Position numbers and translations under genes: made by a program. Positions 1-64,000 of a DNA stretch of 64,000 bases are shown here, piece after piece (positions within the stretch are counted from its first letter, which is position 1; the number at the start of each line of letters is the position of its first letter). The notes under the pieces were generated by a model that saw nothing but the letters and a program-made list of their open reading frames with translations, had not been told where the DNA came from and did no database searches. This DNA comes from Takakia lepidozioides (Eukaryota > Plantae > Bryophyta), in assembly GCA_030704615.1 (NCBI GenBank), contig CM060731.1, forward strand, positions 24,614,001-24,678,000, given 5' to 3'.

Positions 1-256
1 TACAAAATCATTTCGAGATTTTTGAGCATATTCGAGGGTTCGAAGTAACTATGCCAACACACACGCTACGCAGGCTAGGCGTGTAGGAATTTTGTTTATT
101 GGGCCGGAAAACTTTCCAAGTCCAGGTTAGGCCAGGTGGTTTGGTCTGCGGCGATAGGAACGTGGACATGCATCATGTAAGGGGGGCTGTTCGAGACGTT
201 TGAGCAAAAATTTGAAATAAATAAGGTTACCGGTTACCTACCAGGAATGTGCATCT

Positions 257-3200
257 GTTGTTTGTTCAAAGGTAGGCTCCCCGCCCTGAGGTTAAATTTC
301 AGTCTAGTGCCAAGGATAGGTAGGCCCTTCAGATCATCCTTGAGGTCCTTGCCCATGTCACAGACTGGAAACAAGTTCAGGGAAGTTTTATGCCTAACTT
401 TTATTTCATCGGACAGTCTTTAGGCATCAGACTGGCTTTGGACACAACCCTCTCCAGATCTGCTTCATCCAGTCGGGTCAATTCTTCTGGACTAATATTC
501 AGATACTTGAAACTCTCTTTCTACCCTTTTCTGCCAAGACTTAGCCTAGATGGTCATGCTTCCAACAAATAGCGTCGATTATCTTAGGGTATCTGGTATT
601 GGGCATGCGATTCAACTGACCCCACCATCTGACCTTGAATTCATCACATTGAGAGCTTGAGGGAGGTATGCCAAACTCGCCCCGAACGGCCCACATTAGC
701 TGTTCTAAAACTAGCCGACATGCTACCCACATCCCGTCGTGCCATACTGTGTCATAAGCCTTTTTGACATCCAGGAAGAAGACAAAAGTGGACTTTCCTT
801 CTTTTCTCCTTCCCTGGATGCTCTGGCTAGAGTGAACATATGGTCAGTGCAGCCCTATGTCTCTGAAAGCCAGCCTCGCCTTCATGAAAACCACCTTTAG
901 ACTCCAGATCAACCTCAAGATGGGAGCTTGTTATCCTACAAAATAGCTTGCCAACCGCATTATGAAGTGTGATACCCCAATAGTTCCCAGGCTCTTCTTG
1001 GTCTCTTTTCTTATACAGGTTGACAATGACTCCCTGCCTCCAACGAAAGGGATCAGTCTGCCAAATAAGGGTAAGGAGAAGGGCAAGGGCCTGTCACCAC
1101 CATACTAAATCAGCTCATTGACAATGCCATCAAGGTCCCCTGCTTTATAGCTGTTTAGATGCTTTACAGCTTCCACAACCTCAGAAGAACTACTGGGTGC
1201 GTTGTAACCCTTTGAGATATACTCAAGTTCATCAGGCTGTCTTGGAATATAGGAACAGCTTTTTCTACCGTGTCCTCCCATTCTTTAGAAGGCCCTCACT
1301 ATTATAGTGATTCACGGCCAAGAAGGCTGTAGTGTGTTCAAAGGTTTTGACAACGTCAACCGTTGATATCACCACTGCACCCTTGTTATTCCTTAAAGCC
1401 TATACTCGCTGGCCATTTTTCGGCTTGTACAAACGCTGTAAGGCCAACCAGAATCTCTTATCAGTACCACCATGGTGGTTCAAGTTAATGTCTCGCTACA
1501 ACTTTTCCCAATGAACCTTCTTCTGAGCCCTTACAAGTTGCTTAACATCTTTGTGCAATTGGTAGTATCGACACCATCACTCTTTGTTGTTTTTGATACT
1601 ACAGCAGTCCATCTCATTGGTCCACCAATTTAATGCTCTACCACAGACAATTAGATTCCTCTCAAAGATCTTTTCAGCAGCAGAGGTGATGAAACTCTCC
1701 CAAGAATCCACATCTCGTTCGACTTTGCTTCTTGCATCACTTAAGCAGGAAGAGAGGTCTTGGAGTGATTGGATGAAGTGTGGGAGAGCCTCATTTAAGG
1801 TCTGGACATTCTGTCTGGACCTCTTCCTTCTGGAATTTTTCTATGCGCCACTTTCGAATCGTACGTCACTGGTGTTAAGAATATACCTTTTGATCTCAGT
1901 CCAGACACGACAGTGGTCAGAAGAACCAATATCGGTTCCATCAACCGCCACTTTGGCCCACTTGGGGGAACAACTCTTTACCCACTACGAGAATCCACAA
2001 TGGACCGTTCCCCAGTTTGAGCTTTTTCACGAGCCCACTGCAAAGGGTCTTATATGGACCTATTGTTTAAGGTCAGAAGCTGAAGTTCTACTACCAAATT
2101 GATAAGTCTTCTGCAATTGGAATTCTGCTCATCCTCACCAGGAAGCCCTATGACATACTCTTGTTGTAGACCCTTGCCCACCTGGGCATTAAAGTCACCT
2201 ACCAAGATCACATGGCCTTTGGTGAGGAACCTAGCACAGTCCAGCTTGAAGACAAGGGTTCCCTCGGTAGGCATGTAGACACAACCCACAAAGAGGTCCT
2301 CAGCCCTCATGCCACCCTTCAATTTCAGTCTGAGCCAGATACTATGTTCATACCAAAGTTCCTTGCTGATGATTTCACAATTAACACACAAGAATTCCCG
2401 GACAAAGGATCCCACACCTTTCTGACCACACTTTGCAGAGGCCATCTTGAGGGGACACATCTTACCGAACCATTTATAGCAAATGACATCTCCAACTAGC
2501 TTATCTGAAGTTTCCCATGTCTCCTGTCCAGCGCAAATGTGAATGCCATTTGCTTGAAGAACTTGTCCCACTTCAAATTGTTTCCTTTGGTTAGTTAGCC
2601 CACAGAAGATCAAGGTGCCCCCGCGGACCAGATTTATGCATACGAGTTGTCTGACGTCTAGGTGGCTTTTGAATGTTCCTAGACATCTTGCATTTCTGCA
2701 TTGGTAGGTATGTTTCATTGCGTGTAGGCTTTGATCGTCTCGTGTAGACTTTGAGGATTGGCATGCTCATCATTCACACATTGATCAATCCCTGCACACG
2801 TAGTCATGTCTTCTGGGTCAACCTCTTCCAAGGCTTCAAACGGATTGGAAACTTTCAGTTTTAAGTCCACATCCTTGACTGTCTTCCCCAAGCGCCTCAT
2901 TGAGTCGCCAATGTCTAAGATCGCTCTCCAACCAGTCAAGGGTCAAACCTCTCTGAGAGTAATTTGAAGTGACTCTTTACTTCTAGCATTCTTAGACATT
3001 GTCACCATTAATGCACCTCTGATACCAAGTCTCGACATGGTGCCATCAGCCACATGATCCAAGCCTAAATTTGAGCAAGTACTTTTAAAGGACACGTTGT
3101 CCATCCTGGGATTCACCCCAAAAACTACACATGAAGCTCTAGATTCAGCGTAAGTGACCAGATTCCAGGAATCACCCTGGGGAGTACAGACAGTATTCAG

Positions 3201-3597
3201 AGAATTATGAGTGAATTTTTATTTTTTGCAGCCTAGATGTTTTAACACAAGGGAAAACCCTAGCCCAGGTGCCGAGCATGCTAGACAGAGCATGCAACTC
3301 CCCACTTTGAGCGGAGGGGCTGCCCCCAAGCTGTAGGGATCCGCTTCTTGCCATCCAGACATCACTCCAACGGAGCTGCAGGGAATGGCCCGTGTGGACA
3401 TAATTTAAAGAGGGAGATGCCCCGTTCTCTCCAACTAAATCCAATGTACTACATTACCTGAAGCAGAGTGCTTCAGGTCAAAACAAACATAGGCACGAGG
3501 TCACAAGGCCGGCATTTAGTCACAGAGACATTTAAGTCTGCCCATATCCCATATCAAGTCCACCCAATGGCAATACGCTTCCTAGTGGGCAGGGAGA
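257..3597 (-). mobile_element. LINE (non-LTR retrotransposon, RTE/RTEX-like), copy 1; degenerate, 3'-truncated, 5' end present
   Basis: Broken minus-strand ORFs give an AP-endonuclease (AGQETW, GCVYMP, LVGDFNA), RT fragments (NYWGITL, LDVKKAYDTVW) and the C-terminal LKFKLRAGSLPLN. Colinear with the copies at 3743-7886 and 36024-38963. Confidence 0.9.
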
Positions 3598-3627
3598 GGG
3601 GGCCGGGGTGGGGGGGGGGAGAGAGAA

Positions 3628-3693
3628 TGTACTCATAAGACGTTGTTTGCCGTAGCCTTGTGGCCATACACCCCGTGCCCAACTTGGGCGGAA
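3628..3693 (-). mobile_element. Short 3'-terminal fragment of the same LINE
   Basis: tgtactcataagacgttgtttgccgtagccttgtggcc matches the family 3' end, and both flanks are GA-rich. Confidence 0.85.
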
Positions 3694-6302
3694 AAAAGAG
3701 AAAAGAGCAAAGAGAGGAAAGGAAGAGAGAGAGAGAGAGAGAAAGTACTCATAAGACGTTGTTTGCCGTAGCCTTGTGGCGAATTGACCCCGCGCCCAGT
3801 TTGAGCGGAACACAAAAGGACAGAACCTACCTTTGACAGGGGCTGATGCCGGTAGTAAGACTTACCTTTGAATAAACAATTGATCCGGGTTTTCCAGATA
3901 TCCTCTGGAAATCCCTTTACACAAGCGTCAACCTGCTGTGTGTGGTTTGCCCAATAACTAGGCCCCAAAAGGGCCTGGGCTTTTGGCTCAGCCTCAAGAC
4001 TTTCAAAGTTGGTGAACAGAGGTACAGGCACAATTCCCTTGATAGATTTCAAGAGAGCGTCTCTCTGGTGAGAGAACTCCGGACAATGAATCAGAAAATG
4101 AATATTGTCTTCAGGTTGCCCACACAACGGGCAATTCCTTTCCTCTCTGCTTCTGTTTGCTATTCAAAAATAGGCTTCCCGCCCTGAGTTTAAATTTCAG
4201 TCTGGTGCCGAGAGTGGGTAGACCCTTGAGGTCATCCACGATGTCCTCCTGCATGTCACAGACTAGAAACAAGTTAATCAGCTGCAACATGTGTCCAACA
4301 TCAGATATCCTAAGTTAATCGACTCGGAAACAGGGTCACCCTGTCAAACAGGCAAATCCTGGCAGAAGAGAGTAGAAGAGATTCTCTGAATCTCAATCCA
4401 CAAGTCTTGACCTCACCCCGAACAGCCACATTGGCTGTTTTGGAGCATGCTGACATTCACTCCTTAAGCACCCCCACTTGAATGGATTCTAGATAGCCTG
4501 GTTGGAGTTATCAACCCAAATTGCAGATGCGTTCTCCAATGCAGGTCTAATAACGCGACAAAGCATGGTTTTCTTGACCTCAGAGTTGATCCCTCTGCAG
4601 TGGAAAAATTTAGTGAGACCCAGCGCTTTGCGCTTGCAGTTTGAACAACTTTCTGAATATGTGCATCCCGATTACAGTTGGAAGAAAACTCAACGCCGAG
4701 GTATGTGTAGGAAGGGAGGACCGAAATCTCTTGGCTTGCCCACTGCCACTTGAGATGACCTCCTCCCTCTCCTCGGGCGTTGAATGCCACCACTGCACAT
4801 TTACTGACATTGGCCTCTAGCCCCCAAAGGTTAAAGTATCTCATCGCGCAATCAATCAACTCCTGGAGATTGGAAGGAGTCTCCCCCAAGTTTCCCTTCT
4901 TTTTTCCTTCCCTGGATAATCTGGCTTAGAGTGAAGATATGATCCACACAGCCCCTGTTTCGCTGAAAGCCAGCTTGGCCTTCATGGAAACAACCTCTAG
5001 ACTCCAGATCAACCTTGAGACTAGACTTATAACTCTGCAAAATATCTTGAGGAGTGTGATGCCACGGCAGTTCCCCGGTTCTTCTCTGTCACCCTTCTTG
5101 TATAAATTGACAATGACCCCCTGTCGCCAGCGAAAGGGGATCATTACAGTCCTCCAGATAAGGTTAAAGAGAAGTACAAGGGCCTCTATCATGGGATCGC
5201 CACCGTGCTTGAAGCTCGTTGACTATGCCATCAGGTCCACCAGCTTTATATCCGTTTAAATGCTCAATTGCTTCCATAATCTCAGAAGAACTAATGGGAG
5301 CGTTGTAAGCCTTTGAAATATACTCCAATTCATCAGGGCTGTCTTGAATCATAAGAACAGTTTCCCAACTGTGTCCTTCCATTCTTCAGAGGACCCCTCA
5401 CTTTAGACCTAGAAATTCTGCCAAGGATACTGTAGTGGGTTTCAAAGGTTTTGACAATGTCAACTGTTGAAGTCACCACTGCACCCTTAGTAGTCCTCAG
5501 CGCTTGTACTTGCTGACAGTTTTTCGGCTTGTACAAACGTTGAAGGGCCAACCAGAATCTCTTGTCATTACCACCATGGTGGTTTGAGTTTATTTCACTG
5601 TATAGCTTGTCCCAGTATAATTTCTTCTGGACCTTACAAGCTGATTGATATCTTTGCGGATCTGATAGTACTGAGCCCACAATTCTTTGTTGATTTTCAA
5701 ATTGCAGCACTCTTTATAGAGGATTCGTCTCTCAGCTATCTTGAGTTTAATCTCATTGGTCAAACAATTAACAGCTCTACCGCCGACAATTAGTTTCCTC
5801 CCAATGATCTTGTCAGCCACAGAGGAGACGAAACTCTCCCAAGAATCCACTGCTCTGTCAATTTCATTTCTTGCATTGCCAGAGCGAGACTGAAGGTCTT
5901 GGAGGGATTGGACAAAATGAGGGAGAGCCTCTTCCAAGGCCTGGCCTTGACCTCTTCATTTTGGAATTTTTCTATGCGCCACTTCCGAATCGAACGTTTC
6001 ACAGATCTCTTGGTGTTGGGGAAACACCTTTTGATCTCAGTCCAAACCAGGAAGTGGTCAGAGGTACCAATATCTGTTCTGTCGATCAATACATTCGCAC
6101 ACTGGGGAAACAAATTCTTGTCCATGATGATATAATCCACAATGGATTGTTCCCCAGTTTGGGCTTTCTCACAAGTCCACTGCACTAGGTCTCCTTTTGA
6201 CCTATTATTCAAGGTCAAAAGCTGAAGGTCTTCCAGACAGTTTATTAACCGTCTTCCATTAGAATTCAGCTCGTCCTCGTCAAAAGGCCCAGTGGTGATG
6301 AA

Positions 6303-6448
6303 TGTTGGAAAAACCACTGGCGTGTGGTCGGGCTAGGGATTGAACCTAGGACCTCCCCCATTCTGGTGGGGTGCTCTACCACTGAGCTACCCGTCCCGTT
6401 CTGTTCTCAGAGTGTCGTGCAAGGGCTATAGCCTTGACACCTCCAACA
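6303..6448 (-). mobile_element. Solo-LTR-like (TRIM-type) insertion carrying a tRNA-like Pol III cassette
   Basis: Termini TGTTGGA..TCCAACA with a 5-bp TSD ATGAA (6298-6302, 6449-6453). The insert is absent from the homologous LINE position at about 18965-18995. Confidence 0.85.
6325..6396 (-). ncRNA. tRNA-like sequence (72 nt; probably not a functional tRNA)
   Basis: GGACGGG TA GCTC-AGTGGTA-GAGC A CCCCA-CCAGAAT-GGGGG AGGTC CTAGG-TTCAATC-CCTAG CCCGACC A. D and T arms and A/B boxes are intact. The acceptor and anticodon stems each have one mismatch, and position 33 is C. Confidence 0.8.
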
Positions 6449-7900
6449 ATGAAGACCTTTACCCACCCGGGCATTGAAGTCACCCAATAAGACCACCTGA
6501 CCTTTGGCGAGGAACTTAGCAAAGTCCAACTTTACGTCTTCGAAGGCTTTGTCTGCGTCAGCACTAAGGGTCCGCTCCGTGGGCATGTAAACACAACCCA
6601 CAAATAGGTCCTTCCCACTCATGCCGCCCTTCAATTTCAGTTTCAGCCAGATACTGTGCTCATACCGCAAACCCTTGTTGATAATTTCAAAATTGTCACA
6701 CAGGCACAGACAAAGAAGCCAACACCTTTTTGACTACGCTTGGCAGAGGCCGCCTTAAGTGCACACATCTTACCAAACCACTTATAACCATTGACATCTC
6801 CAACCAGTTCGTCCGAAGTTTCCCATGTCTCTTGCCCTGCACAGATATGAATACAAATTGCCTGAAGAACTTGTCCCACTTCAAATTGTTTCCTTTGGTT
6901 AGCCCCGAGAAGTTGAGAGTGCCCAGCCGCAAGCCAGCCCTTTGCATGTGGATTGTTTGACGTCTAGGTAGCCTATGATTGCTCCTGGATGGCCAACTGA
7001 TCTGCAAAGGGGGGTCCATTACCCCATGTGTAGATTTTTCTCGTCTTGTGTGAACTTCAAGGATTGGCAAACCATTCAGAGTACCATATCCTTCAGTCAC
7101 ACGACGCTCAGACTCAGGACACATAGGGCCAGTTAGTCTGTCTGGCTGCTTGGTATCAACCTCATCCAGGGCATCAAACCAGGTAGAAACTTGGTTGTCT
7201 TCCTAGAGCGCCTCATTGAATCACCAATATCTAAGACCACTCTCCAGCCAGTCAAGGGACGAACTTCTTTGAAATTGATTTGATGCTAGACTCTATTTCT
7301 AGCATTTTTGGACATAGAAACCTTCAAAGTACCTCTGTTATCAAGTCTCGAGATGGTGCCCTTAGCCACATAATCCAAGCCTAAGCTGGAGAAGGTAGTT
7401 TTAGAGGACACATCGTCCATCCTGGGATTCACCCAAAAAACTACACAGGATGGCATAAGTAATCATTTCCCAGGAATCACCCTGGGGAGTGTTGTTATCA
7501 TCATGGCATATTAAATTGATTGAATTTGCAGGCTATAAGTCTAAGCACACGGACCAACCCAAGCCCAAGTGCCGAGCATGCTAGACAGAGCATGCAACTG
7601 CCCATTTTGGGGGGAGGGGCTGCCCCCAAGCTGCAGGGGTCCGCTTGTTACCATTCAGAGATCACTCTCCAAAGGAGCTGCAGGGAATTGCCCGCGTAGA
7701 CATTCTAAAGAGGGAGAGGAAACTCTCCAACTAAATCCAATGCACTACCTTACCCGAAGCAGAGTGCATCAGGTCGAAACAAACAAAGACACGAGGTCAC
7801 AAGGCCGGCATTTAGTCACGGAGACATTTATCTACTCCCATATCAAGTCCACCTAATGGCAATAGGCTTCCTAGAGGGCAGGGAGACTCTGTCAGAGAGA

Positions 7901-8917
7901 TTGTACTCATAAGACGTTGTTTGCCGTAGCCTTGTGGCCATTGACCCCGCGCCCAGTTTGAGCGGGAACAAAAGGGACAGAACCTACCTCTGTCAGGGGC
8001 TGACGTTGGTAGTAAGACTTACCTTCATATATAGAATTAATCCGGGTTTTCCAGATATCCTCTAGAAATCCCTTCACACAAGCATCAATCTGCTGTGTGT
8101 GATTTGCCCAAAAACTAGGCCTCAGGAGGGCCTGGGCTTTTGGCTCAGCCTCGAGACTTTCAAAGTTGGTAAACAGGGGTACAGGCACAATTCCCTTGAT
8201 AGATTTGAAGAAAGCGTCTCTTTGGTGAGAGAACCCCGGACAGTGTATCAGAAAATGAATACTGTCTTCAGATTGCCCACACAACGGGCAATTGCACTCT
8301 CCCTTTCCTCTCTGCTTCTGTTTGCTGTTCAAAGGTAGGCTTCCTGCCCTGAGTTTAAATTTCAGTCTAGTGCCGAGAGTGGGTAGACCCTTGAGGTCAT
8401 CCAAGATGTCCTCCCCCATGTCACAGACTGGAAACAAGTTCAGGGAAGTTTTCTGCCTAACTTCATTTTCATCAGACAATTTCCTGGCAACGGACTACAG
8501 CCTCTAAGTCAGATTTATCCAGCAGGGTCAAGACTTGCGGATTGAGATTCAGATCCTTGAGAATCTCTTCTACTCTCTTCTGCCAGGACTTAGCCTGTTT
8601 GACAGGGCGGTCCTGTTTCCAAGATATAGAGTCGATTAACTTAGGATATCTGGTGTTGGGCATATGTTGCAGCTGACCCCACCATCTGACCTTGAATTCA
8701 TCTCGTCGGGAGCTTAAGGACAGAATGCCAAACTCACCCCGAACAGCCACATTGGCTGTTTTGGAGCATGCTGACATACACTCCTTAAGCACCCCCACTT
8801 GAATGGATTCTAGAGACTTAGCCTGGTTGGAGTTATCAACCCATATAGCAGATCCGTACTCCAAGGCAGGTCTAATAACGCGACAAAGCATGGTTTTCTT
8901 AACCTCAGAGGTGACCC
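7901..8917 (-). mobile_element. LINE copy 3, 5'-truncated, with 14-bp TSD
   Basis: Holds the 3' ~1 kb (ALEYGSAIW, AVRGEFG, CNCPLCGQSEDSIHFLIHC, ...KATANNVL*). TSD CTCTGTCAGAGAGA at 7887-7900 and 8918-8931. Confidence 0.92.
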
Positions 8918-8987
8918 CTCTGTCAGAGAGAGAGAGGGAGAGAGAGGTCCTAAAACCAGTTCACAAAGCATCCCTTTAACTTTAGAA

Positions 8988-9018
8988 TGTACTCATAAGA
9001 CGTTGTTTGCCGTAGCTT
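8988..9018 (-). mobile_element. 31-bp LINE 3' micro-insertion with 15-bp TSD
   Basis: LINE terminal sequence flanked by CCTTTAACTTTAGAA at 8973-8987 and 9019-9033. Confidence 0.88.
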
Positions 9019-9130
9019 CCTTTAACTTTAGAAAGTACACGACCAAAGACAGGACATCTGGTGGGGGTCACAGCCAACTGAGTATCCGAGAATGAAATGA
9101 GGCTACTCTATATATGGTGGATGAATGTAC

Positions 9131-11080
9131 TTTTGGATTTCAGGACCAATCTTGTAAAAAAGCAACAGCTCCCCACTTGGCATTCTGAACAGGACGGGGT
9201 TCCACAAGGGCACTTCAGGCTCATCATCCACCAGCTCTGGAGGTTTCCAGGTTGCCCCCTATCCACACATTCCACAAACATGTCAGTTCCCTTTATCAGT
9301 CTCCCGAGACAAGCAAATGTGTGTAGTCAATAACGATGTCAACTTCAACCTTGTCATGGTATGACTGAAAGCTGTGTTTATCTTCCACAACTGAGAAACA
9401 GGACTTTCTGCCTAAGCGCCCAGAATTATGAGTTCCAAAATCGCATTGACTTAAATAATAAGCCAACAAATTGATTTGAATTTCCATTTGAAAGATTAAA
9501 TGTCAGACAGAAACACTTCTGTCCATTTCATGGAGTAATAATAAGTCAGATCTGCCTCCAATAATATCCATCAAATGGATGTGAAGTCACTGAGACGATT
9601 TCAATCTTCTGCCTCAAAATTTTCTCAAAGAGCATGTGATACATCATAGCAAGGAGACTCACACGTACCTCCAGTCGAGAGATCCAGATGCCAACATCAC
9701 CATAGCCCTCATAAGTGCCACCGAAATATGCCACTACAAACAAATCTGGTCCAACCTGCAACCCACTTAACTCTTCACAACGGTCATGACAATGACTAGT
9801 AACTCTCAGCTTTTCACCAGCTCCGATTTTCACAAAGTTTGATTAACTTCCAGCAAAGTCACAGAGCAGAGTCTACTGCTCAGACACGCCCATCAACGGG
9901 CCAAAAGCCTGAAGGAACATTTTTCAAGGATTGAACTCAGGATCACCCTGGTTATGCACAGGCAAGGCACAACCCCCAAACCACTGGGATGAACAAGAGA
10001 CAAAAACAAGGGAAAAGAGAAAGACAAGGGAGAGGGGTAAAGAGGTTGTACATGGACCAACCAATGAGAAACTGGATTTACAGAAAGAATCTACAACCAA
10101 ACACTGTCCCTTTTCCAACTAAAGACTAAAGCTATAAAACCTTCTCCATCCAAAGAACACTCTATCACTCTTCACTGACTCAAAAAGTGGTAGGGCATGG
10201 ACAAGTGAAGTACCTCAACAATAGAGGAGGCATGACAACTGGGAAATGGTGCCCCTCCCAGGCTGAACAAATACTCTTCTTTCACCAATGCATCGTTTGT
10301 TGGATGGATCTTCAAGGGGTACTGTATTACAGCTTCATTGTTGGTCTCAGTGACTCTTTGGTCATCACTGGCAAAGATTTCGTCACCACTGCAGGGAACA
10401 ATATTTTGCAATGGATTATATCCGGTCTAGAAACGAGGTTGCAGCATTCAGCTTCAACTCTAGTTGATCACACAAGTGCTCATTGGAATTGGTCATATCT
10501 CAATGCCATATGACGCAGGCTTGTGGGGGTGTAAGATTCTGAGACTGAACCTCAACTTCAGGGGCATCAAGTCGAGCCAATTGGTCTGACTGGCGCAGCT
10601 ATCTCTACCTTCCAATGAAGTTGCTTTTATGGTTCAAACAAAAGGTACCAATGCTGTGGTGGGCCTCAGGGAAATCCCAACTGCTGCAAGCATATCAACT
10701 ATGGGGATGATAGTGAATTAAATCTCTACAGTAGTAAAATATCAGAGCACTGTAACCTGTTTTACTACATCCACCAGAAAAAAGCTTATGTTCTGATCCT
10801 CACTCAGCCACCTGCATATCTGCTGCAGATCCCTGAATCCTAAGGTACAAATCCTTCTCTGGCACCTCCTGTGGATATTTTATTGTATCATATTTGAGCG
10901 CCACGAGTACTTCCCCTACTGTCTTTGAGGGGACAGCATTACGAGTCGCAGAAGAAATGGAGGACTGGAAAGTGATCATGCACACCAGACACACAGTGAC
11001 CAGTGCAAGTGCCCACTTCCCCAGAGTATTTGGAAAATACAGTTGGAATTGTTTTAAAGTGTATAGAGCCTCCTCACTAC
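9131..11080 (-). CDS. BNR/Asp-box repeat (sialidase-like) protein, partial. Visible exons: 11080-10804, 10388-10214, 9755-9669, 9258-9131. Start exon unresolved; downstream exons not seen in the window.
   Basis: Phase-compatible GT-AG exons encode a hydrophobic N-terminal segment, then [13 protein letters not shown] | [22 protein letters not shown] | [40 protein letters not shown], typical of plant BNR_2 proteins. Confidence 0.85.
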
Positions 11081-12659
11081 CTGCACAGATCACAAACATA
11101 CAAGGCCATAAACAACACCTGGTGAGGCCAATTTGAAATGGACAGAAGAAACTGGAAAGCAGAAAAGGACAGATTCGAGGAAACATCATATGTTCAACGT
11201 TTTTCACAATGGGGTAACTCGGCAGCCTTTCTTCATGTCATGTGCTGAAGAGAATCAAGAACACAGAATGTCGAGCAAAATTTGGTCCTTTCCTGTGTGA
11301 TGTTCTATCGTAAGAGGCAAGGGTTTCCCCGTGAGTGATTATTCAAGAAGACCAAGCTCCGAATGAATAAGGGAAACGTTCGAGTAGACAACTTTTTGAG
11401 TTTTGCTGACTAGCCATCAATGAAAATATAAATCTGTGCAGTACAGTTTCCAACAATACACAGCAGGCAAGAATCTTTGTTGGCAATAACTTTTGCAAAC
11501 GAGAATACCAATTCCTTGCGGCCCTCTCGGCCTTTTGTTCGCTCATCTGTCTCTGCACCTAAATCTTTTTCTCTTCATCATATTCACGCTAATGGGCATC
11601 TCACATTATGGAGGAGATTATCCCTGTTATACTGCCACCATCTGTCACACATATTGACAATCCGGTGTAGTAAAGCTGAAACTTGCGATCGGGAGACTGG
11701 CGGTGAGAGAACTATGATACTAACATTGTCGCACAACTCGGGGGGGGGGGGGGGGGTAGTGGGGGTATGTGGTGTTGCAGTAGAACATACAACATGCTTT
11801 GTAAGGGCACTCATACGCGCATCAACTTCTCCTTGTTTGTCTGTCGTTTGACCTACCGCCACTCCCATACATCCTCCGAAAAGCAATCAACACACGAACG
11901 AACCTAGAAAGAACTTGCAAGGAAAAACATTTGAAACTCGCTATCTCTATTTATCGTTTCCATAGGCATGTTCACTCTCGACAGTGAGGAAGGGAGAGAG
12001 AAGTGAGTCAATAGCAGTGACGCAGACTTGGGATAAGCTGATACTTCATAATTGCTCATGTCCTCTGCTGATTCCTATGGTTCCTCAATATCCATCCAAA
12101 TCTCTGTCGCAAACATCTACAATCTACGTCTACCCTTCCAGAAGAATTGGAGCACCTGGAAATCTGGCCATGCCAGAGACGTGCGACTCCGCAGCGGCGG
12201 ACCGACGCAGGTGACGAGTGAAAGGGGCCATCGCTGTAGACAGCCTCGAAAGACTCCATGCATTCACTTCTCTCTTTTCCTTTACCTGCACTTGTCTCTC
12301 TCGGCGTGGCTAGGCTAGACAGACTTGCAATCTTCTGGGCTCACTTTAAAAAAAAAAAAAAAAAAAAAAAAACCAAATCGAGATTGGGTAGCGTGTTAGC
12401 ACGCTCACGCCGCTGTGCGCGTGCTCGCGTGAGCAGGAGACAAAATGCCCGAAAATTCAAAAGTGACAGTGAGCATGCAGAATGATAGAGACACTACTTA
12501 TGTAACCGCATGGCTACCCCTTATACCCTAGCTTGCGAGAAGCTGCGAGCGTGGAGCAGAGCCGAGCATGGAAGTCCAATTTACTTGCCGAACCTGAGCT
12601 TCACTGAGCTCTTTCCCCGGCGGTGCTTCCAGTTAATGTCTCTATCGAAATCCGGGGAG

Positions 12660-13440
12660 TCAGGGAAGAAGCGCGCTCCTGCCTCCCCAGCACTGAGGGA
12701 TTGAACTCCATGAACAGGTGTCTGGCGAAGGGCTGGAGCAGAGGATTCCCTGCTTGGCCCAGGAATCTGTGAAGGTCCCGTGGAGAGTAAGTTGAGCCTC
12801 AGGATGTCTGGCGATGTCTGCAGTCAATTTCAACCAAGCTTTCTTAGCCTCAGTTGGAGCATTAAAAAAAACCATAGCCAGCAGCATTGAAATCGTGCAA
12901 TTGGAGTTATTAAAGGTCCATTGGCATCTTGTTTTGCATATGTGCCATAGCCCAGCAGCTCTGATTGTTTCAGACACCTGGCAAGATGATGCAAGGTGCT
13001 TTGTTGATGGATCGTAGTTGAGTAGCAAGGCTGTGGGCGAGAGAGGGGTCGGTGCCCAGGTTCGAAGGACTAAGTTGAGAATAGGCCAGACTTTGGATGG
13101 AATTTTACAGTAAAGGAGGCAGTGCTCAATCGATTCCACCACCCCCAACGAACAGCACCTGCATATGAGAGCATCCGAGAATTGGAGCCAACGCCCAACT
13201 TTGTGGATCCTTTCGCCACCTGCCAGAGGAACGCGCTAATCTTCGCAGGTCTCGTTTTCACCCAAATTCCATTCCAGATTTATTTCCAATGTTCTTCATG
13301 GAAATTGTAGGCCCCCCATTTGGCATCCCATTTGGAAATGAGGAGGGGAGAGGCATTGAGGCATTTATAGCCTTTTTTCGCAGTGTACTGGAGGAGTGAG
13401 GAGACCACCTTGCACTTCAACTGGTTTTTTAGAAAGTCAC
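12660..13440 (-). mobile_element. Degenerate 3' fragment of an L1-clade LINE (zf-RVT region)
   Basis: KISAFLWQV..ESIEHCLLYC..VW and LWHICKTRC..FN motifs, with frameshifts. Confidence 0.7.
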
Positions 13441-14090
13441 TTGCAGGGTTGCAGTTCGATCCAGGGGAATGGCGCGCTCACGAGGAATTTGCAACACGCG
13501 CGCGATTCTCTTCTCTCTCTCTCTATTACCTCAACACACCAAATTTCTTGTCTGTTTTGTGTGTTCTTGACGTTCACGTGTGTGTGTCCAAAGCAGCTCC
13601 TCTGCACACAAATGGTGCTACTTAGCAAACAGGAGACAAGGTTTGTGGAGCGGGGAGAGTGTTTCTTAGGCCCCGACCGCACCTGCCAGTTAGCTAGTAG
13701 GCCAGTAGCTGCTACTGTGAGCATGCTGCTACCCTAGCGAGGGGTTGAAGTTGGCAGCACCGTGAGCTCTCCATCTTTCTTTGGATTTCCACTCTTCCAC
13801 GGAGCATGCCACCATCCCTGAGTTCATCTAATAACAGCATGGTCGACTCTGTTCCTATTGCACGTTCCTATTGCACATGATACTTCTCTTCCATGAAAGG
13901 GCATGGAGGACACATTGAAAATGCCAAGGGCCAAGGTTGCTTTTTTCAATTATACAAACTGTCAAACACCAAATGCAAAGGGGGCAGCTTCAATTTGAAT
14001 AGAATGCATGGATATGCCCATCCAGATTCACTGCGCATTTTCTGAAGTCACAGTAGGAAAACAGAGTTGCAGGTGAACACATCCTTTGCA

Positions 14091-17000
14091 TTATTGATTG
14101 TCTCTGGACATGGACTGCTTTTCTGGAACTTTCTGGGGTAGTGGAGGATTGCCAGTGCGCTCATACTCTTGACGCAGTCCCTCCAGTCTCTTGGATACCT
14201 GCGTGGATGCATCGAAATCTTGTTACTCCAGCCAAAGGCATGGAACACTGACTTGCAATACAATGACCTCCTTAAGAGCTGATTAATTTCCAGTAATTGT
14301 CTGAAGCTGTTCAGAAATAACAGCTAATGAGAGATAACACCCCTAGCACAACTAAGTGTGAATGAAAGGGCACACGGAGCAAGTCAAATGTTCATTCATG
14401 GTGCTTCTCCTGGCACATTTCCATCACACCTTTCTGGTCATCCTATATCACACAATGAGGCAAACAGTGAGAGAACTACTTGGCTTGTGATGCTACTCAG
14501 GTTCTTAAGGAGACAGGGCAGCCAGACAGGAACGGCACGGAAACAAGTGGAAGATAGTTACCTTGATACTGTAAGCCATGGGCAGTAGAGTGTCAGGCTG
14601 CAGAGCACCCTCAGGAAAATAACGCAATGCGTGCACCAACTTTTCAAATGGCAGCTTTACCTGCCATACCAACTCCAAGGTCCAAATCAGTTGGATATTT
14701 TGTCTTACTCGTGATTGGACTACAAACAACGAAAATTGCGGGATTGACTTTCCAGCTTACATGCACAACCCACAACAAGTGGCAAACTGATCAACTTGAG
14801 GAACAATTCATAGACCTAATGCACTTAACAAAGATAAACACCCATTCAACCTTATCTGCGGAAGATATCTAAAAGTTAGGAATACACACCAGATCATCCT
14901 GGCAGTATTTCAGCAAAGCGAGCCCTACTCGGAATATGATTTTCACACCCTGCATCCAGAATCCCTCACAAATATCAGTGATCTCACATCTTCAATGTCA
15001 GGTCGAGCAATTTCCCCCCGCATGACTTGTAGGCTTCATCCGAAGAGTTTCTCTGCAAGCCACCTCAGGCTTTGCTTACAGATCCTTTTGCGTTCTACAA
15101 CTTCCACCTTGTCTCCCCTTGTGGTGGGGCTTTCCTTTTCTAAGGAAATGGTTTTCTCAACCACTCTCTGCTGGTTAAACTGAAGTTGATTTGAGCCTCA
15201 AGAAGGCTTTTTACTATAACCGCAATTTGATGGAGGCATTCACCCCAGAATTCAAGCCCCAAGAGGCAATCCGCTTTCTGGCATTGAAATTAGCTGAGTG
15301 GAAAGAGTTGCAAGGACAGACAGTCTTTCTCCACCTCTCATTCAGAAGAATAGCTACGATGCATCATGTCCATAGAGCAGACTTAAGGGTTCACTGTTTC
15401 CCAGCCAGATTGACTTACTGTACAAAGGTCCGCAACTGACTATTGATATAAACTTCGGGAACTTGAGTCCCACTTGTTGATCAAATGCTGCGAGGGAGCT
15501 GTGACTGCCTTTGCCAGGCTTCAGCTCAAGCAACATTCTGAGGCCATAGTAATTGTGACTGCAATCTCGGCACCTATTGGAGGAATATGGGCCATACACT
15601 AAGATTGCAGAAGGCCTGGATGAAGAGAGTGACAGACAGAGGGATGGATCATAATAGACTGTGGTTGCCACTCTTATTATAATGGAAGAAAAGACATAAG
15701 GAAGGAAGGGTGAACCTCGTAGAGAAAGACATCCCAGATCCGCAGAGCCAGGGGGAATGGGAAGGAGTAAGAAAAGACAGTGATGAACCATTGACTCGCG
15801 TACATGCTCGGATTTATCATCTCTTGCTCGAAATGTGCTCCTACCCTTGGCAAAATTTCTTTCACCAACCTCTCCAACTGAAACAGATACTGCTGTACCA
15901 GGGGTAGACCCACCTATCTCCCCACCAAACAACAAAATCAACAAGGATCAGTCAAGAGTGGAAGCAAGAGAGAAATGTCCTCATAAGACGTTGTTTGCCA
16001 TAGCCTTGTGGGCATAGACCCCACCCACAGAGAAAGAGAGAGAGATAGTGTGACCAAACAATACAAGACTCTTCAGTGATCTTTTTAGCCTCTAATATAG
16101 TCTTTTTCCCCAGTGCTCTCTGCCCCTCTGCTGCGCCCAGCTAAAGCAGTACTCAATCTTTCAATGAATATGCAGTTCATGCAAGATTGTTTCCAGCCCG
16201 AAAGGGTTGTATGCCTCGAGGCCAATGTTGTAGGAAGAGGAAACATTCACCCTAGTGCTGGTTGATCGAGTCTGCAAATTTCAGGAAAATGCAAAGCTGA
16301 GGTAATTAATCCATTGATTTGTCACCCAACCTACAGTCGAAACATTGAGGGGTTCTTACCAAATAGAGGCCTTCCATGGGGGCATGAACAGCACCCTTCA
16401 GCAAGGCCACGAGTAGCCAAAAAGCATCTTCCTCACTCATGTACAACAACAGTAACCCTGCTAGAAATCCCATACCCTGTTCACTCAAACAGAACCTGTT
16501 GTCAATCAACTTGCTCATGTGTTGTCCAGAAGGTGGAATTGATGTTAGAGCGTGTTTATTCAATTTTGACCCCTCCTAATTTATGGCGTAGGCAAGACAC
16601 ATTGATGCTTTCCAACAAATTCATTTTATCATTTATCGTAGTCACTCCATGCTTAGAGATAAAACATGCAGAGACAACCACCTCTGCAATGCCTACCCAG
16701 AGCCGTCAGTGTTCCACAACGAATACAAGACCAATCCTGAATGTAAACTCATACATCTGATTACCATCCGGGCACTACTTCAATGTCTGACCTCCTGCAC
16801 AAGGCTCATGTATAGTGCAATTTCGTATATGCCGCACAGGTCTGTCATACGATTACAAATAGATAATTACACTTCTCATAGAGTACACATCAATTAGACA
16901 CTTCTGGGAGAGGGATGCCATGAAAAGCCAGAGATTTTCACAACTAAAGTAAATGGAAAGATGGAGATTAGCACCTGAACATAACCCACATCTTGATCAT

Positions 17001-18052
17001 AGACGGAGTAGGCCTTGAGGACATTGTAGAGGGAACGCTGACCAGGTCCATGCCTTTGCTGGAAAAACACATGAGATGGAAATGTGCGCGAAATATCCCT
17101 TATAATGTCCAATTCTGCAGCTGATGTTTCATACAGCACCAATTGCTGCCAGAAAATCACACACACTGCTATAAGACAAAACAAACTTTAAAGCATCCAT
17201 AGGTTGCCCAAAGAGGCTCAGGGAAGAGTAGAACAAGGTTGAGTTTCCTTGCAAAAGTGACCTTCCCTGTCCTCTCACCTTCTTGGTGGAATTTCATCTG
17301 ACAAATCTCTCCAATGCCTCCCCTGGTGTTTGACAGGCAATCTGTGTCTATCAGTTGGTCCGCCCCCATCCTTTTCTGTCAGTGTGTGTATCCCTCTCAG
17401 TGCATTCAATTAACTGCATGACAGAGAGAGTTACAAGAGGATAGGAGAAGGAGTACCTCGTACACGCCTTGATTCATGAGCAGCAAATCACGACTACCCG
17501 AGATGAGTTGCCAAACAAGTCCTCGAAGACAGTCAGGGATGCCCTTGCGCACACGACGCTTCACAACCTGTGGTTTTCTCCGCACGTAGTGCTTCCAGTC
17601 AGTGCCCCCAACTCCAATCATCTTCCGCCATTTACGGAGCCTCCGCTCCTCTCTGTCACACAGCATTTTTGTGTTGTATCAGTCTGCACTGGATACAAAC
17701 AGCTCCAACACTCAATTGCTCAGATTTCAGAAATGGGTATTTGCACCAACCTCTGCAACAGACAAGACATGAAAATCATGTAACGGATGCCCGATCCTTA
17801 ACTCTAGAGTGAAGTTAGGCACGCGTAAAGAAGGGAAAAACCCCTTCACAGAAGCACATACCTATCAGTGGCAGGAACAAACCTCTCACGCTCACTTTGT
17901 GGTCGGCACTTCGATCCCTCAACAGGCGAGCCTCCACCAGATTTTATGAAGCCATATCTATCAACAGGCCGTAGGCGGGGAACAGGACCAGGCTCAAATT
18001 CAGCAGGTTCAACGCGCTGCCTCTCACCCTCAGAATTGCTCGCCCCATTCAT
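14091..18052 (-). CDS. TBC-domain Ypt/Rab GTPase-activating protein (EVI5/PAM1-like). 8 exons: 18052-17883, 17652-17457, 17145-16975, 16476-16360, 15913-15716, 14949-14890, 14660-14562, 14198-14091.
   Basis: Motifs VDRYGF, RKGIPDCLRGLVWQ, IIRDISRTFP, GYVQ|GMGFLAG, MYASQWF and RIWDVFLYE. GT-AG junctions; last exon VSKRLEG..DNQ*. Confidence 0.95.
15974..16028 (-). mobile_element. Short LINE 3' fragment in a TBC-gene intron
   Basis: atgtcctcataagacgttgtttgccatagccttgtgg, flanked by GA-rich sequence on both sides. Confidence 0.8.
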
Positions 18053-18157
18053 AATCTTCCACAGCTGGCTTGCTTCCAGGCAACAGCGAGGACTCCTTTC
18101 TTGAAGTCTTTATCTACATTTCACAACACGAAGTTTGCTTCTATTTCTATGCCATTT

Positions 18158-19395
18158 CCTTGACTGGCTGGAGAGCGGTCTTAGACATTGGTGATTCAAT
18201 GAGGCGCTCCAGGAAGACAACCAAGGGCAGGGACTTCAACTTGAAAGTTTCTACCCGGTTTGACACACAGGATGAGGTTGATTCCAAGCATGCAGACAGA
18301 CAGACAAACCGACCTAAGAGTACTGAGCCTGAGCGTCGTGTGACTGAAGGATTTGGTACTCTGAATGGTTTACGGATCCTTAAAGTTTACACAAGACGAG
18401 CAAAATCTAAATCCGGGGTAATTGTCCCCCTTTTTCGCAGAACGGTTGGCCGTCCAGGAACAACCATAGACTACCTCCACGACAAACCATTCATATGCAA
18501 AGGGCTGGCTGGCTTGCGGCTGGGCACTTTCAGTTTCTCAGGACTGACTAACCAAAGGAAACAATCGAAGTGGGTCAAGTTCTTCGGGCAACTCATATGC
18601 ATATCTGTGATCTGTGCAGGGCAAGAGACATGTGAAACTTGGGACAAACTGCTTGGAGATGTCAATGGTTATAAGAGGACAGGTAAGACGTGCGCACTTA
18701 AGGCAGCCTGCCAAACGTGGTCAAGAAGGGGTTGGCTTCTTGATTGTCAGATTATCAAACAAGGGTTTGCGGTATGAGCACAGTATCTGGCTAAAACTGA
18801 AATTGAAGGGCGGCATGTATACGAAGGACCCCTTTGTGGGTTGTGTTGAGGGGACCCTTAGTGCTGACGCGGACAAAGCCTTGGAAGACGTAAAGCTGGA
18901 CTGTGCTAAGTTCCTTGAAAAAGGTCAGGTGGTCTTATTGGGTGACTTCCATGCCCGGGTGGGCAAAGGTCTTCATCAGGATGATACCATTGGGCCTTTT
19001 GGTGAGGACGAGCTGGATTCTAATGGTAGACGGTTGATAAACTATGAGGAAGAACTTCAGCGTTTGACCTTGAACATAGGTCAACAGGAGACGGCCAAGT
19101 GCAGTGGACTCGTGAGAAAGCCCAAACTGGGAAGGTTCCATTGTGGATTATATCGTAATGGACAAAAAATAGTTTCCCCAGGGTGTCAGTGTGTTCATCG
19201 ACACAACTGATATTGGTACCTTTGACCACTTTCGGAGTGAGATCAAAAGGTGTTTTCCCAGAGATCTGTGAAACGTTCGATTCGGAAGTGGCGTATAGAA
19301 AACTTCCAAAATGAAGAGGTCAAGGTTGATGTTTAGCCTTGCAAGAGGCTCTTCCTCATTTTGTCCACTCACTGCAAGACCTTCAATCTCGCTCC
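18158..19395 (+). mobile_element. Internal fragment of the same LINE family (N-terminus and endonuclease)
   Basis: WRAVLDIGDSMRR, CAGQET, LLGDFHARVG; homologous to 5890-7255 in the opposite orientation. Confidence 0.9.
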
Positions 19396-19504
19396 TTTGG
19401 CCTCCTTCATATGCAAACTATGGTATTCCAATTTTGGAATCTCCCTAATATGTCAGACCTGTGGATGTTCAGCAGGTTCCAGAGATGGACCTTGATCAGG
19501 GCAG

Positions 19505-20056
19505 ACATCATTGCGCACCCTCCATATCCCCTGTTTTCTGAGCTTGTCGAAGACTACTACAACAACAGCTTCTCAAACCCAAGCGGACCTGCATATACTC
19601 GTGAACAGGCCCTTCTAACCAACAGGAGACCAATGTTCAGGTACCAGCTTGATGCGTTGAGGTTGTCAAAAATATATATCATCTGGAGGTGCGGCCCATG
19701 TTATTGATTAGTGTCATGAGCACTCTAGAAGGGTTACAGAAACTATGCCTTAGTATGGTGCTGCAAGCGGGTTTGGACGACATGTTCTTTTAGAGAGCTT
19801 TTTGGCTAACATGTCATACCTGTGGATGTTCAACAGGTTCCAAAGACGGACTTGATCAGGGCAGCTGTAATCTTTCTAGAATGCTCCCTGGGACACTAAT
19901 CAACAACATGGGCCGCACCTCCAAATGATATATTACTAAAAAACTCAATGCATCAAGCTAGTACCTATACAGGCGTCTCCTGTTGGTTATAAGTTCACGC
20001 CTAGTTCACGAATATATGTAGGTCCGCTCTGGTTTGAGGGCAAGCCGTTGTTGTAG
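19505..20056. repeat. Diverged inverted repeat (left arm about 19505-19739; right arm 19865-20056, resuming at 20339-20360 and 26458-26482), plus a ~50-bp direct repeat at about 19457 and 19818
   Basis: ggaggtgcggcccatgtt versus aacatgggccgcacctcc, and cagcttgatgc versus gcatcaagct. The right arm resumes after two insertions. Confidence 0.75.
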
Positions 20057-20338
20057 AACAAGAACTAGAACTAAAGTCTTAGGTTAAAGCTAAAGCTCTC
20101 CACCCAATCATAGAAACCACTATCATACACTATCATACTCTTACACTTCGACTAGTGGCTTCACCCCACGCTTATACAAGAAGATGTCTAGAAAGTCTAG
20201 ATCATCTCTATGATCTACTTGGCCACTTCCTAGGATGGTGACCATCCACCTTCTAGCCATCCACCTTCCAATGGCGGGTTAAACAAGGTAATCTCTTAGA
20301 CTTCTAAATGGTTGGCCTTCTCAACTCTTAGTCCAACA
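20049..20338. mobile_element. Possible solo LTR (TGTTG..CAACA), no TSD found
   Basis: About 290 bp interrupt the inverted-repeat arm and have TG/CA-like termini, but the flanking 5-mers do not match. Confidence 0.35.
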
Positions 20339-21767
20339 ATCGAGAAGCTCAGGGGATATATAGGGAATTCCAAAAAGGCCTTGATGTGAAATGCATCGCA
20401 ATTCACTTGATCACCCCCTAAAAGTGCGCAACTCAATTGAATTGCAAGGGCAATTCAATTGAATTAACCCTAATTTGCAATTCAATTGAATTGTCGGCAC
20501 ACGATTCAATTGAATTGTAGTCAACAATTCAATGCAATTCAATTCAATTGTAATCTATAATTTTTAACTTATTTATATATATAATATATAATATATATGT
20601 ACATGTATATATTCAAATTATATTTATACACATATAAGAGTATAACCTAAAAATACATGTTGCCCGTCTCTATTCTTGCTGGCCATCTTTCTTGTGCCCT
20701 TGAGGAAATTGTGGAGTTGTGAAGCCACCCTCAGCCTCAGCGAGAAAGGGAGAGCCAGAGACGGAGACAGATCAGCAGCTTCTTGTGATTCACTGGTAGG
20801 CTCCGAAAAAAACAGACAAAATCAAACCTGACAATTGATGAAAGGCTTCCCCTACATCACCATGTAATCCCCTAACACTAGTACCTGGCCCAGGACAAAG
20901 AAAACAAAAAATATGTTCATCTTGACAATTATCAAAAATTTCGATACCCTTACAAAGGTATCATGTTGAAGTTGGGATGTGTGTTCTATACACTAGAAGC
21001 ATTCGTGTCTTTTCCGATTCGACTGTATGTCCGCGACCACTCCGGGAACCACTTGGTAGTAAACGGGACTACTGGAGAGTCGAAACAGACAATGTGGGCC
21101 CACGGGGGCATTTCAGACGGCGGACAGAAGTGGGGTCAACGACTCCGAAGTCGTAGCAGAATTCCGGGCTATTTTACGAATTGCGTAAATACATAAAATT
21201 TGAAAAAGCCAAAATTACAAGTGGTTGTAATTACTGCACATGCGACTACAAATTTTCTTTCCTAATTCGATTAATGGAATAAAGATATTTATTCATTAAA
21301 GTGAATATGTAGTCGACTCAACGACTCCATGAACCACTGCGCATTCATTGCACCCATGACTCGGCAGCACATTTGCTGACGTGGCTTTCACAAAAAGAGG
21401 TAAACAAAATGTGGCCTTGGGGGAATAGATATTTTAATACGTGCTGCCTCCACCTGGCAGAGACAAGGATGCAAGTGTTGCGTCGGTGGCGGGACATGGG
21501 AATGGAAATCCTGACACGACAAGGCCTTCGTATACTGTGAGCGCGCGTAGTGGCTTCTCAGAACGGTGTGACATCGGGGTCTTAGTCATTCATCATTTAC
21601 AGAATGTGCTGGATGGAGGCACGATGGAGCGCGCATACGGGCATGCCCTTCTGGCATCAATTCCCAAGTATCCACGCAAGGTGAGACTGCTGAATTGGGT
21701 TTTTGCCCGTCTAGTTTTCTGACAGCATGCTCGAAACGTTCATAGTGTCATTGAGTGGCATCGCAAT

Positions 21768-22470
21768 AATTTGATGTGTAGCTGCTTTTCCATTTCACAA
21801 GTTATGCAGAAGGCGTCACAGAAGAAGATCGCAAAGACGTCAAGGCTGAAGAATATGCCCTTTGGTTGTGAACTACAATCATATCATGCCAAACCCCATT
21901 TTGCCCACGCAGATGAGGGAGACATTCTGCATTTGCGAGTGGGACTTAATTCCTCTAAACCCAGCTTGAAGGTAGTTGTGACACCAGAGAAACTGGAAAC
22001 TACCTCCAAGAAAGTTGAAACTCGCAAGATAGTCATGTATTCGTCTCATTATCTCCAACTGGGATTCCGAGTTATCATCCGACCCTTTACATGTGCGCTG
22101 GAATGGAGTATAATTATGGTTTAGGCAGTTATTGCCACCAGACGTTCGCTTCTCCAATTTTTACATTTAAGGATGTGTCTGTGTTTATGGCACTCTTTCT
22201 CCCAAGGAGGCCTGAGTACCCCCCTGTACTTGCAAGAATTTGATGTGTAGCTGCTTTTCCCTTTCATAAATTATGAAGAAGCAGTCACAGAAGAAGATCG
22301 CAAAGAGGTCAAGGCTGAAAGCGTTCATTAAGGTTGTGAACTACAATCATATCATGCCAAACCAGCGGCGGCAGATGGTGTCATGAGACATTTTGCGATT
22401 TGCGCATAGGTGGACTTAATTTTGATGTTGACTTGAAGGCAGTTGTGACACCAGTGAAACTGGAAACTAC
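21768..22470 (+). repeat. Diverged ~235-bp direct duplication inside the CACTA element
   Basis: aatttgatgtgtagctgcttttcc..gaaactggaaactac occurs at about 21768-22003 and 22238-22470. Confidence 0.8.
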
Positions 22471-23302
22471 AGGTTAGATGATGGCGTGCTGCATCGCGAC
22501 ATAAACCTGCATTTGACATTCAGGCTTAGGATTCATGCAATTTGGTGCTAGTCAGGCCTGCACAGTTCCAGAGCACAAGTGGGAGCCCATCCGAGGGATG
22601 GGGACCTCGTAAGTGCTTCTTCATTTTGTACTCACCTTGTTTTTGCATCGCACTTGTACTACAAGGGGCAGAGCCATTTATCTGGCTGGAGGTTCAATTC
22701 CTCTACAAGTGAGCTATTCCCGTGTCACTACAATCAGTTAGATGTGTTTGTGGTGGTTGCTGGATTTGCGGCTCTGGGGCGTCTTGCCAAGTGCTTGCAG
22801 GGATCAACGTTAATGTGGACGTGGCAGTACATGTAGCAAAAAAACTCATTCGCTGGTGAAGAAGACCATGTTGCAACATATGTCATGCTATTGCTTCGAG
22901 AGTGCTGTTGTTGGGCAGGTGGGAGAATGCAACAACGGTGAGAAGGAAAGCAAGGGAAGCACAAAAAGGTGTCGTTCGGTCCTGCTCCTTTGGAGACACC
23001 CCCCATTCCACTGGTCTTTGTTCCTGGAAAGCATGCAGTTGGGCCAGAAAATGCATGCACACATTCACGTCTACTTCCCGTACATGAAGACGATCCTCTC
23101 CTCACATGTCAGAAACAATATTGGCAGAACAAAAAAAGGTTTGTTCACAAGACAGTACGGACCACATACCGGGACATTATCGATACTATTAACTGTCTCG
23201 CCCTTGCGCGCTTGCAGGACTGTACAAAATGGGTTCTAAGGACAATAAGAGTCCTTAGCATAGCTCTCGTCTATGAGCTGCTCGCTTAATGGACACTGAG
23301 AT

Positions 23303-26055
23303 TCAGCTGGGCTCACTATCTATATCCAAATAATCTTCCCCTTCACTACCCACATCTGCAATTTGCCTTGCGGTAATTACCAACCCTGGAATGTCTTCCT
23401 CATTAAAGGTAACTGCTCCTTCCAAAGAGACTGGTTCAGCCGTATCTGGTAGATTTCGTGGTTCCCTCAGACCCTCGTGGTCGGCATTCTCCCCTAGGTC
23501 CAGATCATGGACGTCGGCCACGACTCGTTTGGCCCGGGGGTCCTTGTGAAGAACCACCTTCCATCCCAGCGCATGGGTGTCATCTGAAAAGAAAACTTGC
23601 TCAACTTGCGATGGGAAGATGAATGGCTCTTCATCTTGTGGTGGCATTTTTCTGAAATCAGCAAGGAGGAACCCGTACTCATCCCGTTTCATGGTGGCAT
23701 TCTCTCCTACCATATTGGCTTTTACCCAAGAACAACGGAATAGAATTGGCTTCACAAGACCATAGTCTAGTTTAAGGATCTCTTTGATCACTCCTACATA
23801 TTGCACATGGCATGAAATTGGATTCTGATCTCGTGCACAGCTCCTACTCTCTTGTTCAAAAAATGATGCCACTCCGCTGTCATAAGTCACCAGGAGCCTG
23901 GTGTTGGCATCGTCCACTCTATAGTGATTGTCATATGAGTTCATTGACCGGTACGAAGTGGCAATCAGCCCTGGGGGGAATGACAGACTCACCATGCCCT
24001 CATCTGGGTTCTCGTTCTCTGATGCGTACACTGCAATTGCAGATCTGACCCACACTATAAAGGGCTGCAGCTCCTCCATTGTTGTGGGGTACTCCACCGG
24101 GGATATGCGCCTACGACCGCCCCTCCGCCATGCTTTTGCAAATGCACTCCGTTCCGTTTTCAGGCGGACCTTCTCCGCTGCGTACTTTCTGGCAGAAACC
24201 AAATAGAAGCTGCAACTCAGTCCCCCTGACCAACACCGTGCTGTACATGCATGCCACATGCAGAGTGTGTGTCCTTTCAAGCACACTGTAGTGATGCAGC
24301 CTACTTCATAATCACTTGCAAGCAACAACCAAGATCTACGAAACACCCTCTGTAGTCGTCTGAAGCACCCTGTTAGTACACGATCCCACTCCCATAGTGG
24401 CCGGAATGACTTGTGACAATATATATGTAATTCCAGCATACAAAGACCATTAAGAATAGCACATGAGGGATGTAAGTTGGCACCCACTGTCTCCATGGTG
24501 TCATGGTTGTTGTGTTGTTCAGCACATAATCATGTGCCACATCCCGAAGGCGCGGGCTCATGGCACGCTTTGTTCCACCACCTTCTAGGACCTCGCCTAC
24601 AACTCCTTCTTCCTCGTTCTCGTCCCACACCCGTCGTTGTATTGCATCAAATGAAGACATATACTCTGTCATGAAGCCCAGGGCTTCGTCGCGGATGTAG
24701 CCCTCCTCCATACTCCCCTCTGGCCGTGCCATGTTGCGTACATACCCCTTCAGATCCTTCATGTACCTCTCCATGGGGTACATCCACCGGCTGGCTACGG
24801 GCCCACACACATGCAACTCCTCTACAAGATGCACTAGCAAGTGCGTCATGACGTCAAAGAATGATGGAGGGAATTCTTTCTCCAGCAAACATAGGGTCAT
24901 AGCCACATCCTCATGCAACGATTTAATGTCCCTCGGATCCCACACCTTCGCACAAATCTTCCTAAACACTCGACTTACACGCATTATGGCTGTTCGAGGA
25001 CCTGGCGCCATCGTACCCCGAATGCACACTGGCAAAATCTGTTGCATCATCACGTGTAGATCATGTGACTTCATCCCCGACCATTTCTTGTTTATGGCAT
25101 GCTTTTGGAAAGCACCCGAGAATCCGGTTCGCACTTTCATGGCTCCCAATGTCTTCAAAAAAATCCTCTTGCTCTGATTTGGTCAGGACGTATGATGCTG
25201 CTGGCATAAGCACTTTGCCTGGTCTATTTGGATCAGGCCTTAGCCACAGATGTGACCGTATCCCTTCAATCTCCATGTCCTTTCGTACGTTTATCGTATC
25301 CTTCTCCCCAAAGATAGTCTTCAGAATGTTCTCGCAGAAGTTCTTCTCACAATGCATGGGGTCCAGGAGGTACCGCTGCAAGAGGTTCTGAAATGCCAAA
25401 TGTCCTCCCATGAGACCAAGTTCTATGGGCAAAAAAAGTAGAATATGTGGCAGAAGTTGTCCAAGTTACTACATTCTGCTTTCAACAACTCCACGATCCT
25501 CTCCACAGTGAGGTGTACGACTTCAACATCTACTGCATAGTAGTTACACTGACTTAGGAGTTGGTGGAAGGACTCCTGACAGTAAAGGTAATTCCAGGAA
25601 GCACAATGTGAAAGAAAGTGAGTGAATGGGGGGGGGGGGATTCATGCACCTTCCAGTATGGCAAATCCCAAAGGATTGTCCGGCGCTTCACCCCGTGCTC
25701 CATGGCTGGATCCGCACTACTTCTGTCTCTCCCTCCAATCTTCATGAACGCCTCTTTCTCCTTTGCAAATTGCAATGTCTCCTCCGGTGTCACAGCATTT
25801 GGTGCCATTCTCTTTTCAACACATCCATTGAAGTGCCTTCCTGCTCGTCGGTAGGGGTGGTTTCTTGCAAGGTAACGTCGATGCCCCATGTATATTGTCT
25901 TCCCTAGTGGCTTTGAGTGCCGTGAATCCACATAGGGCCCACAAATGGGGCACCATTTGTAGCCCTTCGTCTTGCAACCCGCAACAAGGCCATATGCGGG
26001 GAAATCGTGGATTGACCACATGAGTATGGCACGGAGGGTGAAACTCCGTTGCCCT
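23303..26055 (-). pseudogene. CACTA transposase (Transposase_21 / DUF4218 / DUF4216-like), 5'-truncated, frameshift near 25160
   Basis: WSIHDFPAYG..CPIC, LPYWK, LDPMHCEKNF, GMKSHDLHV, FPPSFFDVMTHL, WMYPMERYMKDLKGYVRN, YVGVIKEIL.LDY, EPFIFPSQVEQVFF. Confidence 0.93.
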
Positions 26056-26500
26056 ACACCAACATCCACAAAGAGAGACAATCCCGCTTTTACAAGCGCT
26101 TCGTGACTTCCTCTCTTTCTCTCTCCCTCTCTCACTCTCCCTTAGGCTTATCTTGGGCTCAAGCCTTACCACGGGCAAATGATTGACAGACGGACAGCAA
26201 GAATGGACAACAAGAATAGACGGGCAACATGTATTTTTAGCTTATACCTGTGTATGTATATATGTATAATTTAAATATATACATATATATTATATACAGA
26301 AATAAGTTAAAAAATTATAGATTACAATTCAATTGAATTGCAAATTAGGGTTAGTTCAATTGAATTGCCCTTGCAATTCAATTGAGTTGCGCACTTTTAG
26401 GGGGTGATCAAGTGAATTGCGATGCATTTCACATCAAGGCCTTTTTGGAATTCCCTAAATATAGAGGGTGCCCAATGATGTGCGAGGATATGACATATGG

Positions 26501-27526
26501 TAGGGAATTCCAAAAAGGCCTTGACGTGAAATGCATCGCAATTCACTTGATCACCCCCAAAAAGTGCGCAATTCAATTGAACTAACCCTAATTTGCAATT
26601 CAATTGAATTGTCGGCACACGATTCAATTGAATTGCGAATTGGCAATTCAATTGAATTGCTGACTACAATTCAATTGAATTGTAATCTATAATTTTTAAC
26701 TTATTTCTGTATATAATATATATGTATATATTTAAATTATACATATATACATACACATGTATAAGCTAAAAATACATGTTGCCCGTCTATTCTTGTTGTC
26801 CGTCTGTCAATCCTTTGCCCGTGGTAAGGCTTGAGCCCAAGATAAGCCTAAGGGAGAGCGAGAGAGGGAGAGAGAGAGAGGGGAAGTCACGAAGCGCTTG
26901 TAAAAGCGGGATTGTCTCTCTTTGTGGATGTTGGTGCCAATTTATGGCTATGTACATACACCAAACATGATACCAATGTAAGAGTATCAACGTGTAAGAG
27001 TTTGATATATTAAACTTATATAGAACACACATCCCAACTTCAACATGATACCTTTGTATGGGTATCGAAATTTTTGATAATTCTCAAGATGAACATATTT
27101 TTTGTTTTCTTTGTCCTGGGCCAGATACTAGTGTTAGGGGAAGCCTTTCATCAATTGTCAGGTTTGATTTTGTCTGTTTTTTTCGGAGCCAACCGTGTTT
27201 CTTTTGCCAGTGAATCATAAGAAGGTGCTGATCTGTCTCCATCTCTGGCTCTCCCTTTCTCGCTGAGGCTGAGGGTGGCTTCACAACTCCACAATTTCCT
27301 CAAGGGCACAAGAAAGAGGGCCAGCAAGAATAGACGGGCAACATGTATTTTTAGCTTATACTCTTATATGTGTATAAATATAATTTGAATATATACATGT
27401 ACATATATATTATATATTATATACAAAAATAAGTTAAAAAATTATAGATTACAATTCAATTGAATTGCCAATTCGTAATTCAATTGAATCGTGTGCCGAC
27501 AATTCAATTGAATTGTAAATTTAGTT
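26501..27526. mobile_element. Non-autonomous TIR element 2 (~1 kb, opposite orientation to element 1); right TIR interrupted by element 3
   Basis: TAGGGAATTCC terminus at 26501. 26790-26935 is the inverse of 26056-26200, and 27018-27330 is the inverse of 20680-20990. Confidence 0.85.
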
Positions 27527-28489
27527 TAGGGAATTCCAAAAAGGCCTTGATGTGAAATGCATCGCAATTCACTTGATCAGTGCGCAATTCAATTGAATTG
27601 CAAGGGCAATTCAATTGAACTAACCCTAATTTGCAATTCAATTGAATTGTCGGCACAAGATTCAATTGAATTGCGAATTGGCAATTCAATTGAATTGTAA
27701 TCTATAATTTTTAACTTATTTTTGTATATAATATATAATATATTATCATGTATATGTATATGTATATGTATCGTATACACATATATATACGAGAGTATAA
27801 GCTGAATATACATGTTGCCCGTCTATTCCTGCTGCCCGTCCATCCTTTGCTTGTGGTAAGGCCTAAGTCACGAGATGAGTCGCGTAGCCTAAAGGAGAGA
27901 GATGAGAGAGAGAGAGAGTACGAGAGCGAGGGAAAAGGAGAGAGAAATGAAGTGATGAAGGCTTTTTAGGGCAGAGGTGCCCTAAAAGTGAAATGATCAA
28001 ATCAGTTGGAGGACGAGAAGTAGCGAGAGAAGAATGCAACAACAAGAGATGTATGATGGAAGCCTTCTTGGATCACCAAATGACAAGATCTGCCCATGAG
28101 TAAGCACATTCCCGTACTGGCATGAGTTCCCCCAATCATTGATAAAGATATCATTTTAGCTAAAGCTGTACTTCTTATGTACGTGCAGGTGACTCATGAG
28201 CTTTGAGGAGAGAACTTTAGGGGTAGTAGAGTGGGTTACCAAACGCTCCTCAACACACACACTGAAAGAAAGAGCTTGATCACATGGTTTGTCTTCAACC
28301 CGCCCACACTGTGTACTGTGGTTTGCTAACACATTTTAGGATAGAGTAGTTGTTGTTTCAAAGTACATTTGGTTCATCTACTTGATAGTCTATGTGAACT
28401 TTAGTGAGGTAAGTCCTATGGGGAGTGTGTGAGTGGATGCAGTGACTACAGAATTAACAACAAACAATTACAACAAGGGCAAGGTCGAA

Positions 28490-30228
28490 GGCATTGGCAC
28501 TGGGGCTATTAAGCAGAGATAAGACAGATCATGTGAGCATGGAAAACAACCATTTGGATGGTGACAAAGTAGTGGATGATTTAGTACTTTATGAGGAAGC
28601 AATGTTGAATGAGGGTGCCACAATGAAATCAATCGCCACTGCCCTTTCTTTTGATCATGTACAACCATTGAGAAGAGCTATCAGAAGTCCAAGGGTCCCC
28701 TTTCAAAGTTCATCATCAATTGAGTGTCCGACGCTTGTGTAAAAAGATTTAAGAGTTACTTCCTATTGAAGAGAATGGGACAAATTGGGGAATGAGAACA
28801 GTGCAATCTGCCTTAAGGAGGTCGAATTGGCGGATTCCTCGAAGGAAGGTGGGGGAGGCTTTGAAAATCATCTCACCCTACCATTATGAGCGTAGGAGAA
28901 GGGCACAGGCAATTCGGAGGACTCAGTATAATGTCACAATGCCTATGGCTCTATGGCACATTGACTGTAAGTATTTTATCTCATGCATCTTAATGTTCTT
29001 TGAAGATGCACATGCAAGACGTTTTCTTGCATTACATATCGCACAAAATTGTAGGCAAACTAAAACATGTATGCAATTCGTGGTGCAGCTTATGACAAAT
29101 TGGTTATGTTTGGTCTTCGAGTACATGCTGGCATTGATGGGCCTCTCATTTTGTTTTATGGGTGAACGTTGCAAGAAACAAGAAAGAAAAAACCATTTTC
29201 AAAGGATATCACGATGCAATTTCCAAGTTTGGAGCACCTTTACGAATTCGATCTGATTTTGCAATAGAGCACTCTCTTATAAAACAACACATTGAAGCCA
29301 CACGTTCTGAAACACCCAATCCGTACTTGACTGGGTCTTTCACACACAATCAGGTTAGTGTTCTATACAATTCTATCTTGCATATCAACTTTACGTTTCT
29401 GTCATATTTCTTGGTTCATCTTTATTAATCATTGAGTGTGTAATGTTGTGCATATTTCTAATATTTTGTGTGGTGTAATCACCACGTTAGAGGATTGAAC
29501 ACTTTTGGCGGCATCTATGGGAGAAGGTAATGTTCTACTACAAAAATTGCTTCCAAGCAATGGTCAATGATGGATTATTGGATATGGACGATCCGTGGCA
29601 ACGAGAATCTTTTATTGACGTATATATGCCCATAGTACAAGAAACTGTTGATGAATACGTGAAGATTTGGACTGGACATCGAGTTCGCACGATTAATGAA
29701 AACGGTCGATATCGTCGATCACATGTTCCTGCTTGTTTCTTTCGCGAGTATGAACGTTTGCATGGGTAAGCTCATGGTTTTCTCTTGTTTGTACTTTCAT
29801 TCTTAAGCTACAATTTACATTGGAATGTTATTCTAATGTGGTGATGTGTTTGATCATGTAGATGGACCAGCCACCTTATTGATGACCCACGATTTAGGGA
29901 AGACCCCCAACACATTGGTAACCAAGACTTGGGGCCTCGTGGGAATCAAAGGTGGCGATGTGCAGGTGGTTTGCATGACCTTCCCACCAAAGGAGCTGAA
30001 CTCATTCCTGACATTGTTCGTGTCCGTGCACAAGCTTATGAAATTGGAAAGGTTGGGAAGAATTCGATCTCTTGTTTTCATCTCCACTACTACATGTCTC
30101 GGTATTGTGGTTTTGCAACGCATGAACATAGATATTCTGATCAATTGGACCTCATTGGTAATACCGTGTTAAGTAGGGAAGCTCTTCAACTTTTAATTAC
30201 ACAAGCTCTTGTATGTAATTGTGATTAA
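28490..30228 (+). pseudogene. Intron-containing DDE transposase / integrase core, IS3EU-like (introns about 28967-29088, 29354-29490, 29766-29861)
   Basis: ALWHID|SYDKLVMFGLRVHAGIDG(fs)ASHFVLW..FGAPLRIRSD..YLTGSFTHNQ|RIEHFWR..WTGHRVR gives a D-D-E triad. 1-bp frameshift near 29141 and stops upstream. Confidence 0.85.
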
Positions 30229-31004
30229 GTGAATAAGCGAGACAATCACATTCAAAGATAATTGTTTTATGTCACGTACTTTGAGGATTTCTGTTAAATA
30301 AATGTCATCTTTTCCCTTCATCATATCCATTGTCCATATTGAACCATACACCCTAAACCATTATCATCTCCCAACCATACTACTTGGGTGCAGGGCCTGG
30401 GTTGTACGATCTCTGGAGGGTTGTGAAATTGTTGGGTTTCATTGGGAAGTGCACAGCGTGAGGCTCATGAGGCCGCCTTTTATCTCCAACAATCTTTGTC
30501 TGCCCCACATATGAGACAATGATGACCAACTTGCCTCATTTTCAAGAACCCTCTATTCATAATCTAAGAATTTTGCATACAATAATAAAAATCTGAATAT
30601 ACACTCATGGAGACACGAATATTCAACCAGGACTTATAGTTGCACCCTTGTCTCTTATATGCAATGTAGCTTGAGTTTAAAATCTGATAACTTGTGTTTT
30701 GTTGATTGGAGTCATGGTTTCTCCAACTGATGTATAGCTTCCATAGCCACCGAGAGGTCTATCTCTCCAGGTTCTGGAACACTCCTGTAGCCTGTACAAC
30801 CACAAAGTGGAATTTTTTTGCTTCCATGTAATATTTGTTTTTCTCACATAAGTGGTCAACAACCTTACACTTGGCATGATGATGATAGGTATGACAGGTA
30901 TGATGATGAATGGTATCACTTGGCATGATAGGTTAGGAGTCTACTTTGAGATGCCCAAGTCAAGTTTCAACCTCTACTGAATGGACGCCCTTTGCGCAGG
31001 TGTA

Positions 31005-31388
31005 GCGGTATAGCGCTTGATTACAACGAAACTTAGTTAGTTTTGGTAAATTAGTCTATATGCAGGTAGAGGTATCGTCATTGGGTACTAGCCCTGTTTG
31101 GTATACTCACAGAGGTACAGCGCTTGATTCCAAAGAAACTTAGTCAAAACTAGACTATATGTAGGTAAGGGTATCGATATGAGGTAGTTTCCCTATTTGG
31201 TATACCTACAGAGGTATAGCGTTTGATTCACAAATAAATTTTGCTAAATTAGTGTATATTTATGTGGAGGTATTGTCATGAGGTAGTAGCCCTGATTAGT
31301 ATACCAATAGAGGTATAACTTAGCTATATATGCTAGTAGAGGTATCGTCATTATGTAGTAGTGATCCTCTTTGGTATACCTATAGAGG
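31005..31388 (+). repeat. Tandem array of a ~100-bp unit (~4 copies)
   Basis: gaggtatagcgcttgatt-type unit starts at about 31005, 31112, 31211 and 31310. Confidence 0.85.
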
Positions 31389-32946
31389 TTGGTGCATTTG
31401 TGAGTTGAGATCCATTAAACAATGGGAATTTTTGGAATTCCCTGCATGTTGTGAGGAATTGGCAGGGTTTTGTCACCAATGCTCAAGTGTCACACGGTTA
31501 GCAGTCTTCCATTGTGTGCTAGCTTAATTCTTCAGTAACCTACTTGAGCTCTAAACTTCTGAAAAAAACACCCGGATTGGCTTACTTGAGGTATACAATA
31601 TGGCCACTTTAGAGATACGCTATACATGTGAGCATAAATGCTTGTCATTTTTCAGAGAGCGCCGGCAGTCTGAATGACGATATTGTAACTATGATATATA
31701 AGAAACGATAGTGTAGAGAAATTCCCTGGCAGTGGGCTTCAGTTACAAGGAATAAATTGACTAGCATTCTACCTGCATGAGGCACTCCATCGCCAAGCAA
31801 TGTTTGGGTTTCTTAGACTAGGGGTTACATTGTGACGCACTCCTGTGGTCGCAACAAACTTCTGCTTTCTCTTTCCTTCTTTCCTCTCTCGTTGACATAG
31901 AAAATTGAGAGAGGTTATGGTATGGGAGAAGAGAGAGGGGATGCAATTGACATCATGATGAGTTGAAGGGGGGAGCAAAGGGAAGTGGTAAATTCGCAGA
32001 GAAGCACAGAGGTCCCCGGGAGACTTACTTTTGTAGTTGCAGCGTGAAGTGAAAGCCAGGGTGGGTAGTATGGCTGTCGATGAGTTCAGGGCGAGTTATG
32101 CTAGTGAGACACCTTCCCTGAAATGTGTGTGTGCGCTGTCTTTGTAATTCAACAGATATGGACCAAGAATTATCACTTGGCTTCACTCGCTGAAAAGAAC
32201 ACGAGAGAAGTCTCCTTCCTTATGCTTCCATCACCAGGAAGTGAGTTGCTGACTTCCTTGGAGTTATTGAGAAACAATGGTATCATTTCGATTCAATTTT
32301 GGCTGCTGTCATTATGGCACGATCTCCTAAACTTCTAGCGCGTGTTCAGTTTGTTCACTTTCAATAATGGGCTTCATGGTGGTTATCTTTTTAGGTTCTT
32401 AACAGGCTTATTAGCATATTAATGGGCTTTCAATAATGGGCTCCATTCCCCTTCTAACATCTTCAAAATAACCATAATAACGGTAATTTGGTGTGTTAAG
32501 TTGTCCCTAACACCCATCCAAAATTATGTTATGTATTTCCATCTATTTCCACCTTTTTTATTTTGCCAACTTAACCTTAGGTGAGATTTCAACCCACAAT
32601 GCAGATTTGTGCTTGTTGGTCTTGCATCGAGGAGATATGATGGAGCGGCATATTGTTGGCGAGACAGATGCAATTGTAAGTCCACTGCTATGCGAACTTC
32701 AGGAATTGACAAGGTCTTGTTTTGATTATGTTTTGGATGTAATGTTTGGGACTGAGCTTCGGGGAATCCTTGCACTTCCTCTCTTTTCTCCCGGTCTGGT
32801 TTTCCTTCTTGTACTATTTTATCCTCATCTCTGCAGTTTTCTATACCTTTATCTTCTATGTATTGACATTTGATTGAAATTGTAGACCAGCAAACCAGGA
32901 GAGCAACGATGGGCTCTCTCCTTTCTAATCAGCATGTGTTTGGTAG

Positions 32947-33488
32947 AAATTACGACATCTTTTTGACCCGGCATATTCAAAGATTAAGCTAGCATCGAAA
33001 CCTATCCTTACTTCCAGCGTGAATCATTGGTGAATTTCTACCAGAAGCATGGGATAGTTGTCACTGCCCACACGCCATTGGGTGGTGGGGTTGATAACAC
33101 GGAATTTGTTGGGCATTGTTTTGTGTCTTGATGACGCTGTTCTTCAGGTTTGCATCTTCCCTAAGTGCTCCCTTATGAATTATTGACTTCAGTTGTGATT
33201 CACTACTCTATGTAAGGCGTGATCTCTCGCTTCCCTCTCTCGAACACACACACTATAAACACACTACATGGATTGCCAAGAAAGTACAACAAGACACTGG
33301 CACAAATTGCGATGCACTGGGGCATTGAGCACAAGACAATTATCATTCCTAAGTCAGACAAGATGGAGAGATTGAAGTAGAACCTTGATGTCTTTGACTT
33401 TGAGTTGACCGATGATGATATCAAGCCCTTGACAAAAGCCTGCGCACCAACGACCCTGAGAATTTTTTATGTATCAATCTCTTCTGAG
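32947..33488 (+). pseudogene. Captured 3' exons of an aldo-keto reductase (mannose-6-P reductase / sorbitol-6-P dehydrogenase-like)
   Basis: NYDIFLTR..ETYPYFQRESLVNFYQKHGIVVTAHTPLGG, an intron, then KYNKTLAQIAMHWG..IIPKS..NLDVFDFEL; contains stops and indels. Confidence 0.85.
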
Positions 33489-33589
33489 GATGAGTTTGAC
33501 TGGTGGGTGGTGCTTACAATCTAAATATGTTTGCATGTTTCATCTGCACCTTGAGACACTAACCAATTTCATACTGTCAAGCCCTTATA

Positions 33590-33950
33590 GTGCCAATATA
33601 TGGCTATGTACATATACCAAACATGATACCACTGTAAGAGTATCAACGTCTAAGAGATGATATATTAAACTCTCTATCGAACACACAGCCCAATTGCAAC
33701 ATGATACCTTTGTAAGGGTATCGAAACAAGATTATTGGAGATAATTCTCGAAATGAACATGTCATTTGTTTTCTCTGGGGTTGTGTCATGGGGGCCAGAT
33801 ACTAGTGCCAGGGGACTACATGATGATGCAGGGGAAGCCATTCATCAATTGTCAGGTTTGAAATTGTCTGTTTCTTTCAGAGCTAGCCATATTTCTTTTG
33901 CCAGTGAATCACAGGAAGCTGAAGCACTTCTGAGTAAGCCATCTGTCTCC
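33590..33950 (+). repeat. Diverged homolog of the internal sequence of TIR elements 1 and 2
   Basis: gtgccaatatatggctatgtacat..catgatacctttgta..tcatcaattgtcaggtttga matches 26934-27245. Confidence 0.85.
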
Positions 33951-34362
33951 CAAAGGGTCCCCCAAAAAATGAGATGGAGCTAGCCCTGGCATGCACATCA
34001 AACCCATTTAGCCCACAAGCGGTTTAAGGAGGTTTGCATAAACATTTGGCCAAGGTTTGAGGGCTTTGGCTCATTCCAACAACAGTATTTACCAAAGCAC
34101 ATAACGTGCTTGTAATAACACTCGGGTTGCATGTGGGGTTCATGGGATGCTGAATGGAAGTTGAGGAATTTCAATGGCTGGAATGGGAATCGAGAGCATG
34201 AATGTTGAGTTCTGCAATAGTGATGAGATTATGGTTGTAGTGCAACGTTGTAGTGGGTTTGTTATTGGTAGCCCAACACTTGCAAGCCACATGCCCACTC
34301 CTATGAAGGTGTGACTGGTGATCTAGTGACCAGTCACTTAGTCAAACCAGCGATAATGGATT

Positions 34363-34599
34363 GTGATGACAATATATGGATCCGACATGCCATCCTTGGC
34401 ATTCCTGGCAAGGGATGTGCACGACGTAATCGCAGGTGCGGGAGGGCTTTTGTGCGTGGAAGGGGGCCGACAGCCAAGGTCACATGCAGACGAGAATGAT
34501 CCACCCTATATGTGTGATTGGGATTTTTGTTTTCCTCAACAATCTATCATGGTTGTTTGCAACCCTATAACAGAGGACTATACATTCGTCCCGCCTTAA
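34363..34599 (+). pseudogene. Fragment of an F-box/kelch-type gene
   Basis: MPSLAFL..AGAGGLLCV..MVVCNPITEDY..VPP repeat signature. Confidence 0.55.
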
Positions 34600-35277
34600 T
34601 GAAAGCATTTGGAAAGCAGGTACACTAGCTACATCCGTTCACTTATTTGTCTCGGACAACCTCTTCATCTTTCAGATCTTGGGTTGATATGTGATTGTCT
34701 TCAGACATATTTATTTTCGGGATAGTGGACATTTCAATTCTTTCCCTCTTCTTTCCTCTTTGGTTTCATTGCTATGCATCTTGCAATGTAAGTTTGCAAC
34801 TCCATACATGATCAGTTTTGGCAGGTGGCTCGCATGGATTTGAACCGCTCATGCGACAAAGGGTACACCATCAGCACGAGACATGCCTGATGTCTTGGAG
34901 ATGGTGGTTGCCATCTAGAGGGGAGTGGGTGTATTGGCATGATACTAGCGGGTTGCGAACCAATAGTTGTGGACAAAGCTCGTTGGCACTTATCGATGGA
35001 ATTATTTGCATTAGTTGAACTTCGCAAATGTAAAGACACTTTCCAGCAGTTTGCCTTCAGGTCATAAGTTTTCTGGACGACAATCAATTGATTATTGAAG
35101 CCCCACTCCTTCTGCAAGCACCGCTCGAGGCAAAGTTCCATGTAGACGTCAGGAGATCCTTGGAGCTATACAGCCAAGCAGCAACCACCAAGGCCATTAA
35201 TTTGTTGGTGCATATTCACATCATTTAGGAGTTTTTGTGTCTCTAACAAGAACCCCTTGTCTGTCATAATCATACCT

Positions 35278-35625
35278 TGAGAAGTTCGGCATCAACATAA
35301 TTTGTTGCTAGCTACTAGTAGTGTCTAAGTTCCTGTTCCTGGGGATCCCATAGAGCAATACACCATGTCCAGTAGATAACAAATCACAGGAAGGCATATA
35401 ACCTGATCCACTGTTCGTCCTTCATATGTACAGTAGTTTGCGAAACATAACATTTGTGAGAGGATCATCAATTACCTCAAGTGCCTCAATTGATGCCAAC
35501 ACGAAGGACGAATGAGCAGGGTTCATAATAGGCAGTTCGATGGACTCTCGAGGCTCCATAATCTGTTCACTTAGCCCTCCAACAGCAGAGTAACTCACAT
35601 TCCTTGCATCCTCGCACGGGCCTTG
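35278..35625 (-). pseudogene. RPT4: Degenerate fragments of 26S proteasome AAA-ATPase RPT4
   Basis: [32 protein letters not shown], and a decayed GVLLYG..PGTG..TLL..DA..LK|gt exon. Confidence 0.75.
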
Positions 35626-36023
35626 AGAACTAAAGAATGTTCGAAGTACATGCTCGAGGGGATTATCAAACATGATCTGCAAGTTTCTGGTTATACCTCA
35701 ATCCCACCTCAATAACTCCTCAGACCACAGATCTCTCTAGCTACACATACTTGACTTCAGAACTAGGTCCTAAGTACCACCCAGTCAGGAATTCCCAATG
35801 AGACGTTTAAACCATAGTACGATGTCCGATGATTTGCATGCCAAATTTCCTGCCAGGAGTAGCAAAAAGGTGTGTAGATTCATCCGACACTACTGTAAAT
35901 ACATGGAGTGCCGTCAACTTTCTTCTATGGTAAATGACATGTGAGGTAGCGTTGGTTGTGGATGCACCAAGTGATTTTGGTCAAAGCACATCACGTGCTC
36001 CACACATGAGGAGAGTGGTACTG

Positions 36024-38963
36024 ATCCAGCACAACAGTCTGGATATGTGCATCCCAATTACAATTGGAGGAGAACTCAACGCCCAAGTAAGTGTAGGAAG
36101 GGAGGACCGGGATCTCTTGGCTACCCCACTGCCACTTAAGATCACTTCCTCCCTCTCCTCCGTCGTTGAATGCTACCACTGCACATTTGCTGACATTAGC
36201 CTCTAGCCCCCAAAGATCAAAGTATGTCTTCACGCAATCAATCAACTCCTGGAGATTGGTTGGAGTCTCCCCTATGCCTGCGAAGTCATCCGCAAACATA
36301 AGGGCTGGTATGGTGGTATCACCCACCCTTAACCCAAATCCCTCACTTTCCACATCCTCGAGGAGTTGATTGATGAAAACATTGAAGAGCAGAGGGGATA
36401 GAGTACATTCTTGAGCTACACCTTGGTCTAAGTCAAAGAAGTTGGACTTCTGTCCGTTAACAGTAACTCAACTTTTGGTGTGAGCACACAAGTTGTGGAC
36501 AACTCTCCACATCTTTCCCTTGATCCCACAAGACCAGAGGCGGAACCATAGGCCATCTCTCCACACTGTGTCATAAGCCTTTTTGACATCCAGGAAAAAG
36601 ACATAAGTGGGTTTCCCTTCTTTTTTCCTTCCCTGGATAATCTGGCTTAGAGTGAAGATATGATCCACACAGCCCCTGTTTCGCCGAAAGCCAGCTTGGC
36701 CTTCGTGGAAACAACCTCTAGACTCCAGATCAACCTCGAGACGAGTACTTATAAATATGCAGAATGTCTTGCCAACAACATTGAGGAGCGTGATGCCACG
36801 GTAGTTCCCCGGTTCTTCTCTGTCACCCTTCTTGTATAGATTGACAACGACCCGCTGTCGCCAGCGAAAGGGGATCATTTCAGTCTTCCAGAGAAGGTTA
36901 AAGAGGAGAAGTAGGGCCTCTATCATGGGATCGCCACCGTGCTTGATAAGCTCGTTGACAATACCATCTGGTCCACCAGCTTTACCTCCATTTAAATGTT
37001 CAATTGCTTCCACAATCTCAGAAGAGCTAATGGGAGCATTATAAGCATTGAAATATACTCCAGTTCATCAGGGCTGTTTTGAATCATAGGAACAGTTTTT
37101 CCAACTGTGTCCCTCCATTCAGCAAAAGACCCCTCACTGTTAGACCTAGAAGTTCTGCCAATGATACTGTAGTGAGTTTCAAAGGTTTTGACAATGTCAA
37201 CCGATGAAGTCACCACTGCACCTTTAGTAGTCTTCAGCGCTTGTACTTGCTAACCGTTTTTCGGTTTGTACAAACGTTGAAGGGCCAACCAGAATATCTT
37301 GTCATTACCACCATGTAGGTTTGAGTTTATTTCACTGTATAACTTGTCCCAGTATAATTTTTTCTGAGACCTAACAAGCTGATTGATATCTTTACGGAGC
37401 TGGTAGTACCTCGCCCACAATTCTCTGTTGGTTTCCAAATTGCAGCACTGTTTATAGAGGGCTCGTCTCTCAGCTATCTTGAGTTTAATCTCATTAGTCC
37501 ACCAATTAACTGCTCTACCGCAGACAATTAGTTTCCTTCGAATGATCTTGTCAGCCACGGAGGAAACGAAACTCTCCCAAGAGTCCACTGCTCTTTCGAC
37601 TTCAGATCTTGCGTTAACAGAGCGTGACTGAAGTTCTTGGAGCGATTGGACAAAATGAGGGAGAGCCTCTTGCAAGGCCTGGACGTACTCAGTCTTGACC
37701 TCCTCATTGTGGAATTTTTCTATGCGCCACTTCCGAATCGAACGTTTCACAGATCTCTTGGTGGTGGGAAAACACCTTTTGATCTCAGTCCAAACCAGGA
37801 AGTGGTCAGAGCTACCAATATCAGTTCTGTCGATCAACACATCAGCACACTAGGGGAACAAAATTTTGTCCATTATGATATAGTCCACAATGGAACGTTC
37901 CCCAGTTTGGGGTTTCTCACGAGTCCACTGCACTTGGTCACCTCTTGTCCTGTTATTCAAGGTCAAAAGCTGAAGCTCTTTTGGACAGTTAATTAACCGT
38001 CTGCCATTAGAATTCAGCTCGTCCTCACCAAAAGGTCCAATGATATCGTCCTGATGGATCCCTTTGCCCACCCAGGCATTGAAGTCCCCCAATAGTACCA
38101 CCTGACCTTTGGCAAGGAACGAAGCATAATCCAGCTTCAAAACTTGTGAGGCCTTGTCTGCGTCAGCACTAAGGGTCCCCTCTGTGGGCATGTAAACACA
38201 ACCAACAAAGAGGTCCAGTAGAGTACTCATGCCGCCCTTCAAATTCAGTTTTAGCCAGATATTATGCTCGTACCTCAAACCCTTGTTGATAATTTCACAA
38301 TTGTCAAACAAGAAATCACGGACGAACTTCTTTGAGATTGAATTGATGCGGGACTCTATTAGAAGCACTTTTGGTCATTGCAACCTTCAATGTACCCTTG
38401 TTATCAAGTCTCGAGATGGTACCATTAGCCATGAAATCCAAGCCTAAGCTAGAGCATGTAGTTATAAAGGACACATCGTCCATCCTGGGATTCACCCCAA
38501 AAACTACACATGAAGCCCTAGATTTGGCATAAGTAACCAATTCCCAGGGATCACCCTGAGGAGTGTTGATGTTGATAGGAGCTAAATTTTTGATTGTTTT
38601 CGCAGGCCATAAGTTTAAGCACAGGAACCAACCCGAGCCCAAGTGTCGAGTATGCTAGACAGAGCATACGACTGCCCAATTTGGGCGGAGGGGCTGCCCC
38701 CAAGTAGGAGTCCGCTTGTTACCATTCAGAGATCACACTCCAGGGAGTTGCAGGGAATGGCCCGTGTAGGCATATTCTAAAGAGGGAAAGGCCCCAAGCT
38801 TTCCAACTAAATCCAATGCACTACCTTACCTGAAGCAAAGCGCTTAAGGTCGAAACAAACAAGGACACGAGGTCACAAGGCCGGCATTTAGTCACAGAGA
38901 CATTAATGTACTCCCGTTTCAAGTCCACCCAATGTCAATAGGCTTCCTAGAGGACAGGGAGAA
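36024..38963 (-). mobile_element. LINE copy 4 (5' end intact, 3'-truncated after the RT core, internal deletion in EN)
   Basis: FLDVKKAYDTVWRDGL, LSPLLFNVFIN, ALMFADDF, YTYLGVEF. The 5' end abuts a (GA)n tract. Confidence 0.92.
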
Positions 38964-38964
38964 A

Positions 38965-38967
<3 letters not shown>

Positions 38968-39021
<54 letters not shown>
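38968..39021. repeat. (GA)n microsatellite
   Basis: Perfect GA run directly outside the LINE 5' end. Confidence 0.95.
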
Positions 39022-39024
<3 letters not shown>

Positions 39025-40039
39025 AATGAAATGGAATGGACTTTATAACGTCTGCAGAAAACTCAAAGAGCTTATGGGAGAAAATGGAAAAAAACATGAG
39101 AGAGGAAACAAAACCAGAGCCAAAAAACAGCCCAAAAGCAACTACTGCTCAAGGGATTGTCTAAGGGTCAAGGCCTCGTGCAGGTAAGCTGCCAAGCATT
39201 TGTGATCCTCATAGTGGAAGACTTCAGTGAGAGATTGAGTTCCGCGGAATAGACAGTGGAATCTCCCACGGATCTTGTAATACAGAGGGCAATAGAAGAA
39301 GTGTTCTTCAGTTTCAATTTCCTGATTACGCCCCGTGCAAGCTGGGCATAGGCGGTCCTCCCGTTGCAGGTTTAGGGAGAGAGAAAATGACCTGAAATGG
39401 TACTTTATAACGTCCGCGGAGGCTCAGAGTTGAGAGAGAGAGAGAGAGAGATGAGAGCCTCTTCCACTCCAAGCTTTCGGAAATAATGAACAACCTAACT
39501 ATGTGGCGTCAATTTGTCCACTTTTGATTTTCCTTTGTTGAGGATGGGTGCTACGATTGTTCTGATTGTGGTGAGGTGCAAAGAGCGAAGAGAAGAAAGA
39601 ATAGCACTATCTGGGAGTTTGAGGTTCTTCTTCAGGGTCTTTAGGGTCTGGTTGTTTGTTTCTCCCTTGGCACCTAAGGTGATATTAGTTGTCCTCCGCA
39701 TACATATCCACCACACCATAAAGAGAAGAAAGCTCTTTGAACTTACTTGAAGCATCTTGTATTTCCGAGGGTGCAGCATCCTTCAAACTCAGGATGGACA
39801 CGGTTGCCTTACCAAATGTGTCAGCTCTGCTGCTGCCTCTTCCTGTCCACCCAACCATGACACGTACCATGAAAAACTCACTTGACATTTATATCCCACT
39901 GTTCTTATTGAGTAAACCAGAAACAATAGACATCATGTAGCCAAGTGCTACGCGATGAACAGCTGTAGATTCTAACAAGCGAGGACTGGGATAAAAACAG
40001 AGATAAGAATGCGTACGTTGCCAATTTATCTCGAGTTTC

Positions 40040-40315
40040 TTTGGCTATCATGCGTTATACCTCTGTAGGTATACTAAACAGGGCAACTACCTCATAACAA
40101 TACCTCAACCTGCATATAGGCTGATTTGACCAAGTTTCTTTGTAAGTCAAGCGCTATACCTCTGGTGGTATACTAAACAGGGCTACTGTCTCATGACGAT
40201 ACCTCCGCATAAATATAGATTAATTTGGCCAACTTTTCTTGTAAAATGAAATACTATACCTCTGTAGATATATCAAACAGGGCTACAACCTAATGACGAT
40301 ACCTCTACTAGTATA
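40040..40315 (-). repeat. Inverted copy of the ~100-bp tandem array (~3 units)
   Basis: tatacctctg at 40056, 40155 and 40255, the reverse complement of the 31.0-31.4 kb unit. Confidence 0.85.
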
Positions 40316-40748
40316 TCTCTCTCTCTCATCTCTCTCCTTCAGGCTACGTGACTCATCTCGTGACTTAGGCCTTACGACAAGCAAAGGATGGACGGGTAGC
40401 AGGAATAGACGGGCAACATGTATATTCAGCTTATACTCTCGTATGTATATGTGTATACGATGCATATACATATACATATATATGATAATATAATATATAT
40501 TATATACAAAAATAAGTTAAAAATTATAGATTACAATTCAATTGAATTGTAGTCAGCAATTCAATTGAATTGCGAATTGAATTGTTGACTGCAATTCAAT
40601 TGAATTACGAGTTGACAATTCAATTGAATTGCCAATTCGCAATTCAATTGAATCGTGTGCCGACAATTCAATTGAATTGCAAATTAGGGTTAGTTCAATT
40701 GAATTGCCCTTGCAATTCAGTTGAATTGCGCACTGATCAAGTGAATTC

Positions 40749-43445
40749 CTGCTGGATTCTCAAGCAAGAAGATCCAGCTTCACTGCTGTTAACTATTTCA
40801 AGGCTTCTTTCTGTTTGCTGAAGTTGTCAAGGTGTGTGGATTGTTGCTCCGCAGGTATTGAAGCCAGAATTCAGTGCAGCCAGAAATGGCCCGGCTGGCT
40901 GCCTCCAGCATGGGGATTCTCGAAAACCCAGTTTCTACAAGATTCAGCAGCTTCCTCTGTTTGGCGCCATTCTTGTGCTCAGTTGCACCGTTCTGGCAAT
41001 TGTCAAGCTGTGGATGCATTATTGTCTGCTGTGTTTGCTCCTCAGCGACTAGGCAGGGCCCGGAATTTTTCCCCAGCTGGGTTGAGGAGATCAGTGCCCT
41101 TCTTGATGCCATCTAAGATGTCGTCGCAGAGGGCCTGCGTGTCTGCCGCGGATTCGGCATCGTCAGCAGCGTCGGTGGAGGATGAACAGGCTGAGATCTC
41201 GGAAGGGACCAAGGATATATCGCCCGAGGGATTGACCAGAGAGCGCGTGATGCAGGAGGTGATGCAACGGCTCACAGAGGAGAACCTGGAGGAGGCTGCC
41301 CACAAGTACAATACTGAAGAGGAGCTCTTTGCGGAAATTGATTATGCGCAGGTCTCCTCATCCTTTACAGTTTCTTGCTGTTCTTCATACCCTGTACACT
41401 AACGATGCCTTAGTGCGACGTTGAAATGATGTTTTGACAGGCTCTCTTGATCCGGATAAGCAGGAAATAAGTCAAGTGTCTGATGGTTTCTAGTCAGGGG
41501 TTTAGGCGCAAGGGTTTATGTTTATTGTAAGCATATATTTCTTGTATTCCCTCTCTCTGTCTCTGTCTCTCTCCCCCTCTCCCCCCCCTACACACCGAGA
41601 GACGACTGGACCGATCCAAACTAATTACAATTATGGCATTTCTTCCTATGAGTCGGTCGCCGGGTGGTCTCTTCAATAGTAGCACTGCTCTGGCTGCCCT
41701 TCGGCCCCTCTTTGATGATCTTGCTCTTTTGTTCTGATCCAAGCAACTGGAATGTAGCGTTCACAGATCGCCCATTCTCTGGCAATCCAGCTGCAGTGTG
41801 TTATCTCCCATATGAAAAGGATGATGCCTGGCTGCAACTCATTGCCCGTGAATTTAATCTGTCCGAGACTGCATTTCTGGTAAAGAGACGTTCTACACTG
41901 AAAGAAGGCAAAGGCAATTCATTGCCGGAGGTGGATGAAAGTGGTAAGCGTCTGAAAGCTGTGAAGAAGAACATGGCTGGCACCTGTGGAAAATGAGTTT
42001 AACCTATGCTGGTTCACCCCTACTGTTGAGGTATGCTCCCATGCTTACACACACCCACATGCATCTTTGGCATGTCCTAGCACATACCCTTTGCAGTGAG
42101 AGCCGGTTCAACTAATTTCCAATGCTGTCTGATGGGGTTCCCTTCCTCTTTGTTGCGTTGCACTTCTAGAGTGTGTTGGTTATTTATCTCTATATCGGGA
42201 GTTGAGGTGGGAGAAACTGTATTAGAGAGGGTATACTTGTGTGTAGAAGGATAGTGACTGAGGAGTATGACGGTCCGCAGGTGGATCTTTGTGGGCATGC
42301 CACTATTGTGTCTGCCCATCTGCTGTTTGTATCTGGCATTGTGGAGGGGGACACAGCACTGTTTCACACAAGATCAGGAGTGCTCAAAGCCACCAAGGTT
42401 TCTGGCTACGAAGAGGATGAGGAGCCACCTTCAGAGGTGGAAGAGAAGCCACTTAAGAGATAGCGGCCAGCAGGCAAAGGTGTTGTTGAGTTGACTTCCC
42501 GCTGGTGCCTGCCTTGGCCTGCAGTGATGCTTCTCATCTCTCTGATGCTCTTGGAGGTATTACAGTTACATGGATTGGACAAAGCAGCTTGGGTGACTAC
42601 CTGGTACTCCCTTTCATCTTTAGATCTCTAACACAAACACAGACTAATACTTAAGTCATGCACACAAGCAACAGTGGGGGGATGCTTGCATGTGCAGGGA
42701 GAGTTAACTATGGGAAAAGAATGGTCAAACCCCTTATCCCCTGTCTGCTTTCTACCTTGGCAGTTTGAGGATGATAGAAATGAGCTGCTATCTTGGCAAA
42801 TAGTGGATGCTTTTATGTGGTTGTGCTTTTCTTTGCATCCGGTGTTGCAGCATTGAATACATATAGATAGAGATTAAAGGTACAGGTGCAAAATCTGTCC
42901 ATTGCCTCTAACCCATTTTCACTTGTGGACATGCAAAGGTGGAAGTACCTTCAAATGAAGATGTGGAAAGTGTAAAGCCTCAATTAGACAAAATGCTGGA
43001 TCTCAGTGGTCGGGGGGGTGTCATTGTGACGGCACGCGCAGCTGAAGATAGTGAATATGACTTCGTGTCACGTTTCTTTTGCCCCAAAAGTGGAATATCT
43101 GAGGTATGCAAAGCATTGATGGCTGTCGTGTTTGTGGAAGTCTTCACTTAAGTGTGATGTGGTGTTGGTGTCCTTGATGACATGCTGTTTGATTGGAACG
43201 AAACTATTTTCTTTCCTTTTTGCAGTTCGGGTGGTCTGGTCGTGCAGAAGGGTATGGCATTCTTGGCTAGTTAATAAAGTATTCTGTGAGCAACATTAAA
43301 TTGTTGTCTTGTCCAAGTAATAGCAGATGAGTGGGATGTTTACATGACTTTTTAAGAACATCATATTTGAGAAAACAAGAATCTGTGTATATGAATGTGC
43401 GTTACCAGGATCCAGCCACAGGGAGTGCTCATTGCACATTGGCAG
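40749..43445 (+). pseudogene. PhzC/PhzF-like (phenazine biosynthesis-like isomerase) pseudogene
   Basis: AFTDRPFSGNPAAV, EFNLSETAF, WFTPTVE|VDLCGHAT, YDFVSRFFCP..E|DPATGSAHC. Frameshifts near 41985 and 42495, in-frame TAG at 42461, no ATG upstream of the transit-peptide-like region, and 3' exons absent. Confidence 0.88.
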
Positions 43446-43658
43446 GGAAATTGCGGAAGCGGTACTGGTCAGTAGTGCAAGCATTTTTATCTGGAGTTGT
43501 ATGTAGGGGCAAGTGTGTGGTGATGGAACATATGCAGGATCTGGATGGGTGCAGAGGACAAGATACAGCCCGTAAACAAGAGTTATGAGACTGATTTGAG
43601 GGCTAGTATTACCTGGCAGTCATTGGAAGGATCTTTTTAAAGGAGCAGGGCAGACACC

Positions 43659-43750
43659 ATGGGAGTAACACGGAAGCTGCAAGAGAGATTGACAGAGTTT
43701 TGAAGAAAGTGCAAGAAGGGGTTGATGGTTTTGACTGCATCTGGAACAAG
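43659..43750 (+). pseudogene. NOT3: Isolated first coding exon of CCR4-NOT subunit NOT3 (frameshifted)
   Basis: MGVTRKLQ(fs)EIDRVLKKVQEGVDGFDCIWNK|gt; no following exons. Confidence 0.8.
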
Positions 43751-43864
43751 GTTTGCTGGCCCCCTCTGCATTCTCCCGTGTCTCTCTCTTCGTCAAGACA
43801 GAATTAAGGGTCCCTCTACTCTCCCTCTCGTGGGTGTGCAGGCGTGGGCAGATTTGCAATGGGC

Positions 43865-44173
43865 CCGGTTCATCGATTCATCGACACAACTGAAATTGGT
43901 ACCTTTGACCACTTTCTGGTTTGGACTGAGATCAAAAGGTGTTTTCCCAACACCACGAGACCTGTGAAACGTTCGATTCGGACGTGGCGCATAGAGAGCT
44001 TCCAAAATGAAGAGGTCAAGGTTGAGTATGTCCAGGCCTTGCAAGAGGCTCTCCCTCATTTGTCCACTCACTCCAAGACCTTCAATCTCGCTCTGGCAAT
44101 GCAAGAAACGAAGTCGAAAGAGTATCGAAAGACTAGTGGATTCTTGGGAGAGCTTCGTCTTCTCTGTGGCTGA
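43865..44173 (+). mobile_element. Internal fragment of the RTE/RTEX-like LINE
   Basis: IDTTEIGTFDHFLVWTEIKRCFP..EEVKVEYVQALQEALPH. Confidence 0.88.
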
Positions 44174-44504
44174 GGATTGAAATCTGATGTCTTTTGGGCA
44201 TTCAGAACGATGCTTGAATGCAATTATGTTCACATGTGTTGGATAATTGACTTGAATATCGGAGTCCAGCATTTGGCATTTGAGGCGAATGGACAGCACT
44301 GTGTATGGGCCTTGCATCGTAACCTATCAAGTGGTGTCTCTTCCTTTGTGAATAAAGACGTTTTTTCAGTGGTCGTGGATTTGGTAAAGGAGGAGTGTGG
44401 ATGTACCGCTCCTTTGATTCCTGACCCGATTTATTTTTCTGATTGGAAACTTCCAATCCATGTATTGTATTTGTAAGCTGTGGTTTCGATGTTTTGTAGT
44501 AGGG

Positions 44505-44635
44505 AGTGGTGACTAAAGGTTTCATCACAATTTGGCTGAAGCCATATTGTGGGAAACAATCCCTAGTGCATCCATGTTGCCATGGGCTGGAAAGTGGGTC
44601 TCCAGCTCTCGAACCAAACCCTTTGCAGCTCCTAA
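44505..44635 (-). mobile_element. C-terminal fragment of a hAT-type (ZNF862-like) transposase
   Basis: ELETHFPAHGNMDALGIV(fs)PQY(W)LQPNCDETF; recognised from memory of bryophyte hAT proteins. Confidence 0.45.
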
Positions 44636-47600
44636 ATTGGTGCTAGTGTTGGGGACTGTCGAAGACGAGCGATGGTGCTTTCATGAAATCAAAGTTACGC
44701 CGAATGCATTGATCAGTGGAAAGCAGCCCGTGTGTGTTATAATTTTGATGCGTAGTCTCTGTGGTTCCTGTGGAGGTTGGGTAGGTGAGCGTGCATATTC
44801 CAAATATTCTTAAGATGCCTTCGGAATATTTGATAGCGTAACGAAAATTGAGAAACTAAAACATTTGCGAAACTATTTTTCACTGCTCACATAGGCCCTC
44901 ACAGCAACACTTACGAAACAAGCAACCCCTATAGATGATAAACATAGGCGTGGTATTTCCTCACGCAATACTCACCCGATACTAGGCCCTTTCCATGATA
45001 GACTTGAGAAAAGGGCGCTCAGACTCCAAGAGACTTTAAAGGTTGTCACGGCCCATGGATAATTTATCGAGTCGAAACACTTGCTCCCGGAATTACTAGT
45101 TAATTTTAATTTCTCCTCTTTTATCTTTTCTACACCTTAATATAATGATTTAGGGTCTCAATCCCTTTAGTGAAAAAACAATTAATAAAAAAATGAAAAA
45201 TTCTCAATGCGAAATTGAAAGATAGATTAGATAGTTTATCGTTTTGGTGCAACTGTACCTTATAAATGCACCTTATAAATGCACCGTGTCTCAAAACATG
45301 TAACTCCTATGACCGCAATCTACAAACATACAACCCCCATGACCGTGGGTTGTGCTCACAAGAGGATACCAACCCCTGTTCATGTGTTATGGTGTAGGGC
45401 GGAAAACTTGGTGGTGCATGTTTTCAACGATAAGCCTCTCAGTGAGGCTCCATGATCACTTGCAATGAACTTCCAGTTTTGAAAACCTCTTTGTTTTCAT
45501 GATCTTGGCAAGTTTTGTTTATTTTGTTGTGATGTGGATCCTAACTACTTAGCTAAGTTGTGTTTGTTGTTGTATGGCGTGTTTTGTGTATGTGTGCATG
45601 TCACTAGTGCTGCAATGGGCAATTTCACGGGTTCAATCCAGTGTTTGTCTGTGAATGTGGTGTACTTGAATGAGGGGTGTTCTAGTCTGTCCTACAGTTC
45701 CTGTTCCTGGTTGAATCTTCACTATGCCCTCTATTTCAGTTCTGCAAGGTTGTAAATTCCCCCAAAATCATACAATTCATTACTGGTAATAGCCATTTCA
45801 TTACCGAAACCATATCATTTCGTCCAAGTAACCACAGCTACAATTTAACCCTTAAGTTCCCAAGCGACCTCAATCAGGTCACTTTGAATTTGCAGCTGGA
45901 CCTCATTTTTGCAGATCTAATCTGATGGGGCCCACTCCTGAAGCTTTAATGACAAGGGATTTGTCTCGAGTACGATGTAGAAAACAAAGTTAAAAAAAAA
46001 CAAAAGCTACAACCTACAAAAAATATCTTAGATCTCTCATTTACGTTTTTGGCCTGAAAAGGGCTTGTTGACTGCTGACGTGGCAGGTAAACAAGCCCAA
46101 AACAGATTGCACTCCAAAGTCCATTTTTGGCGGAAAATTAGCAATTTTGGAAAAAGCACTTCACCTTGTGGAGTGTGAGCATTACATACACACATCCACC
46201 ATTGGCTTTTAAAAATTTGGTAGAAAAAAAGGTACTTCATTTCGAGGCACATTTTCTCTTGTCAATTTTGAGAGTTCAACCCCCATGTAATTGCATGCAT
46301 AGCAACCATAGGTGAAAAAATCAGTTGGACCTGCAATTTAGTGGGGTCATAGCCACTCCACTATTGATTTGGAAATGGTGGGTCTTGGGGCAAGCAAAAT
46401 TGGATAAAGCTAGGTTTTGATTTGGTCAAACCAATTTGTTTCTCACTTTTTCTTTGGGACCTGATATTTGAGGTCCTGGCCAACCCTATAATCTCACAAT
46501 TTCCTCGATGGGCTTGGCTCATTTTTTGGTATGTCATGCATAAATGAGGTGGGCCCACTACTATAAGGCTGGAATGATTTTTGGTAGGATTCTAGGGGTA
46601 ATTTACTGCAGCTGGGTACCCAAAATTGGTAAAAAGTCAAAAAAGGGCTTGGGAACTTGAGGGTTAAAAGAAGCCAAAACCTTTCTCCCACTATGTTAAG
46701 ACCAATCGCCTGTTGTAACAACTTAAAATTTTCAAACGTCGGCTCCTTGCGATATGCTTTTTCTCAAAGGAGCCACCCATTTACATTCCCACCACACTTC
46801 TGTCGCCACTTTGGCACCATTTGCTAGTTCTGAGGAGCCATGCTGGCTACTTCTCAAAAACCCAAAAAGAGCATTGGACGCAACACTGTAAGCAATAAGG
46901 AAAGGTCATACCAATAGAATTTGATTTTTTCCTTAAAAAAGACATTGACAAACACAGGGAGAAGTATTCAACACTCCTATAGCTAGGTTGGACGACCATA
47001 AGCATATTGAGTCCACCACACAACTAAAGTTCTAGTACAAAAAAACGGCCCACAGACTATCATAGTACCTTGGCAATTTCGACACAAATTTTAATATTTC
47101 AAATATTGTTGAAATTTTTGGAAATTGATCTTGTGAAATCAAACAACTTTGTAATAAAGTATCTTTGGGAATATTCTATATGTCGAAATGAAATTCTCAA
47201 AATAAAATAAATATTCGACATATGATTGTTGATCTTGCAAGGGAACTACGGTATGGGTTCGGGCTCTAATTCATTCATAATGACATTTTGTCCCCAGAAA
47301 ATATTACAATATTTTTCAATCAATGGTTAAATGTGAGTCTAATTTTTGGTCTAGTAGAATGCATAGACTTGTAAGAGCATCTCCTCTCCCCACCATGTCA
47401 ATGCCCTGCAATGTGTTTAGCGACCCCACCCACGACTCGTCATTCCACACAAGCGGGGCTCCAGCATAAGTCAGAGCTCCGCCCTCTCCTCTGTGTATGA
47501 TAGAGGGAGCTGAGGTAAGTGACGTTAGGGAGCTTGGTTGAGAGATTCTATGGCAGCTCCAGAGACCAATGTGACAAGGCCGCTACATTTAGGCTATAGG

Positions 47601-47760
47601 GCTGCTTACTGTGTATAAGGAGATGCAAGGCTCATTATCAACTTATCAAGCATAAATCTAGGTGGGTCTACAGATTCAAATTCCTTAGGAGGGGATGTGA
47701 AACTTGTGTGTGTTCATTTTGTACTTGGCAGTTAACGTTAACAACCTGGCTATAAGCCAA

Positions 47761-47909
47761 CATCATGACCGGATTGGGGAATAATCCCCATCATGACCGG
47801 ATTGGGGAATAATCCCCAGGTGTCATCTCCCCACTGCCAGCCAACATTGCTCTCCATGGGATGGAGACAGCTTTGGGGGCTCTCCATGGGATGGAGACAG
47901 CTTTGGGGG
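47761..47909 (+). repeat. Two short perfect tandem duplications (28 bp x2; 30 bp x2)
   Basis: catcatgaccggattggggaataatccc x2; ctctccatgggatggagacagctttggggg x2. Confidence 0.9.
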
Positions 47910-48604
47910 AGTGGGCACTGATTTGCTACAAGATTTATATTATACGCCACAAAACTTAAGTGAAAAAATTTGTTGTATTTTGTAACGGAATGGTAAAAAG
48001 CTTAAATGCCAATCAATCGGAACGAATGAATAAATCTTATGCAAGTTCCTTGGGAGAGATTAGTAACATTAGAGAGGCCAAACTGACAAAAGTTCAAAAG
48101 AGAAAAGTCTAGGATGAGCAGTCAACCCAATATTTTGACTTTTGGTGGGCTTAGTTTTCTGACTGAACTATTTGTCGGAAAGATAATTGCAACTACATCA
48201 AAGTTTTGTTACACTTCTATTGACTGTTTGAGCTGATTAAGATGACATCTAGAATTAGGCACAAAGACATAACAAACCCAGATATACTTGGATTGCTATC
48301 ATCAAGGCCAAAGTCATGGCCAGGCAGAGCCCGTATTCTGATTCTTTGAAAGAAATTACGGGTCTGACAAAATGGGAAGTCACATGGAAGATTCTTTGAA
48401 CACAATACCCATCAGATCCAAAAGGATCATCACAAACTGATACACTGCACACTCTGGAATGTTTGTACAACCATTACTAGTGTCCACCTGGTACATTTGG
48501 ATAGAACACCACCTGAGTGATCTGTTGTGATGAATCTCCCCTAACACTCTCAAGGGTGCACTAAGAAAAAACCCAGGTTCTATTAGCAGTCTCAATATGT
48601 TCAC

Positions 48605-50830
48605 TCAAGGCTCCTCCTCAAATTTCTGTTCGCTCTCAATCAGAGGTTCCAGTCCTGGACCAACAGAAATCCTGTAGGAATCGATGAAAAGTATCACAAA
48701 GGGGAGAATCAACAAAAATAGGAAGACAAGAAGAAGCGGAAGACCCAAGGGAACCAGCCATGCCACCAGCAGAAGAAGCACTCCAAATGATTGGAGCCAC
48801 CATCCTGCACCAACCTCATACAATGTGTCAGCGCACATCTCATGATCTCAGAGTGATGCACTTGTTGAAGCTATTATTAAGATATAAAATATTTCACAGA
48901 TAAGATGCAAGACATCCGAGGATCTCAGTTGAACCAAAAGGTAAGAAATGCTCACCGGCACGTGCATGAGACAGTTTCCAGACGGTAGAGTTGGATAGAC
49001 TCCAAGGTGTTAATATTCCTATAACAGAGTTGGGTTCCACATACTGCACCAATCCTCCCAACCATCAGCAATATAATTTCATATCCTGGGTGCTTTCAGA
49101 CACCACCATTAGAAGTTGCTACATTATACAAGATATAGCCCTCCACAAACAGGAAATTCAACTATTGGGAGGTTCTCTCCAGCGTGTGACCTAAGGTTCA
49201 CAACTAGTTACCAACCAATGATTTCCATGTGGATGGTAATTGGAAGGTCCACTGATATTTTTGTACATGCAAGCATTGTGCAGCTGTGGAAGGCTGACAG
49301 CCCCAGCAAGAGCCAAAAATGAGCGCTTGTTGAACACAGTGGAGGATGGGAAACCAAATCCTTGTTACCTTACATCCTTAGGTTCACATTGCCAACAAGT
49401 AAGCCAAGTTGCATACAATTGTGCTGTTACTTCACCAATTCTCATCTTCATTGCCGACAACTCATAACAATCACATACAAAAATTACAGTAGAGGAAGCA
49501 ATTTTCTGCTCTGCATGAAGGGTGTACCTGTACATTGTGACCAAACCAGATGAGAAGCCACAGGGCAACAGTGGCCACAAAAAAACGGGCACCAAAATCA
49601 TGGCTTTTGCTGGTGGCTGCCGTCAAAAGCGTGAAATTATCCACCAAGAAAAGGAATTGGGCTGGCAACACTATGAGTTGAGCCACTGCATGTTTTGACT
49701 CCCCTCTGCCATCCAGTGAATGCCATTTAACTCAATTCTTTTCTGTAGCTCTGGAGAATCTCCATGGCATGCTCAGAGTCACATGGAGTAGTGAGAGAGA
49801 GGAAAGACTCCGGCTGAAGTTGCATCCCCTCGCAGGTATAGGGGTGGGCTCTGTCATCAAATGGTGACATTTGGGCCACCCATGCATCTCTGATTTCCAG
49901 CTGAACGACTTGGAACTTCAAAATTCATTAATACACTTACTAAGGAGACTTGTCTGACAACCCACCCTCTATCAATATTCCCCATAAGATACATATATTA
50001 TTATTTACAACTCAAACAAAATCTCTTCTCTCCTTGCATGTGCACACACAAACCAGTTTCAAGGTCCGAGTGTGGTGCAAGAGTATAATACAGTCTGACT
50101 GGAAAACTGGACCAGATAGAAAATACACAAAATGTGTGATACGTCGGATGGAGCTACTTCGAATAGAACTATTCTAGAGAAGCATAACCAGAAAATACCA
50201 TGAGTCAGGCAGCATTGTCTTCTACCCAGATTCTGCGAGTCTACGATTAGTGTGACATGGATTTGTCTTACTTGATCAGACTCTATGCATGCATTGCACG
50301 GAATGATAAGGTCGGACCCAACTTGCGAAATAAATATTGAAGGACCAGGTATTCACATACCCTTGACTCTTCAGGGCACTATCGCGAACCACCAGCTGGT
50401 ACAGCGTGTATGGGATCGCCAGCTCAAGTACCGGCAACAGCAGAAGACCCAGCCATCGTGGAACCCACCAAAGTGGGTGGCCTGGATGTGCCCACATTTC
50501 ACAAACCTCAGCAACCAGATCCATTAAGTTATCGGTGTATCTCTCTTTCACACACACACTAGCCCTCGCTCTCCCGGTGACATCCCTCCTCACGCCCGTA
50601 TCCTTACAATCACAACTTTGTAAACTTCATGCAGCATAAGAATACAGAATGAAACAACGCATTCCTGATTGAAAGCTCACAAAAGACACACTGGGCTGGG
50701 AAAGTAGAGACAGACCCTGAAGGTCCCACCAAATAGGCACTTTATCCGGCGTCACTTGCCAGTAAGAGGCCGTGGTCATCAGATTCATCACTGCCAGAAT
50801 TGCCGCAACAGCCACTGGATTGCTTGCCAT
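48605..50830 (-). CDS. SdpI/DUF1648-like multi-pass membrane protein, 233 aa. 5 exons: 50830-50716, 50481-50361, 49705-49528, 49043-48956, 48804-48605.
   Basis: Exons sum to 702 nt in an open frame with GT-AG junctions. Motifs PDKVPIWWDLQG and PNSVIGILTPWSLSNSTVWKLSHARAG, plus several hydrophobic segments. Confidence 0.85.
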
Positions 50831-52635
50831 CTCTTCCCCTCGTTCTCAGACACTCAAGTCACCTCTTCCTCTCTCTCGCTGTGTCTCTTACCTATCTCTC
50901 CTGCAGCAGGCAAGAACCACGAGACAAGAGACTGCACTGGGCAGGTGTGTGGCAAGGCCCATATTTAATAAAGGATTTGCTAGCCTGGCCCGTCATGAAT
51001 GCGAGGCCAGGCTGTGCGCCATTGCTCCTCTCTCTCTCTCTCTTTCCCTTGGTTGGAATGTCCATCCAACGATGGATTAAATATATCGGTTAAGTACTAT
51101 AACTAGTATTGATCAACGTTTGATTATTGGAAAAGAACCATCGGTTGAGATATCCCATAATGTTTGCATATAAGTGGGTTAGGGTTAACGATCGTTATCG
51201 CTCAGGCCGTCTCTCTTGAAGCAGAGAGCGCTTACTTGGTGCGTCGGCTGCTAGATCGTCTCTCTTGCTCAAACATCTGTCTGTAAGGCACAGCACTGCG
51301 CTTGGCTGCCCTAGTGAAAGATCCCTTCTCTTCTGCAGGCTGCGAGGAGCGGGATTTCGGACGCTTCAGTGACTGTCTTTTAGGTTGGTTGTGTTCTTTC
51401 ATCGAGGTTTAATTTCCTGGGGATAATGTATTCGTGGTTTCTTGGCTGGTCTGCTCCTTGCTTTTTTGGCCAGGTGTGGTGTAAGGATGGAGGTTTATGT
51501 GAGTGATGGGGCACAGAGAAGAGATGGTGTTTGGACTTGACTGCTATTTCAGTGACACTGTCTATTCTTTGGGCACATTAGCATCGCGGTTCCTTGATTC
51601 ATGTTGGCTTCCGTCCTTGTTGCCCTACGAGTTTGTCAAGTCTTGTCTGTTTACTTTTTTGCATAGACGAATGTGTGCTTCAGAGTTTATTAGGCTCTCA
51701 GGTTGATGTTTTGTTTACGTACAGTAGTGCACTGTTTAATTTCCAGTCAGGCTTAGCTGCCATATCAGTTCACGTTGCATTCTGACTGTCGTGGTTGAGT
51801 GTGTTTTCCCGTTTCTTTATTTCTCTAAATCAAGACTGTAGCATCTTCCTCTACCTGTGCGGTTGTTGTTTCCTTGCCATTCTGCTATCTCTCGTTCTGT
51901 TTCCTTGGCCTTACGTAATTTGCGTTGTCTGTCTGTAGTTTGTTGTGTTTGAGCTTGCAGAGGGTGAAAGGTGGTAGAAGAGAGAGAGGGTAAGAACGCG
52001 TTGCTGTGTGCAGTGCACCTATTGAGGGCCGTATCTGCATCGAAGGTGGCGGTGTGAAGAGAGAGGTAGCTCAGGTAAAGAGGGAGATCAAAACTTCATT
52101 CTCTTATAAGCAAACCTTTCGTCATATGCATATAGATTTCTGCGTGGAGCTTGGACAAGCGGGAGGGAGCGTAAGGGGGTGAAGAGGGAAGAGGGAGAGG
52201 GACAATTGGGGATAAGAAAAACGAGACAAGCACAAACCAGGGAGTGGAAGCATACATGAATCCATTTGCGAAGCACAAGAGTGGGACGCAGTGGGATTAT
52301 GGCCTGTATAAGTTGTGCATACCTGTGGAGCTTCCTGGAGCAAAGGAGGGAGCGATGGAGTTTGAGGGGCTTCGCTCAGACCAAAGATGTCGCTCTTGGT
52401 TTGCCTCTTAGCTTTCTAATCTCAGTGTTAGCAGCTCTCTGCTAATGAAATGGAAAGAAAAGGCCGCATCTGCGTTTCTTTGTAGGTTAATCTTTTGTTG
52501 GCTAGTCCTCGAGTGGTAAGATTGTCCTCAGAGTGATAGCATTTTATAACACTGTTTTTGTTTTGTGAATGTGTGGGTTGTGTACGTCTGACTGAAGGTT
52601 AGCGGCCAGAGGGAGGATCAGACACAGCGACAATC

Positions 52636-55600
52636 ATGAGCATGCGTGCAAGCCGGACCATCTTTGTTGGGAACCTCCCAGGTGACATCCGGGAGCGTGA
52701 GATTGAAGATATGTTCTACAAGGTTTTCTTTCCTATCCTGTCTGGTTGCAAAATCGTTTGCGGAGGATTGTGACATGTTCAGCCGTCACAATGTCTTACT
52801 GAATTGTGTGGTGTATCCTGTAATAAATCCCACTTGCCAAGTCCCTTGGGCTCCTTCCAACAATGGAAAAGAAGTCAGTTTGCATCTTTTTTCTGTTAGT
52901 GCCATGTCTTTGTCAACATGTGTGCATGTGTGTGCAGTATGGACGGATTGTGGATATTGATTTGAAGCTACCTCCGCGCCCCCCTGGATACTGCTTCATT
53001 GAGGTAAAGCTTGCTTGTCGATTGTGAATTGAGAGGCATGTGGATCAGTTGTACTCTGACTCTTGATTATCACCTTGGTACCTGTTGCGTATTCCCATCT
53101 TGTGACAGAATAAACTCTTGCCAATGGTGATCTGGGCATATGTGGACTCAGTTGTTACTTATCTTATAGCTTGATTTGGTAGTACGTATGTCAGAAGCTC
53201 TACTAACACACTGGAAATTCCCATGCCTGCCAATGTATGTATGCACAGGCATTCACTTGTCATGAATGTTTTAATGCTTGACAATCTCAAGGAGTAATCA
53301 CATGTCTTGGTGGACTGACAGCTGTACAAACATTCAGTCTTTCTTTTCAGCTGGCTTCTCTCTGTTATCAAAGGACAACTTGCATCCCCAGTCCTTCCCA
53401 ATTTCTGTCGTAAAATGACATTGTTAGCACTGTCTATTGTTTGCAGTTCGAGGATGCTAGGGATGCAGAGGATGCTATCAGGGGCCGTGATGGCTACAAT
53501 TTTGATGGAAACCGGCTTCGGGTAGGATATTAGATCAGTTCTCTGCGTACTCTTGTGTTGTAATTTTCCAGTCTTGTTTGGCATTTCCAATGACAATCTC
53601 TTACCACTCCTTCTCGAGGCACCCAAGGTTCTGTCATTTCTGTTCTCGTTCACAAACGAGTTTGCAGTGAGGTGTTTTCTCCATTTCAAATGTGGCCTTT
53701 ATAGCGGTGTAATGCTCCGAGTGTATTTGGTGTTATCCCTGTAGGGCAGTAATCCGTCATTTTGAAATGTATTGAGCTGCACTCATGATCAGGCTGGTGA
53801 GAGTGTTCTCTTTGATTGGGGTCAGGGTAAATCCTGACTAGTCTGATGCCTTGCATAGGTGGAAATTGCCCATGGTGGTCGGGGGCCTCCATCATCAGTG
53901 GATCGTCACAGCAGTTACAGCAGTGGGGCTGGTGGCGGTGGGGGTCGTGGTCGGGGAGGAGGTGGGGGTGGAGGTGGGGGCGGCGGTGGGGGCGATGGTG
54001 GTGGTCGCACTGGTGGGGTCTCTCGGCGCTCCGAGTATAGGGGTATGTTGATGCACTTTGTGTGGCCCCAAGGTCTGTCGTATAGTTGACTCTGGTCATG
54101 GAGGGAGTGTGTACACCAATCAACATAATCTTGAATGGGGGTCCTGAAATGAAGAAAGTCTCTGACAACACACTTGGTTCTATCTTGCAGTCATAATCAC
54201 GGGGTTGCCATCATCTGCCTCCTGGCAGGACTTGAAGGTGTGTTTGCAGGCAACATGTTTGGGGGCACCATATTATCCTAATCTCTTGTGAACAGTTTTG
54301 ATCTTAGTGATCCTGGCATCTGCACTCATTTTGGGAATTTTTTGATTCTTCGTCTTCAATTGTGACTAGATCTTGTCCTTGTTACAATGGCTTAGTCTTT
54401 GATTGTGACTCAATCTTGTCATTGTTACAACTCTTGGCCACTATATCTGCCGGTGGTCCATTCTTCCAGCTGCTATGCTGTAGGTGCTATGGGAATGCTT
54501 AGTCATGTAAAAGTTTACTTTTAGACGTGGACTCAATGGGCAATCAAAAACTGATCGGAGTTTGTAGTTGAATGTCCAGTTTGGGGTAGTTTACCATCTC
54601 CTACTGTGCTTCATCTGTTTGTTGTCTCTGTTCAGGATCATATGCGAAGAGCAGGAGATGTGTGTTTTGCGCAAGTTTTTCGTGATGGCAGTGGTAATTT
54701 CCTCTCTGGCATTCCTGTTTGCACAAGAATTCTTTGGAAAGGACGTTTCCATCGATTGATGTATCAAACTTCAATTTCTGCCTATTTTTTTCTGTGCCTC
54801 TTTTACAATTGAAGATTCTTCTCAGAATATTTTGATGGCGCTTTAAACTGCCTTGTTTGATGATCATACACTCTCACTAATAAGACATTGTCTTTGCAGC
54901 TGGGACGATGGGCATTGTTGACTTCACCAACTACGACGACATGAAATATGCAGTATGTGCTCTCCTATCACAGAGAACAGATTAAGAGTGCTTCTTGCAC
55001 AAACTGTTGAAGGCTTTTTATGCAAAGGAGTATCAAGTTGCATTCTCTCTCATGCTCTTGTGTGGGAGTGTCATGGTTGGTAATTCACTTGCAGATCAGG
55101 AAGCTGGATGATTCTGAGTTCCGCAACCCCTTTTCTCGCTCATTTATACGGGTATGAACGAAGTACTCTCTGTAACCATGATTATGTAATTTTATGCTTG
55201 TCCTCTTTACATGTGAAAGTGGGTACATTTTATTGGCATTTTGTATGTTATATGTTCTTAACTACTGTTTCCCGCATTGTTTCTTCCCAGGTGAAAGAAG
55301 ATAAGGGGGACGGAGCCAGAAGAAGCGCATCCCGCAGCCGCAGGTATTTGTGACTAATCCGGATCTCTGGACTTCTATTTGTGCAAGAAGCATGACATGG
55401 TCTGAGCTTTGAATGATGGAGATTGCCCAGTTTACCAATGTTTTTATCCCCTTAAATTAGTTTGGGTCAGTGCACGTTATTCTCTAGCTGTGATGTCAGG
55501 GTCACTTGTTTGCTCAATTCTTTCTGGAAGTTGTTGTCAACCTTATTGTGGAGAGTTGTGCACTTGACTTGACAGGCTACTATCCTAAGGGAGTATAAGA

Positions 55601-56999
55601 AGGGCTTTTAGGTGCTAATTTTTCAAGTATGATTTTTTGCTTGAAGCCGGTCGCGGACCAAGTCATTACACAGCCGGTCACCAGCATCACGATCTCGTTC
55701 ACCGCGGTCCAACCCACCAGCCTCCCGATCTCGCTCACGCTCTGTTCGTTCAGCTTCCAAGTATGCTCCATACGCTGTTTACTGGCATACATTTTTGTAG
55801 TGTGCAGATGTCTTGGATCAGTGGACAGAAGAGATAGAGATAGATACTCAGTAGACCGCATGTCATTTCTTCTGTCACAATGGGTGCAGGTAGTGTATTG
55901 GAGTTGGAAAAGGTGGGATGGGGGAAACTACATCTCATGTGCTAAGTGGTTTGACTGTTGCTAAGTTGACATATTTACTTTCAGAAGGGATGGACTGTAC
56001 TAGGAATTGGAGCTTTCTGTCTGATCTGGTGTGGGTTTGGTAATGCTGTGTCGGTCAGGTCCAAATCATGTTCACCTCTGCGACACTCGGTATGTCCCCA
56101 CCTTTGTAGCAATTATGATTGTTAATCACACCTGTCCCTCGTAGACAATGCAAGAGGTGATTCTTTGAGATCAGTTGCCAGCATGCTGGTCAGCATTCCT
56201 AGTTTTTGGGTAGAGGCTGCAATGAGAGGGTAGTAACTAGTAACAAGGTGAATGCTCATACAGGCGTCGCCTATAAAGGATCGCAGCTGGAGCCTGAGTG
56301 GTAGCCGTTCTCGTTCTCCTCCTGCTGTAAGTACTTATCTCCATCTCCCTATGTTATTTGCCTTACTCTTCATGTTATGGCAGTGATTTGTATGAAATGC
56401 TTGGTGTCTAGTGTCAAATGAATATAGACCCCTATGTTGTCCTTGAGTTTCTTTAGATGGTCTCTTGTTTGCCACTTCCAAGATGGTTCCTTTGTGGAGC
56501 ACTAAAAATAAGTTGTATTGTTTGGCCTGCAAGTCTGTTGTTGATTACTGGTGGTTTGTATTTGCAGAAGGTGGTGGAGAAGAGCACAAGTGATGCAGAT
56601 CGAAGCCCGAGCCCAACTCCTAGAGAAGCAAGCCCAAAAGTGGAAGCTAATGTATGTACATAATTGTCCTTTCCAAGAACGTAGATTGTTGAGTTTAGGC
56701 TTAGCAGATTTCAATCCTGAAGAAGAACAGCTCTGTTTAGGAGCACGCAAGGAGTAAAATGATCTGTTTCCCCTTTTCCCAAGTCAAACGATCAGGCAGT
56801 TGGTATTGACCCCCAGGAATACTACTAATGGTTGTTAGCCAGGGTTCAACTGCCATAGACAGTTGGTTTGTGATGGTCAACTTAAGGTATGTCATGGCAT
56901 GCAGAGATTGGGTTCGTGTTCATTTTATAACAACTGGTCGTGATCTTGCAGGGGAGAGGTTCCGATGTAAGCTCTTCTCCAGTGTCAAATGGAATATAA
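52636..56999 (+). CDS. SR34: SF2/ASF-type serine/arginine-rich splicing factor (SR30/SR34-like). About 14 coding exons: 52636-52722, 52938-53003, 53447-53521, 53859-54042, 54191-54237, 54636-54693, 54900-54952, 55095-55151, 55291-55343, 55647-55760, 56059-56089, 56264-56326, 56568-56651, 56952-56999.
   Basis: RRM1 ([16 protein letters not shown]), Gly hinge, pseudo-RRM SWQDLKDHMR and an RS domain. The last exons are less certain. Confidence 0.93.
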
Positions 57000-57538
57000 G
57001 ACTGAAATTGTGCGTCTGGAAGGAGCGAAGGGATCATGTGTGTGGCGATTCCCCTGTTAACAAGTTAGGGAGTGGTTTTGAGGGTGGAAATGAACTTAGC
57101 TTCACAGAGTTGGTTCAGAGTTTTGTAGTTAGATCTCTCCCGCAGTTTGTGCCATCAGCCATCATTTTATGCAGGTGTAGGTGTGTGTGTGTGTGTTATT
57201 CTTTTTTTTGTTAAAGCGGATTTTCACTTTCGCCTAAACTACAGAGAGGAGACCCATGCAAGCTTGCAGTAGACTATTTTCGAAGTACTTCAACTCTGTC
57301 TATACAGGTAACCTGGATTTATATGAGGAGCATGGAAACTCCACATTACGAAGTGGTGCGACCTAATATGAGTGGTCTTCTAACTCCGCAAGTAATAAAC
57401 AAACTGGCAAGAGTAGCTTTGATTATTGTCTTAACTGTGCAAAAATGAATGAGGGTCTTACAAGTTATGATAGTGGCAAACAAGAATAGAGATGGTAAGT
57501 TGTTTCCTAATTGGCTTAAAAATCTGTGCTAGATGTGA

Positions 57539-58249
57539 CTAGATTTGTGCTTCTATCTCTGCCCCTCCCAATCCGGTGGTTGGCAATGGGTATGTTGCAA
57601 TCCGGATCTTTTCACCAAGCAGAAATCGGCCAACTTGTTTGATGGTTTGAGATAATTTCCTGAAAAGCTTAAATGATATATTATGGGAGTTAATGCGCAT
57701 GGGAAATTGGAAGTTGCGAACTTCCTCAACTGAGAGAGAGGGTTTTGACAAAGTTGCAATCTCTTTTTGATCCTTGCTCTCCTGTTCTGTTGCAATGTAT
57801 AAATATAAGGCTATGGTGGGTGGGGTTCATAATTCATACTTTTGAATCCTGTCTATTCTCTATTTCAAGAAGGTGAGGAAACTGCAGATCCGGAGACTAC
57901 ATACGGATTCTATTGGGCGCGAAAGTGCCAAGAGAGGAAGGGAGGGAAGAGTTTGGTGGTACCATCCTCTGTCCTTGCCTCTCTTATCAGTCATCTGCAT
58001 TCCAGGCAGATAACCTTCTTCATCCACATGACTTTGAATCGGAGTGAAGGGTGGTGGACCTAGCACATGGATTCTCAGACTTTGTGGCTGAAATTTAGGA
58101 AAAGAGAAGCTGTCACTAAATAATTTAATCTGCGCCACTCTGCACACTGGACTTCTGTGCACAGTAAGGAAACACTGTGCAAAGAAGAGCAGAGAAAAGA
58201 GAGGAGAACGGAGGCTCAAATTTAAACCAAGTGCTTGCATCGCAGCCAT
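57539..58249 (-). CDS. Candidate two-exon orphan gene (58249-58015, 57786-57539)
   Basis: MAAMQALGLNLSLRSPLFS start resembles a transit peptide, and there is a phase-compatible GT-AG join. No recognisable domain. Confidence 0.25.
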
Positions 58250-59299
58250 CCATTACGTCCAAATGGACGGTGGAAATCAATCAACATAGCACAAAATCCT
58301 ACTGGTGAATTATCATGTTAGATAGAAGCTGCGAGACCCCTTAGTAAAAAAACAGGGGCCTGAAAAGGAAAAAAAACCAGAAAATGATGGTTCCCCTGGC
58401 CGGGTGGTGCCAAAATGCACCATGGGAACTAGCCCTTTTCGCCTGGGAAGTGAGTTCCCTTGCGCCCTAAATCCAAACGCCCCATCGCACCAAAGACCTC
58501 CACGATCTTGCCACTTGCACTTGTGAGGGCCGTCCAATCGCCAGGGTTTGGTGGGCTGGAGGGGCAAGCCGCACCACGCCCCATCGTTGGTGTTGCCACC
58601 TTCCATCGTCCCTGTTGCGGAAATGTCGTTTGGTATTTGTGTTATATTCTTTTCTTGGAGTGGGCCTTCAAGGTAATAGACCCTGTTGAATTCGCAGGCG
58701 GTAACCTGATGTTGCATTGCTAATTACGGAGGGAGAATGGCGGCTCGATGAGAAAGAAGTGAAGGAGGCGACATCTGAAGGTACAACATTCACACCCCCT
58801 CCCCCAGCGCCCCCATTTTCCTTATATTTGCATGGTGCTTGAGCTTTAGTAGGCGGACTTTACAAGTGGATGGACTGGCACAGGTTATAGGCTGCATGTT
58901 GTATGCTTATTAAGGAGGGTAGAGACTCAGAATGCTATGCTTGTTTGCATGTTGTGCTGTTGGTTTCTACTATAGTGATGTAGTGCAGTGTTAGGTTTTC
59001 TATAGGGAATATGTTATTCATGAGTATCAAAACCATGCCGAAAACTGCAGCTAAATGTATGCTGGCGCACTCTTTTTTTGACAAATACATGGTGAGCTCC
59101 AGGAATCTAGGCAATGCCCAGCCCCTCATATTGGTTTGTGATTCCATGAATCGCTTTCTAATGTTGAAGGTAGTTCAGATTTTTCTGTACCATACCCCTC
59201 AATGGACAGGTTTTGGCTGACCCACAACATTTACCCACTTTCAATCATCAGTTCCCTCATCCACACCACCAAGGGTTCTATTAGTGTCAGATTCCTCTC

Positions 59300-60720
59300 A
59301 AACTACAAGATGATGAATTGCATGAAGTTGTACATTTGAAGAAGTTCAAACCTAACTACGACTTGAATAGAAAGTTTCACTTGGAATGGGCAACAAAGTT
59401 AGCATGGGCTGAAAGAGCGCTTGCAGCAGAGGAAGTCTGTATCTTGTGAGGTGACTGGTGTGCTCCACTATCAACCAGTCTCCCGAAGGCATGGCCCCCA
59501 AGTGAGACACCTTAATCAAGCATGAGGGAAAGAGGAGGGCAGAGAAAGATGTACCCAAGTATAAGGTAAAGAAAGGGGAGTGATACATTACTGTTGATTG
59601 CAAGCACAAAAAGAATGTTGTTTTGTACTATTAATCATGTGCTTCTGCCACTATACTGGAGTAGGCAGTTGTGCCAAACAGAGCTAAGAAGGATAAAAAG
59701 AGGGTTCAGTTCGCTACCATACTTCATGTGCTTTCTAGTGGTCGTCCAATCTAGGAAAAGTCACTTGGCATGAACTCCAAACCATTGTGATAAAACATAG
59801 GGTCCTACAAACTCTTGAAAAATAAAACTTCTAAAAGATTTAGTTTAACAAAGGGTTGTGGTATTATGAAAATTACATTGATAGAAAAAATAGGGGTATT
59901 TAAAAATATATATATATGGGAAGAAGGAAAAAATGGGGGATTGTGAAGCTCGAACTCCCTTCACCATTATGATTCCCTTGAGTGGATGAACGTAAGTAGG
60001 TAACTATGGATGAAATATGAGTTGGGATGGAGTTATGAGGAGGTGGTGATTTGTCTTGCTCTAATAGCTAGTTAGGATTACGAACATACAAAATTTTATA
60101 TAATACTTTAAAATAAAATTGGGTGATAATAATAATAATAATAAATTGATAATTTTTTTTTAAAAATGTCTACAAAAAACTTGTAGTACAAAATTATTTA
60201 ACTTAAGGATTAAAAAAAAACCAAATAATATCCCCAACTATTCACCCGTTGTTTGCAAATGGCAACAAAATTTTATAAGGAGTGATCTCCCCGGGCGTCC
60301 AATGACAGACTTTGTTTATGTTTCATGAGGTCCACAACCACCCAAGGGTGCATTTGAGTAACACATCAGGGTGGATTATGGCTAAATTTATGCATAGCAA
60401 AGTCAAGGATGTTTATGTTGTCATGTGTGAAGCCTGCAAGATATTTAACACTGACTTGTGATGAAAGAACATCTGTGGATAATGGCTCTTGGATCAGCAT
60501 ACATGCTTACATTATGCAAAACTGGGTAAGAGTCCCCATGATGATCTCTCTGCAGAAAATTGTGGATGGGTCAAGGGGGTTGATAACTTGACAATTGTTA
60601 TCATGGATGCTTTGAGGAAGTGTGGAGGACTCTCAAATAGTGGTAATAGCTCAGAAATTGCTATGTTTTGGGACTGATGGGGTGAGTACATTTTCAAGAT
60701 GTAAATAATGGGGTTAACAA
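59300..60720 (+). mobile_element. Degenerate hAT-type (ZNF862-like) transposase, N-terminal/central part
   Basis: KRVQFATILHVLSSGRP|MTDF, YLTLTCDERTSVDNGSWISIHAY, DNLTIVI..GGL, CFGTDG. Confidence 0.75.
59751..60295. mobile_element. 545-bp AT-rich MITE-like insertion with 8-bp TSD
   Basis: CGTCCAAT at 59743-59750 and 60296-60303; imperfect terminal inverted repeats; removing the insert restores GRPMTDF. Confidence 0.8.
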
Positions 60721-60969
60721 ATCTTAATTACTACAACCATGTCACAAAATGAATACATTCATGGGGTGTTTATACTGCATCAGGCAATCAATGTTCTCAA
60801 GAAGCAGACGAATACAACACTTCAACAACAATATATATGGGTCCCGCAACAAAACCAGGAAGGCCTACCACATGCCACAACAACAAACCACATTTAGAAA
60901 CTGCAAATGTAACAGAATTTTTTTTTTTTTTTTTAAATCATATAATGCGTATGGCAGAGGTTCAGATCT

Positions 60970-61230
60970 GCTCACCTTAGCTGGCTTGTTGTCAACTCAG
61001 TCAATTTTCATTTTGGCCAGCAAGCTTCTATACTCAGCCAAAATCCTCTTCAGTGGCTCAATGATAAAAACCCACCGTGTTTTCACATTCTTCAACATTT
61101 TTCAGATCCTTTGTTTCCATCATGTCTGCAGGTTTAATGAATTTCAAATATCTCTTGGGGCTATGGGCAAAGTAGGTATGGCTGGTTTGAAGCAAAGCTT
61201 CAATGTTGTTAACAATTCCCAATTGAGATG
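60970..61230 (-). mobile_element. Inverted downstream segment of the hAT transposase
   Basis: IEALLQTSHTYFAHSPKR..METKDLK(fs)MLKNVKTRWVSIIEPLKRILAEY. Confidence 0.75.
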
Positions 61231-61580
61231 GGAGGGCAGCAAAGCCGTGAGCAGAACCTGTGAGCAGATTCAAAGCGTGAGCAGATTTCTGATGCGGACC
61301 CCAAAACCGTGGGAACAAGTGGGCCTATTGCCGTGGACGCCAACTTCACTACAACGACGCAATCTCCGCTCCATCGGACCAAAGATAGAAAGGCTCCATG
61401 ACGACAAAGTGGCACGAATACACGATAAAACATTCACGGATGAATGGATTTGGGATGGACATAAAAGTGAAATGGATGAACGTTGGATGAAGCACGGATG
61501 AAAAGTTGTCCAGATGAGGGGACTATGGACAACTGTATGAGCATGTCTCGTGAGGGATCAGCAAGTGCAGGGACCAGACA

Positions 61581-63182
61581 TTAAGGTATCGTCAACGACA
61601 TCTTAAATTGCATGCTCAGCATGAGAAATGAACCCATGAAAATCGTTGCAAGAAAAAAAATCTTGTTAGGAAAAAACCATAGGGAGGAGTTGTAATCTTG
61701 CTCAGGGAAGCACGAATTAAGATGTCGTCAACGACATCTTAATCCCCTGCCCTGTTTGGACATGGGAATTTCACCAAACGGGATAAAACACTATATATAT
61801 ATATATATATATATAAGCCAAAAAATGGAGAAAGGTTTGGGTTTACTTGAACAAAGTGGATCCATGAAAAGTGACTGGTCTCATTTGCAAGAGGGTAGCT
61901 ACCGTGTGAGCATGCTCACGCTTTAAGTGGTAAACGTGAGTAGAATCCCTTAAGCGTGAGCAGATTGCAAACGTGAGCAGATTAGTGAATGAGAGCCTAC
62001 AACCGAGGGAAGAAGATGACCTATTGTCATGGACAAAAACTACACTGTACGGACACAATCTCCACCCCATCCGACGGAAGAATCCTTCATGGGTGACGAC
62101 CATATGGTACGAATGTGCGATGAAAAGCTGCAGGTTGAATGGTTTTGAGATGAATGAAAAAATGAATGGATGAATGTTGGATGACTTTTGGATGAAAAAT
62201 GAGCGACATGAATGAACCATGGTGTGTGTGCAGGTGCTCGGGATTAAGGTGTCGTCAACGACATCTTCATTCCCAGTACGAGTTGGCACATGACAGCTTA
62301 CGGAAAAACCAAAATCCCTGAATTTTTTTTACCAAAAATATTAACCAAAAAAATTTCAACCCAAAAAACTTTCAAGGCGAAGAAGCCTCGGCGGTGTGTG
62401 TGCAAGTGGTGGGGATTAAGGTGTCGTCAACGACATCTTAATTCCCAGCAAGTTTTCCAAAAAATAAAAATAAAAAAATCCGTTTTTTTGTTTTTTTGGT
62501 CTTTTTCCTTTCCCCGAATGTGCCAGATTAAGGTGTCGTCAACGCCATCTTAATTCCCAGCAAGTTTTCCAAAAAAAAAAACAAAAAAAAAACCTCTTTT
62601 ATTTTATTTTCCCCCTGAATGTGCCAGATTAAGGTGTCGTCAACGACATCTTAATTCCCAGTACGAGTTGGCATATGACAATTCATGGAAAAATCAAAAA
62701 CCCCAAAAAAATTCACCCGAAAAAATCTGATGGCGAACAAGCCTTGGCGGCAAGGCAGTGTGTGTATAAGTGCTGAGGATTAAGATGTCGTCAACGACAT
62801 CTTAATTCCCAGTACGTGTTTTGAGATGTTTATTTATAAATCACGAGCTCACCTCTCTGCCTTCTTTAGATTTGGGTGTGAGCATTTCTCTCAACCTTTG
62901 ATACCGTTTGATTCAAGGTGGCCTCAACTCTGCACCTTTGTCCCTACTTTCAATTTCAATGTAGTCTTGTGTTGTTCTGTGTTGTGTCATTCTCTTGTTT
63001 GATTGCTATTTGAGAGATGGAATTAAGGTGTCGTTGACGATACCTTAAATCCATGCCCTCTTGGGATGAGTTGGCCATGAATGAGGATCTTACATGGTCA
63101 ATTTTTTTAAAAAGTTGCCAACATCAGTTATGGAGTCCTGCCTCTTAGTGCCTGGATTAGGATGTCGTTGACGACATCTTAA
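61581..63182. repeat. Array of nine 26-bp hairpin motifs TTAAGRTGTCGT-CA-ACGACATCTTAA
   Basis: Forward copies at 61581, 61717, 62244, 62416, 62528, 62629 and 62780; reversed copies at 63023 and 63157. Confidence 0.92.
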
Positions 63183-64000
63183 TCCTGAGAGTGAATTGCA
63201 ACCATTTTGGGTCTTTTGGGATGGAGTGGGACGAGCAGCTCTACTCTCAAGTCATCGCACCTCTGTCTGGGGGTTTATCGCATTCGACCCAGACCGAGAA
63301 CATTGTTCTGGAGCAGGATCTGCAAAAGCCCAATGCTCTGGATGTTGATTCCGATTTCTCATGTGAGTAAGTGCTAGCTCAGTTGTGGTACTTCACTGAC
63401 ACGACGACACATCCTTCTATTTCCATCTTTCATGCACAAGTTGGGCCAGCAGAATGTATGTGGACTTACATTGTTTGTGTGTGTGTACAGGAGCCCAAGG
63501 TCACCACGGTTCCTCCCTTTCTTTGCAAACCCGCAATTTTTCCCAAGTCTGAAAGTAGATTTTAAATTGTCATGTTATGCGGAGGCTGCAGTTTCGGAAT
63601 TTAGTCTCATCTCTTCTCCCCCTACTGTGCTTTTAAACATAGAGGGTTTTGTGCAAAGCAGGGCTAGTGTCTTCATAGACAATTCTGCCTTCATTTCGGA
63701 CGCCGACTCCAGTAGCATAGAATATTCTTCGTCGGAATGAATCTGCAGTTTTTAAACTATTTAGTTTGAAGCACCAAATGGCCTCTCCACCTTCTTTGCA
63801 ATTGTGTGTCAGCAACTATGTCGACTTCTGATACCTGATGAAAGGACAATCACAACCCTCACCAGTGGGCAGAGGTTCACTCTAGAGCTAGGTGGATTTA
63901 GCAACCACTACTCAAAAATGCATCTTAGTTTTGCATTCATCCACAAACTACATTCATCCATGTGCCATTCGTCGAACATACATTCATCCCACATTCATCC

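Follow-up and report, generated by a model that had tools for sequence, protein, structure and literature searches.

The window analyzed here, a 64,000-nucleotide stretch of DNA, very probably holds between positions 20361 and 40747 a cluster of nested, broken copies of one DNA transposon family of the IS3EU/GingerRoot superfamily in a bryophyte host, most likely a moss. Six kindred terminal arms with 90-97% substitution identity and ~300-430 bp in common were found in this interval, and they were assigned to three elements that we call A, B, and C (Table 1). The tip TAGGG is retained in 4/6 arms, and a scan of the window placed the exact 11-nt tip at 20361(+), 26457(-), 26501(+), and 27527(+); exact and one-mismatch copies together number six in the window versus a mean of 1.1 after shuffling. 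The terminal inverted repeats (TIRs) are ~330-430 bp long and hold 24-bp-periodic palindromes, the core of which occurs 25 times in the window, each time inside one of the six arms. An earlier note on this DNA had described three elements with 260-430-bp TIRs and intact tips. The repeats are real, but only A is complete, with two tips and a target site duplication (TSD); B and C have no TSD, and the cluster now holds nothing able to move on its own.

Table 1. Coordinates of the features of the cluster and its surroundings (positions within the window)
Feature	Position	Strand	Remarks
Element A, 6,097 bp	20361..26457		Both TAGGG tips; 6-bp TSD with one mismatch
A, left TSD copy GATATA	20355..20360	+	
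A, right TSD copy AATATA	26458..26463	+	
A, paralogous empty site	19505..19533	-	27/29 nt match
A, left arm, X type	20361..20990	+	97.1% to B right arm, 93.9% to A right arm
A, right arm, Y type	26057..26457	-	Tip intact; 97.1% to B left arm
A, host-gene fragment	21763..22470	+	Two diverged copies (78%)
A, CACTA/EnSpm transposase fragment	23303..26056	-	5'-truncated, frameshifted; PF02992, PF13960, PF13952
Element B, ~1 kb	26501..27526		Y arm, 85-nt core, X arm
C, left arm, Z type	27527..27915	+	Tip intact
Last arm, Z type	40316..40747	-	Outer 39 nt gone, no TSD; 97.1% to C left arm
Transposase, 5' coding part	28521..28966	+	Ends at first catalytic D (WHID); matches L001/L004/L005 across break
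Intron 1, GT-AG	28967..29088	+	Phase 1, 122 nt
Transposase exon, HAGIDG and RIRSD	29089..29353	+	Second catalytic D; PF24764 E 5e-8
Intron 2, GT-AG	29354..29490	+	Phase 0, 137 nt
Transposase exon, RIE..WR	29491..29765	+	Catalytic E; PF24764 E 5e-12; 72 relatives
Intron 3, GT-AG	29766..29861	+	Phase 2, 96 nt
Transposase last exon	29862..30228	+	To stop codon; 34-40% to L001/L004/L005/L006
99-bp tandem array	31004..31390	+	~2.7-4 units; inverted vs 40034-40315
Inverted copy of 99-bp array	40034..40315	-	Abuts inner end of last arm
Degenerate tip-like 16-mer	31429..31444	-	One mismatch to family tip
Second degenerate tip-like 16-mer	19432..19447	-	Register matches B left tip; in older inverted duplication
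Aldo-keto reductase gene fragment	32988..33480	+	Between C's arms; weak PF00248, below gathering score
Relic of B core and X-type inner arm	33590..34032	+	~78% homologous; orientation of a right end
LINE retrotransposon fragment	36031..38962	-	Nested between C's arms; PF00078, PF14529

Element A is a complete non-autonomous GingerRoot of the Pack-type, in which cargo replaces the element's own transposase. Its flanks carry the 6-bp TSD that the earlier note had claimed, the only one in the window, with 5/6 nt in agreement. An older inverted duplication (19432-19739 versus 19865-20360 plus 26464-26500) holds the empty site of A, and when that site was rebuilt, exact removal of 6 nt gave the top score of 54 and other lengths gave 48 or less, on a match of 27/29 nt. 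Duplication of TA scored 42, the worst but one, and was rejected, in line with what had been proposed for this site. The left arm of A consists of the ~330-410 bp TIR common to all arms, followed by an X-specific inner part. The host-gene fragment in A, which we take by eye from its motif to be ribosomal protein L27-like, had no match in a Pfam search. The CACTA/EnSpm piece is truncated where it meets the arm and has a 98.9% identical copy elsewhere, on contig L032.

Element B is a non-autonomous relative that is inverted with respect to A, and the two lie tip to tip, 43 bp apart. Its arms differ from those of A by ~3% plus indels, and its 85-nt core is absent from A and has a homologue at 33590. 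The right tip of B is gone (~105 nt) where C begins, inside B's TIR, and the left tip lines up with an older tip-like site. Four intact and two degenerate tips lie within 12 kb.

Read as one 13.2-kb element (27527-40747), C has neither a TSD nor a right tip, and its right end is uncertain. The end of the cluster had been put at 40749 and needs correction, as the last arm stops at 40747 without its outer 39 nt. The LINE between the arms has further copies within the window. The transposase gene sits 1 kb inside C's left arm, and this position, together with a layout like that of its relatives, suggests that gene and TIRs belong together.

The spliced DDE protein that had been reported for C was found in its place, with its motifs, three GT-AG introns, and a D..D-34-E spacing (hand count across exons). 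PF24764 scored above cut-off on two exons; homology searches and trees were run exon by exon. The copy had been called autonomous-type, but it is a pseudogene with two frameshifts, one near 28677 and the other a 1-nt deletion near 29140, through which relatives read in frame. The position of intron 1 is common to L001, L004, L005, L007, and L012 (the donor in L006 is mutated), intron 2 is present in L006 and L007 and missing from L001, L002, L004, L005, and L012, and intron 3 has the same position in L004, L005, and L006. Because each intron recurs at the same codon position in relatives of only 40-60% protein identity, the introns do not date residence in the genome, as had been supposed; they are a feature of the element's bryophyte lineage and no sign of a long stay in the Takakia genome. 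Described IS3EU elements encode two genes, and the earlier note had suggested looking for a second ORF. No homologue of the relatives' other ORFs, HECT included, was present in the window at E 1e-4, and a HECT second gene in this decayed copy was rejected; the second gene may have been lost as C decayed. No HHCC, YPYY, or GPY motif was seen in the window translations, no RT or polymerase was tied to the transposase (the sole nearby RT belongs to the separate LINE), and a word-indexed homologue search with exon 3 gave no match.

The nearest named relatives of the transposase are from the moss Ceratodon purpureus and from Calypogeia fissa. A check by profile and phylogeny had been proposed; in short, single-exon trees with no IS481/LTR outgroup and no Repbase rows, the window exons grouped with these two bryophytes (support of 100/98 for one exon and 94/94 for the other), apart from the animal and fungal rows, to which they are 24-38% identical. 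In L004 and L006, perfect 6-bp TSDs border TA-tipped TIRs, and the transposase lies ~1.5-1.8 kb inside the latter; the TIRs of L004 are near-symmetric (420 bp, 91%) and those of L006 are ~180 bp long, and relatives such as L004 span 8.7-10.2 kb. No TIR pair around the transposase was found in L001, L005, L007, L012, L020, or L022, with a left arm only in L005. For the close relative P0002, neither a plasmid IS nor a PDB chain matched at E 1.

The superfamily is very probably IS3EU/GingerRoot, as the earlier label of IS3EU-like had it, with TA..TA ends, a 6-bp TSD, and an integrase-core DDE of IS3EU type all in agreement. Its supposed novelty in land plants did not stand, since GingerRoot was described in 2019 in Selaginella lepidophylla, lycophytes, and 18 mosses (Cerbin et al., PMC6839031) and was later joined with IS3EU in one lineage at 99% bootstrap (Kojima and Bao 2023, PMC10045372); the cluster is real but ordinary. 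The TAG..CTA ends had also been said to depart from a TAY..RTA consensus. The defining termini, however, are TA..TA (PMC10045372), TAYGG..CCRTA being reported for rust-fungus families, and a TAG end was rejected as a new signature. The tips of L004, L005, and L006 start with TA, and the relatives fetched have TAGGG tips, one of them pairing a TATGG end with a TAGGG end.

Compared with GingerRoot as published (PMC6839031), the cluster agrees in TA..TA ends, 6-bp TSD, DDE core, a size range of 4-13 kb, numerous truncated copies, bryophyte/lycophyte hosts, and gene-fragment cargo with transposase loss, itself a described GingerRoot trait; the DDE core is identical to the Selaginella query Sl-GR-005 at ~53/117 residues (~45%, by eye). 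It differs in its 330-430-bp TIRs with a palindrome array, versus 100-150 bp in Selaginella (a species-level figure outside the superfamily definition in PMC10045372), in its 1-kb compact derivative, in the AT-rich TSD at the single site, and in its three transposase introns, none being mentioned in the GingerRoot main text. Repbase IS3EU elements of animals and fungi likewise have TA..TA ends, 6-bp TSDs, and a PF24764 core, with no HHCC seen here either; the third base is G here and Y in rust-fungus families, and no second gene was detected in the decayed copy. The integrase-like DDE fold is also common to IS481EU, with TSDs of ~4, 15, or 25 bp instead of 6 bp, to Ginger1/Ginger2 (TG..CA ends), to Polinton (AG.. 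ends), and to LTR integrases; the transposase here has no LTR, RT, HHCC, or GPY context. Prokaryotic IS3/IS481 share a distant transposase origin, whereas the gene here is spliced and the TIRs are long.

It is a serious if somewhat doubtful possibility that the two Z arms represent one and the same end, present in two oppositely oriented copies, and not the ends of one 13.2-kb element; the element with the transposase would then stop near the 31444 tip or the 34032 relic, and some of the cargo would simply be intervening DNA. The two ends of A, shown by its TSD to be a single element, have diverged to 93.9% identity with 14 gap openings, whereas same-type ends of different copies agree at 97.1%, as does the Z-Z pair, with one gap. 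The X-type inner relic at 33590-34032 is likewise oriented as a right end, and the 99-bp arrays are inverted like the A/B pair. L004-type relatives, with their near-symmetric TIRs, argue instead for a single element, and a 13-kb element with nested insertions would be normal because of the spans of these relatives. The 31444 tip, moreover, shares 16 bp only, and its flank agrees with the left flank of C at 3/6. A 16-mer of this kind arises by chance at about one site per 30 shuffled windows; it may be an alternative right end of C or a sister-subfamily tip.

The relatives of the DDE gene have tips like these and likewise 6-bp TSDs, and the TA duplication fared poorly at the empty site; it is thus highly improbable that the arms are a TA-targeting Tc1/mariner-like MITE or were mobilized by CACTA with the DDE gene a bystander, even though the tips begin with TA, A contains a CACTA transposase fragment, and C has no TSD. 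CACTA was rejected as the mobilizing enzyme: the ends lack the CACTA sequence, the TSD is longer than 2-3 bp, and the piece itself is severed at the arm junction. Element B could, in principle, be an inverted duplication born of template switching where tip-like microhomology exists, or a misassembly caused by the palindromic arms, but we consider this decidedly unlikely. B mirrors both ends of A, lacks a TSD, and has its tip in register with the tip-like 16-mer of the older inverted duplication; its divergence from the arms of A and its own core nevertheless argue that it was not copied from A.

Under the preferred reading of one GingerRoot family, an ancestral autonomous element would have encoded a spliced IS3/IS481-like DDE transposase. 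This enzyme most likely used the TIR palindromes as binding sites, cleaved at the TA ends, and transferred these, probably by cut-and-paste, to target bonds staggered 6 nt apart, so that host repair of the joints would have left a 6-bp TSD. Internal deletions may then have produced the compact non-autonomous form B and the cargo-taking form A, with its CACTA piece and gene fragments, both of which would have moved in trans. C, a dead, frameshifted, transposase-bearing copy, would have landed in B's right TIR and decayed later. The observed basis for this history comprises the ends, one TSD, the DDE motifs, the intron positions, and the frameshifts.

The prokaryotic elements IS911, IS30, and IS21 have an end-targeting habit, and target choice in the eukaryotic IS3-like superfamily is reported as non-specific. 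We regard it as unlikely that the family in the window inserts preferentially beside or into its own ends, a reading suggested by the six tips within 12 kb, by the tip-to-tip placement of B and A, by the older tip-like site aligned with B, and by the start of C inside B's TIR; if true and general, end-targeting of the IS911/IS30/IS21 kind would have been kept in the eukaryotic superfamily.

The importance of the cluster is small, as both the superfamily itself and its occurrence in mosses and clubmosses had been published before and the copy in the window is dead. Among the details of use to curators of transposable elements are the transposase intron positions, some kept and some gained and lost across the GingerRoot elements of bryophytes, on which we found no published account. 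The others are a moss family whose long TIRs contain palindromes, its 1-kb non-autonomous form, and a Pack-type form with part of a different transposon as cargo.

The locus is a real feature: a dead, new member of the GingerRoot family of DNA transposons. GingerRoot was described from Selaginella lepidophylla, where its elements have TA..TA ends, a 6-bp target site duplication (TSD), lengths of 3.9-12.9 kb and an integrase-like DDE transposase; they carry gene-fragment cargo, have often lost the transposase, and have matches in 18 mosses and 3 lycophytes (Cerbin et al. 2019, PMC6839031). GingerRoot and IS3EU were subsequently joined in one lineage with 99% bootstrap support, whose defining traits are TA..TA ends and a TSD that is usually 6 bp long (Kojima and Bao 2023, PMC10045372). 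For rust-fungus families, ends of the form TAYGG..CCRTA have been reported. The earlier note, which had proposed an IS3EU-like plant family, named the right superfamily (TA..TA ends, 6-bp TSD, DDE), but such elements were already known in non-seed plants (PMC6839031). By eye, the GingerRoot DDE query printed in PMC6839031 matches the coding pieces in the window at about 53 of 117 positions.

Features of the locus, in window coordinates
Feature	Position	Remark
A left arm	from 20361	self-comparison
A right arm	to 26457	self-comparison
Gene fragments in A cargo (n=2)		L27-like by eye
Truncated CACTA transposase in A	23303-26056	PF02992, PF13960, PF13952
B left arm	from 26501	self-comparison
B right arm	to 27526	outer ~105 nt missing
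C left arm	from 27527	self-comparison
Transposase gene, coding pieces	~28521 to 30228	between C left arm and last arm
Intron 1	28967-29088	GT-AG
Intron 2	29354-29490	GT-AG
Intron 3	29766-29861	GT-AG
99-bp tandem arrays, inverted pair	31004-31390 and 40034-40315	~8.7 kb apart
Aldo-keto reductase fragment, weak		between C left arm and last arm
Relic of B core and X inner arm	33590-34032	between C left arm and last arm
LINE	36031-38962	between C left arm and last arm
Last arm	40316-40747	outer 39 nt missing

The transposase gene between the C left arm and the last arm was searched and placed in trees exon by exon. Two of its exons matched Pfam PF24764 above the cut-off, and the exon 3 search returned 72 relatives, named ones being from the moss Ceratodon purpureus and the liverwort Calypogeia fissa, then from fishes, a limpet, a ctenophore and a mushroom. 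In both exon trees, which are short and unrooted with no outgroup, the window sequences grouped with bryophyte-type sequences, apart from those of animals and fungi (100/98 and 94/94); this placement makes a moss the most likely host. Comparison with relatives places frameshifts near 28677 and near 29140, which means that the copy is dead; the "autonomous-type" gene proposed earlier retains its DDE exons, PF24764 match and GT-AG introns, but its frame is broken twice. Most relatives have introns 1 and 3 at the same codon position and in the same phase, whereas two relative loci (L006 and L007) have intron 2 and five others lack it, and a further intron in some relatives is missing here. Because these positions are common to relatives while their presence varies, the introns characterise the lineage, being gained or lost along it, and are not the sign of long residence in this genome that they had been taken for. 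In one relative family (L012:7795-10468, also L013 and L014), some 1.9 kb of sequence occupies the site of intron 1, and a predicted gene with a ceramidase match overlaps it.

Two relatives have the layout seen at the left end of C. L004 has 420-bp terminal inverted repeats (TIRs) with tips TAGGG..CCCTA, a perfect GGTGGC duplication and a transposase about 1.5 kb inside its left end, and L006 has tips TATGG..CCCTA, a perfect CAGGAG duplication, and a HECT gene that lies together with the transposase between its tips. The TSD length and TIR linkage expected from the earlier note thus recur at two independent loci; at six other relative loci, no TIR pair surrounded the transposase within the DNA fetched. 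HECT ubiquitin-ligase fragments lie by related transposases at L006:13469-13924 (inside the TIRs) and L007:2226-2459 (upstream of the transposase), and the window's transposase copy has no HECT trace.

Within the window, the exact 11-nt tip motif occurs at 20361(+), 26457(-), 26501(+) and 27527(+), and six matches were found with at most one mismatch vs 1.1 expected. Self-comparison revealed six related arms with a common stretch of about 300-430 bp and 90-97% substitution identity. Palindromes recur through the arms with a 24-bp period; the window has 25 copies of their 10-nt core, all of them within arms. Three arm types are present: A is X..Y, B is Y..X, and the C left arm and last arm are Z. 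Same-type pairs are each 97.1% identical, vs 93.9% with many gaps for A's own two ends. Three elements with TIRs had been claimed; the six arms are real, but only A has two tips, since the B right arm and the last arm lack their outer ends.

Element A lies between GATATA and AATATA, and an older inverted duplication provides a paralogous empty site at 19505-19533. Rebuilding this site worked best when exactly 6 nt were removed with the element (score 54, vs 37-48 for other lengths and 42 for a TA duplication), which favours the proposed 6-bp TSD over a TA duplication, although this single site with a 29-nt core is supportive, not statistical. No TSD was found at the flanks of B and C in the window.

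B is inverted relative to A, tip to tip, with 43 bp between them. It spans 1 kb and consists of a Y arm, an 85-nt core and an X arm; A has 5 kb of cargo in place of this core. From these layouts, we infer that A and B are sister deletion derivatives. A Pfam search of A's two L27-like fragments returned no match. Its CACTA fragment is 98.9% identical to a Logan contig (L032, public run SRR15431198), which indicates a young CACTA family in Takakia lepidozioides or a close species.

The stretch from the C left arm through the last arm is a candidate single 13.2-kb element. The 99-bp arrays could represent subterminal repeats belonging to a sister subfamily, or else the two termini of a separate nested element. 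To the right of the last arm, 41664-41996 is an exon of a PhzF-like host gene (PF02567), which starts some 50-900 bp from that arm.

Termini, one TSD, DDE motifs and a broken frame are read directly from this locus. DDE transposase biology suggests that the enzyme would bind the subterminal palindromes, bring the ends together and attach their TA termini to the target at bonds spaced 6 nt apart; A and B, being non-autonomous, would have depended on an intact copy elsewhere to move them in trans. Cut-and-paste chemistry is assumed for this superfamily; we found no experimental test of it in the GingerRoot/IS3EU literature examined. Local hopping, end-targeting or a compartment rich in TEs may each account for the pile-up of tips, which is seen at one locus only and to which two further tip-like 16-mers add.

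Degenerate tip-like 16-mers at 19432-19447(-) and 31429-31444(-), whose mutual likeness extends slightly inward, are perhaps the ends of an older sister subfamily; about one such 16-mer is expected in 30 shuffles. The former is in register with the B left tip within the old inverted duplication. At 61565-63198, roughly nine palindromic repeats of 44 nt form an array that has no kinship with the GingerRoot arms. One LINE family is present in several copies (250-9033, 18158-19394, 36031-38962 and 43876-44173), some head to tail, with GA-tract ends.
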